64,000 bases of DNA. It comes from Vicugna vicugna (taxonomy: Eukaryota). The notes under the pieces were generated by a model that did no database searches, was not told the DNA's origin, and saw only the letters and a list, made by a program, of their open reading frames with translations. Position numbers and translations under genes: made by a program. Shown in pieces: positions 1 through 64,000 of this stretch. The stretch lies in NCBI GenBank assembly GCA_013265495.1, contig MU063048.1, positions 3,472,001-3,536,000 of the forward strand, in the 5' to 3' direction. Positions within the stretch are counted from its first letter, which is position 1. Each line of letters begins with the position of its first letter.

Positions 1-3000
1 CAAGGGAGCGTGTCCTTCCAAGGGTTGGGTCAGGCGCGGACACGCCTCCTATTTCAGTGGTGGAGGTGGACGTGACAGAGGTGGTGGGGGGAATTCAGAG
101 CAGACACCGTTTGTGCAGACAGTTGAACATGCTTGTTCGAGAAAGATTAAATCAACACAGTGTCTTTGTTGCTTTTTTTCCCCCCAAACACTTCCACATT
201 TGTCACTGTATCTTAGCTTCACAATAATCTCTGAAACTAGAAGAAATAAGCCCCTCTAAGGGAGAGAAACACAGATTTTAAGAGGGGAAATGTCTTCCTC
301 AGGGGACACAGTTGGTCAGCAGAAATGTCACTGGAACCCAGCTTCCTGGCTGTGGACCAGTGATCAGTGTGACAGAGAAGATCAAAACCAGGAGTTAACA
401 TTTCATGCATCTGTAGAGGCTGCTTTCTTTGGGGCTTCTGATGGCTCCGAGCAGAGCACTCCATTGAGCAGTGGCAGAGAGCAGCTTGCGTCTGGCCCTG
501 CCTCCACAAACCCCGGCGTGGAAGCCCCCGGAGCCCAGCTCCGGGAAGGCGGGCACAGCTCGCCGGGCCCTCTTGCCTGCGGGGCGCCACCTGGTACTCC
601 CCAAGCGCCTCAGCACCTCAGCCGGGTTCACTCTGCTTTGCTTAAGCTTAGACACCACTGCTGATGGCCATCATAGCCATGAAAATCAACTTCTCAAAAC
701 GTGGATATCATAGACCAGTGCATTTTCTAGGTCTTCTGTTGTTGCTCTGCTCAGCGCAAGTCAGAGAGCACGGGAAGTTCCGTATCCCTGACGGTGGTCT
801 TTGAATGACTAGTGGTGTCCTGCTGGATTGTAAGTGGCCCGGAGGAGACATGCAGGTCTGGGCCGACCTCACCAGGCTATTTGCAAACAGGCAAGCTCAC
901 GCCCAAGTGGTCTGTCGTCTGGAACTGGTGAGCCGAGTGGCAGAGAGAGCGTGTGGGCTCAGGAAGGCGGCAGGTGAGGGTCACTGATAGACAAAGGGGA
1001 CCAGCTGAGTTTCGTGGCATCTATCCCCAGAGGTCATCCGTCGGCTCAGGTGGCCTCCACTGAGTCTGAGCCCCAGAACATGACGGGGTTGCTGTCCCAG
1101 GGAGCGTGGGACCAGCGCAGGCGGGTGTCGGGTTACGGGCAGTGTTAGTGGGAGCAGGGTGATGTTTCCTTAAATAGACCGGCTAACAGCAGTCCCTTTT
1201 CTGCTTCAAAACAAAGGATGAGAAAAACCTGCCTCAAATGCCAGTTCTGACACGTCTTCTGCCATGCCCTCACCTGCAAAGTGTGCGCCTTTCGTTTATC
1301 AGTTATGTCTTTACAGAAGCACCTCTGTCCGGGATACTGTGACGGCAGCCAGGAGCTTTTGTCATCGTGCAAAACGATGGTCAGTTCTTTGTTGCTCTTT
1401 GGAATGAAATTCTCAGAGCCTGCTTTAAAATTCTACACCTTAAAAGTTGCCTTCTTTCTTTTAAACCAAAGATACCCAAGGTTAGCATGACTTAAAAATA
1501 GTTTTTAATTAGTAGATAGTGTTACGTATGAAATGCCCGTCTCAGATGCCCTTCCAAAGCATCTTTGCACGTCAGGGCTTCTCAGATACCCTGTAAAAGC
1601 TCGTTCATGAACCAGCGTGTTCATTCCATGGGGCTGACACCCCGCAGAAAAGTCAGAAATTTTCTTCCTATGTCATTCTAAACAAAGTTTGAAAATAAAA
1701 GGTCTTCCCTCATTTCATTCCATCTTTACTGAGCCACGGGCAAGAGAATTTAATGAGAAAATTTGGCAGTAACTGGTAGCTAAGGACATTAGGATATGGA
1801 CCTTCTGGGGGTAAAAATAGAGGCTGCTACCACACCAAAAACACCAACAAAAATTTGTAACTTGCATTCATCAAGAAAATGTCATGCTATACTCGCTTTA
1901 TTCCTTTTTCTCCTGGGTTACTAAACTGGCTGACGGGGGGGGGGGTGCCACGAGTCAGATTAATCTCTGCAATGACGTTTCTTACCATGTCTTGTGGGTA
2001 ATTCAGAGGCGTGCAGACTGCATGAAAGAAGAGCCGGTGGAGTTGTGGTGAATCAGAGAACCGTCCTCAGTGCGTGTTAGCTGTGGACGGACAACTGGGG
2101 CCGTGGTCCCCAGTGTGTCCTCTGCTGTGGCTCGTGTGGAGGATGGCTGTTCCCATCCCGTTCTTGCGTCCACGGTGGTGTGCAGGGGGTGCACAGGCCA
2201 GCAGACTGGCCGCAGGTCCACCCCATCCCTCCTGTTCAAGAGAACTTACCTGGAGATGAGTTAGTGCAGGAGACATTATCATGAGAATAAACTTACTTTT
2301 GTGGTTTGGAAAACGAAAGGCCGGCAGGTTTCAGAACCAAGGATGTCATTAGTTACAAGCATTGATGCTGCTGTACGTCAATCTCTGCTCTGATGTGGCC
2401 CCTTGTCCCTCGCCTCAGCCTGCTCAGCCTTTTAAACTCAGCTTTAAAGAATACAAAAATGTGTGCTTCGAATCTCCCAAGGAACCCTGTGGCTTGAGAG
2501 CTTCCAGCCCCACAGTGGAGAGGAGCCTGCAGGAGTGAGGCCTCCTTCAAAACAGGAGGTGGCTTTCAGTGCCAAAAACCTATGGATGTGGGAAGCTTTA
2601 AAATAGTATGTAAAAGCAGTTAATTTTTAAGAATGAAATTTTGATGTTCCATCTAAAAGGTTTTATTTCTCTAAGTCTTGCTGCAAATGGATTTCTGTCA
2701 TAAACAGAAATGTCAACATGATCAGTTACTACTTAGGTAAATATTTTAAAGAAACGATTTCTTATTTTCATGAAATACATGATCGAGTATAAAGATTTTC
2801 TTTAATTTCATCTTAGGACGGTTGGTCCCTTGAGGTCAGCGACCCTGTCCTCTCTGCTGTCTCTAGCAGACACCCTGAAGTTTGGTGACATAAACGCTAG
2901 TTCACAAACCTGACAGAGGAGTCTTGGCTGTGACAGAACTGACTTTCCACTCAAGACAAACTCTGCAAAATTGCAGGGATAGGACCTTGGTGAGCTAACC

Positions 3001-3249
3001 CCCGGGCAGCTGTTCCCAACCCTTGGTGGCACATTAGTCACACAAGTTGCACAAGGAAATACACAGCATGCCCCTTAAAATGGAATTTCAGATTAAACAA
3101 TGAATGGTTTTTTTTAATGTAAGTACATCCCAAATATTGCAAGGGACATACTTGCATTAAAAATTGCTCATCTGAATTTAAGTTTAACTGGGCATCGTAT
3201 GTTTTCGTTTGCTAAATCTGACAAATCTAAGCCTTCAGAAAATCCTGAG

Positions 3250-3372
3250 CTGTGGGCCCCACTCCAGGGGTCTGGGCACAGTCGGCTTGGAACGGGACGC
3301 CAGGATTGCTAATTTTCAAGGCTCTCCAGGTGGTTCTATCGTGCAGCTGGCGCTGAGGGTCGCTGCTCTGTA
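3250..3372. mobile_element. MER5-family (hAT-Charlie) DNA transposon relic
   Basis: gggacgccaggattgctaattttcaaggctctccaggtggttct resembles the MER5 internal motif; boundaries approximate. Confidence 0.5.
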
Positions 3373-6300
3373 ATGTGCATTTCGACTCTGAACCTGTTCT
3401 TATGACCTCCAGTTGTAAGGGCCCACCTCCTTTCCAAGGGATCCTGGGCCCTGGCTTCCTGCAGGCCGACTTCAGGGAGCTGTGGACCCACAGGCTTGCA
3501 GTGAGGCAGCAGACACTAGCGGCTGTGACCCCTCTGCCCTTCCTTAGACGGGGAGCTTTGTTCTAGCAAAGTCTCCCCATTAGGATTCTTGGGAAGTGAA
3601 GTGTGTCTGCCCGGACACTGGGCCCCTTTCCGCACATTGGACTGTTACGTGCGGTTGATCCTGGGCTCTGCACAGTCACACATGTGTCGCTCACTCCTTG
3701 GGCACCCTGAGTTCTCGTGTGGGCTTCCTGGGCCTGTGTGCCCACAGCAGGGCACCCCGTCTCCCATGGAGGCCCCAGACATTGGGACCAGGCTCTGCTG
3801 TCCCATCTCAAGCTGTGGTTGTGTGTGTGAGGGCTGAGTGCAGACCTCGAGCCTGTTGGGTCCCCCGCCCCCCTAGGACTGTGACTGCGTCCTGGGACCC
3901 ACGCTCAGCATGGGGCCCCCTTTCAAGATTTGTCCTCTCAGCCAGGATTCAGAGCAGGGTTTCTCTGGATCCCCACTTATTTTTCCCTCCTCACTCGTTG
4001 GAGTCCTGGTGCCTGTCGTGTGCCTAATCCCTGGAGCCACCCCTGGCCTTGGGGCTAGGATAGGTGAGCCTCCTCCATGGACTTTGCCCTGTGGGAGGGT
4101 TGGGTCTCCAGGGCATGGCTCAGTCTGGCCTGTCTGCTTTGAGCGGGACCCCGTGCCTCACTGGCAGGTCTACAGATAAAATACTAGTGTTCTAGCATTG
4201 CCGACTGAGACAGGGGCAACCGAAGGCAAGCGGGTATAAGATGTTGGGGTCTATTTTAGATTTGTACCGTTCCAAATCCTTAGAGCATGACCAAATGTTA
4301 AGATCTGGTAATTATTGGGATTATGGGATTAAAGACAGAATTTTGAGATCATTTGTATAGAGTTTAGATGAGAGCGTCAGTGAGTTCTCCGAGGAGAGTC
4401 GCAGATGTCAAATACACCACTCAGTGAGGAGCCCGGTGGAGCGGGCTGGTGGCCAAAGCAGGAAGAAATGCCAGACCGTTGTCAGTTTCTGGTCGTGCAT
4501 AGATCATAAGCACCACTAATGGGAGCAGGTCTAACTAGGATGGAGTGAAAGTGTCGTCTCAGAGAATGGGCATCCTCCGAAACCTGAGAGGCACATGGCT
4601 TATGGAGGGAGATTAAACTTTTAGATATTTTTACACGTGCTCGTTTAGAAAGAAACCAGATAGTGTTTGCAAGGAGATGACCTTGTAGGAAAAATACTGA
4701 GGCGTCGCAGCCAGAAGACGAGCTCAGTCTTAATGACGCCTTCTGCACTGGGGGGTGCCGTGCAGGGAAGAGAGCAGAGCGTTTAACCTGAGCGGGAGTA
4801 CAGCACAACACGCCAGGAGATTAAGTGGGAGGAACATATAGTCCCAGATAGAAACAAAACACAGCCCTGTGAGAAGCTGAGAACTGCCTGAATCCCTGAG
4901 CGTGTTAGTAACTAATTAACTGGCGGGCTACCTGAGACTAATGGCACTGATGGCTTAAGTCACAGTAAATCTGAGTGGATAATTCCTTCTGTGTTGTTAG
5001 TGGAGGAAGTGGCTTTTCTCCTTTCATGGCCAAAATTCATGAGGACGAAGGCCACATGTGGTGGCAAGTCTGAAGGTAAACTTTGATAAGTAGTAATCAG
5101 CTCTCAGGCGTCTTCTGAAAAAAATGATTTGGAAAACTATTGCAAGAGAATGTAACAAAATATAATACTTGAAGGCAAAATTTTAAGAACAGAGTTTTCA
5201 TCAAAGAATATCACTCGGAAGCCCACGTTTTTGTTATTTCTAAGCCCAAGTATGTTGACAGATTTGGTCAGCTTCCCCAGCTTCTATTTTGGAGCTGATA
5301 TTCTTTCATTGGTGCTTGAATTTAGTAAGGAAACTTATCTTAACAGTGTTAATTATTAAAATAAAAAATTATTTACAGGAAGTATATCTAGATATAAGGT
5401 TAGGATTAATTCTATCATAATTCCTATTTTTAATTTTTAATAAAGATATTAGTTCATCTGGGGGAAAAGGTTATATACACTTTGCAGATGTGAATTTGGT
5501 TAAATCAGTATTGACAGGAGCAATATTTAATACAAATATGGATGATTATGAAATGTATGTAAATGGTATGCCATTTCATTAAAAATATATACCCATGTTA
5601 TAAAATAGTCTTAGTTACTTAATCACTTGAAAAAAGCCCAAATTTTAGCATTTTGAGTTGAGGATTTTCTTGCAGCTGGAGTCCCCATTTTATAGAATGT
5701 GGATTTTTATAGGCTTTGTAATCTTCATCTGGTTAATTTTCTCTAAAATTAAAAAAAAAACCCTGCATTTTGTAACTCTCATCTGGTTAATTTTCTTTTA
5801 AAATTAGAAAAAAAAAAACCTGCTCTTGAGTTTGACATTAGCTGTCAGAACTTTTCGTAGAGAGAGAAATGGGAGGTGATACTAAGTACAACTTGTAAAA
5901 AGCACTTACTAGTTTTTATAACATCTACCTGGAAACCGAACTTATCTATCTTTAAATAGCACTACTTCTCTGTTACATAGGAAGCGTTGGTGCCCGTGTG
6001 AGTAATTCTGTGGAGTGAATAGAAAGCAAAGAGCAGCGCTGTGATAGCACGTGGGGAAGTGTCCACGCTCAGATCTGACCCATGTGGCTTTGTGAGCTAC
6101 ATACCTGTGCAAACGCACTCGCCAGCGATGAGGTCAGTTTGAAAAGTATATTGCTTATAACGGAATTAAACCAAAACGAGGAATTTTACAGTGATTATAA
6201 ATGCCAAATTGAACTGATCTCATTAAATGTGAAATTCAAGAATATTTAGACTGTTGCTTGAATTTTAATACATGAAAATAATGAGATGTGGCCAGAAGAG

Positions 6301-6754
6301 CTGGAAAAAGTTACTTCTATTTTTTTTTCCTTTAAGCAGTTTCTCATTTCACAGTCTAGGTGTGTTTTCTGGAATTTGATGAAATAGCCTAGCCTGTGAG
6401 CATGACGCATGCAGCGCCCCGCAGTTAACAGGGGAGGAGGAAACCTGCGTCGGCCCCGTGGTTTTATACGAGTGTTTTACCCGTGGCTTTTACCTGACGC
6501 TGCTGCCTTGGTGTAAGTCAGCGCGCGCAGAGAAGAGCGCCTCCCGCGCGGCCGCAGGCCGTGAACATCGGGGAGGCAGAGTTTTACACGAGGCTCTTCA
6601 CTGAAGACAGACTGGGATTCTGCTCTCGGAACCCACAGGTGGACTTCCCACCTGTGAGCGCGTGGTTCCGAGGCAGCGTCCCCTGGCCGTGGGCATTTCT
6701 CTGTTCGCTGCTATTCTGGGCGCTAGTCCAGCAAACAGCGTCCGCGAGGGCGCA

Positions 6755-7020
6755 CGGGCTCTTGGCTGTTGTGAGGGACTCCGCTGTGGACTTCGGGGCG
6801 CAGGATCTTTTCACGTCAGTGTTTTTGTTTTTTGGATGCTACGCAGGAGTGGAACTACTGGGTCATTCTATTCTGGTTCTATTCTGAGTTTTCTGAGAAA
6901 CCTCCATGTTGTTTTCCATAGCGGCTGCACCAATTTTCACATTCCCACGAGCAGAGTCCATGGGTTCCCCTTTCTCTACATCCTCACCAACATTTGTTAT
7001 TTGTAGACGTTTTGACGACA
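6755..7020 (-). mobile_element. L1 (L1M-type) 3' fragment, GC-shifted
   Basis: ggagtggaactactgggtcat...gagaaacctccatgttgttttccatagcggctgcaccaattttcacattcccac...catcctcaccaacatttgttatt matches the antisense L1 ORF2 end/3' UTR pattern. Confidence 0.85.
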
Positions 7021-10000
7021 GCCCCCCTCTTCTTATAAGTGCTCCACTGGGAGACTCATCTAAACCTCCCTCCTCCCGGCACCGTCATCGGGGTCAGGGC
7101 GGCACCGTGTGGACAGCGGAGGGACACGAGCATTCGGTCTGCACCAGAGCCTTCCCGCCTCAGGGCTGCTGTTTTCAGGAGAGACCCCAGAGATCGGCGG
7201 GAGGTTCCAGGCCCATGACATCAAGTCTTCGTTCTCTTCTGAGCCCCTGCAGGGACTCCTGCACGCTCCGCAGAGGCCGCCGACACTCTACACGGGGCTG
7301 GACTTCCACCGCCCGTGCCCGTCACAGGACGCACCACCCCCCAACTGCGCCCCCCCCCGCACCCCGGCCCCGAGCTTCCCCGAGGATGACGCTCCCTCTC
7401 CATGGGTGGAGGCGAGATTCAGATACAAGGCCGTGATAAATATTTTGTGAACTATTTCTTCCCACCAAGTCATTACGTTTGTTACCCAGGTCAACGCGTT
7501 CAAATTTCAGTGCGCGTGGGGACCGGTTACGGTGCAGGTCCCGATTCGGTAGGTGGCGGGGAGGGGCTGAGGGTGGCGTTTCTAACGAGCTCTCAGGGGA
7601 TGCTGTCCTCTGACCTGCTTTGGGTAGGAGGGACTGGACAGCTAACGTTTGGGATAGTCATAAAAGATTCGTTTATATCTACAGAGTTTGCACTACAGTC
7701 CAAATTCAGAGACTTCTGAAGAGCCTTTTTAAAGCCACTTTGCTCTGTAGCATGTTTGCAAAATTTGCTGCCCTGGGGAAGAAGCGGAAAGGCAAACCAA
7801 GGGAGGGCAAATATTTTGCTCAGTTAATGTAAGTTCAGATCTCCAAACTTCCTTAAAAGCAAGGGACCACACATCACCTCACCTTGGGGAATGGTGGGCT
7901 CCCTGAGCCCCCAGCAGTGTGCCCACCTCCGTGAGCAGCCTGCGTGGAGAGGCTGAGTTGAGCCTCGACTGCTTACTCAGAGCAGGAGACAGGAGATGGA
8001 GTGATGAAAGCGAGCCTGAAATAAAAACTAAAAAGCATACTGAGAACGCCACGTGAAATGAATCCTTATAAAACTGTCTGCGGCGGAAAGGAATCAAAGG
8101 GTTTTATTAGGTGACGAAAAAACGTTGTAAACTTCATATGAAAACATTCCAGGGTCGGGTCTTCTGTAGAATGAGAGAAGAATTTTACTGAGTAAAACTC
8201 ATTTTAATCAAATGAATACCAGGGAGCTCTAATTCCATTTATACCTGCATTTGAAATTGGTTATTAACACACACGCGTGCACACACACACACGCATCTTG
8301 CCATTCATTGGTGACCTTGCTGCCCAGTCTTTAACGTACTCAGATGCTATTCTGGTGACAGACTCCCAAGAAGGCAGGGGCAATACCACTCTGGGGCGAA
8401 GTATATGAATAATTCTACACCTTGCCAGGCGTTTGTCCGTTTCGACCTTTCTCCCTTCCTCTGCTCACCATCATTTTGGTGGAGGAATGAACTCACTTGC
8501 AGTCACTCAGTTTTGACCAGGAAGCAAGGCAGAGGATTCCAGGCGGAGGAGGATGCCAGGTGGCGGGAAATGCTGGCTTCTTCTTGGCTCGCCCTCCCTG
8601 GATGACCCCTGAGATCATCTTGGAGGGGAGGGCTGTGGTCTCTGGGGCTGTGCCCCTAGACTCATTTGCACATGGGTCCCTGGGTGGCAGGCGAGGAAGA
8701 GGCAGGGGTTTGCTGGGTAAGCCGTCCAGGAGAGGATCAAGGACCCTGGATGGGGGGTGGGAGGCGGCAGGGATTAAGAGAAACAGGACCTCACCAGGGT
8801 TTTGCTGTTGTTCACACTGTGGCGGAGCAGAGCAGCCTGGGTGGTAAGAAGAACCAAAATCCCTTGAAAAGCCCGAGTGGTGGGGCCGGAGCTAACAGAA
8901 CTGTGGCTCCCACATGTATATTACAATCGGGGGGGTAGGGTCAGGGCCCCAAAATTTACTGTCCAGGGCCCTCTTAGGCGATTTTATCAGACTCTTCAGG
9001 GCTGGGGCCCAACCACCTTCTGGGTGGTTGAGAAGCACCGTGTCAGAGCCAAGGAGAGGCTGGGCAGCTAGGGGAGGCGGGGCCGGCACGTGGAGCCAGC
9101 GGGCAGTGTCACGTTGACGGCTCATGGGGCCGGTGGGCAGCATCATGTGGGGCAGACAGAGCAGGTGCAGGTCAGAGGGCTGAGCATTTCTGTTTGGGGA
9201 GGACAGGAGAGGTGGCGGTGGGAAGAAGGCAAAAGAACGCGAATCAGTTATAAGATGTCTCAGGTTGGCTCATCCATCAGCCATGAGACGAGGGAAAATA
9301 AAACCTTTGTGTTCCAAGTACTCAAGTGACTGACTGTTTGGGAGAAGAGTCTTTGCTCCAGGTTCACTCTAACCAGTTCTTTTAAAATCTACAAAGTCAG
9401 GCCGGACAGAAGAGTGGAGGAGAGCATATATTTTTAACAATCTGTTGCTGTGGTCCGCAGCCTGGACCTCACTGTGTTAACCCTGGGCCTTCACACCCTG
9501 GCGTTAACGCAGCCTGTGGCCCACACTGTCTCGGCTGCACCGGGGGTTAAGGGGATGAGAAAACTTGGAAGTGTATTTAAATTAAGGGAAGTCTGTAGTC
9601 GATAAGGAAAAGCTGACGGAGCATCTGACCAGTGCCGGCCCGTGGGTCTCCTCTGGCTGGCGGAGGCTGCTCCCTGGCGGCATGCTGCTGTGTTCTGGTG
9701 ATGTGGATGCATCTTAGAATCAAATGAAAGTAAAATTACCCACGTAGCTTCACTTGACAGGTGGTCCAGTTAGACTCTCCTGAACCAGCACCTTTGATTT
9801 CAGGCTCGTTCTTGACACACACTCGTGAGGATGGTTTCTGTTTACTGGATGAAGTCTGTCCATAGGACTGTCAGTCTTCTTGGCAGGGTCCTGTTCTCAG
9901 GAGACCGTCTGATTGTCCCTGATGTTTTCCGCAGCCTGGGGAGGGTCCTCCCACGGGGCTCTGAGGTCGAGGTCAGCACCCCTCTTCCTGCAGTCATCCA

Positions 10001-12818
10001 GGTCCTGTCCTGCGGGGCCCTGCACATCATGAAGCGGGCTGTCTTGGCCAGAGATTTTAGGATGTTTTCTTACTTAACGCGCAGGGAATTTGAGTGTGCC
10101 CTGAGGAGGAAGAGAAGTAGATTGACAAATGATCTCTATAATTATCTCGTATGCTCAGGCAAGAAAACATGGTTTTAATGTTGTTTTCTGAGAATTCCCC
10201 TCTTTGTCTTCGTCTCAGCTCATTTTTTTTCTCTCTCCCCCATGAGGAGCCTAATCAACGTTTAACAAGGTCATTATAAATTGTTACAATTTTACTTTGG
10301 TATTTCTAGTCATCAGGTTAAAATGACCCCGAAGTCTTCATTTTGGTTTCTCCATAAGCAGTAATATGAAAAGCTCTCAGCTCAGGGCCCGGTTTAGTCG
10401 TGTCCTGCTGTGATGTTAAGAAAAGTTTTTGTAGGAACTATAATCCCGCAGTGCAGGGTTGTGGGCATCACTTAACATCAGGCAAGTGACACAGAGAGTG
10501 TGAGCATCAGTGACAAGATGCATTTCAGCTGGTGCCCGGGCTGGTCTCCCTTTTCAGTGATGCGGAAAGGGTGTTCTCACCAGGAGGTCACCCGCCCGGA
10601 AGGCACCCCTTCCTTCGCTCACAAGGGCTCAGCGAGCCTTTCTAGAGCCCTAACCCTCTGTGTGGTGCTGGGGGAGCAGAGGTGTGGAGAGAGGCCCGCG
10701 TCCCGGTGCGGGAGCAGGCATGTCAGCAGGCGACGGTACGAGATCCTGGGAAGCGATCCCGTGTCCTCGGCATTCAGAGGAGGCAGCGACCGTCTTAGTC
10801 TTTCTGTTCTTTTAAAGTTCAAGCCATTTCAGGACTGACTTTGAAAACTGATTTTTGTTGAATGGGAATGAAAGAGGGACCAGGCAAAGCTGTTCGGTTG
10901 AGTTGGTTTCCCTTTTGGTTCTTCCACCGCTCGGGGGAAGGACAAGTGTGGGGTGGTGCTGGGGCCGCGGCGGGAGTGAACGCAGGGCCCCGGCGGCCGG
11001 CACACACCTGTGCCCCGGGGTTGCTTCCGCTAGAGGTCTCGAGTGCATGGCTCTAAGTGAAATGATGACAGAGACCAGAGTCCGAAGTGCATACAATTGG
11101 TCTAATCTGTCAAGAAAGTCATTTGAGGAATGAATCCTGATCTCTTAAAAGCAGTACTTTGCTGCAGGAGAAAAAGTTTGCAAGAATCCAGCTGAGAGTT
11201 CTAATGAGATACTTGCCATCGGACCTGCTGATTAGAATGATTCTTCTCTAAACACGTATTTCAGGAAAGCAGAACATGAGAAAGAGTGTTATCTCTAAAA
11301 ATGGTCTCCAGATTATTTTGATTTTGCACTGCTGTCAGTAAAATATGTTTAAGCATATGCCAATATGTTTGTTCATCTATACATTATATAAATGGATAAG
11401 TAATACATGTATATTTATTTCTATAAACAACATGAGAAATATTAAAACCATAAATTGTATGTGTCCAATTTTACTAATGAATGTTTTAAAACAGGAGTAA
11501 AATATACATTTTGAGAGAGTGGAGAATGAATGGAAATTAGTTCTAATGTTTCCTTTACGCTCCCCGAGGACTAGCTGACCCGCTGTGGGTACATAGATGC
11601 ACTCAGGACACAGGTCCAGGACACGGGGCAGAGTGGAGGGAGCAGAACTGTGTCCTGAGCACGTGGACATTTTGGCCAAATCCCCCTTTTCCCTGTGTCA
11701 TTCTAAATCCACTGATACTATAAAAGGAATGAGGAAATGGTTACCGGAGGAATCCGTGTGTGAATATGTGAGTAATGAGTAAGTGGACAAATGAGAGACT
11801 GTGTGTGCAGGGGCCTTGTGCTCGTCTGGGCCAGCAGTGTGAATTCAGCAAAGAAGCACAACATCTGACAAGATTTTTACCCCTTAGCACAGGGTGATCA
11901 TAATCCTTCTGGGACATTATACTTACTAGCGCTGACCAGTCCTCTTTAATCAGCACAAACACGTCCAGTTTGGGGCAACAAACAAGATATATGTATAGTC
12001 CTGGGCGTCCTATTTTAGCAACTTGGAAACGCTAAGTGAAAACTTGGTACTGAAGTTGCTGTCCAGAAATGGAAAAGAAGAAATCCATCTGTTTTCTGGG
12101 AGCCCTTCAGCTCAGAATTCCTCCAGATGTCAGTATCACACAGGGAAATGAAAATGTAACAGCCCGGGGCAATGAGTAGAGACCTTCTTTCGTTATTTAG
12201 ACGGTAAAACACATCTCATATATAACTGGAGGGAAAAGCCAGCCTTGTTTGGAAGCTGGTTTCTTACCTTCCTCAGAATCGACAGCTTCTCCTGTTGGTC
12301 ACGTGAGACCACTTCACACAGAGAACGTGAGCGCCACCTGTGAGCAGCCATCACCCAGAGACGGCCCTGGAGGCCGGTGCTGAGGGGTCAGCACGCCACG
12401 GGGGCTTCCAGCCAGATTCTCCACTTCCCATATTTTGATGGACTGGAATCGACTGACAGACACCAGTTTTCTTGAATAAATCCACCTGTGCTTTTACCAT
12501 CACATTCACAGAACAAACCCAGGAGAACAGTGCCCGTCCACCAGCAGTTCCACTTCGGAAGAGCAGCACTGAAAGGCAAAGTTATATGATCCCTGTAACA
12601 CAATATATTGAACTGTCTTATTTGACTCATCTTCAAAACTGGACTGAAATTCTCTTTCTCTCCTCTCTTCCATGTTAATTCTAATCTTTTGGCTGACAAA
12701 TATTTATTTCTTTACTAATTTGTTTCCATTTTGTGCTCTTTTAATCTTTTCTCTTGTCTCGGTGCTGGCTGTGTGGTAGATATTCAATCAATGTTAATGA
12801 TATGCTTTGCCTATAATC

Positions 12819-12949
12819 AGTTTTTAATTTTTGGGGGGGGTAATTAGATTTCTTTGTTGGTTTATTTATAATGGAGGTACTGGGATTGAACCCAGGAATT
12901 TGCATATGCTAAGCACACACTCGACCACTGAGCTATACCTTCCCCACTA
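12819..12949 (-). mobile_element. tRNA-derived SINE of camelid Vic-1 type, with 14-bp target site duplication
   Basis: Reverse complement reads GGGGAAGGTATAGCTCAGTGG (A box)...GGGTTCAATCCCAGTACCTCC (B box), then an A-rich tail; TSD ctttgcctataatc at 12805-12818 and 12950-12963. Confidence 0.88.
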
Positions 12950-12987
12950 CTTTGCCTATAATCTTCTCTTCCTTTTTTACAGAGCGA

Positions 12988-13199
12988 CAGTACATCATAG
13001 TATAATTGAGAGTATAGACTGAAGTATACAACTGTGTTAGAATCCTGGTTAAACCATTTCTGAATTATATAACCCTGTGAAATTATCCAACTTAATTGTA
13101 AAATAGGGTAATAGTATCTTATCCCAAAAGGTTGCTATGAGGAACAACTTAGTTAATAATGCAATGTGCTTAGAAGCTGCCCAGTATGTAGTCAGTACT
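12988..13199 (+). mobile_element. MIR SINE relic (truncated by gap)
   Basis: ttgtaaaatagggtaatagtatcttatcccaaaaggttgctatgagga...aatgtgcttagaa...gtagtcagtact follows the MIR core and tail. Confidence 0.7.
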
Positions 13200-13761
13200 N
13201 NNNNNNNNNNNNNNNNNNNNNNNNNNNNNNNNNNNNNNNNNNNNNNNNNNNNNNNNNNNNNNNNNNNNNNNNNNNNNNNNNNNNNNNNNNNNNNNNNNNN
13301 NNNNNNNNNNNNNNNNNNNNNNNNNNNNNNNNNNNNNNNNNNNNNNNNNNNNNNNNNNNNNNNNNNNNNNNNNNNNNNNNNNNNNNNNNNNNNNNNNNNN
13401 NNNNNNNNNNNNNNNNNNNNNNNNNNNNNNNNNNNNNNNNNNNNNNNNNNNNNNNNNNNNNNNNNNNNNNNNNNNNNNNNNNNNNNNNNNNNNNNNNNNN
13501 NNNNNNNNNNNNNNNNNNNNNNNNNNNNNNNNNNNNNNNNNNNNNNNNNNNNNNNNNNNNNNNNNNNNNNNNNNNNNNNNNNNNNNNNNNNNNNNNNNNN
13601 NNNNNNNNNNNNNNNNNNNNNNNNNNNNNNNNNNNNNNNNNNNNNNNNNNNNNNNNNNNNNNNNNNNNNNNNNNNNNNNNNNNNNNNNNNNNNNNNNNNN
13701 NNNNNNNNNNNNNNNNNNNNNNNNNNNNNNNNNNNNNNNNNNNNNNNNNNNNNNNNNNNNN
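13200..13761. other. Assembly gap (562 N)
   Basis: Run of n. Confidence 1.
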
Positions 13762-13842
13762 TCGCCACATCATCACCATCATCACTATCATCGCCATCAT
13801 CACCATCATTACCACCATTATCATCACCACTATCATCATTAT
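13762..13842. repeat. Degenerate (CAT/CAC)n trinucleotide array abutting the gap
   Basis: catcatcaccatcatcactatcatcgccatcatcaccatcattaccacc... Confidence 0.9.
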
Positions 13843-14854
13843 ATCCTGGTCTCTGGGCCAACTGTCAGGGATTCAAAGATGAATCAATCTTTGCCCATTT
13901 GAGGCCTACAGTCTAGTGGGAAATCAATGAGAAAGAAAGCTTAGGAAAGTGTTGCAGGCTGTACTAGGGTGGGGGTCTGTGCTGCCTGCTGAGCAAGTGT
14001 CAGGGTTGGGGGGGGGTTGCCTGAGGAGACTGAAGGGCAGTTTCTTGTACTTTTATTTAAAAGAGAAAGTTACAAACTCCGAGGCTCTAATCTCTAATTG
14101 TGGTTTTCCACAAATTTACTAAACATGCCTCTGTGTTTGAAGGTCCTTATCTGAAAAATGGAAATGCTCTGAACCTACGGGACTGCCCTTTGGGTTGTTT
14201 AAAAGTACATTTACAATTTGTCTCCATATCTATGAGCTGCACCTCCATGCTGTTTCATGCTTGCAAGTCACCCTCAGGCAAATTTGCTCTCTTCCCAAAG
14301 GAAAAAAAGACAGATTCTTTGGACATCCAGACAATGTCATTAATTCACAATGCTCAGCGTCAGAACTTGTGATAATTTGGGTGGGCTGGGCTAATGTTTA
14401 CCTTTTGCGTGGTGTTTGGAAAGGGTTTGCTAAGCTGAATCAGAGAAGCCAGGACTTGGAGAAGAATGTTTATCTCCTTGGGAAAAGGGCCGTCTGTTCT
14501 AAGCAAAGTAAAAGCCCCAATTATAAACGCTTACTTTAGGCTCCTACTTTCTGGTTTACAAAACCCACTCACATATTGCCTCTCCTTTTTATTTGATTTA
14601 TATGTGAGCTACATCCAGACAACATAAGCAGAGGTCAAGGGTGACCTATGTGGTACCAATAGCCTTTCATCTCTTCATGACGATGGGCCTTCTTCTACAG
14701 ACAGTGCCAGAGTTTTATAAAGTTTCTTTAAAAATAGTGAGTTCATTTCCTTCCAAATACTCTAGCCTGCACAGGGTCTCATTAATTCAGACTGCTCTGC
14801 CCTCTAAATTACTATTTATTTTGGTATTTTTTTCTGTGTTTGAATTGTGCAATA

Positions 14855-15047
14855 TAGTGGTTCTCAATCTGGGGCGAGTTCAGCAATTTCTGGAGGCATT
14901 TTGGGTGTCACCACTGGGAGGGGGCACTGCGGACATCTGGTGGGCAGAAGCCGGGTGCTGCTAACCATCCTGTAGTACTCAGGACATTCTCCGTGACAAA
15001 GAGTGACCCGCCCCGAGGGGCAGCAGTGCTGAGGTCGGGGGATCCTG
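14855..15047 (+). mobile_element. MER20 (hAT-Charlie) DNA transposon relic
   Basis: tagtggttctcaa...caatttctggaggcattttgggtgtcaccactgggaggggg...ggacatctggtgggcagaagcc...gctgctaaccatcct...cagtgctgaggtc matches the MER20 pattern. Confidence 0.8.
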
Positions 15048-15095
15048 ATGCTGTGTGTGAATTCGATTTCTCATTACTCAATCGTGTGTCCACAG

Positions 15096-15174
15096 GCTAA
15101 GGAGCAGGTGTGGTCACACCCCGGCCTGAAGGGAACAGCACCTGCCAAAGATGAAAGGACAGCGCCCCCCACAG
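15096..15174 (+). CDS. MYLK4: MYLK4 exon 3 (AKEQVWSHPGLKGTAPAKDERTAPPT), phase 0 to 1
   Basis: ccacag|gctaag acceptor and acag|gtaacc donor; resembles human AKEVWSNADLTERMPVKSKRTSALA (recalled); joins exon 4 in frame. Confidence 0.85.
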
Positions 15175-15512
15175 GTAACCTCTTTAGGAGACTGGATGTT
15201 TATGGACGAGGAAAGCCCTGTGACCCGAGTCCTGTGCTGTGGTTCTTACTCAGAGGAGGCACCTGTTCCTGACGCCTGTGTTGGGAGAAGTGCGGTCTGA
15301 ATCCGGGGCTTTGACTGGTGTGGGTCCTGCTAGTTACAGACTAGAAAGTCTTCGGGAGCCCACTGGTCACGTTCATGCCCACTTTGCTTTCCCAAAGCTT
15401 GTATCAGCCGACAAAGAGAAACCCGGACAGGGAGGCCACTGGGTGAAGCCGCGCTTATACTGACCACCTGTGTCCTCCATTAAAATGTTTTGTGTCCTAT
15501 GGTGGCTTTTAG

Positions 15513-15963
15513 AGAGATCTTCCCCGAAGAGCCAGCTCTCCTCTGAGAAAGACAAGTTTAATAAACTCAACAAGGAAAACGCTGAGAAGACCAGTGCCTC
15601 TCTAGTTCCGAGAAGTTTTGCCACGTTTCACACTGAAAGATCACAAGATGAAGTAAAAGCTTTTGCTTTAAGAAATCCCACAAAGACAAAAGAAAATGTG
15701 GACGGACGAGGCAGTCCATGCCCAGAGAGCCGGAGCGGACAAGAGAATATCAGCCCTGGGAGTGGTCAGCCAAGCCCTGTGGGTGCCAGTGAACGTCCCG
15801 TGTGCAAAGGGGAGAGAAATGGGCTTGGTTCTCAGGAAGAGCCTGGTGACGGAGAAGCTAAGGGAAGAGGAGAACCCGCGACTGCACATGACACGGCGCC
15901 GGACAAGAGTTCCAGGGAAGAGCAGCGTGTTCACAGAGCGAACGGTGGTCAATTCTACGAAAG
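15513..15963 (+). CDS. MYLK4: Candidate alternative MYLK4 exon A (451 nt, phase 1 to 2), charged/disordered N-terminal region
   Basis: gcttttag|agagatc acceptor and gaaag|gtaggg donor; open throughout (ORF 15470-15967); phase matches the exon 3 end and the exon B start. Confidence 0.7.
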
Positions 15964-17074
15964 GTAGGGCTCAGAGCATCGTATCTGCAGCCGACGCTTC
16001 CTGCAGGGCCGCGCGCCGTCTCAATTTAAGGCCGTAGCAAAGGATAGCTGACGCCACTCTTTAAAGCAGTGGTTTGAGAGCCCAGCTGTGTGGCTCTTTC
16101 TTGTCATCATTTATCCTTCTTGCCTGTGACATTTCCAGGCACTTTATTGTCTTCTTAGCCTTCTACCAACGGACAGGCAGAGATCATGATTACTAGGAAT
16201 TGCATCCAGTATTTTTAAAAGATCAGGTAAAAAGCTCTTATTTTTTGCAGTATCGAGCACAAAAAAACTGGACAATGACCAGATTTATAAATTGGCTCTT
16301 TTCCCCCAGAACGGTGAGGCTTGAGTAAGAAGTGGATTACTGAATGATTCTCCCTGAATTGTAAAGTTTCACACATAATTCAGGCAGTTGTGTGGCTGAT
16401 TAAAATGAATTAAACTACGTTATGATAAGCCACAGGATCTATTTGGAGCAGAGAGCACCCAATCCAAACCCCCGTGGTCTTTTTAGAGATTGAAGGTATA
16501 ATTCTTTTTTCATTTTTAAATAACGTATTTGAAACCTAGTTGTAGACAAATCTAGTTTCCCAAGAATTAAACATAAACTCTAATGTTTACTAAGAAAGTC
16601 CACCGCTCCAAAGATGTGCTTAGTAAGGTCTGGAGCTGCTGAAAAAACCTGAAATTAGGTCAAATGTTTCACCAATAAAGGCTTCTTCTCACGGCTGTTT
16701 CTGTTCAGAGACCATTCTTCCTCCATGTGGTCACTTGTCTCTTCTTTAAGGAAAGGAACTGAAAAATGAAAATCAAATTAGGTAGTTGTAAAACGCTTCA
16801 TAAAAGGTCAGAGGACTAACGTGGATCACAGTGAGGTCATTAGGGAGAGTCTCTGGGATCCCGGTCCCCTCCACCTGTCACCGTGCTGCTTGGGTTTGAT
16901 GGGGACACGTCCTGCTCCACCTTAACCCAGACCCTGCCATCGCCAACTCTCCATCACGAAGCTCGCATCCCGTCACCAAAACACCACTGAGAAGGCTGTA
17001 GTGCTCAGAAATTTGGCCATCTGAAAGTTTTCTCCCGGAAGCTTGGAGAGCTGTGGCTGGATTTTATCTTCCAG

Positions 17075-17313
17075 GTGTATCAACAGCGTACAAACCATTT
17101 CTACATCACGAACCTCAGGAAACTCAGCAACAGGACCCGTCTTGCGGGATGCGGACCCAGCAGAGCCCACAGGCGGCAGCAAGCGGAGAGGGACGGAGGA
17201 GGGCTGCGTCCAGGAAGAGCACAAGAGGAGCAGAGTAGACGCGGCTGGAGTGGGCAGAGGACACGCAGGGAGGACCCCCCCGGAGACCGGCCCAGTCCAG
17301 GGGTGCCCACCAG
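17075..17313 (+). CDS. MYLK4: Candidate alternative MYLK4 exon B (239 nt, phase 2 to 1; 3' end uncertain, GC donor)
   Basis: ttttatcttccag|gtgtatc acceptor in phase 2 of ORF 17043-17486; encodes GSKRRGTEEGCVQEEHKRSRV; best phase-1 donor is ccag|GCaagg at 17314. Confidence 0.6.
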
Positions 17314-18551
17314 GCAAGGCCCCCATGGCCGCTGGAGCCCAGGGTTCCAGGCAGCCTGACCCAGCAACCCCGCAGGCAGGACACAGCTTCTGTCCCAGCC
17401 CTTTAAAGCTTCCTAACCTCTCCCAGCAACCCTTCCCACTAAACGTCACTCAGCCTGACAGTCGGAGGGGGCAGAATGCCACGTGATGACATTTATGTGC
17501 ATCATTCACTTTTTTTTTTTTTTTGGTCTGAAGAGGTGAATGCCACCAAGAGAATTCTTTCTTGACGTCTTCATTTTTCAGCCTACTTATGGGGTGAGGG
17601 GAGAATGTCCCCATCAAATCAGATGCCTGCAGATTTATATTATCAGAAGCTTAAAAAATATTAACCCTTGGCAGTGTGCCTAGCACAAAAGTGCCCAAGA
17701 ATGATATTTTGAATAAGTGTAAAATTCTGAAAGCAGACTTACTGTCTCCTCACCTCCCTTGGTGTCCTCTGTGTGCACGTGAGAAGTGTACACAGCAGGT
17801 GCTTAGACAGTGAATCACTGGGGGAAATGAACAGGTTCGTGGCAAGACAATCTTAACAGCAGTGATCAGAGGAAGCAGAGAGTAGACTGCAAGACGCTGG
17901 TGAGTAATGACGCATTCTAGAACGGATCCCGAGGTGGACTACACTTTAAATGCTTAGGCTGAACGCTAGGAAGAGGGAGCCGTTTGAGAGCCGCAGACTA
18001 TCTACTTAGCCAGTTTTACCACGTGTTTTATTTCAAGCCAGAAAAGTTCATCTTTGTGCCTTAAACGTCTCTGAAATACAGGCTAAAGTATTTTGGAAAG
18101 TCATACATAGCTTTCAATGACATGAAGACATTTTTCATTTTTCTCTCTGCTTTAATGAAAATGCTGGACTCTATCGGTGGTGCGTTTTTAAAAATCGGTG
18201 GAACGGTTTCTCACGTTTGAAATGAAATGTCTCAGGCCTGGAAGTGTTACCTGTTTGGACCATATTGGGATTGGAGATGGTCAACCGTTTTGCTTTTTCG
18301 TTTGTTTCCGAAGGTTGTCCTGAAGGAGGGATGAACCACGGCTCAGGGGTCCTGGCATCCTTTCTGAAAGGCGTCAGTGTCCCCTTTGTGATTCACAGAT
18401 CGTAGCACAAAGTGAACATTTGTACTCCCTGGGTCTTAGGGCAGATGGCCTGCTGTGTCTTCTTAGTAAATGAATTAAATGAGCACATGTGTGCTGAGGC
18501 CCGAGCTTGGACTTCAGACCGCTTCACGCTGCCCTGTCCTCTCACTCCTAG

Positions 18552-18657
18552 GTGACGCCCCGGCGCCTCCCGCCCCGTTCGACCACCGTATTGTCACTGC
18601 CAAGCAAGCCGCCGTCAACAGTTTTTATACCGTGAGCAGGACAGAGATTTTAGGAGG
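18552..18657 (+). CDS. MYLK4: MYLK4 exon 4 (GDAPAPPAPFDHRIVTAKQAAVNSFYTVSRTEILGG), phase 1 to 2
   Basis: cctag|gtgac acceptor and ggagg|gtaagt donor; MLCK-family PAPFDHR motif. Confidence 0.96.
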
Positions 18658-20752
18658 GTAAGTAACGCTCAGCTTCAACATTCTTCCCGCCAAAGGAGAG
18701 CGCCTTCGAAGAGACAGAGCTCAGGATTTCACAAGTATTTGCCAGTCTCGATCTGAGGACCAGAAACGTCGTAAGCACTTTAAGAGGTTTTAACCGTTTC
18801 TGAAAATTGTCACCGATGCCAGAAAGGTTGATGTGGTGTCGGTGACCAAGCGCCACATTTGTTATCTGCTTCACTTCCCACGTTGTCATGTCTTGGTGGG
18901 GGGGGGGATGGTCCAGCGTGAGTCACCAGAAGGTTTCGAAGCTGCCCGAAGCTTGAAAACTGGGGAACAAAGTGCAGAAGTGAGAGGACACTCAGTTTCT
19001 CATGGCATGTGTTAAATCTTTCTTTTAAAATCATGGCTGGTTTTCTGTTGATGCTGTTACTGTGTGAGGTACTGTGGTTTGTTTCGGTCGGCTGCTTGCC
19101 TCGCTGAAGGGCTTACGGCAAGGCGTCCACACCCATCTCACCCCCGAAGGAAGAGTCGGGGCAGGCTCGTCACTGGGGGGAGTTCCTTCTTCTGCCGCAG
19201 TCACAGGCCCCCTGGGAGACCCTGCCACTCACGGCCTAAACTGCTAAGCTGACCCCCATCGCTGGATCTGTGTGAAACAGGAGGAGAGCCGGCAGTGCAC
19301 ACCAACCTGTGTGGGACCGACCTTCGAGCGCGAAGGGCGTGTGTGGCCGGGAGTGCCGGGTGGGGCCGCTGACCGCAGAGCTGCTCCTCCTTCGCCTCTT
19401 CCCCCCGGGACCCCCTGCGCTTCTGCCTCCTCCGCCGGCTGACGGTGGAGAAGCCCGTCCTGTGGGGACGGGCTGGGGGGAGGTGGGTGCTGGAGCAGTT
19501 GCAGGTGCCCTGGGGCTCTGCACACAGCAGCTTTTCTGGGTCTGAGGGACATCGGTGGCCAGCCAGCGACGGTGTCTCTGAAGGAGGGTAGTTACTCGCA
19601 GAAGCGGCTTTGACACAACCCCCGGGTTGGTGCCTGATTCTGGTCCAGGTCCGTCAGGGACTCTTAGAGTTTCCTTCCTGCCCCTTTGGGCAGCGTGGGT
19701 CGTCAGTCATCCTGCAGGCGGGACCGGCTTCCCGGCACCCGGTCCTGGGCTCCATAAGTAAGTGGGAGGAGCAGGGTCGTGTGTGTGTTTGCCCTAAAAT
19801 GCACAGAGGCCGTCAGCGGGTGTACCTCCTTTGCAGTAGAGGGGCATCAAGACAGCAAATTATTTTTCACCTTCGGCAGAGATATTACAGCGTGGCAAGG
19901 ACTCCCCCGCTGAGGCCTGTAGGGTGTTTGTGGTCCCTGCTTCTGCGCTCAGTGGGCGTGAGGTCATCAGCCTGGTGGACCAGCGGGGGTCCCGCGAGGC
20001 CACCTCCGCACTGAAGGCCGTGTGCAGTGAACCGCACGAGGAGACAGACAGGGTCTCTCTCAGCTGGGCCAGGCTGTCCTGGGGGCCGTGGCTAATTACG
20101 GGGAGAAAGCCTTCTCTCAGTGAGCTGCCGCACCTGCGCTCCTGTTCACATGCTCCCGGAAAGAACCTCATCTCAGCGGCGGGCGGAATTGAGTCACACT
20201 TGGCTGTGTTTATGGTAATGTCATTCCCCAAGACCCAGCTGCCTCTGCGCAGGGAGTGTGGCTGAGTAGGGTGGGAGGTGGTGGCCTCGCCCTGCCTCTG
20301 TCTGCTGGTGCCACGACCCTCCCCTCGGCAGCCCCCAGGGCTTCAGGTCCACGATGTCAGGGAAGCTCCCCTTCCACTCCTGCATGTGGCCATCACTGCA
20401 CAGGCAGACACCTGGGGCCCATCTGTTTAACTAAATCAGGAGTCACAGCGAGCAAGTCCAACTTGAAAATTGTTCATGAGTGTGCCTTTCGGTATGTGAT
20501 GACAATCGTTAAGAAGCTGTCTTACAAAGGATTTATATCCAAGAGAAGCTGCCAAGTCTCACAGCTGAATATGTAATATGTATTTTGATTACATGCATCT
20601 ATATGCAATTTTGTTATTACTTCTTATTTGTTTGTATGCAGTTCCCCAAAATAACTTGATGTGCCTGACCTCTAGTCTGTGTGGCTCCTGTGCTTACAGA
20701 GCCCAGCTTATGGCATTGATATGGATTTGGAAAGATTCTGTTTTTTTTCTAG

Positions 20753-20945
20753 GACAGAAGCTCTCAAATTTTAGGGTGCATATGACTCACCCAAGCGGCG
20801 TTGTGAAAGTGCAGATCCTGGGGCCTCGCCCGGCCTTCCTGCATCAGCAGGTCTGGGGTGGGCCCCGGAGAATCGCTCCCCGGGGTGCATATCAGAACTT
20901 GGCACTTCTCTAGAAGATGCTGGCTGCAGCAGGTGCACAGCAGGC
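20753..20945. mobile_element. MER5A-like DNA transposon relic
   Basis: ctctcaaattttagggtgcatatgactcacc...gcagatcctggggcc...cagcaggtctggggtgggccccggagaatc; boundaries approximate. Confidence 0.65.
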
Positions 20946-21045
20946 TTGCTCATTCACACTCAGAGAGAGCCCACTGGGCAGGGGCTGCAGCCAGGCCCTG
21001 GCAGGGACAGAGCCTCAGCTGGGCCATTGTCCTCTTCCTCTACAG

Positions 21046-21139
21046 GGGACGCTTCGGCCAGGTTCACAAGTGTGAAGAGAAAGCCACGGGCCTGAAGCTG
21101 GCGGCCAAGATCATCAGGACGAGAGGCACGAAGGACAAG
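21046..21139 (+). CDS. MYLK4: MYLK4 exon 5 (GRFGQVHKCEEKATGLKLAAKIIRTRGTKDK)
   Basis: tacag|gggac acceptor and caag|gtgagg donor; glycine loop and catalytic lysine. Confidence 0.97.
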
Positions 21140-21214
21140 GTGAGGGCCGTGCTGGGGGGGCGCCTCCCTCGCCGTGGTGCCTGTGGCACTAACGCAGCCC
21201 TCCCCTCCTCCCAG

Positions 21215-21324
21215 GACGAGGTGAAGAACGAGATCAGCGTCATGAACCAGCTGGACCACGTGAACCTCGTTCAGCTCTACGATGCCTTCGAGTCCAAGAA
21301 CGACATCGTGCTGGTCATGGAGTA
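21215..21324 (+). CDS. MYLK4: MYLK4 exon 6 (DEVKNEISVMNQLDHVNLVQLYDAFESKNDIVLVME)
   Basis: cccag|gacgag acceptor and gagta|gtatgt donor; alphaC glutamate and gatekeeper region. Confidence 0.97.
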
Positions 21325-22188
21325 GTATGTCCCGCCCCGCCCGCCACCCCCACCCACAGGTGCAGCTCAGCCCCGCCTCGGGAGTCCTGCAGCCAGCGCT
21401 GCGGCCCCCGGATTCTGACTTGCCCGCGTCAGAATCTCATCTGCCCCAGGAAGGAACTCACTTAGGAACAGGAGCCCCGGGTGAGGCGTGGCTGACAAGG
21501 GGTGGGACGTGGGTCAGCCTCTGTCTAAGCTGTGCTGTCCAAACCCCAGCTTCGCCTTTGTTCCGGGGAAGCTGAGGAGGGTGACTCCTGAACTGCCTCT
21601 CACTTTCAACCTGATTGCTAATACAGAGTTCATGACAAAGTCTTAGTAATTAAGGCTGAGAAGCTTCCACTTAAAATCACCTTTATAAAAATTTAATAAG
21701 TGTCTACGTAGAAAGTGAGTTGTTTTGACTGATGCTGCATCGGTATTTGTGATTCACTTCATTCCTCCCACTGTTTTGGGTTTTGTTCATCACCGTGCAG
21801 TGAGAAGTCTGGACAATGAATGCCCAGCAGCCGGCACATAAAAGTGCTTTATCACTGACGTCGGTCTGAGGAGACCCCATCCACCCTTCACGTGGTGTGC
21901 GGAATTCCCTCCCTGCCTCCTGAGAGTCCCCTTTATGTTCTGTCTGTGCTAGACGGTGGCGGCGAGGGCTCGCTCCAGAGCTGTAGCCACAAGATGAAAG
22001 GAACTGAGACCTTCCATTTGGGAAACCGATGGTGGCTAAGATAAGGGCCTTCAGCGTAAGAGACACTGGACTGAGAAGGCAGAGAAATAACTGCATGCAC
22101 ATCTGTTGGGAGAGTCTGAGCTTAGACGGGAGAATCACCCGCTCATCAAGGGGTTGTGGCTCAGGACGTCCCCTCTCTTCCCCTGCAG

Positions 22189-22330
22189 TGTGGACGGAGG
22201 GGAGCTGTTCGATCGCATCATTGATGACAACTGCAATCTGACTGAGTTTGACACCATTCTGTTCATCAGGCAGATATGTGAAGGGATAAGACACATGCAC
22301 CAGATGAACATTCTCCACTTGGACCTGAAG
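22189..22330 (+). CDS. MYLK4: MYLK4 exon 7 (VDGGELFDRII...QMNILHLDLK)
   Basis: ctgcag|tgtgg acceptor and gaag|gtaggg donor; GGELFDRI and HLDLK motifs. Confidence 0.97.
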
Positions 22331-22590
22331 GTAGGGTGTGTTTTGTATCATATGAAATGAAACCCTTCCCAGACCATTCCCTCATGTGGATCCATGGGCT
22401 CCGTCAGGTACTGCATGCCAGCTCGTGGTCCTGTCACTGAGTACGTATTCAGGAATTTAAAAAATTTGGATTCTTAGCCTCATCTCCCCATCCCCAACTT
22501 CTGTTACCCGCTAATATGTGTATGTCTGCACCTTTAGGGACCACTGTTGGGATTCCTGTAACTTGCCTGTGTTCAAGGAATTCACATGGA

Positions 22591-22810
22591 NNNNNNNNNN
22601 NNNNNNNNNNNNNNNNNNNNNNNNNNNNNNNNNNNNNNNNNNNNNNNNNNNNNNNNNNNNNNNNNNNNNNNNNNNNNNNNNNNNNNNNNNNNNNNNNNNN
22701 NNNNNNNNNNNNNNNNNNNNNNNNNNNNNNNNNNNNNNNNNNNNNNNNNNNNNNNNNNNNNNNNNNNNNNNNNNNNNNNNNNNNNNNNNNNNNNNNNNNN
22801 NNNNNNNNNC
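22591..22810. other. Assembly gap (220 N) followed by (CAC)n
   Basis: Run of n, then caccaccaccact. Confidence 1.
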
Positions 22811-25182
22811 CACCACCACCACTATGGTGTCCGTGCTGCAGCCTCTCATTATTAGGTTGAGCAGGTGGGAGGATTTTAGCTAACTCAGAATTCCCTGGTA
22901 AAAGCCAAATTTTCCAGCTCTGCAAGAATGCCCAGCACTCTCCTAAAAATCTTTTAAGACGCTCTGGGCTTGAGGGATTATTTTTCTATGGGCTTGCTAG
23001 TTCCCAGAGGAGAACCCTATGGCAAAAGGAAACAGGGCAGCCAGAAGGGAGGTGCTAAAATGCTAAGGGTGGTGGGGCGGGCCAGGCACCGTGCTGGGAG
23101 TGGTGGAAAGCCTGTGAGCAGCAGGGAGCCAAGTCTTCCTTCTCCTCTCATTAACGACCCTTCCCTTATGCTGTCTCTCCCACTATCAAGTCCCCAGACC
23201 CGGACTGTGCCTCGTTATAACCAGTGAAAGACCAGGTCTGATATCTCCGACCAGCTCTAATACTGGGGCTGAATATCGTAAAGTGCATCTTCTTGGGTGG
23301 CTCAGTCATTGTCGTTTCCCTGTTTGCACAGCACGACAAGGAGATAAAATTTATATTCTGTATAATATGCCATCTACGGAAGCCATCGGGGATGGTAGAG
23401 CTAAGTGAATTTAAGTTTCCTCCGTGGTTTCCATGGGCCTCTGTTAGCTTCCCTCACTGTTCCTGGGGCAGGGGGACGCGGTGTATAAAAGGACACAGTC
23501 GGAGGTTGAAAATCATTAGCAAGGCCCGTGGCTATGAGCTGGTTTGATGATGCATCTTTTCACGGAGAATTTTCACTGAGTGTAACTGTTCTACAAATAT
23601 CCCCGAAGGGATCTGATTGGCAGCTGGAGCTAGGACCTGACCTGCCGTAAGTCAGACAACGCCATAGGTGGCTTCACAGTGTTGACTGAGGGCTTGCCAT
23701 GAGTGATGCAAGTTATGGCCTGTATGTAGAGACAGTCAGAAAGGCAACAGCTGGGTGAGTCGTTACAGACCAGGCGTCCCTTTCAGAAAGCGCACGGGAA
23801 GGAAGACGGCCAAGACTGTTGAGTGCTTGTCACTGTGACCCAGGTGACTTAAAAGTGGTCTCCTTTATAGCTGTGTGTGTGTGTCGCAAATCATATTCAA
23901 TGAATATGCTTTAATTTCATAGCTAGAAAAAAATTAACTCTTTGAAGTGCCCTTGGAGCCGTTTCTTTACATTCTGCAAACAGATTTTTTTATGTCAGTG
24001 TTCTTTGGCAGCTGGACAGCTTTATACATGATCAATCAGTTACTTAAGCGTGAGGCCAAATATTCTTATATAGCACCCACTTCTCTATAAATTGCCTTTG
24101 CTTACAGACATCTGTTTTAGAGATATTTAGAAAAAGACTTCCAGAGACATTATGCCCAACCAACATGGACGGGAGGTACGATGTTGTTTCATGAAGTGTT
24201 TCTGTGTTTCTGATCTCATTCTAACCTCTTCTCCACCTGGACAGGCCGGGGGGCAGCCATGACCCCACCCAAAGGACAGGGCATGAGGTCCTGGGGACCT
24301 GGCGACCTGGCTGACGCCCTCCCCAGTGCATAGGAAAGAGTTAGGGTTAATAAGAGCTTGAGAGATTCAGGCAATTCTTTGAAAACTTTCTCTTTTATGA
24401 ATGACCTTAGCTTTAAACCAAACCCCTTGTCTTCCCCAGAGCTCAGGTTTTCTGTCTGGACAAATGCAGGTGCCCTTGTAGGACAACCTGTAAACACGGG
24501 CTAGCTCGCCTTTCTCCCTCTTCACCCCAAGCCTGTCAGATTGGCAGGGCAGAGCCTTTCCAGAGTCAAACTCCAAGGGAACGCTTTGTCAAGGGTTTTA
24601 GGCACAGAGACCAAACTCAGCAAAACATTGGAATTGCTGAGAATGAAGAATGACTGGGGGTGGGGGGAACCCTCCTTTTACATATGACTTTCCCATAGAC
24701 TAAGCACAAAGGGAAAGTCTGGAGGTCAGGAACGTTCACATTATATTGTGTGTTCAGTGTGGCTTTCTAAATGAATCAGGCCATTTCTCTTGGAACTCGT
24801 AAATCCTTGGGAAAAAATATTCCTCCATAAAGGGGAAATTCATACTTAATAATTTTAGGGGGACAGACGTCAAGCTGGAGACAGCCTCCGCCAGTCCATT
24901 CGGAAGGTCCTGAGGCGGGAGGCCTCTGCCTGAACTCACGCATTCGGGCCGACTGCAGAACCAGCGAGCGGAGCGGGCAGGGCAGGGCAGGCTTGGCAGG
25001 GCCCCGACAGCCTCACCCACCACATAATTAGAGGAGAAAATGCCCACGCAGACAAGCCAGCCCCAAAGCGAAAGGCCTGATATGTTTTTCCTGAGCATCG
25101 TTGTATTTTTAGTTGTGGTTCAAGGACAATTTGAGTGAAGGATGGTTGTTTTCGTTGCTAATGTGTCTCTTTCTCCTGGCAG

Positions 25183-25253
25183 CCTGAGAACATCCTGTGT
25201 GTGAACCGGGACACTAAACAAATAAAAATTATTGACTTTGGATTGGCCAGAAG
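25183..25253 (+). CDS. MYLK4: MYLK4 exon 8 (PENILCVNRDTKQIKIIDFGLAR)
   Basis: ggcag|cctgag acceptor and gaag|gtatgt donor; PEN and DFG motifs. Confidence 0.97.
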
Positions 25254-25885
25254 GTATGTCAGTTTGGACATAGGTGTGTGAACCGAGTTAGGGAGCTTGC
25301 TGGGCGCTCTTTCTTTGCAAAGATAAATCTGATCTAACCCTTGGTTTCATGCCCCCATTTAGAAAGAACTTGACAAAAATTGTGTTTCCGCTCTCCCTTT
25401 CTGGCTTCAGGGCTTGAACAAACTCAGGGGTTTCCACAGTGCATGCAAGAAAAAATATAGAATATTAAAACCTAATACGGTGAAGTTATTACATCTGAAG
25501 ACATTAATTCAGAATTTGTAAGTGTCTGTCTTAGTCTTTTATATTTGTTCCATCTGTAAAGAGATTTCCTTTAAAAAAATTAATTGTGTAAGCAAAGGGT
25601 TCTGATACGGACAAGGAGCTCAAGGGACGAAGGAGTGTGTGTGGGCTTCAGCACATGAGCGAGGCTGTAAAATGGTCGTAAGTCACTGCGTCCTCCTTCT
25701 TCATGGACACAGGCCTGCTCAAGCCGCCCCCATGTCAGCCCTGTGCCGGGGCTCCTGTCACCATATTCCGCAATTCAGGGTTCTGACTATTCTCACGACT
25801 GTTTAAGATTATTGAGCCTGTCTGGTAGGAGGAAGCTTCCTCACAAGCTTTGGACACTCTCTCTTAAATACGTGACTTCCTTTAA

Positions 25886-26134
<249 letters not shown>

Positions 26135-26764
26135 TAAGCAGACCCCTGGCCCTCCTCCGCTGCTCCTCAGGTGCTGCGCCTGTTCTATGGGGCTCTGCTG
26201 TTTTGAACAGAAGCCCGGATGTGGGTCTGCAGATCCCTCCGGACCAGACTCAGGAGCTTCTGAGCTTCTGCTGACTCTTGTGGGCGGAAGCAGTAAATCC
26301 TTTCCCCGGACATCATCTGAAAAGCAGAAGTAGGTCTTCTTCGCTAATCACTTTAGATCCTAGGACACACTTAGTGTCCTAAAAATAATTTTTAAAAAAC
26401 CCCAAAGCCCTGAAACTCGTGCCCTGACCTCCCCCTCAGTGACTTAGGAGCCTTGCTCCTCGGAGGCGACACCCCTGGCTTTTGCACCTGAGGCCGTGCC
26501 AGCACTCTGCTAGCTGTGAAGGCTTTAAAAAGGCAGCTGCACTATTCAGGGTAGCTGCCACCATCCTTGCTGCCACTGTTTAATGAGGAGTCGGGCTGAG
26601 AGCAGTAGCATTTTCTTGATTGCAAAAGCGTATAAGTAAATTATGCTTAATTCTTGGTCATCTGCCCTCCTGTGGTTTCCAAGGACAGAACCGAGAAGGC
26701 AGCCTATCTGTGAAGGGTCTGCAGGTGGGTGAAGGACACTCACCCTGGATTCTGTGTCTTTCAG

Positions 26765-26917
26765 ACTTAGTGGTCTGTCCCCCTTCCTGGGAGACAGTGA
26801 CGCTGAGACTCTGAACAACATCCTGGCCTGCAGGTGGGACCTAGAGGACGCAGAGTTTCAGGACATCTCGGAGGAGGCCAGGGAGTTCATCGCCAAGCTT
26901 CTGGTCAAGGAGAAGAG
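26765..26917 (+). CDS. MYLK4: MYLK4 exon 10 (LSGLSPFLGDSDAETLNNILACRWDLEDAEFQDISEEAREFIAKLLVKEK)
   Basis: tttcag|acttag acceptor and gaagag|gtgacc donor; typical MLCK C-lobe. Confidence 0.96.
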
Positions 26918-28284
26918 GTGACCCTGGCTCTCTGTGTGCTCTGGGGGAAGTAGGGATAATGGGGGCGGGGTCCCCGGCTGTCAGAATTTGTGTCCGATAG
27001 CTGCCACGCCCCTCAGTGACGCCCGTGACGCACCCGCGGCATTGTAGGCAGAGTGAATTCGATGCTCTCGGCCCAGGTCACTGAGATCTGGATGCTCTGG
27101 CCGCGAGGCTGGGATGGGGCTGGGAAAAGATCCCTCCTCTGCCGTTTGTAATGAGGCTCTGCAAGCAGGGTGTCTTGCTGGGCTCAGCAGACTCACCCTC
27201 AGAACGACGGGCTTGGGTAACCTATCCCACGGTCCCTTCCACACGTACGGGGTGTAGACGGCTCCACGCCGCTGAACGCTTGACCCCCATTTCGTCTGAG
27301 AGCCTGCTCTGGACCGGACCATGCTGACTGCTGTGGAGACATTCTCTCTTAAGCCCCCCCAGCTGCACAGGTGGAAGCGGGCACTGCAGTTCCAGGCACG
27401 AGAGTCCGACTAGTCTGCGCGAGACTGTGCAGCTGGCTAAGTGGTAGAACCGATCATCAGCACAACTCGACCCTCCCCCAGGCCGTGCACCTACATTTCA
27501 CGGGCTTCTGTTTTCAGTCTTGCTCAAACCACGCAATTCAAAGTTCAGTGGATGAAGAACAGTGATACCGAAACACTGGGGTTTGCATTCTAGCATCTGG
27601 GGGTGGGGCCTTGTGATTCGCCTGTCACACACTTTTCAGAAGGTTTGTCTAAACTATATAAAGGTAGATAATATTCAAGACTTCAGGGCCAACAATACTT
27701 GCTTTATCTTGTTACCGTATCTATGGCTTTTAAGTTATCGGTACCCGTGACTGTGAGCTAACAGGCAGGAGGTTCGGGTGGGGGTGGGAACCACACGGGC
27801 GGTGGGTCTGGTGCAGGGCCCGGCGCACGTCCTCCACTCAGGGACCTCACCGCTTGCCTCCAGTCTGCCGGAAGTGCGTCTGGGGCACCGAGAACAGACG
27901 CACAAAGCTCGGCCCCCTCCTTTGGCGACTCACGACCTAGCAGGAGAGACGGGCTTAACAGTGGAGCTAACGTCTCACTCACGCAGAGTGGATCGACAAG
28001 GGCCAGAGCTGAGCCTGAGGGTGAGGGCGACTCACCCTGGCTGGAGAGCCAATCGGGAGAAGAGCAGTGAACAGACACTGGTTTTGTCCTTAAGGACGGG
28101 AAGGATGAGTGGCGCGGGAGCTGGTGTGACCAGCACCGCTGTCGGTACCTTCCTGGACACCAGCAGCGAACAGATGGAAGATGCCTTCATTGACTAAAGC
28201 CAAATCTTCGGTGGGAGAGAGACGCACACTTACTGAACCTATGTTACTGATGCACTTTTGCGTGTTACCTGGTCCAGTCCCCGG

Positions 28285-28350
28285 GTGACCCTGTGGTGTA
28301 AGGATGGCATCACCGTTACTTTACACGTGAGGAAACCGAGGCCGGGAGCA
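28285..28350 (-). mobile_element. MIR fragment
   Basis: actttacacgtgaggaaaccgaggc matches the antisense MIR core. Confidence 0.55.
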
Positions 28351-29546
28351 GTGGAGCAGCGCGCAGCTGGCTCGGGGACCCCGGCCCCCTGCCCTGCCCA
28401 CTCCTGAGTCTGGGGCCTCATTCTTGCCTGAGGAGCAGCAGCCACAGCTCCGGGCATTCCAGTCGATGCTTGGACAAAACTAACTGGCCAATGCTGAGAA
28501 TTGTTATCATAGAGTAAACTGGGCACAAACATAAACTTGCAATTACATCAAGGATTTAGTTATTCATGCGATGTTATTGTTAACTGTTTAATAGTCAGCT
28601 CTGACAAGTTTGACATCAGAGTGCAGGAGTAATTTTTCGGCTCTTGTCAGCTACTGGCTGAGGGTCCAGTACGGACAATTTGTGGTAGTCAACAGAATAA
28701 GCCTTCCAGCTGAAGCTGGTGGAAGTCGAGAGTGTTTTAAAAAAATCATATCTGTTTGTTTAGGGTCCTACTGGTAAGGCTGTCACCAAGTGACCCTTCA
28801 CCGGCCAAAGTCAAGTCTTGTCTCCTCTCCCGTACTTAAGTACTTGGTGTCGGCTGCAGCGGCTCACAAGCCGAGCGTCACGAGGACCTGACACTGCTTT
28901 TCTGATGTTGTTTCAGACGCAGACGTCAGATCGTCACAACTGCAATTTTTATTTTGGAGGGTTATTCCGTTTCACGTGATAAATCTTAGCACACAGGACA
29001 AGTTTACGAAGCTGAGAATTATGATATAACATATTGTTGTAATTCTTCCTCAGGTATTTTTAAATTTATAAACCTTTGCTAGGCAAAAGTTTCTAACATA
29101 CGCTCAACCCTAACGCTAACTCTCCATCCGTTTCTCTGTGGATTTGACTCTTCAAAGCTTCTTAATTCAAAAGTTAGCAATGCATATTGTTAAAAAGTTT
29201 TAATACGTAAATTGCTTTTGCAATCACCAAGCATCATAGAGTTTTAGCCTCACGGTGATAACCTACGCCTGCTCTTCAGCGGATGGTGGGAGTTCAGTTT
29301 CTGATGCTCAGACAGCACAGCTAGGGTGGCCGCTTACCTCTGAAGGTAAATCGGCTATTAAGAAGCACTCCGAGTTATTTGCCTTCTTGTCTTACCGATA
29401 TTATCACCCTGGTCGGATCTGATGGAGCCTACGGTCACTGATCCCTGCTCCGGGGAAGACAGACCTGCCTGTGGATTTGCCGCTCCGCCGTCTGGTCTCC
29501 CCGGGCAGCGGCCAGAGCTGCTGATAACCTCCTGCCTTCCCTTTAG

Positions 29547-29625
29547 CTGGAGAATAAGTGCGAGAGAAGCCCTCAAGCACCCGTGGCTGTCGGACCGCGA
29601 GCTCCACTCCAGGCTCAGCGCGCAG
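29547..29625 (+). CDS. MYLK4: MYLK4 exon 11 (SWRISAREALKHPWLSDRELHSRLSAQ)
   Basis: ctttag|ctggag acceptor and gcag|gtaacc donor; subdomain XI R...L.HPWL. Confidence 0.96.
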
Positions 29626-30249
29626 GTAACCGCGGCTCGTGTCCCCCTTTCCCAGCCGGCTCCGACCTTCTGACGATCAGACGCTGGAGGCACCCAGCCT
29701 GCAGTGAGGTTCTCCCTAACTACTGTCTCACAGCCTTCGAATCTTGTGTTAGTGTTAACGTGCTTAAAATGCTTTCACTGAGCAACTCGTGTTCTTTAAA
29801 TGCATGCTGACTGTGTTGTTTAGTAGAGTTCTGTTTTCACAGAGCTGTTTATTGTGTTTGTTCCTTGATTCTTGTATCCATTATAAAGTGGATGACACCC
29901 CTGTAGCTGTGCACACACACACACAGCCTGGGGTGCAAACACGTGGAGTTTTGAAGAATACATATTAATGTGCATTCGAGAGAAACATCCTCCTTAAAAC
30001 AGAACTCAGAACTCTAATGTCCGTGCTCACCTGGTCTAGTCTGCTCTGGGAGCCAAAAAACTGTAATATTCACCTTTCTGAAGCTATTGGTGTACGTATA
30101 TGGGAAGGGACTCCTACAGAGGGCTAAGCAGAGATGAGTGAGGTGTGTGTTGAGAGCACCCGAGCCCCTGCTCTGGGATGACTTCAGGTCAAGTCCTTGT
30201 CTGCGCTCCCTGTCTGGACTACTGTTTACATTCCAGCTCCCTCGTCTGC

Positions 30250-30580
30250 GCCTTCTGCTCGGAGTTCTTCCCTAAGCTTCAGATCCAAACGCCACCCGTG
30301 CACTGGACGTTTCCACCTGGATCTTCTCAGTCCTAAACTGAACTCCTCTCCCCCCACCTCACCTGGTCCGCAGCCAGCCCCCCTGAACGGCCTAACCCAG
30401 ACCCGGGAGCATCTCCCCCCATCCCCTCATCTCATATTCAATTTACCTCCAAGTTCTGTATGTATCTCCTCCGGTTATTTCTGGAGTCTGCACAGCCCTC
30501 CCCATCCCCATGGTTATCTTGGCCGGGACACCCCTGACTTGAATTACTGTGATCGTCCCCTCCCAACTACCTCCATCCAG
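30250..30580 (+). mobile_element. L2 LINE relic
   Basis: cttcagatccaaacgccacc...ggacgtttccacctggatc...cctaaactgaactcct...cctgacttgaattactgtgatcgtcccct resembles the L2 3' region. Confidence 0.6.
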
Positions 30581-31394
30581 ACCACGGTGGAGTGTACACA
30601 CAGCTCAGAAGCAGGTGTGTCGCGTGTAAGTAACTTTACTAAACTGGGTGGTCAGCTGGGCAGGACACAGAGAGAGGCGATGCTCAGGCTCTGCCTTCAG
30701 GCCTCCCTGGGGACCAGGCTCTGTAGCGAACGTCCCTTGGGACGGCCGCCTGGCACAGGATGCGTCTGATACACCCTCATTTCCTCCATCTTCGCTCCTC
30801 AGCCTCCCGGGGGTTTGACTGGAGCTTTCCACTGACCAAACCCTTGGAATGACTCTGCTTCAGGTATTCATTTTTTCCACATCCAGCTTTTATTGAAATT
30901 AACTCTCCTTCTAAATTCGGCATCAGTAGTACGTTTTATTTGTGTCTGAATACACCTTTCCTTGATAATTGGTACTGATGTCAAGTAAAAATAGGCTTTT
31001 ACCGAGTTGGTTCCTCACCCAGACTACATAAACTGCTTATTAGGGTTACCAGCCTGTTCTGGGCCAATTTTCCGCCAGTGTATTTTCACCCAAGCTCCTT
31101 GGTGTCCAAATACACTTTGACGTGGTAGGACAGTATGGAAACCACAGCAGGTAATTAATGACATTATACAGTTTAAACGTGTTTCGAAGTACGTTTTAAG
31201 CCATGTAACAGCAACAACAAAAATCACCTTTTCGTTCTTCTATCCAACTGCTGGTGCCTACGGTGAATAGATACTTCAAGAATGGTGAGGATTTTAAAAA
31301 AAGTTCCATCGTGCAGACCTAGCCAGTTGCCATGAACGTTATGGTTGTACCGCACTGTGCCAGGCTCTGTTCTGCTCCATGAAAATTAACACAC

Positions 31395-31490
31395 TCAGGC
31401 CTCATACCAACCCTTTGAAACAGGCCCTGCCATTAGGCTCATTACGTAGATGAGAAAACTGAGGCCAGGGGTTAAGTGCTGGTCCAGGAC
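31395..31490 (-). mobile_element. MIR fragment
   Basis: cattacgtagatgagaaaactgaggccaggggttaagtg matches the antisense MIR core. Confidence 0.65.
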
Positions 31491-32914
31491 CCCAGCGGGA
31501 GCAGGTGACTGAGCCAGCATCCCACCACAGGCAGGCAGGCTCCGGACTCTGCCGTCCTGCGGGAGGGGCTGCTGGGCCAGGGCCGGGGGGCTGTGGTGTT
31601 CCTGGACCCACTCATGTACCGAACATTTTTGGTGTCACTGAAAGCCAGTACTCGAGCTTAATATAGCTTTTATTTTTCAGTGAAAGATTGAGACTAATTT
31701 TTTCCAGAAGATTGATGTTTGGAATAATCTTGGTTCTAAGAATCAAGAATTTAACTTTATATTGGAAAATTTAACTCTTACCCAAATTATTTACTATCTA
31801 AGTCTAAATTCTATTTTAAAAAGTTTAAAGTAAACTTTCCTTTACCTCTTTTAATTGTTCTGTGCTTGAGAGCACGTCCTGTTTCAGAACCCCGAGCACG
31901 CCTGCGACTGACGAAGTTAAGGAGGATTTTCCTCCTCAGACATTAAGGCCCTGACATTCCCTGCCTTCGGTGCTGGGCTCAGGATGACATGTGGTTCCCA
32001 GGCTCCCCTCTGTCCCCGCCATCGACGCACAGCCCGCCTGCCATCAGAAACAGCTCTCAGCTGGGGTGCGGCAAAGGCTTCCCAAACGACAAGTCTGTGC
32101 GAACTTAGCCAACGCGCTCGGCAGGCGTGTTACACACTTAGGGGCGGGAGGAAGGAAGATGGAACAGGTGTGACATGGATTCATTCCCCTGAGCAATAAG
32201 CCTTCCCCTTTCCCGCTCCCTGTGCCGCAGCCTCGGCTGCCGCCCTCTTCCAGCTCACCGAGCTGGTGAAGTATCCCCCACCCACTCTTCCCTCGCTCAC
32301 CACAGCGTCGTGGCATTAACTACAGCTCTGCTCACAGTCTTCCTGGGTCAGAGCGTCTTCGAGAGGCCCCGCTGTGCACCCCAAACACAGCCAGCAGTTC
32401 AGGCCCCCCGACCCCAGGGCACCCCTCCGGTCCCAGTATGTCCCCACGTCAGATTTCCAGCCCTGTCCCCGTGGCCCCTGCTGGGTCGGCCCCACTCTCG
32501 CGATGGCCTAAGTTCTGCTTTACAAGCCGCCTCCTCTAAGACGGCTCCTCTCGGTGCCCGCGCTGGACGTGCCTCCGCAGTCCTCCTGAGCCCGTCCCGC
32601 GCCGCCTAACTCTTGTCCCCGGGGTTCGGGGACGTTGGGAAGAAGCAGTCTCTGTGTCTGACTCAGCCTTGCGGTCAGTCTGTCTCGACTCTTGTGCTTT
32701 GTCAAAGTGAGTTCTGACAAACACACACGTGCAGAAGTGCAGTGCCACTGGGTACGAGGCCCTTTGTGTACCTGAGGGGAGGGTGTGGCGTCAGGGGCCC
32801 CGGGGGACAGCAGGGGGCGTGCTTGAGCTGCACCTGGAGGGCCGGTCAGTGCGTCTAAGTCAGGAACTGACGGAAACGTTTGAATCCTTCTCGAAATGTC
32901 TTCTGTTTCCCTAG

Positions 32915-32962
32915 AAGATGAAGAACTGCTGCTCCGATGGCCAGGGCCCGGTGGCCAAGTAG
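32915..32962 (+). CDS. MYLK4: MYLK4 exon 12 coding part (KMKNCCSDGQGPVAK*); exon extends to 32987
   Basis: ttccctag|aagatg acceptor, TAG at 32960-32962, donor gaaag|gttggt at 32988; aligns with recalled human KKKNRGSDAQDFVTK*. Confidence 0.88.
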   Translation, partial: KMKNCCSDGQGPVAK

Positions 32963-35900
32963 TCCCTGGAAGGCGTCCATTTGAAAGGTTGGTCTTGGCC
33001 CTTTCCTGAAGGGTGTTTGAGCCCAAAGCGAGGGGAAAGAGGAGGCTGTGCGAGCAGAGTGGGGAGAGCGGAGGCTATGCAGGTAGCGGGCCGTGGTCCT
33101 GCTGAGAGGAGGCCCCGGAGCCAGCCCGTTCTGTGCTTTCTGGCTGAGAAACTTGCGTTTCCCGAGCTGTGGGCTGGAGATCGCCTTACTCCCTGGGTTT
33201 GCTGAGCGGCTCCAGTGAGGTCACCCAGGCGCAGCCGGGGACCAGGGTTGGCACGGAGCAGGTGCTCAGGAGGCGGGACCTGCACAGAGGCCTTCCCCTG
33301 TGTGGGATCCGGGGAAGGAGCACGTGTCTGGTAGAGCTGGGGGACCGTGGCTCAGAGCCTTAGAGACTAACCAAGCCCCCGAAGCTGCCCCAGATCAGAG
33401 CAGGGCGTGATCCTCTCGGGTCTCGGCCCCAAGCCCACACTTCTTGTCTCCCCTGAGCTGCGGGCGGGTCTGGGCCCACTCTTGGACCCCTCTGCCCTGC
33501 TTAGAATGTTGTCAGAATTATTCAGGGAGAGACAGTTTACACATGAATCTCTTCTGTTACATCAGTATGGCCCGATTTATGGCCTAAAGGCGAGGCCTGG
33601 GCAGGGGGTACTTATTTCAGAGGACTTTTGGTAATCCCGGCACCTGCACCCCCGGGTGAGCCCCTCGCCCCCAGCAGGCCGGCCCCTAGTCCTGGTCGGT
33701 GAGTCCGCGCCCCAGTCTGGGGCTCGACTTGGCGACCTCGTGGGACTCCTGACCTGTGGGTCTGCAGCCGCGCAGCTCAGTGGTCTTACTCTTTTATTCT
33801 GGTTTATATTTATTCTGGCCTGAGGTTCTGCTGGTCTGTTTGACTGTATGTATTCTTGTCAGCTGCCTTAAATCTGTTGTAGAATAAGATTGGGTAGAAA
33901 TAAATCAATGACTCATAATAAAAGTCACCAGCCAGCACTAGGAAAGAATTCGGCCTTGGGTGTGAGGGTCGCTTGCTGGTGACCCTCTCACTAACTTAGA
34001 AATCTGTGTCAACAGGAAGGCTTTGCTTTCTACCTACAAGGACCATTCTCATTTGTCAAAAATAGCGAGGACTTAAAGTCTGGGGACCAGAGAAGGCAGT
34101 TCTCTGTCCGGTGACAGTGTGGAGAGGGCGACTCTCAGGGCCCCGAGGTGAAGTGGGGCTGTGCTGTGAGCCTGCAGTTGCTGGGCTGGTCCCTCCTCCC
34201 CTCTGTCCCAGAGGCAGCTTCGTTCCCCTGTGACCACAAACCCCGACGGTTTGCCACAAACCGCCTTCCCACCGTGGGCGCCGGGGTCACGCCGGAGGCC
34301 CAGTGGGAATGAACTTGGCGGGTGGCGGGAGGCAGCACAGTGAGGCAGGCCTGGCGCCAGGGTCTGGTGGGAAGGACGAGGGGAAACAGCGGTGGGAGAT
34401 GGCTGAGGCTCCTGGAACCTATGGCCATGGGGGGTGGCAGCCGGGTGGTGACGGCCACAAGGAGGGCAGACAGAAGTGTTGGGGCCGTCACGCTGGCACA
34501 GCAGCACAGCATCCTTGTTGGACTTGCCTGATGAGCCCTCTCTGGACCAGGTCAGGCCAGGTCCGCCCCATGATGGCCGCTCGGGCAGCCGCCTCCTCTC
34601 CTGGCCCCCAGCTGGGTGGAGACCCACCAGGTCCCTGCGGTCCCTGCAATGTGGATGCTTCCTGGTTTACCTTCTTGTTTTTAATTTTCCAAATTATAAT
34701 GTGAACTTAAGATATTAACTCTGGGGGCAGCCTCATTTGAGAAAAATCTCATTAAAAAAAATAGGTCATTCTTCACCATATTTCCTGCCAGGAGAAGGCG
34801 GGGTTTTTGGCAAGACAGACTATGAGTAAAACCAATATTGAGATAATATTTTTTTAAAATCTGGTGGCTGAAGATTATTGCTGTGGAAAAAGAACAACTC
34901 CCAGGCCTTATGAATCAGGGCTGCTCCGCAAGGTAAACCGAAGCAGAGGAGCCTCCTGCAGTTTGTTGGGAGGTTTGATGCATGGAGGAAACACTGAAAG
35001 TCAGCTGCGTGGTGATCCGGCTCTCACCTCCGTTGCTCTGGGGCCAGCCCGTGAGACAGAACTTGCAGACACCTGGGACCCATGGGGACGGCGTAGACAC
35101 GGCACCCAGTGTGCGGCCGGGGTCAGCTGTGGTCGGAAAGCCCCCCACCGCCCCGCTCTGATGCCGGCATCAGGCCGGCGGGGCGGCCGGGCGGCACAGG
35201 CAGGGAGGGGCCTGCGCTCCAGCGGGAACAGAGGGGCCTTGTCCTTCGATCCTGCAAACGGGACGAAAATATCTTGCACAAAACAAAACAAAACCACCAG
35301 CCCAGCAGTGGGATCCTCCAAGGGTTTCTTCTTTTTGTTTTTTTCTCACAGACACACATACTTTATAAAAAGTCATCTGTGGTTTTCCTCAGGGGCACAA
35401 CCAACTAATTACAATTTTAAAAGCCCTGCTGAATTAACAAGGGTCATATTTTGTTTGCTTCGCAGGAAAACGGCTGCGGTGGCTGCTGCTTTGAGAAGAT
35501 TTCTGGCAACATCAGCGGTTCTGATGCCCTGACCCCTGTGAGGACTGGTGGCTCTGGGGAGCAGAAGCCGCCACCCCCAGCTCCGGGCACACAGGGGACC
35601 CCAGTGCGGTGGTCTCGGGACGCAGCAGGCCGCACCCCTTCCTCATGCCCCACCCCGCGCGTGGTGCCCCCCGAGGAGGTGTTTCCCGGCCATCCTGAGC
35701 TGGGAAATTCTTGATCTCAGTTGTGGGCCAGGGGCCTTGGCTCTGCTGTCTCCCAGAGCCCTGGGGCAAGCACCCTGGGGATTTAGTTGAGATTTTAAAA
35801 CACATTGGATGCATTTAGAAGGGGGATCGCCTTGCGAAGGGACGAGGATGTCGGTCGTCAGAAAAAACTGAGTCTGGTGCCCCACTGACCACATAGTTTC

Positions 35901-37104
35901 TCAGACGTTATTATTTTGATTCGGTGTGAAATCAGGTGAATCCCACTGATAAATCATTTGCTTTTCGGAACATAAGCTTTCTTTGAATTCTGGGGTGAGA
36001 GGCATCAGACGTTCTATCTTCCATTTATTCTGAAATCTCCTCCAAGAGCAGCGGCCTCGTCCAAGCAGCCGATTTACTTTCAAACGCAGGACTCGTGCTT
36101 TCACCTGGCGCCCTGCTCTCTTCCGCCTGAACCTTCGTCTGCATGAAACACACTGGCTTTACGAGGCGGTGCGGGAGGTGTCTGCTTCCGGCTAGTCCCT
36201 GAGTCAGGGCCTTTGGAGTAACGCTGACAGGCACCAGAGCCTCCCTCTACGCCGTGGACACGGGGATCGGTGGGTCTGGTGGGGTCCAGGGGGGGCAGTG
36301 CGGGGCTTCCTGTCGAAGGAGCTTGGGTGCCCCTGGACGTGGGCAAAGACCACTAGCCTCGCCATGCGGCGTCTCTGAAGGCAAGCGGCACCTCCACTCG
36401 CTTCGGGACCTGACCGTGATTTCCAGCTGGGAGCGCCCTTTTGCTTCCGAGCTCGGGGGCCGTTTCATCCCAGATTCTTCACCAGGGACGCGAGCTCTGC
36501 GGGACCCGGCGGGAGAGGCACAGGGCCCTGAGGGCGAGATGCGCGTGGCTGCTTCTTGACACAGGGGCCAGGCAGAGCGCGCGCCCTCCTGTGACCGGCC
36601 CGGCGCCACGCCCGCCGCACAGCTCCCGCACCTCCCTCGCCCTCCCACTCGCAGATACCTGCTGTGCTGAGATCAGCTATAATAATGTCCTTGTTTTTAG
36701 CTTAAATTGTTCCAGGCTCCAGCTGTCCCGAGAGTGGCAAAACAAAACAAGAACAGCTTATTCCTACAGCAGCGGGGGGGGGCAGCTTTGATGTGTGCTG
36801 GCTTCTCTGCATCGTTTCTGTGTCCACCGAGCGAGTCCTCATCCTGTGCCTATGGATAACCACACGTGCGACGTCCTTTCCCTCGTGTTTCAGGTCCCGG
36901 GGGAGCAGAGGCAGAAGAAGACATGTAATGCGTTCAGGCCACGTGCCAACTTGGTGGGCATGCAGGCGATGGAGATGCCCCTCTCCGGCCTCTGTGCCTA
37001 CATCTTGATGCATCTCTTTTTCCCCTGGGCCTATGCGTTTATCCAAGGTTGGTCTCTCTGTTCCCGTTATGAGACTATGTTTAAATGTTAAATTTAGTTT
37101 CCTT

Positions 37105-37108
<4 letters not shown>

Positions 37109-37140
<32 letters not shown>
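37109..37140. repeat. (CA)16 microsatellite in the MYLK4 3' UTR
   Basis: Perfect dinucleotide run. Confidence 0.97.
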
Positions 37141-37142
<2 letters not shown>

Positions 37143-39225
37143 GCCCTGACTGAAGTGTTGGTTACTGCACTATCTTTACTGATGGTACTTCATTGAGTCT
37201 GGGAAAATCCAAGCCAGGGCAAGGTTGACACTCAGCCCGCAGAGAGCTGGCGTCCAGTCGAATGCTGACCAGGACGTGGGGGTCTGATCTGAAACCCTTG
37301 TGGAGGGCATGGTGTGGACGCCCCTCCGGCCAGAGCAGGGGGCTGTTGGCAGGGCGCACAGACTCACCTGGCCGTGCTCCTACCCCGTGGGGGCTCATTG
37401 CCCAGGCCCCGCACGCGGAAGAGAGCTCTGGCCAGATGAACGCACGGTCTCTTTGCCAAAGTAATCCACTGGTGGCCCCACAGTTAGTGGGTGTGATTTT
37501 TTATTTTTTAGGGGGTTTAGAAAGGAGACTCTACTTTGAAAATGGATCTGCATCGAATTTGCAGTTAAACTTCCACACTTGGCCGGGGGGCAGCCCCAGG
37601 CCAGCAGGGGTGCCTTTTGTACGGGGGCCGAGGACAGTGTGCACATCGCAGAGTCAGTCATCACAGCCTGGAGTTCCGGGAACTGGTCTCCTGCTCGCCC
37701 TGTCCCCTCCCTCTACGCCCGGTGTGGCTGCCCCGATGGGAACGGGGCTTTGTGCATCCGAGGAATCAAACCAGCCGCACGCGTGGACCCCCAAGACGCG
37801 GAGTCTGGCTGGACTGGGCCACTGTGATCAGTTTTTCCAAGAAATCACCAGGGTCTGAATGGCTGTATTGCATCTCCGCCCTCTTACTGGACGTGATGGC
37901 TCTTGCTCACCCCAGTGAGGCTGCTGCCATTTCTCCAGTAAACGGAGGAAACCAGGCACCGACGTGGCCTGGAGAGAGATAAACATCGCAGACTATTAGG
38001 AAAAAGGACGTCTGCATTCGTCATTTGTCAGACACCAGCAGGCACCCGAATCTGTTGTGTGAAAGTCAGGGCTCCCGGCCAGCCTGTGACGTGAAAACCT
38101 CCGGGAGAGATCCTCACCCAAACTCACGTGGGCTGACGCACGTCGGCCGAGCACCCCAGCCCTGCCTTTTGTCTGACTTGATGTCATTTTGCTCTCTTTC
38201 CGCGAAAACGTCAGTCGGCGGGCGGGCTGCGCGGTCACGGCAGACTGCGACGCGCCGGGTCCTGAAGGCGTGGGAGCACCGACGTTTTCAACATTGGTGT
38301 GGAAGTCTGGGTAGCAGATTTTTCTTTTCTTGTTTTAGGATCAAAATTCAGATTTCATGTTAGAGAAATGAGCAAGGCCACCCCTTTATTTGTTTTTATC
38401 TTTCTGCTCCCACCACCCCCACCCCAGGCTCTGGGCGCGGGTGCCGCTGTCAGACACCTGCTTGTTTGGCGTGGACTTTGGGCCTGTTTAAGGGCTTCGT
38501 TTGGAAAACTGACTTGGGAACGTGTTAGGAGGGGGCGGGCGGGCACCTCGGGGCCAAGGGCGGTGGGCTCAGCTCAGCGCTGCCCCGGTGGTTCTGCCTT
38601 GGGTACAGGATAGCCACGATGCCCCCACTTTGCTTTTGCTCCTTCTTTATAAATTTTTCACTTCTTTCTCTTTTTAAGTTAAAGCCAAAGTCCATTTTCT
38701 TATCCATCATGCTCCCCTAAAACCTCCTTGAGATGAAAAATGTATTTCCAAAAAGCAAGTTGCGTTCCGTCCTAAAGGAAACTGGATGCTGGACTCACTG
38801 GATGTTGAATTCCTGTTCCAGGCTCACTCCCTTGCGTTGCAGGAATGACTCCCATTTCCCGCGTGAGAAGGCCTGTGTACTTCTAGCTCTGATTCAGCCA
38901 GGTGTGCTTTCCAAAGAGGTCTTCAAATGGGCAGTTTCACCTTCCATGAAGGCTTGTAACCCCACCCCTGCTGCCCGCTGGAAAGAGAAGAGAACATTCT
39001 AGGCCCGGCTGTGCCTGCGCTGAGGTCTGCGTGTCCGTGGTCGGCTGGCAGATGCCCGGGAGCCCTCCTGATGAGGGTATCAGTGTAGCTAAGACATGAA
39101 ACTGGCGTCATAACGGGGCGATTGCGCGTGTCGTGTATTTTCTGTTCCTGAACACCGTTCCATTCAGCCGTGTTTCTTTGCCTTATAAAGACGTGTAACA
39201 GTCATAAATGTGTATTGTATCGAAG

Positions 39226-39231
39226 AATAAA
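39226..39231 (+). terminator. Polyadenylation signal AATAAA (probable MYLK4 distal site)
   Basis: The only AATAAA I saw in the last exon; preceded by several TGTA (CFIm-type) motifs at about 39194-39220. Confidence 0.7.
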
Positions 39232-42200
39232 CGTGCGCCTTATTGACCTATTGGTTCATGAGCTAATTTATTCTGTGAGGTGGACTTAGCAAATGCGATA
39301 CACTCCCCTCGGTGACGAGGCTGGCATGTTAAGTCCTGTGATATCGAGGACCCAGGCTGCCTTCAAAGAGCGACGTCACACTTGCAGGGGCCCCAGGACC
39401 GTCCCCAGGGACACCGGCCAGCCCCGTGGGGAAAGCAGCTCCCCCATTCAAACACAGTGGTTACAGTGCACCAGCACAAGGGTCAGGGTTTTCCCCTATT
39501 AGCACGAAAATGTGACTGAGATAGATAGACAGAAAGATAGATAGATAGGGCATCTTGAATCAGAATAGCATTTGACGGATTGTTGAGGCAGTCAGTTAGC
39601 AGCAGTCCAACCCTTTAACGTGCCCGCGTGGATATTCCTCAGACCCAGAAAGGTGTCTGTCTCCAAAGCGACAGGGTGAGACAGCCGCCCAGCCCTGGGC
39701 TGGCACATTGGCTTCTGGGCCGGCGTCCTGGCGGCACACGGCTGTGGCGGATCAGCTCTGAGCCGTGTGTCTGAGGATGACGTCGGGTCCACGCCAGCAC
39801 CCCCGTTTTAGCCCAGCAGGGATGGGTCCCCCCACCCGCACGTGGCTGAGACAGTCCCGATGAGTTTCGTCTCCGTTGCAAGCCTCGGCTTCCCACCTGG
39901 ATGTCCAGGGGGGGTGTCCTGACTTCCTCCCCCGGCGGGGAAACCTCACAGCCCTCTGCGGTATCTCGTTAATTTGTGCTTAGCTGGCTTGTGGCCTCAA
40001 CTGCAGAGCTCAGCCCCCTCAAAACTCACCCAGTTATTTCTAGAGACTTCCAAAATAATTCGGACACAAGCTTAAGAACTAGCATGCCAGGAGACAGGCC
40101 TCTTCCTGCCGGACATCACCTGGCAGCCCAGTGCACACTGACACCTGCTGCCCTGCCAAGGGCACTGCCTCCTGGCTTCCTCCAGAGGCCAGCCCTCTGG
40201 GTACCATGATGCGGTGTTTCCCGGGGTGCCCGTCACTCTGAGGCTGCGTGCGCCATCGGGCAGCCACACGGATGCGTGGAGATTCTCACTGCCTGGCAGC
40301 CTCGTTCTCAGACAGACCTGAGCAGACTGGGTCATCACACCTGTTAGGGCCCCAGGACTATCACCAGCGTCCAGCAGGCGGGGTGAGTGAAGGCAGCAGC
40401 CTCCTCCCCAGGACCTGGCTGCCCGGCGGTATTCGGTACAACAAAAACAAGGTTCAGGCTCAACGCTGCCACGGCTACAAGCGACAGTGGCGGGACGGCC
40501 ACGCTTACACAGACCGCTGCGTGTCTGTGACAGCACCTTGTAGGAACGGGCCACGCAGGACAGGTGTGACGAGATTCTAATCGCAAGGGTCCGGGTGACT
40601 GTTGAGTTGGGTCAGGTGACAGCATCCTGCATAAGTGTCTGAACACCCCCCCGGAGCTCTCAGACCCTCGGCCACGCCCAAGCCCGTGGGCTCCCGAGCT
40701 CGCTGCGTTCTTGCACTGTCCTGTGGGAACTACTCCGTTACTGTTATTCTAATACTATATTACATTCTTACTCTTCACTTAAGAGGAGAAATGTCTGTGC
40801 GACATTTCTCGGCAGTCCACTCTTTAGACCCTCGGCTTCCTGGTTTGGCCATGGTGTCCTCAGAGGGCCTGGATCTGACCTTCGCCGGGAAGCCATGTCT
40901 TAATCGCAGTGTGTTTGGTTGTGGGGGAGGCTAAGGTTTCACATTCCTTTCTGTTTAAAAGCCCTTCCTTTAGATGAGCTCCCTCCTTCCATTTTATCAC
41001 AAGCAGCAGGAAGGAAGCAGGAAGCGCTTTGAGCAGGGCAGGGAAACCGCCTCGGCCGGACCGCGCAGCCCGCGCGCTAAGTCGGCCGCCCCCCGTCACG
41101 CAGGTCACCGTGCTGCTGAACTGTCTGCCACCAGCGGGCAAAGGCTGTTCTCTACCAGTTTCAAGTAACGTTTTCTTCGCTTTCCTTCCAGCCCTCCACG
41201 TAACCTCATGAAAGATCTTTAGGATTTCATGAAGCGCCCTTCGAGGCCCTTCAAGCTTTCGCGATCACTCTCCCCAGTCTTTGCAGCTTCCTCCTGCAGC
41301 CTGTCTCCAGAGCTTTTCCCACCTTGGTTTTGGTGACGGTGGCTTCTACCATTTCTGAAGGCGTTGGCACCATGGGCTTGTTTATGTTTCTAAAGCCTTA
41401 TACACCTCCGTCTTTTTTCTTTAATTTAAATATTCTGGGGTAGGGGACTGTGTCTTCACTTTACTGCACCGTTCCCCAGAGGCTTCAGAATCCACTGTGA
41501 AGTGAGCTCGTATTGCCAGCAGAATTACTGATGGACCCTCTCCTCCTTCACCGGGTTCCCCCGCCAGCGCTTTTGCTCGCGGTGTGTCTCTCCCGGCCAC
41601 CGGCGGCAGGGGGAGGTGCGCGCGTCAGCTGAGAAGTGAGAACGATCGCCAGCCTCTGCTCTGGGTCCTTTCGAGTCCCGCCCCAGGGAGGGGGGGACTG
41701 TCCGCTGTCCTCCGAGCCGGGACTCCCTCTCTCTGTCTGAAATGTTTTCCACTCATCTTTCTACCTGATAAACACCCCAGTCCCACCTCCTTCCCAGCCC
41801 ACGGCCACGTCCTCGTCACGCCTTCCTCTTCTCGCAGCCGTTGTCACAGCACTTTCCCGCCTTCTGCTCTCGTGGGCTGGCTTCCTCCCTCCCGTGCGCC
41901 CCTCGAGTGCGGGGCGTGGTCTTATTCTGGGCATAATAATCCTTTCCTCTCCAAGTTTCACAGAGCTAACCTTTGATGCATGAATCCTTGTTTTGCTGGA
42001 TTGGGAATGAGAATATTTCAACACAACTAGCAAGACTTACTGAATTAATTTCCGAAAATATTTAGAATCATATTTTTCTCTTGGTTTAGACCCTTTTTTG
42101 TTTTCCTTCCACGTCTCATTAAGTGATTGATGGCAAAAGTACAGAATATTAAAAATAAGTAAGATTTTATTTTCCATATGCACTCATAATTAAAAAAAAA

Positions 42201-43227
42201 TTTCCTCTATACATATGCTTAAAAATACGTCAACTTGAGAGAAAACAACCCAACAAGGATATTCATAATTCTTGCTAATTAATGTCTGAACTTTTTCTCC
42301 CCTCAATTACTTCGCACACCTGTTCTCTGTAAATTTCCTTAGCAATTTTTATACAATATTAATGTTGTCCAGAACTTGGACACACACCTGAGGTTTTTCT
42401 GAATTTTAATTATTTTCAAATTAATTTTAATATTCTGAATAATTTCAAACTTGCCCATATGTTTAATAAAACTGAACTTCATATTCCAAAACATTATGAA
42501 GTTTTCCTAAGGTTTCCAAAGACAATGTACGGTCTGCCTTTATAAACGCTTTTAAAATAGTTTTTAGAAACTTCTTTCACTGCAAATCTTCCTGTTGGTC
42601 CCAAACCTTATCATTCCATAATTGGCTTAGCAGGTTTTCTCGGGTGCAGTGGCTCACAGCTCTCCAAGGGGAAACATGGCTTTTGCTGCTCTGCGAAGCC
42701 TGCCGCCCGCTGAGTCCTTGCAAGTCGGCTGCCGCAGGTGTGGTCAGGCTCCCTGCACTCGTTCTCACCGTGCTTCTGCCTTACTCAGTCGTTCCTTTAA
42801 TCCAGGGTGTGCTGCCTTACAAACTCGGCTGCCGTCCGGCTGTTGCTTAAAAGGTAGACTGTGTGGCTCAGGGCCTCCGCCACACTGGGACGTTGCTAAT
42901 AACATAAAAAGGAACAAACCAGATAATGAGGGTTCCCGTTGTGACAATCTACTGGGACTTGCAATTTCAAAATAATGCCTTTGAAGTACAGGATGGGAGG
43001 AGACCTGGCCCTTTCTGGCAGAGTAAGGTTCCCATTTTCTCACAGTAAGCAGTAAACAGTGTTTACTGTTTCGCTTTTATGTAGGAGTTTCTACTGCATG
43101 GTAACCTAATAGCCATTTTATTAGTTATAAGTAGTTATTATGTGGTGACATTACAGAGGCAGCTGGGGGGTAAAAATTAGGCTTAGAGGGGCATATATGG
43201 CAGTGAACTTCCTGACTTTAAGTCTCC

Positions 43228-44920
43228 CTTTTTTATTTTTCAAATTGTTTCAGCTAGTCTATATTCTTCACATCCACATGTGAATTTTTGAATGAGTTTG
43301 TTAATTTCTACAGAGAAAGTCTGCTTGGTGTTTGACTGGGATTGCGCTGAACCTACAAATTAATCTGAAGAGGAGTGATCTTTAACTGCACTGAGTCTTC
43401 TGACACAGAAACACAATGTGCTTATAATTTTAATTAAAATATAATTGCTCTCATCAATGTTTCGTAGTTTTCAGTACTCAGGTCTCTCACTCTGTCCGAT
43501 TTTATCACCAAACATTTCATGTTCCTTGATGCTATGGTAAATTTATTTTTGAAGTTGTAATTTCTGATTCTTTATTGCTATTAAAAACATAAAACTTATT
43601 TTTTCATATTGATCTTAAATCCTGCAGCCTCACTGGACTCAATAATTCTCATAGGTTTTTGTGAAGTCCATTGAATTTTCTGCATAGATGATTATGTTGT
43701 TTGCAAATAAAGACAATTTTACTTTTTCCCTTTCCAGTCTGGATGCCTTTTATTTCTTTTCCTATCTTATTGCACTGGCAGTAAGTACAACATTGAAAGA
43801 CACGGTGAGAGCTGGCAGTCTTGTCCTGCTCGTGACCTTTGGGAAAAAGGACTCAATGCTTCAGCATTAAGTATAACATTAACTGTAGGTTCTTCATAGG
43901 TGCCCTTCATCTGGTCAAGGGCCTTTCCTCCTATTCCTAGTTTTATGAGAGTTTTTTTTTATCAGAAATGGACACTGGATTTTCTTTAAAAAATATTTTT
44001 AGAAAGTGTATTTATATGACCACACGGCTTTCGTTTTCTAGATTATTCACTTTTTAAATTATTAATATGTGAATTACATTAGCTTGCAAATATTAAACCG
44101 ACCATGCATTCCTGTGACAAGCCCAATGTGGTCATGATTTATCGTGCTTATATATATTCCGGGAATCAGTCTGATAAAAGCTTACTCAGAATGTTTACGT
44201 CTGTGCTTGTAGAGGTGCAATCCTGCAGTCTTGCTGTGACGTCTTTTGCTTTCATGGAAATGCTAGCCTCATAGAATAAGCTTGGTGATTTTCCTCCTTT
44301 CAATTTTCTGCAGGAATTTATGTTCTTTCTTTCTTAGGTGCCTGGTGGGATTTACCAGGGAAGCTATCTTGCCTGGAGTTCTCTTTATGGGAAGGTTTAT
44401 AACTTCAAATTTCATTCAATTTCTTCAAAATCAAATTATTCAAATATAGGGGTATTCAGAGTATTTATTTCTTTTTCAGTGAATGTTGGTAGTTAGTGTC
44501 TTTCAAAGAAGTCGTCGATTTTCTAAGTTTATTGGCATGAAGTTGTTCATGAGATTTCCCTATAATCCTTCTAATATATTTAGAATCTGTGATGATTCCC
44601 GCTCTCTCGTTCCTGATTTGTATCATGTCTCTTTTTCTCTGATCCATCTGATTTGAAGTTTATCAATTTTATTAATCTTCTCAAAGAACCTGCTTTCCCC
44701 CCATTTGTCCTCCCATTAATTTTCCCTTTTTCTATTTAATTGATTTCTGTTCTTATCTTTATTATTTCCTTCCTTCTCCTCACTTTGGGTTCAGTCTGCT
44801 CTTTTTAAAAAATTTCTTGAGGAGGAAACTTAGGCCACTGATTTGAAAAATTTCTTCTTTTCTTATATAGGCATTTAGTGTGAATAATTTCCCTAAGTAC
44901 TGCTTCAGCTGTAACCCCAA
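43228..44920 (-). mobile_element. L1 ORF2 relic (about 1.7 kb, decayed)
   Basis: Minus-strand ORF 44465-44647 gives QIRNERAGIITDSKYIRRIIGKSHEQLHANKL, matching L1 ORF2 KIRNEKGDITTD...YANKL; the flanking T-rich sequence follows the antisense RT region. Confidence 0.9.
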
Positions 44921-45806
44921 GGAAGTCTGTGATACAAGTGGGAAACTGCCCAGGTTGCATCATAGAATGAAGCACCCAGAAATCTCCTAACAGCACTGCA
45001 GATGGGATCCCCTCAAATGGGCAACCTTGCAGGCGGAACTGGGTTAACTCCTCCGTGTCTCTACTTCCTTGGATTAAACTCATGGAATATTAGAGCTACT
45101 GAGTTTATGCCCTCATGTACCTGTTAAAAATGAGGTTCTAATGTGCTGCCCAAAGAGGCAGACTGGCCCCAAGACAGAAGCAAATCAAGGAGGTATCTAA
45201 GCACCGCTGCTTATGTCCATGAAGTCAGCTGGCGCAGCACGGCCATGTCAGTATCGTTAATTAAGCAGCTACTTTGTGCCTGACGTGGTGCTGAGAGGTT
45301 TTCCGTCTTTCTCTGATTTAATCTGCATAGTAATCTGTGTGAAGTGTGGGATCCTGCTGTAATCCCAACTTTCCATATAAGGAAACAGAATCTTCTCTAG
45401 CTGGGTGGCTGGCTGAAGGCCATTCACTCTGAAACTGTACGGGTGGGGAATCATCCTAAGGTCTTTCTAACCCAAAACACAACAAACACTCAACCACTCT
45501 ACCGCCTCCAGTGGCTGTTTACAGCCAGGACTTGCTCGCGGACGAGAGCTGACCTGCTGAGCACGGCACCAAGTCACTGCGGGGCGGAGAGGACGGTGAA
45601 AGGGCCCCCTCGAGACACTTGGCAATTCTCTCCATCGTGAAAAAGGCATCGCCTCCTTCAGGGCTGCAGAGGAGATGCTCCTTTAACACACGATTGCAGC
45701 AGCAGCCGCCGTGGTCAAAGGGGCAGCCGGAGCCTCCTGGCCCTTGTGGCATCATAAGCTCCCCACGCCTGTGTTCACTGGCATTGTTTTCTATCCTGTG
45801 TGAATT

Positions 45807-45832
45807 CACACACACACACACACACACACACA
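45807..45832. repeat. (CA)13 microsatellite
   Basis: Perfect dinucleotide run. Confidence 0.97.
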
Positions 45833-48149
45833 TGGCTTCACACTCAGGAAAACCGCTAACAAAGGCTAAGCTAAACAGTCACGTATTCACACGGCAAATA
45901 TCAGGGTGCAGCTGGTTAAGGATGGGAAGCTGTTTCACACACACACGCGCTCACAGGCAGGGTCTCCGAGGCGAGGCCTTGTGTCCCCTGCCCTGAAGGC
46001 CCGCCGACCTGAGTGGAGGTCAAGGCTGCTCCTGGGAGAGTCACCTGATACCTCAGCCCTCTCCTTGGCCGGGCCAGTGTTTTCCAGACAATTGTTTGCT
46101 GGAAACGTGTCTCTCAGCTTGGCTGGTTACACGCGTGTACGTATTACCTCTGTTTTAGGGCCGATTGGCTCATTTAAAAAGAAAGTGCCCCATTACATTT
46201 TCACTCTTACTTCTGGTCTAAAGCTTTGCTCGTATCTGCCAGCCACTCTGGAACTGTTTAAATTAGTGCAGGTTTTTAATTTTTTTATTGAGTGTCAAGT
46301 ACACCCTGGGGATAGGCTGGCCCCGCCGTCACCCAAAGTGTTCAGCCGGGTCCAGGAAAGTCGCGACACAGAGAAACATCGTGGTTAACGAAAGGCTTTC
46401 GTTATTAAGAGCTTATCTGGTCTCCCCCCGCTTGCCTCTGGTCTCCCCCCGGGAGCGGCTTCGGGGTCTCGGCTCTCTTCCTCTGGGAGGCTGAGAGTTT
46501 TCTTCCAGGATGTGAGCTTCTTGGGGAATCAGAGGCACTTCCTCAGAGCTCCAGGCGGGGTGGCCTCCGCAGAGCGGGCTGGGCACACTCACTGGTATCT
46601 CAAAAATGGCAGAGACCTGCTGACCCTCCCCCGTCTCCAAAGAAAAGTCGAACAGGCACAGATAAGCCCCCAGGCCTTCGGCAAGTGCCTGGCCGCCTGA
46701 GGCTCCTGTTACGCACGTGCATGTCCCATCTACCCAGGCCGGGAGCGGAGCTGGGGTATCAGATTACCCCCAGCGCACCTCGTGTATCACTTACGTGAGG
46801 GGCCTTCATGCAGGTGTGGGGCCCAGGGCAGGAAGTGTGCCCCCGGCTTGCCTCGGAGGAACTGGACACCAGTGAAGTGAGACCACTGAACCCTCCCCAC
46901 ACGTCTGTTTGTGCAGCGGTTCAGTCTGAGTTTCAGGATGACAGACGCAGTAACAATCTCGCACCTCTGAAGCTTCCAGAGTCGGGGAGACCCGCCCCGT
47001 GACAGGGACACAGGATCAGAGAGCCAGCGGTGACGTGGGAAGCCCTCCAGTTTGCCTTCCTGCCTTGGGCAGTACGGACGGGCGCCCAAAGTGCCCACCG
47101 CCAGTGAACTGTCTGCCCCGCCCGGCTGGCCTCCCCTGAGGGTGCTGGCTCTGTGTCTCTTTGGCCAGAAGGATGCTCACTGGTGTCCTCCTATCCTCTG
47201 AGAGCACACCTGCCACGGGGGCCACGCCCCAACGTCTGATCTGGGAGCAGCCACGATGGCAGGTCCCAGCCCTCGCAAATGTGCCTGGGCTGGCTTTCCA
47301 GAGGCAGGGCCTCTTCCCGAGCCTCAGAAAGTGGCTTCGTCCAGGTACCCACAGCCCTGGAGCAAAACCCCTGGGGACCCTCAACCCACAGGAGTCAGAT
47401 CAGAGACGCCCAGCCTCACGGCCTGGAGAGGAGGCTGAGGCCCCTCCATGGTCAGGGCTGGGAGCCCCCCGCGGAGCGCAGCCCGGGGCCCAGTAACAGG
47501 ATCTCCACGGACCCTCTGCCCTGCGGTCTTCCTCTCTGCTTCCCGCACTCCGTCCGGGCTGGCGTTCCCCATCAACTACCTGCGGCCAAACTCCGGTCTC
47601 AGCGCTGCTTTTGAAATCACTCAAACTGGAACAGACACCATCCCAACGTCCCGGGGGCTGGGTCTACGCCCGACAAAGACGCTGCCTGCCTGGGTCACTT
47701 GGACTAGCTCTCACCGTGCGACCAAGTGGAGAAGAGAAGGTGATTTATTTGAACCAATGATCCCCCTGGCCACTGGGATGAACCGGAGGCCTTGTCTTCA
47801 TTTTAATGCAAAGGGAGAATGGATGCTCCTTCCTGCAAGCGGTTTCCCCACCGCCTTTCCACACTGGGTTCCAGACCTCCTCCGGGATTCTGTCTCATCA
47901 GGATCTGTCCCCTTTGCTCCGCCTCCACCATCTCTCCTTGCAAGGCTCCCCAGTCCCATGCGGGCCCCCCTTGCCCTGCCACCAGCCTCTGTCCCAAAGG
48001 AAAACAGCTGTCCCCTTAGAAAGCACCTAGGTGAGGGGGCTGGGCCGACGCTGGTCCCTAAACTTCTCACCTGCCCTGTGAGTGGGAGCCAGCAGACAGG
48101 TCTGCCCCGACGGCAGTATTGAAATGGATGTCACGCGGGGGATTTAGAT

Positions 48150-48960
48150 TTTCTAGCTTTCTTGAGGCATCATTTACATATAATAATATTTAAGATGCAC
48201 ACACCACACCTCACACACCGCGCAACATGGCGTGACGAGCATTGGTGACTTTATACCCAGCTGTCGCCTCCACCACAATCCAAGAGATTTCCATCCCCCG
48301 AGAACATCCCAGTGCATCTTTACAGCCGAGCCCCTCCCCGAGTCCCAGCCCCCAGCTAAATCGATTAATTGGTGTCACTATAGTCTTGCCTTTTCTGGGC
48401 TTCCCTGTAAGTAGGACGGAGCAATACGTAGTTTTTGTGAGAAGAAAGTCAGCTTCCTCCACGCGGCACTGTCTCATTCACCTTGCCGCTTGCGTGCAGG
48501 CTTTGCCCCTTCCCGCTGCTCAGCAGTTCTCCGTGGCAGGAACGCCGGGCTCTGCTCACGCACTCAGCAGCTCCGGGGCGTCTGAGCTGTTTCTGGGTCC
48601 CGGCTGTGTGAACGACGCTGCCGTGAGCCCGCGTTTGTCTTTGAGGACGTACGACTTGTTTCTCTCGGGCAGAGACCCAGGCGTGGAATGGCTGGGCCGC
48701 GGCGAGGACAAGCTTCCCACAGCCACGTGGGTTTCCAAGGTGGTCGCGCCCTGCGCGCCCCGCCCAGCAGGAGGCAGTCCCAGCGCTCCCGGCCCGGGGA
48801 ACGAGGGTCGAGTCAAGCCTGTTTACTTGCGGAGAGCGGTGCTGTCTCCGTGCGGCCTCCGGCTGCATCTCTCTGATGAGTAACGATGTCGAGCAGCTTT
48901 CTGTGTGTTTACTGCCCGGATATACTGCTGGTAGACAAGATGCCAAAGCGCTCTTCGGGG
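48150..48960 (-). mobile_element. L1M (L1MB/MC-like) 3' end, heavily AT-to-GC substituted
   Basis: Colinear L1 landmarks: gctttcttgaggcatcatttacata; ctgtgtgaacgacgctgccgtgagc; tctctcgggcagagacccaggcgtggaatggctgggcc; ctgcatctctctgatgagtaacgatgtcgagcagctttctgtgtgtttact. Confidence 0.85.
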
Positions 48961-50686
48961 CAGCACTGACCCAGGTAGCCGTTACAGCCACTGACCTCCC
49001 AGTGAGGACCTGAGGCTCCCCGTGGCCGATGACTGGCCGGAGCTGCTTCAGGCAGGACTGGGGTGAGGCTGCCGGGAGAGGGGTCCGGGCCAGGTCCCGT
49101 GCCCGTGGTGCGGGGAGCACCTGCCCGGGGAGGGGCTTGCGGGTGCGTGGGTCACCCGACACTCTCACGGGTGGCTGGCACACTTTGACCTTAGTATTGT
49201 GTTGTGTCCTGACATCAGCAGTCAGTTCTTCCATGTTGCCACGTGCTGCGTTCTTTCACGCTGCTGGGTCCCTGACCGCCTCCCCCAGACTCCGTAAGCG
49301 GCTCCCCACACACTCGACTGGCCGGAGCTGGAGTTACTGCTGAGCTAGCGAGCCTTCGCCTCCGTGACTTGGCCCATTTGGAGGCTGCAGGAAGCAGGTC
49401 TTCGCTTTATCCCCCCCGTGTTCTGGGGGGCAGGTGGCCAAGACCCCAGGCTCTCAAGTCTCCCTTCCCCATTTGCTGACGCCCCGAACACCTCCCGCCC
49501 TGGTGGAGTGGGGGCTCAGCGCCCCGGGGGAGGAAGTGCCCAAGGCCCCTGCCAGCGAGGTGCTAAGAAAGGGGCTCATGACCCTGGACTTCGGGTGAGT
49601 GTGGGGGGTGGAGGGCGTGTGGTTTCACCCTCAGGAGTAAAAGGACCTGGAGCTCCGGCTTCCTGGGAAACACAGGCGGAAGCCAGAGGTTGGAGAATGC
49701 TGCAAATGTCTTAGAAAAGGCAGTTAGGAGTGTTGGCGCCGGCATTCCAGAGTTTTCTATATTTTTGATTCTCTGTTCTCTCCCCAGCTTGTGTTTTCTG
49801 TGACCTCATCTGTTTCTCTGTATTAAAAAAAAATGAGATTCTCTAAAATAAAAAACACTAGTATATTTATTTTTAGAAGTGTAGAAGGGCCCTGGGAAAT
49901 AGCTAATCTCAGGAAAAGAGGAGAAGGTTTTCAACAGGCAAAAAGGAAGCTGATCTATTACTGGAAGGGGAGACAGAGGTTCATTCACACAGTGGTGATT
50001 AGTGTGTGTGCACGCACGTGTGAGTGGGCGCATGTGTCTGGGTGTGTGTGTACACATGTGTGTACACGGGTGTGCCCTGCGTGGGTGCCTGTGCCTGTGT
50101 GTGCTGGAGTCGTGGGAGGAGGGCTCATGTTGGCAGAGCTCCAGGGCGTCCCCCTGGTTCTCTGCGGTCACTTGCCCTGTGGAGTGAATTAATTAAAGTC
50201 ACACCTGGAGAGCATTTCTAACGAGGTCGGCGGAGGAAAGTCTTTGGATGAAAATAGGGCTCACACGGCTCTGCTCTCCGTCATGGTTTTGTGTCTGTGA
50301 TGATGTGTTTTGTCCTTGGCTTCACTTTCAAACTGCCTAAAGTCTCAGTTCCCTCAGAGGCCACCTGCTCACCACCCCAAATCGAAGAATCCTCCATCCG
50401 TCTTTTTTTTTTTTTTTTGAAACATCTGGCCGCGGTGGTTCCCATCTGCACGCTCTAGAGGGCTGCGTGTCCTCCCTCCACTGGCACTGGCCTCCCACAG
50501 GCAGGCATCTGCGACTGGGCTGGGGGCCCTTCACCCCTGCTGCCCTGCCCCGCCCCCAGCCAGCCCCATCCCTCCCTCCAGGGCACAGCCTGGGCACAGG
50601 TAGCAAAGGCGGGGGCCACTCGCTGCGGACGCTGCAGGGCCACGGAACCTGGGGAGTGACTGACGGGAGGACAGCAGTGTGGGGTT

Positions 50687-50773
50687 TTCACAGAGAAACA
50701 CGGCTCGGTTGATTATTCACAGAGAAACACGGCTCGGTTGATTATTCACAGAGAAACACGGCTCGGTTGATTA
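50687..50773. repeat. Minisatellite, three perfect copies of a 29-bp unit (ttcacagagaaacacggctcggttgatta)
   Basis: Copies at 50687-50715, 50716-50744 and 50745-50773. Confidence 0.97.
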
Positions 50774-51871
50774 CTCAGGGGCATCTTACCGAGTCCACTC
50801 ACGGGTTCAGGTGGGGAGACTCTGACCACACTTGGAATTCCATTCTGTCCCCAAGAGGACAGCTCCTGTGACTGGGCTCCTCGGCCCCCCAGTGTCCCCA
50901 CTTACCGCCCTCTGAAATGGGCCCATAATTGAGGTATATTTACAGTTGCAGCTCTTCACTAAGTAAAGAGCTAGTGTGCACTTTTCAGGAGGGAACTGAG
51001 GAAGTAAGATGAATGTTGGGAACTGAGAAGAGAGATGACCTCTGCATGTTATTTTTATCTTGTTTTAAATATTCAAACCCCGGAACAGGCGGAGAGACCA
51101 AGCTTCCGCGGGAAGGTGTGTGTACTTTCCAACCGCAGCAGAAGCCTGGGGCTACCATTCTCTGCTGCCTACAATAAAATCATTTCAAGTGCACATCAAA
51201 AGCCAGTGATAACAACAACCAGTTTAGAACGACTGCACCCTGGTCATCGACTTGAGCACAAACCGTGCCTGGAAGGTCAGATCACTGCCGTGAATAGGCT
51301 CTATTCAGATGCCTTCCCATCCCCCTCACTCCGGACCTGGTCAGGGCCACCATGGCTTCCCATTGGGTCATTTCGTCTCTTGGGGTCTTGCTCCCCTATG
51401 GTCTGGGTCCCTCCTCATTCCCAGGCTCCTTTGGAAACCACAACAGCTCTGCCCCTGGCCAGGCTTCCACGGGGCCCTGGACCTCAGGGCGGATGCGTTT
51501 AGGGTGCTGGGGCTTTGTAGGGCGGCTGGCGGTCTGTCCTGGCTGCTGCTGCCCCCTGGATGCCAGCCAGGCACTGGGTCGCTGGGGCTCCAGGGTCCCC
51601 CAGTCCTGGATGTCCCCTCTCCACCCACTCCCAAGGTCCTTTTAGGTGGGAGGGCTGGAAAAGTGGGGGCAGCCGGAGCAGAGAAATGGAGAATCATCAC
51701 TTCTGTGCTGAGTAAACCTTGACTGACTACAACTACTACATTACTTTCTCGTCTGAGATCCCATGAAAAGAAATCACGCGCAGAACTCCCAGGCAGGGGG
51801 CGCGAGCGTCACATCAGTCAGAGGAAGGCAGCTCTGTCACCTCAAGCCCATCTAAGAAACAGAAACCAGGG

Positions 51872-52471
51872 CTGGCGAGAAATTGGAGCCTTGTGCACTG
51901 TCGGTGGGGACGCAAGCCTGTAGCTGTTACGGAAAACAGGACAGTTGTTCCTCAGAAATTAAACACAGACGTACTTTGGGATCCAGCAACTCCATTCTTC
52001 TGAATACACACCCACAGAATTCAAAGCAAGGACTCAGAAAAAGGTGTCACGTTCACAGCAGCCAAAAAGTGGCAGCCACCCGACTGTCCATCAGCAGGTG
52101 ACGGACGAACACAACGTGGCCCATCCAGACAAAGGAACATTGCTCAGCCTTACATAGGAAGGAAGTTCTGACACAGGCCACAGCATGGACGGACCTGGAA
52201 AACATGCTCAGTGAAGTCAGCCAGACACAAAAGGACAAACACTGAATGACTTCACTTGTATGAGGCCCCTGGAGCAGTCAGATTCTCAGAGACCAACGTG
52301 GGGGGGGGGCAGTTAGCGTTTTCTGGGGACAGAGTTTCGGGTTTTCCCGATGGAGAGTTCTGGAGGCGGACGGTGGTGATGAGTGTGTAACAATGTGAAC
52401 ACCGCCAACCGTGCACTAAAAAACGGTTCCGATCGTAAATTTTATATGGATGTATTTTACCACAATTTAAA
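51872..52471 (+). mobile_element. L1MB-like 3' end with residual tail
   Basis: ggatccagcaactcc...ctgtccatcagcaggtga...cagcatggacggacctggaaaacatgctcagtgaagtcagccagacacaaaaggacaaa...tattttaccacaatttaaaa. Confidence 0.9.
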
Positions 52472-53711
52472 AGGGAAGAGAGCGGCTCTGAAACCAGCGA
52501 AAGGTGAGCTCTCAACGTGAAGGAGACGGTGGCCCGCCTCACCGAGCGCTGGCCCCACCTCGCCCCGCTGTCCTCTGCCCCCGTGGCGCCCTGGTCAGCT
52601 CCCCAGGCCCTGAGCGGGGCCGGCGCTCGGGCCGCACTGGCTGGGCCGTCGCCTGCCTCTCTGTGCGCATTTGGGTTCTACTTTCCGGAGCTGTGCTGAC
52701 TACGGCCGTTCTGGGAACACCTCTTCCTCTGGACCGATGTTCCCGTTCCTCGGGTGTGTGAGCCCCGTGAAATAAATGCGCAAGGCCATGCGTGTGCTTC
52801 CCTCGAGTTTGTACCAGTTTATTTTAGGGCAGATTTGATCCACAAAGTTTAGAGCACTTGGGAGCATTCTCCCTAAATATAAGTCTAGTTTTTTATGCTT
52901 CACTGAAAGTAACTGTCGTGAAGCTGTTCCCTTGAAAGAAACTCAAGTGCTTCATAAAACTCCATCTCATTAATCTTCCCACACAATAAGGGGATAGAAC
53001 AGGAACCAGTGGGATTCTCCCAGCTACGAAGAAACAGCCGGGAGAGTGGAAAATACCAGAAGGAATAGGCCTTCTTGGACGACAACACTCCGCCCCGTTT
53101 TCCAAACAGGCTACAACTTTTTCCTCAGTCTAGACTGGAGACATTTACAGCGAGCGGCTGGAGCTGTAATGAAATGCTCTGTTAATGGCCGGCTTCTTCA
53201 GGCTTGGCTTGTGCGCCCAGCGTCACGCGTGCCATGCTCACCGGCGTGTGGACGGGGCGGGAGCAGCTTCCTGGCTCAGAAACAGCCTCAGCCCTGCGTT
53301 TACACACGAGGCTCCCAGCGTGGATAATTAAACATAAGCCCTGGCATTTCTCCTTCATGCAGAGGAAGCACAGGCGTGCACTCCTTTTCGAGTTTCACAA
53401 GCGTTTTTGGTCAACAGTCACCCTCACTATCAGGGGTGGCCACGCCCTGAACATTTGGTGCATGCGAAGCAACATCACAGACTGCCCTGAGAAGTCTGGG
53501 CTGCTTTAGTGAGCTCGGAGCTACTCAGAAAGTCGGCTCATTATCTGGGGACGAAAAGAAAGGCAAAGTCTAAAAAGATGGGGTTTTCCACTCTGCGTCT
53601 TCCCGGCCTGAACGCTTCCTGGGGGCACCTGCGGCTCTGCTGGGCTCCTGCGGGCCTTCAGCGGGAAGCCCGTGGGGCCGGGGCCCCGCGCGCGGCCGGC
53701 TCTGCCCGCGG

Positions 53712-53725
53712 CCACCAGGGGGCAG
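53712..53725 (+). promoter_or_regulatory. CTCF motif (CCACCAGGGGGCAG)
   Basis: Exact match to CCASYAGRKGGCRS within a CpG-rich stretch. Confidence 0.65.
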
Positions 53726-54360
53726 TGTTGCCATTCACTAGGCGCCCGGCGGCTCCCGCGCGCGGCCGGACGCCAAGCGCCTCCAGCCTCGGGCGCTCAG
53801 CCTGCACCCCATTATTATTTTTTGATTTATAAAGCGCCATCCCGCCGCAGAGTCCCCACCCCCAGCTGCTTCAGAGGAAGCTCGCAGAAGCATTAACCGA
53901 GCAAGGAAGCAACCCCAGTGAAGCGTACGGTGGTCTGGTGGAGGCTCGCAGGTGGACACCTGGCAAGAAATCTGCTGACAGAAGGGCCCGGGCGGGAGGG
54001 TCCGCAGCGAGCCGGGAAAACAGCCTCCCCAGCGGGGCACGTGCATGGATCTGCTCCCATGAAAGATGGAGGGGAGACGGCTCGGGACGTGAGCAGTCAA
54101 AACATTCCAGCTCAGACCTGCTGGGCCCGCTCGGCCCTTGTTCTCAGTCCAGCACTGGGACCGGCTCCCGCAGGCCCTGCTCAGCCCGCGGGGCGCAGGA
54201 CCCCAGTTCAGGGGACTGATGCAAGTGAGCTCCTGAGCAGGCGCTGGGGACGCTGGGGACAGCGTTCTGACTGGGCTGGAGGTTACAGATGGAGACTTCT
54301 TAAGGGCAGCTGCAGAAATGATAAATCGGGGTTCTGGGACGTCACATCAGTGGGGTCGAG

Positions 54361-54374
54361 CCAGCAGGGGGCAC
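54361..54374 (+). promoter_or_regulatory. CTCF motif (CCAGCAGGGGGCAC)
   Basis: Exact match to CCASYAGRKGGCRS, same orientation as the site at 53712. Confidence 0.55.
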
Positions 54375-54584
54375 GCCGGTGGGATCACAACAAAAACAGA
54401 GCCGCCTGATGAAAATGACACCTCTGTGCGAGTCCAAGAGGAACTGTGGGTGGTGAGGGCTGGCGTTCCCATGTTGCTCCCTGGAGCCGCGCCCGCCTCC
54501 TCGCAGCCTGTGCACATGCTGACCTGTGCCAAGTCCCCTGGTCCATCCAACACGCTGCATCTACCTGCTTGATTTAGGTGATTC

Positions 54585-54690
54585 TCCCAACAATTTAGCT
54601 GAGCAGGCATGTCTTCACCACTTTACAGAGGGGGAAGCTGATGGCCAGACAGTCAAGGTTACACGGACAACGAGATACCTTGGAGAGCTG
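54585..54690 (-). mobile_element. MIR fragment
   Basis: caccactttacagagggggaagctgatggccagacagtcaaggtt resembles the antisense MIR core. Confidence 0.5.
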
Positions 54691-56139
54691 GACCGAGGCC
54701 CCTCCCTGGGCTCTCGGACCCCAGGCCCCTTTGCTGCACTTTGCTGGCTCCTGAGGAAACCCTGAGACGTGCATGTGCAAGTCCACTTAGAAGGATGACA
54801 TTGCTTTTATCCCACGAGCCTTCCTGCCTGCCAGGAGGAGGGGGCATCCAGAGCTCAGCAGCCCCAGAGGGGAGCAGGGCCGGCCTGGGGCTGCTGTGAA
54901 GACACGGGCCGGAGAGGGTGTGTCTCCTGCGGCCCATCCTTCACCAGTGGTCCTTCCCTGTTTGCAGGAGGGAGGGAGACCCTGCGGGACACACATCAGG
55001 GGCCTCCAACGAGCCATGGAGGGACTCAGGTGTCATCACCGAGGCCACAGCCTGTGCAACTTTGGTTAAGGAAAGGGGGCAAACTGAGCACAGGAAAGTC
55101 ACTTCTCTCCACGTGAGTGCCGTGGGCTGCACGCCTTTAGACTACCTGATTCTGTTAGCTTGTTGCCATTTTAAAAAAACAAGACCATTAATCTGCTTTC
55201 GGTAGAAAATCCCTCTCTGCTACATAACTGCAAGCCCTGGGAAGGTCCCCAAGGGTGGCTGATGTCGCAGTAAAGCTACAGAGTGCCCGTGGCAGCAGTG
55301 ACACAGTGAGCGTAGGGTTAAAGCAGGGGGAGACAGCCTGAGGCCCCGGGAGGAGGGAAATGGGCGATGAGGGGGCTGGAAGCCCCCGGGGCAGCCGGAG
55401 CGGAATCTGGCGGAGGGGCGGAGGGGCGGAGGGATCTGCTGGCGAAGTTATTGATGAGCCGGCTGTGGATTCCAACCTGAAGTTGGAAAAGACAGAGGAG
55501 CTGGCGGGGGACTCGCCTCCAGCTAACCTGCCAACTTTTGGAAGGAGATGGACGGCAAGGGGTGGGGAGGGGGTGAGAAGAGGAGGAACTACAGAAACGC
55601 TGTGGTGGAGGAGGGTCCTCTCCTCCCTCTGGCGTCTTCCCTCCACCACGGGCCCCTCAGGGAAGAGCCTGGACCGAGTTAACACGGAGGCGGGCATGAG
55701 CCGCTGGCGCTCCCGGGGGACCTCTGCGGAGGGGCGACCAGGGCCGGGGTGGGGTCGCAAGGGTGGGTGGGGTGAGCTGCATGGCTGCTGTGGCTTCAGG
55801 TGCCTTCTCTGGGGCTGAATGTCCGTTTGGCTGTGACAGCTGAAGTCTGAACAGGAGATGACTTTACCCTCTGGCTTCAGCAGCTCTGACTTTCCCCCTC
55901 CTCTTCTCCCCCAGCCCCCACCCCAAGCCAGGGACTGGGAGGCCTTGGGAGGCGAGGCGGAGCACTGCCCCTCGCCGGTTTTCCTAGGGGTGCTCAGTCT
56001 CCAATAAAGTCAACACTGCCCAAGAAAAATGACTTTCCCCGAGTTGTTCTGGAGTGTTAAAATTAAAAAAAAATCCTTATCACGTTCCAAGCCGTCTTCC
56101 AGCTGTTCTGCAGGTTGTAAGCTATGCACTTTAAGCTTC

Positions 56140-56273
56140 AAATAATCCTAGGGGGTGAGTACTGACAGCTCCACCCTGCAGGTGCGGAAACTGAGGTCCT
56201 CAGAGTTGACAGGACTCCCCAAGGGCCACAGCTGGCGGTGGCAGGGTTGGGATTTGGAGCCAGGCCTCTGACT
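56140..56273 (-). mobile_element. MIR SINE relic
   Basis: caggtgcggaaactgaggtcctcagagttgacaggactccccaagggccacagctgg...gggatttggagccaggcctctgactc. Confidence 0.75.
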
Positions 56274-57095
56274 CAGAACTTGGGTGCTTCCTCCTTATTT
56301 TCATTGATTTTTCTTAGGAAAATGACTTGATTGCTTTTGTTAAATAAACTCGGAAAAGTCCTCTTGAACACCATCATACGGGGACAACCGGAAACACTGG
56401 AACGAACAGCCCTCACGACATCTCTCTTCGGCATCAACTTCAGGACAAGATTGCCAACACACGGGTTTTTGCTACTTGAAAATTGGTCACAACACACCTA
56501 ATTGAGCTGAGGCAGGTGTCTTTCTGGTCTTAAGATTTGCCTGATGGTTGAGCCTGGGATTCCCGGGAAGGGAAGGGCCCTCCTTGCTGTGGGGTTTCCT
56601 CACCCGGCCCCTGGTGTCCACTCCTCCTCCTCCTCCGAGGCTGGGTCCACCCTTGGCCCTTCCCAGGGTGTCGGCTTCCAAGGGAGGAAGTGACACCTGC
56701 CTCGAGGGGGCAGGACTTCAAGGATGTGGTCGCCACCTTCATCGTCATCTTCCTTGACCTGTGGGCTAGCAGACCTTTGGGGACTCCTGTGTGGCTAGTC
56801 AACTCCAGTCAGAGCTCAAGACCAGCCAGGTGCTCCACTGAGCACCTTCAATACTCAGGATGAACGCCGCGGGATGATACCACCACCCACTTTCCACAAG
56901 AGGAGATCAAGCCGACACAAGCACACACTGCTGGTGAGGGCCAGGCTTTGAACCCAAGTCCCTTGAATCTCAACCCCTGCTGGCATCACTACTCTGCTTC
57001 CTTAAGTCACATATGCATCACGTGTGAGCTGTTTGTGTGCGAGAAGTCTACAGAAAACCCCAGTGTTGGGCCGGGAAGCCTTAGACTCAGCAAAG

Positions 57096-57098
<3 letters not shown>

Positions 57099-57134
<36 letters not shown>
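57099..57134. repeat. (CA)18 microsatellite
   Basis: Perfect dinucleotide run followed by cgcacgcac. Confidence 0.97.
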
Positions 57135-57139
<5 letters not shown>

Positions 57140-58164
57140 GCACCGACACGCTGGCACCAGTGCAGGGCTGGCCCACCCGCCTTTTGGAGGACCATGTGAC
57201 CCGGCAGAGCTGTGCTGGCCTGGCCTCAGAGCCCAGGCCCTGGTGTCCAGCGCCAACTCTGAAAGCACCTTTGTTTTCATTATTGTGCAAAAGGTGTTCA
57301 AACGACAACATGCTCTTCTGAGTCAGAGGAGAGAGGTCAACCATTTGGCAGCGATTTGTGAAATCCGAGGGAAGAGACAGTAAGCCAACTTGACGGCGTG
57401 TTTACGAGTGCTGCTGTGGTCCTGAGGGGAGCTGCCTGCGCCGGCTTCCTTGATGGAGGGTTACGTCGGTGGGACCTGTTCATGGAGGTCGTCGAGGGGG
57501 CTTGTATCAGTCAGGAGACAGGGGCCGCGCTGCAGAAAGAGGGGAGCCCCCAGGTAGGTCTCCTATCACAGCAGAAGTTCATCTCTGTTGTCCGAGGGCA
57601 GGCCGCCCGTCTCTCAGGGTGGGGCCCTCCCAGAGGTGACCAGGGGTCTGGGCCCTTCCTCTGCAGCTCTGTCGTGGAGCACGTGGCCTCCACCACTGCC
57701 ACGGCGGAGGAGAGGGCCCAAGCGCGGGCTAAACGGCCTTAAGATCGTATTCTGATGCCAAAACCAGAGCAAGCGACTGAAGAGCAAAAAAACTAAGTCT
57801 CCCATCTGTAGGAAAGAACCTTCCGGAACATCAACAATGCACAGAGAACACTCGGCATTCACCGAATTTTTTTACAACTATAAAAATAATAAAAAACCCC
57901 ACAACCCTTTAACATCGAACAGCCCACATGTATTTTAGGGGAATATCAAGAGAACAAAAGGTGAACAGACTTAACGCAGAAAGTTCTCTCCATTTCCACT
58001 TCTAAGCCCCTGTGAACAAACCCCCTCGGGGACCACCTGCCGAAGGACGAGGCCTCACGGTCGCGGTTGTGGGTGCTGCCTTCATTCTCTCTCCAGGGTG
58101 TTTGCACGTGTTGGGAAAACAGCCCCGGGATTTGGGAAGCAGAACTGACGTCCATGGTGTGAAG

Positions 58165-58320
58165 CGGCACTTGCCCTTGCATTTAGGGCCCATCCTAATC
58201 CAGGTGACCTCGTCTCGAGTCCTCCACCGCACCAGCAAAGGCTCTCTTTCCAGATCATGTCACATGCTCGGGCTCCTTGTGGACGCATCTGGCAGGGGCC
58301 ACAATCCAACCCGCTGGCGC
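58165..58320 (-). mobile_element. MLT1 (MaLR) LTR fragment
   Basis: gggcccatcctaatccaggtgacctcgtct...gcaaaggctctctttccagatcatgtcaca...ggggccacaatccaaccc is the reverse complement of an MLT1 5' end. Confidence 0.65.
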
Positions 58321-58489
58321 TGCATCTACAGAGAGCAAGCGGAGTGACTCGTCGCACGGGCCTCGGGCACTCGTCATAAAACAACCAGGTGTCACCGAAG
58401 AAACGCAAGTCTCCTCCGTGCTCTTCCTTGGCCGCCTGCCTCCCCACACCCCCTCCCCCCTCAGAGGCCACGATGCCAATCAGTTTGAT

Positions 58490-58770
58490 GTGCACCCTTC
58501 CAGTCCGTGTTTCTGTGTTTTTATTGCACTTCTATTTTCCATAATAAAGGCATTGCTTTAGATTTTTAAAATTTATGTACGTACACTTAAACCCTGTTGT
58601 GTATGGTGTTTAGGACCATTCTGCATATTCAACATTTTGTTTTCAAGAGCTGCCCAGGTGGAAAGATAAGTTTAATTGTTCATTTTAATGAATATTTATA
58701 TTCCATCATACGAATATATTGGCTCCTACTGTTGAGAATTTAAACTGTCTTCAATTTCTTTCTTCTCAAC
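58490..58770 (-). mobile_element. Ancient L1 (L1ME-like) fragment
   Basis: ttcaacattttgttttcaagagctgcccaggt...cattttaatg...tattccatcatacgaata resembles the antisense L1ME 3' region. Confidence 0.5.
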
Positions 58771-61479
58771 TAGTTGGGGTCACGATCGGGTTCCCCAGAG
58801 AAGCAGAACCTGTAGCGTGTATAGAGTCATTACCCATCTGTGTCCGTACGTCTGTAGATCTCAGGTGTGCGCTCTCTCACTCCATGTAGACACTTCACTG
58901 CTGCCGTTTACACGATCACGACAACTCTCAGAGTGCTCAGGGCAGCCCGACCTCGCAGCCTCAACTGTGTGACAGGACCCTTCACGTTTTACAGGGTCAA
59001 ACTCCAAAAAGCAATAGTCCTCTAGCTTCAAAAGTCCATTTTCAGGAACTCTTTCCACCCACGAACATTTCATAAACCATGACCCTCTCGTCGCCGTGTC
59101 CCTCTCTGTCCCCTCCCTGCGGCATCCGTCCTTCTGTGGCCTCTGGACTGCCCACTTCTGGGTTTCCCAACCCAGCGCTGTTGACCCTGGGACTGGATCG
59201 TCCACGCTGGGGGCCCCTGTGCGCTGGGGGGGTGTTTGAGGGCCCCCCGGCCTCTGCTGACTCCGGCCCTCCCCAGCTGTGAAAAGGAAATGGACTCCAG
59301 ACCTCGCCCAGTGCGCCATGGGGACAAAACCACCTCCAGCTGAGAACCCCTGACTTAGCTAAAAGCCCCAAATAAAGTACCCGGAGCAGGTGCCTCCAGC
59401 AAACCCTCGCTCATCCGCCAGCAGACACTGGGCAGAAAGGAGACCGTCCTCGAAGGCGTGGCCTCCCCTCCGCCTCCCCTCTTCACAGTCGCCCTCGACC
59501 TTCAGATTCCGAGTTTATTTCTCTGCCGGCTGTATTCAGGAGAAACAATGTCGTGAGTAAAAGTGATACGGTCGAGACAAATTGAGGGCAAACAGAGAAA
59601 GAACCTGCCTTCCAAGTCCAGGGCAGGAAGTGACAGTAGCCGAAAAGGGGGTTTGGGTTAGATTCTTCTGTCTCCATAATTGAGTTTTCTCCTCTGCTGT
59701 CACCGTGGGGACAAGGCCTCCGGATGTTATTCTGTGTTTTGCCTTTTGATGTTGAGGGAAGCTTCAGGCCACCAAGATTCCCAAGAGGAAGAGTCTTCTT
59801 TCATTTACAGGTCAGACTCATGTCATCACTAGAATCCAGGGCAAAGTTAAAAATCTTCCAAAGCCTGGAGACGCGCACTGTGAGGCCCCATCCGGAGGGC
59901 GTCTGAGCCTTACTCGCTGGAAAGCCCGGGGAGGTGCAGTGTCACAGGCAAGCGTCCTGAAAGCAGGCAAAAAATGGTTGTTAGACCCTCTGCTGGAAGA
60001 GGAGCCCTAGAGACACATCTCACGCCCCAACCTTAGGAGCCCGAGAGGTCCCATGGACAGGGATAAGCAGCACGGATCATTCTCTGTACCCCTGCGAGTG
60101 ATGTCGCAACACAGCGCAGCACTGGGCTTAAAGGCGACACTGAGCGTCAAAGAAAGTTCATTCATGTTGAAAATCACCGGTTCCTGTGGGTGGTGGTGTC
60201 GGTCCCACCAGGTGAACGCATTTAACACCACCGAGCAGCACGCTGAGAACTGATGAGAACCGTAAACTGTGTGATGTGTGTGTTACTGTAACTTTTTAAA
60301 AATCAGTTATCAAGGTGGCTGAGAAGTTCGTAATATGTTTTGGGGGAAAAAAGTAACCAAAATGGATATGATCCAAAATAAAAATGTGCTGCTTAAAAGG
60401 ATAAGCAGAAGCTATCTTTTTGGTTTCTTTTAAATAAGTTCTGTTAAGATTTTTATTTGAACTAAATTTAGCATATAAATTAATTTGGGGGGAATAGATA
60501 TATTTACCATTATTAAATGTTACCAAAAAACCCCGCAGACTATAGAAGTCCATTTACTGAATCTTTTCCTTTGTAACGTTTTCTAGTTAAGCAGAGCTAC
60601 CTTCACGGCTCACTCACGAGTGGTCTCTCCTTTACCAAAGAAGCTCAATATTTATGGTGTCACTGGAATTCACCCAAAAGTAGCAAGCAACCACGTTCTA
60701 ACAGAAAGAGTTGGATGTCGTGATTTGGGAGGACTAGCTTTTATTTCTAACTCCGACAATGAAATATGGCTACAAATCCCGGGTTTGATCACGGAACTTA
60801 AAAAAAAAGCCAGCCCACATTGGCGGGCTGGGCTCCTTCTGCGGCTGGAGCCCCGCCGGCTCCTCTGATGAGCCGTGGCTTCCATGGAGCAGCGGGGTGA
60901 TGGGTGACCACGTCCACTGTCTGCCTCGGTGACAACTAGCTTGTTACCCTGGTGGCCGACACCCAACACGGCCACCATCGCAGGCCTCTGGGAGTCACTG
61001 CTTCTATTCAGAGACACGACCGCTCGAAGTTAATTGTTGCCTCAGCGGCTCTGGCATTAAGGACGCCCACATACCCACGCTGTCTGTCAAGCGGCCAAGA
61101 TGATGCCAGGTACTGTCTACAGAGTTTTCCACGTCAAGTGAGGAGGTTGGACACTGCCTGCTTCCTGCTGCCGGGGCCTTAGCACACACAGAGCTTGGCA
61201 TTTCTGCTTTGCTCTATTAAACGGAGAGTAATCTGGAAAGCAGGACACAGATTATTGACCAAGAGGTGACCGCTATGGTTGGGAATTGAGCTGATTTGTG
61301 CCCAGCCCTCCCTGTAACCATCTTTTAAGACGGGGAGCTCCACACCTTTTTTGAGAAAATGAGATGAAATGGGGAGTTTGGGTTGGAATTTCTTTTCTTT
61401 CTTTCTTTTTTTTTTGGCATAGTGAGAAACTTAATGTTCTGTGAGTCTTTTTTTAAGAGCCATAATAAGCAAATTTAGT

Positions 61480-61710
61480 GCATGAAACTTACTGGATCCT
61501 GGTTTCAAAGAAACAGTTATAAAACATAGTTTTAGGACAATAATAGAAATTTGAATATGAAGTGAGTTTCAGGTGATGCTACGGAATCATTGCTATGTTT
61601 GCCACGTATAGTATTGGTATTTGTAATATATTAATTGGAGAAACATCCCTACTCTTTGGAGATACATGTTGAAATATGTAGGGGTTAAGTGTCATGGTGT
61701 TTGTTTTGGT
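61480..61710 (+). mobile_element. Ancient L1 (L1MC/ME-like) 3' fragment
   Basis: ggatcctggtttcaaa...gaaatttgaatatg...catccctactctttggagatacatgttgaaatatgtaggggttaagtgtcatg. Confidence 0.55.
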
Positions 61711-64000
61711 TTTGTTTTGGTAAGAGTCTTACAGAGGTACTATTTGGTAAGGGCGTGTAAATTCACTCAAAATTGTTCATTTCCATCACTTGCAGATCTT
61801 AGGGTCTGATTCTCTGTTAGGACCAGGGGAGCGGCAGGCACACCTGGTGGCCTTCTCCATGCAACAGAGAAATGGAATTAGCACAAGAGATGGGAAATCC
61901 CAGCCGCCAGTCAGCTTGGCGACGCTGGGCGGCCAGTGGGGATGGAGTCCTCTGAGGAAAGGGAGGGTTTTTCTGAACCATTGCCTCAGGAGGGAAATAA
62001 TCACACCAGGTTTAGCCTCCAGCGGTCCAAGCTGTTTCTCCAAGTCTTTGGAAGCTTTTCAAACCAGTTCCAAAGGTTTTTACAAAAGCGAAACGGCTCT
62101 GAAACCTCCTGTCCGGGTGCCGAGCCCCGCTGAATGGAGGGGTGTGACGCGGCTTTCTGGGTGCTTGTTTGGATTTCAGGAACGGAGCAAGGTAAGCTGG
62201 ACGCCTCTTCCTGCTCTGACTCTTAAAGAAAAAACTTGCCCCAAACGCTTGAAAGAAACCACGGACGTTTCCTAACTTCAGAAGAGCAGGAATCTAACAG
62301 GGGAGGAAAGAAACTCGCAGTTAGAGGCCCAGGATGCAGCCAAGACACAGCAAGGGGGTGCGGGTCGGGGTGGATGTCAACACACAGCACTTGAGGTTGT
62401 GTGTTTTTTTGCATTTTGTTTTGTTCTTGTGTGGACTTCCCTTCTAAAAGGATGAAACAGAAACACACTGCACGGTCTGAAATGGTTCCCTTTTCCTTCT
62501 GCTGTGGGCTCCTTGGCTTGGCAGTTCACCGCCAGGAAGAGAGGCAGTCTTGGCGGTGAGGGATGGGTTAAAGGACAAGGCCGCCTGGGGCCTGGCTGGC
62601 TGGCCACAGGCCTCACCGTGGGCTGGCTTTCCTGGGGAGCCTCCACCCTGGCCCCTGGGCAGCTCCGCGTGTGAGTTTTCACCCCGAGGAACTGTGGGTG
62701 CATCATCCTCACCCTGTTGGAGGCATCTAACTTTATAGTCCCCTTTGGACCCCCACCCCAGCCCTGAGCCACTGGGCAAGACCAGGGAGCAGCACTCAGC
62801 CTCTCTTTTGGGGGCAGGAAAGAAGGGTCCGCCGCTGCCGGGCCTTGGATGAGACCCAGGGGACCCGAGGTCCCTCATCCCACAAGCCCCACCACGGCGC
62901 CACGAGATGTCAGGGGACCCGTCCTCCCCGCACCGTTCCTTGCTGTGGAAACCCACCGTCAGGACACGGGCTAAAGTCCCGTGACTTGGGGGAGCTCCTA
63001 GGCCTCGGAACCCCACTTGACAGGTGCATCAAAGGTCCCTGTCTCGTTGCTGGTGGCTGAGAGCACAGAAGATGCCTGGGGAGGGGAGGGACGTCCGTCT
63101 CCTCCAGTGGGACCAGGTCACCTGGAGACACCCGGTGCTTCACAGGCTAGGAAATGCATAAAATAAAAATTCCATTTCTCAAAAGGAAGCCTTGGACCAC
63201 TGGGGACAAACGCGCGGTCTGACTTGACTTCTCTCACAGCGCTCACACCCCTCAACCCCCGCCCCACATGTGGCCTCAGGTCCCCAGGGCCAGCTCTCCA
63301 GGCCCGGGTGGGGGGCGTGGGGGGAGGGGCGGGGCTGCCCAGAGCCTCTGAGAGCTTTTTGCCCATCGCTGAAATCAAGAGATGAATTCTTTCCCCAAAG
63401 CAGGTGCAAAGGTCGGTGCAAAGACCTACATGAAAATACTGGGACACAGGGTTTTTGCCCCAAAACGCACTCCAATCTGTCTCTGCCTTTTACACAGAGA
63501 CATTGCCTATGAGGAATGGCCCCCAGCTCTAGCGAAGGATGCGGGTTTTGTTCTCCTGGTGTTGAGATTCATGGAAGTGGGGAAGAGATGCAGAATTTTC
63601 AGCCACTGATTTTCTAGACCCTTGAGAATTCTAGAAGCTAAGAGCTACTTCCAAGAGATCAACAGTAAAACCATCTGCATTCCTTTTTAAAGCAGCACAT
63701 TCATCACAGCCTGAGGAGACCAGAAGTAAAAGGGAGCGAGTGGGTTCTCCTGGATCTGCTCGGGGCACTCCCTCCCTCCTGGGAGCGGCGGGGTCGGGGG
63801 GGCTCTTTGTTGTTGGGGAGGAAAGAGCACCTGACGGCGTCTGACCTCTGCCCGGAGCCGGGCAGCCCTGGGAAGGGCACTGAGTCCAGAAGCGGCTTCA
63901 GGTGGCGTTCAGGCGGGCCTCCTCTCCCTGGACGTGCCCCACCCGACCTCCCTGTTTCTCTGCCTTCTCCCCGCACCGCTGCCGCCGTCAGACTCGGAGG

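Follow-up and report, generated by a model that had tools for sequence, protein, structure and literature searches.

MYLK2 and MYLK3 carry a long non-catalytic N-terminal region ahead of an MLCK-type kinase core, the same concept as the MYLK4 insert considered here. Outside the kinase domain, Mylk4 is unlike Mylk2, and its cardiac and skeletal-muscle variants as well as a knockout phenotype have been described (Sakakibara et al. 2021, PMC8041868). Two heart-enriched novel exons of Mylk4, hNE-2 (421 nt) and hNE-6 (290 nt), were reported from mouse heart RNA-seq in 2014 and interpreted as altering the 5'UTR and the N-terminal region (PMC4111849, Table 2); in the mm9 coordinates of that table, the gap between them is exactly 1202 nt. 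Furthermore, RT-PCR, cloning and Sanger sequencing confirmed two novel Mylk4 exons in EDL and soleus of the mouse, and exons 2.2 and 2.1 were assigned to the predominant Mylk4 mRNA species of skeletal muscle (Terry et al., eLife 2018, PMC6008051).

Annotated long models are found for mouse (MYLK4 isoform X4, XP_006516733.1, 618 aa), Cricetulus griseus (isoform X1, XP_035293196.1, 623 aa) and Sorex araneus (isoform X2, 610 aa), and long-form relatives include a partial model from Sorex fumeus and a protein of 520 aa from Myotis brandtii. The mammalian long isoform with both exons, which the earlier note on this DNA proposed, thus exists, as annotated models, mRNA contigs and cloned mouse exons attest. 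The note's description of it as poorly characterised does not hold, since the exon pair and the long form are already known, published for mouse (PMC4111849 in 2014; PMC6008051 in 2018) and annotated in several mammals. What is new in the 64,000-nt stretch of DNA analysed here (the window) is that the conserved donor of the second exon of the pair, exon B, is damaged, and that the exit drawn for this exon at position 17313 is a GC donor.

The MYLK4 locus and its extra exon pair

MYLK4 occupies the plus strand of the window, where the long proteins of mouse, hamster and shrew and the one encoded by L010, a contig from another mammal, give colinear tblastn matches. The kinase-exon matches extend over 18552-29643 on this one strand, at 61-98% identity and in colinear order (18552-18657, 21047-21331, 22190-22345, 25180-25257, 26003-26134, 26766-26954 and 29545-29643). 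Matches of the long proteins to the upstream and insert exons lie at 15093-15174, 15512-15964 and 17064-17324, also on the plus strand. In the orthologue P0017, the Pfam domain Pkinase is recognized at 2e-70.

The coding exon upstream of the pair (15095..15174, plus strand; exon 3 of the earlier note) encodes AKEQVWSHPGLKGTAPAKDERTAPPT and is supported by tblastn matches to the N-terminal parts of Sorex, Myotis and mouse MYLK4. It ends in the donor CAG/GTAACC (the slash marking the exon boundary) and is left in phase 1. The next constitutive exon (18552..18657, plus strand; exon 4) encodes (G)DAPAPPAPFDHRIVTAKQAAVNSFYTVSRTEILGG, is entered in phase 1 through a normal acceptor and ends in the donor GG/GTAAGT. 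Joining 15174 directly to 18552, which gives the short form, is also in frame.

First exons of the 'MLKVKRLEE...' type and of the 'MDATVRKKD...' type, which has a hydrophobic stretch, were both sought in the window and neither was found; they may lie upstream of it or inside the N run at 13200-13761. The shrew long MYLK4 and the L010 mRNA start with MDATVRKKDVWMVGGAFLLSSSLLWLVLRS (L010:179-300; P0017 residues 1-38; also P0016), a strongly hydrophobic, signal-anchor- or transmembrane-like N-terminus that is surprising in a myosin light chain kinase and whose counterpart was not found in the window.

Exon A (15513..15963, plus strand) measures 451 nt, made up of 2 nt, 149 codons and 2 nt, and is bounded by the acceptor ttttag/agagat and the donor gaaag/gtaggg. 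It is entered in phase 1, matching the exit of the exon that ends at 15174, and left in phase 2. Its acceptor (TTTTAG/AGAGAT) and its donor (AAG/GTAGGG) are kept in four other species. Exon B, as drawn in the earlier note (17075..17313, plus strand; 239 nt), is directly preceded by ttttatcttccag, has a conserved acceptor and is entered in phase 2; in the known pair, exon B is left in phase 1. Direct reading bears out the placement, length, phases and splice sites given earlier for exon A and the phase 2 acceptor of exon B at 17075, and both peptides quoted for the pair, SEKDKFNKLNKENAEK and GSKRRGTEE...HKRSRV, are found in the translation. When 15174, exon A, exon B (17075-17313) and 18552 are joined, the frame is open (...ERSSPK...QFYERCINSV...GCPPGDAPAPPAPFDHRIV), and the two exons add 690 nt (451 + 239), equal to 230 codons. 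They must be included as a pair; splicing in of exon A without exon B is ruled out, as its 451 nt would by themselves disrupt the frame.

In mouse, the genomic locus L019 holds exon A at 4079-4499 (421 nt), followed by an intron of 1202 nt and by exon B from 5702, which has two in-phase GT donors, giving exons of 104 nt (GCA/GTAAGC) and 290 nt (TGG/GTAGGAAA). The lengths of 421 and 290 nt and the spacing of 1202 nt equal those of hNE-2 and hNE-6, which on lengths and spacing alone identifies these two exons with A and B. The primers of Terry et al. map accordingly: mouse exon B contains 'Exon 2.1' (L019 5760-5779), exon A contains 'Exon 2.2' in antisense orientation (L019 4254-4273; 1-nt difference in an A run) and the exon preceding A contains 'Exon 3' (L019 3693-3712). 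'Exon 2', read as its reverse complement, encodes VSKSEI(L) and belongs to the orthologue of window 18552-18657. Exon A is mouse exon 2.2, or hNE-2, and exon B is exon 2.1, or hNE-6.

The window and mouse exons occupy the same slot, between the exon of the 'Exon 3' primer and the ...YTVSKSEILGG exon, in the same order and with homologous peptides, and they share the acceptor and donor motifs of exon A and the acceptor motif of exon B. They differ in the length of exon A (421 nt in mouse, 451 nt in the window) and in the donors of exon B: both mouse donors are GT, whereas GC stands at both orthologous sites of the window and the phase is lost at the long one. In the annotated long models of mouse, Cricetulus and Sorex araneus, the homologues of exons A and B stand ahead of the kinase domain, as in the window, and the window peptides are 36-41% identical to them (alignments A3 and A4). 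At the conserved donor, exon B of these models has a tail ending in ...PL(D), an ending that the window lacks.

Searches at the protein level give the same picture. In tblastn with the long proteins, the E-values are 1e-16 for exon A and 1e-10 to 1e-12 for exon B. With the exon A peptide as query, an exhaustive HMMER search gave seven proteins, with phmmer E-values of 1e-9 to 1e-8 to the spliced ones; two of the seven are spliced products in which a homologue of exon A is followed by a homologue of exon B, and one of these continues into the MYLK4 kinase domain. In a word-indexed protein search, for which the index is filtered by length, the exon B peptide had no match and the exon A peptide matched one genomic ORF only. 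Contig L010 (SRR33135686; 2105 nt) has an uninterrupted frame of 608 aa that runs from the upstream exon through A and B into the kinase; it matches window 15091-15150 and then jumps from 15150 to 15511, into exon A. With this layout, it can only be a spliced mRNA. In addition, exon 3, A and B are joined in L022, a contig of mouse mRNA that is 100% identical to the genomic L019 across them. The claim that both segments are genuine MYLK4 coding exons, between the 'AKE.VWS...' and 'APPAPFDHR...' exons, is upheld by orthology, splice sites and the mRNA of other species, and to judge from the compared sequences they are almost certainly the orthologues of the known alternative exon pair.

Several other elements were noted in the window. 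A member of the mir-1302 precursor family is called by Rfam at 3112-3163 on the minus strand, barely over threshold (63.5 bits, where the gathering score is 62). At 12872-12942 on the minus strand lies a tRNA-like element (Rfam tRNA, 38.5 bits), in an intronic or upstream position right before the N run at 13200-13761, and could be a SINE-derived copy and not a gene. Downstream of MYLK4, at 32001-42000 and 47001-55000, several GC-rich 1-kb bins have a CpG observed/expected ratio above 0.6 and hold many long open stretches; they may represent CpG islands or belong to the exons of a gene next to MYLK4.

The exon B donor in this genome

In five other mammals (L002/L003, L006, L011/L012, L017 and mouse L019), exon B ends at the conserved donor TGG/GTAGGAAA, measures 290-299 nt and is open and in phase. 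The corresponding site of the window lies at 17375/17376, 62 nt past 17313, where window 17360-17385 reads CCGCAGGCAGGA. Here the site is CAG/GCAGGA: the GT has become GC (17376-17377) and one base is missing, so that an exon ending at this point would measure 301 nt, be out of phase and run into a stop in the next exon. The remainder of the ancestral exon B (17314..17375, plus strand) is still open and homologous, with GKAPMAAGAQGSRQPDPATPQ in the window and GKPLEAAGTQTSRQQDLVAPL in L017.

We scored the donor sites by their matches to the consensus CAG/GTAAGT over nine positions and by the energy of the U1 duplex. The ancestral donor of the other species (TGG/GTAGGA) has 5/9 matches and a duplex energy of -8.9 kcal/mol. 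In the window, the site at 17313 (CAG/GCAAGG) has 7/9 matches and -6.8 kcal/mol and is the best-scoring in-phase exit of exon B. The orthologue of the mouse short donor, at 17178 (17176..17186, plus strand), is in phase but reads GCA/GCAAGC, in place of GCA/GTAAGC (104 nt) in mouse, and is a weak GC site with 4/9 matches and -1.4 kcal/mol. The sites at 17343 (AGG/GTTCCA) and 17391 (TCT/GTCCCA) have 3/9 and 2/9 matches, with -4.2 and -1.1 kcal/mol, respectively.

GC-AG introns need a near-perfect match to the rest of the consensus. Around its GC, the site at 17313 has a near-consensus remainder, and it would be paired with the normal acceptor at 18552, as in a candidate GC-AG intron. This GC donor is specific to the window; the five other species compared have A or no match at +5. 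The earlier note, which placed the exit of exon B at 17313, was right on the phase and on the sum of 690 nt but was silent on the donor being GC (CAG/GCAAGG) and not GT. Likewise, the frame of its 230-aa insert is open, and the length is valid only if this genome-specific GC donor is used.

Conservation, decay and the state of the long form

At the nucleotide level, exon A is no more conserved than the adjacent intron, with identities of 0.75 and 0.74, respectively, against L017, and of 0.79 and 0.80 against L002. Exon B has lower identities, of 0.65-0.70. Pairwise dN/dS of the insert is 0.5-0.9. On the branch leading to the window, three-taxon estimates, which are noisy, give 0.5-1.2 for exon A, with confidence intervals that include 1, and 0.4-0.5 for exon B. 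Compared with L001, exon A differs by 0.27, 0.25 and 0.23 at the first, second and third codon positions, without a bias toward the third.

The reading frame behaves differently from the sequence. Exon A has no frameshifting indel against L001 or L017, and only a 3-nt gap against L011. In the adjoining intron, there are 1.4-1.8 gap events per 100 nt, more than 80% of which are not multiples of 3; at 1.8 events per 100 nt and 82% non-triplet gaps, about 6.6 frameshifting events would be expected in exon A. Furthermore, exon A stays free of stops in 2% of simulated trials in which substitutions are placed at random at the observed divergence. The presence and length of the spacer and its reading frame thus appear to be under selection, its sequence hardly so.

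In several other mammals, exon A is broken. L002 and L003, which among the loci fetched are the most similar to the window (79% identity), carry frameshifts of -7, +1 and -2 and a TAG (L002:9722-10164). In the related loci L014-L016, the exon is frameshifted and has a further deletion (L014:1553-2047), and in L006-L009 it contains an in-frame TGA (L006:3919-4366), whereas the close relatives L011-L013 are intact. By this comparison, the long form has decayed independently in at least two mammalian lineages, and it seems accordingly dispensable in some.

What has become of the long form in the species of the window turns on the exon B donor. Exon A is undamaged in the window, as are the acceptor and frame of exon B; the ancestral donor has turned into GC and fallen out of phase through the loss of one base. 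The likeliest reading, to which we give even chances, is that splicing through the GC donor at 17313 still yields the long isoform, with a 230-residue insert that would keep the basic motif described below. Use of this donor is suggested by its phase and its score; the GC site is unconserved in the five other species, and the ancestral donor is destroyed, which are points against its use. The frameshifts of exon A in L002/L003 and L014-L016, its dN/dS on the window branch, indistinguishable from 1, and its intron-like nucleotide identity also weigh against this reading. Neither a transcript nor a second genomic copy from the species of the window was found in the sequence collections.

It is possible, though we consider it somewhat unlikely, that the same exons were recently inactivated in this lineage, so that including them shifts the frame and exon 4 brings a premature stop, or both are simply skipped. 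Only the short form joining exon 3 to exon 4 would then be productive, and the open frames would be leftovers. The change of GT to GC with a 1-nt deletion, which leaves the ancestral donor out of phase, fits this reading, as do the independent losses of exon A in L002/L003, L014-L016 and L006-L009, a dN/dS of about 1 for exon A on the window branch and the lack of third-position bias against L001. However, exon A of the window holds neither a stop nor a frameshift, and we estimate from the intron and substitution rates that the joint chance of finding it intact, had it been neutral on the window branch, is below about 1%. The dN/dS of 0.4-0.5 for exon B on the same branch also speaks against inactivation, as does the presence, 62 nt upstream of the ancestral site, of an in-phase GC donor with good U1 complementarity. 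As the frames of both exons are intact, any loss would have to be recent.

Continued use of the pair would need no new donor if the lesion were an assembly or sequencing error in the C run, which is improbable but would restore a true ...TGG/GTAGGA and bring exon B to about 299-302 nt and the insert to about 250 residues; the true sequence of 17355-17390 would then contain ...TGGGTAGGA. The lesion consists of a 1-nt length change beside a C run plus one T>C, and the frame is open and homologous right up to it, both of which are compatible with an error. Yet two separate differences are needed, an indel and a substitution, and the adjacent bases differ as well (CGC-AG against CCCTGG). Exact look-ups of eleven window ORFs, two of which start with GTG or TTG (a weak look-up), found no second copy of the genome, and scanning metagenome contigs with a gapped exact pattern that spans the donor site gave no match.

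An exit through the GT at 17343 (AGG/GTTCCA), with an insert of 240 residues, is very unlikely: from the basic motif to the ancestral site, no other GT is in phase, but the site is very weak, with 3/9 consensus matches, no purine at +3, no G at +5 and the U1 duplex of -4.2 kcal/mol given above. Finally, openness alone proves nothing here because the window abounds in long stop-free stretches (33 reach 150 codons or more, and 148 reach 100 or more), but the idea that the two segments are chance open frames within an intron can be set aside as having a negligible probability, since they are raised above chance by their orthology to exons that have been annotated and cloned, by conserved splice sites and by the mRNA contigs from two other species. 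Opposite exon B, the antisense strand also has an open frame, of 158 codons (16976-17449, minus strand), which most likely results from the GC-rich, stop-poor composition and is no gene.

The encoded spacer and its basic motif

The exon pair, which follows the last N-terminal exon and precedes the first one leading toward the catalytic core, encodes a spacer of about 230-250 residues. No Pfam domain was found in either insert peptide. Of the 230 residues of the insert, 69% are disorder-promoting, the mean hydropathy of 0.364 lies below the Uversky boundary of 0.416, and the charge is balanced (35 K+R against 33 D+E). Composition, the Uversky measure and the Pfam result agree with the probable disorder proposed in the earlier note, as a prediction from sequence, and we infer that the insert is an intrinsically disordered linker.

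Within it, conserved islands are observed at the K/E-rich start of exon A (SSEKEKVNKLNKKNAEKT-like), at an FKGEKNGL-like patch (VCKGERNGL in the window) and, in exon B, at SKRR-x-EE...(K/H)K(K/R)S(R/K)-x-D. The last of these contains the motif KRR..EE....K(K/R)S(R/K), which the earlier note gave as similar to one of non-mammalian long forms and which is the best conserved part of exon B in the comparison made here, which covered mammals only. K36, R38, E41, E47, K50, S52 and D55 are invariant in the nine sequences of alignment A4, and the KRR...KKS(R/K) motif is present in all annotated long models but the mouse model with the short exon B. In L002, exon B has KWR in place of KRR.

In the window, the basic motif KRRGTEEGCVQEEHKRSR (17181..17234, plus strand) fits the classical bipartite NLS pattern KR-x12-K(K/R)x(K/R). 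By the criterion of two basic residues, a spacer of 10-12 residues and a cluster with at least three basic residues in five, it is matched by K36-R37, a 12-residue spacer and K50-R51-S52-R53, as a pattern match only; the motif may serve in nuclear targeting. The mouse form made from the short donor ends just before the motif, and the choice of donor would accordingly include or omit it.

We tentatively propose that, in this lineage, a GC donor 62 nt upstream may have been newly strengthened and have taken the place of the lost conserved GT donor, which would amount to a GC-AG intron arising by compensation and a spacer about 21 residues shorter; more broadly, donor choice might toggle the NLS-like motif and with it a regulated nuclear pool of MYLK4. 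This proposal is doubtful as a whole.

For annotation, the gene model of this species should include exons A and B, and a gene finder restricted to GT donors will fail at exon B, where the conserved donor is damaged and the sole good in-phase exit is GC. The decay of the insert in other lineages helps explain why some reference models consist of the short kinase only. The basic motif, skipped in the mouse form with the short exon B, provides a cheap hypothesis on the localisation of MYLK4.
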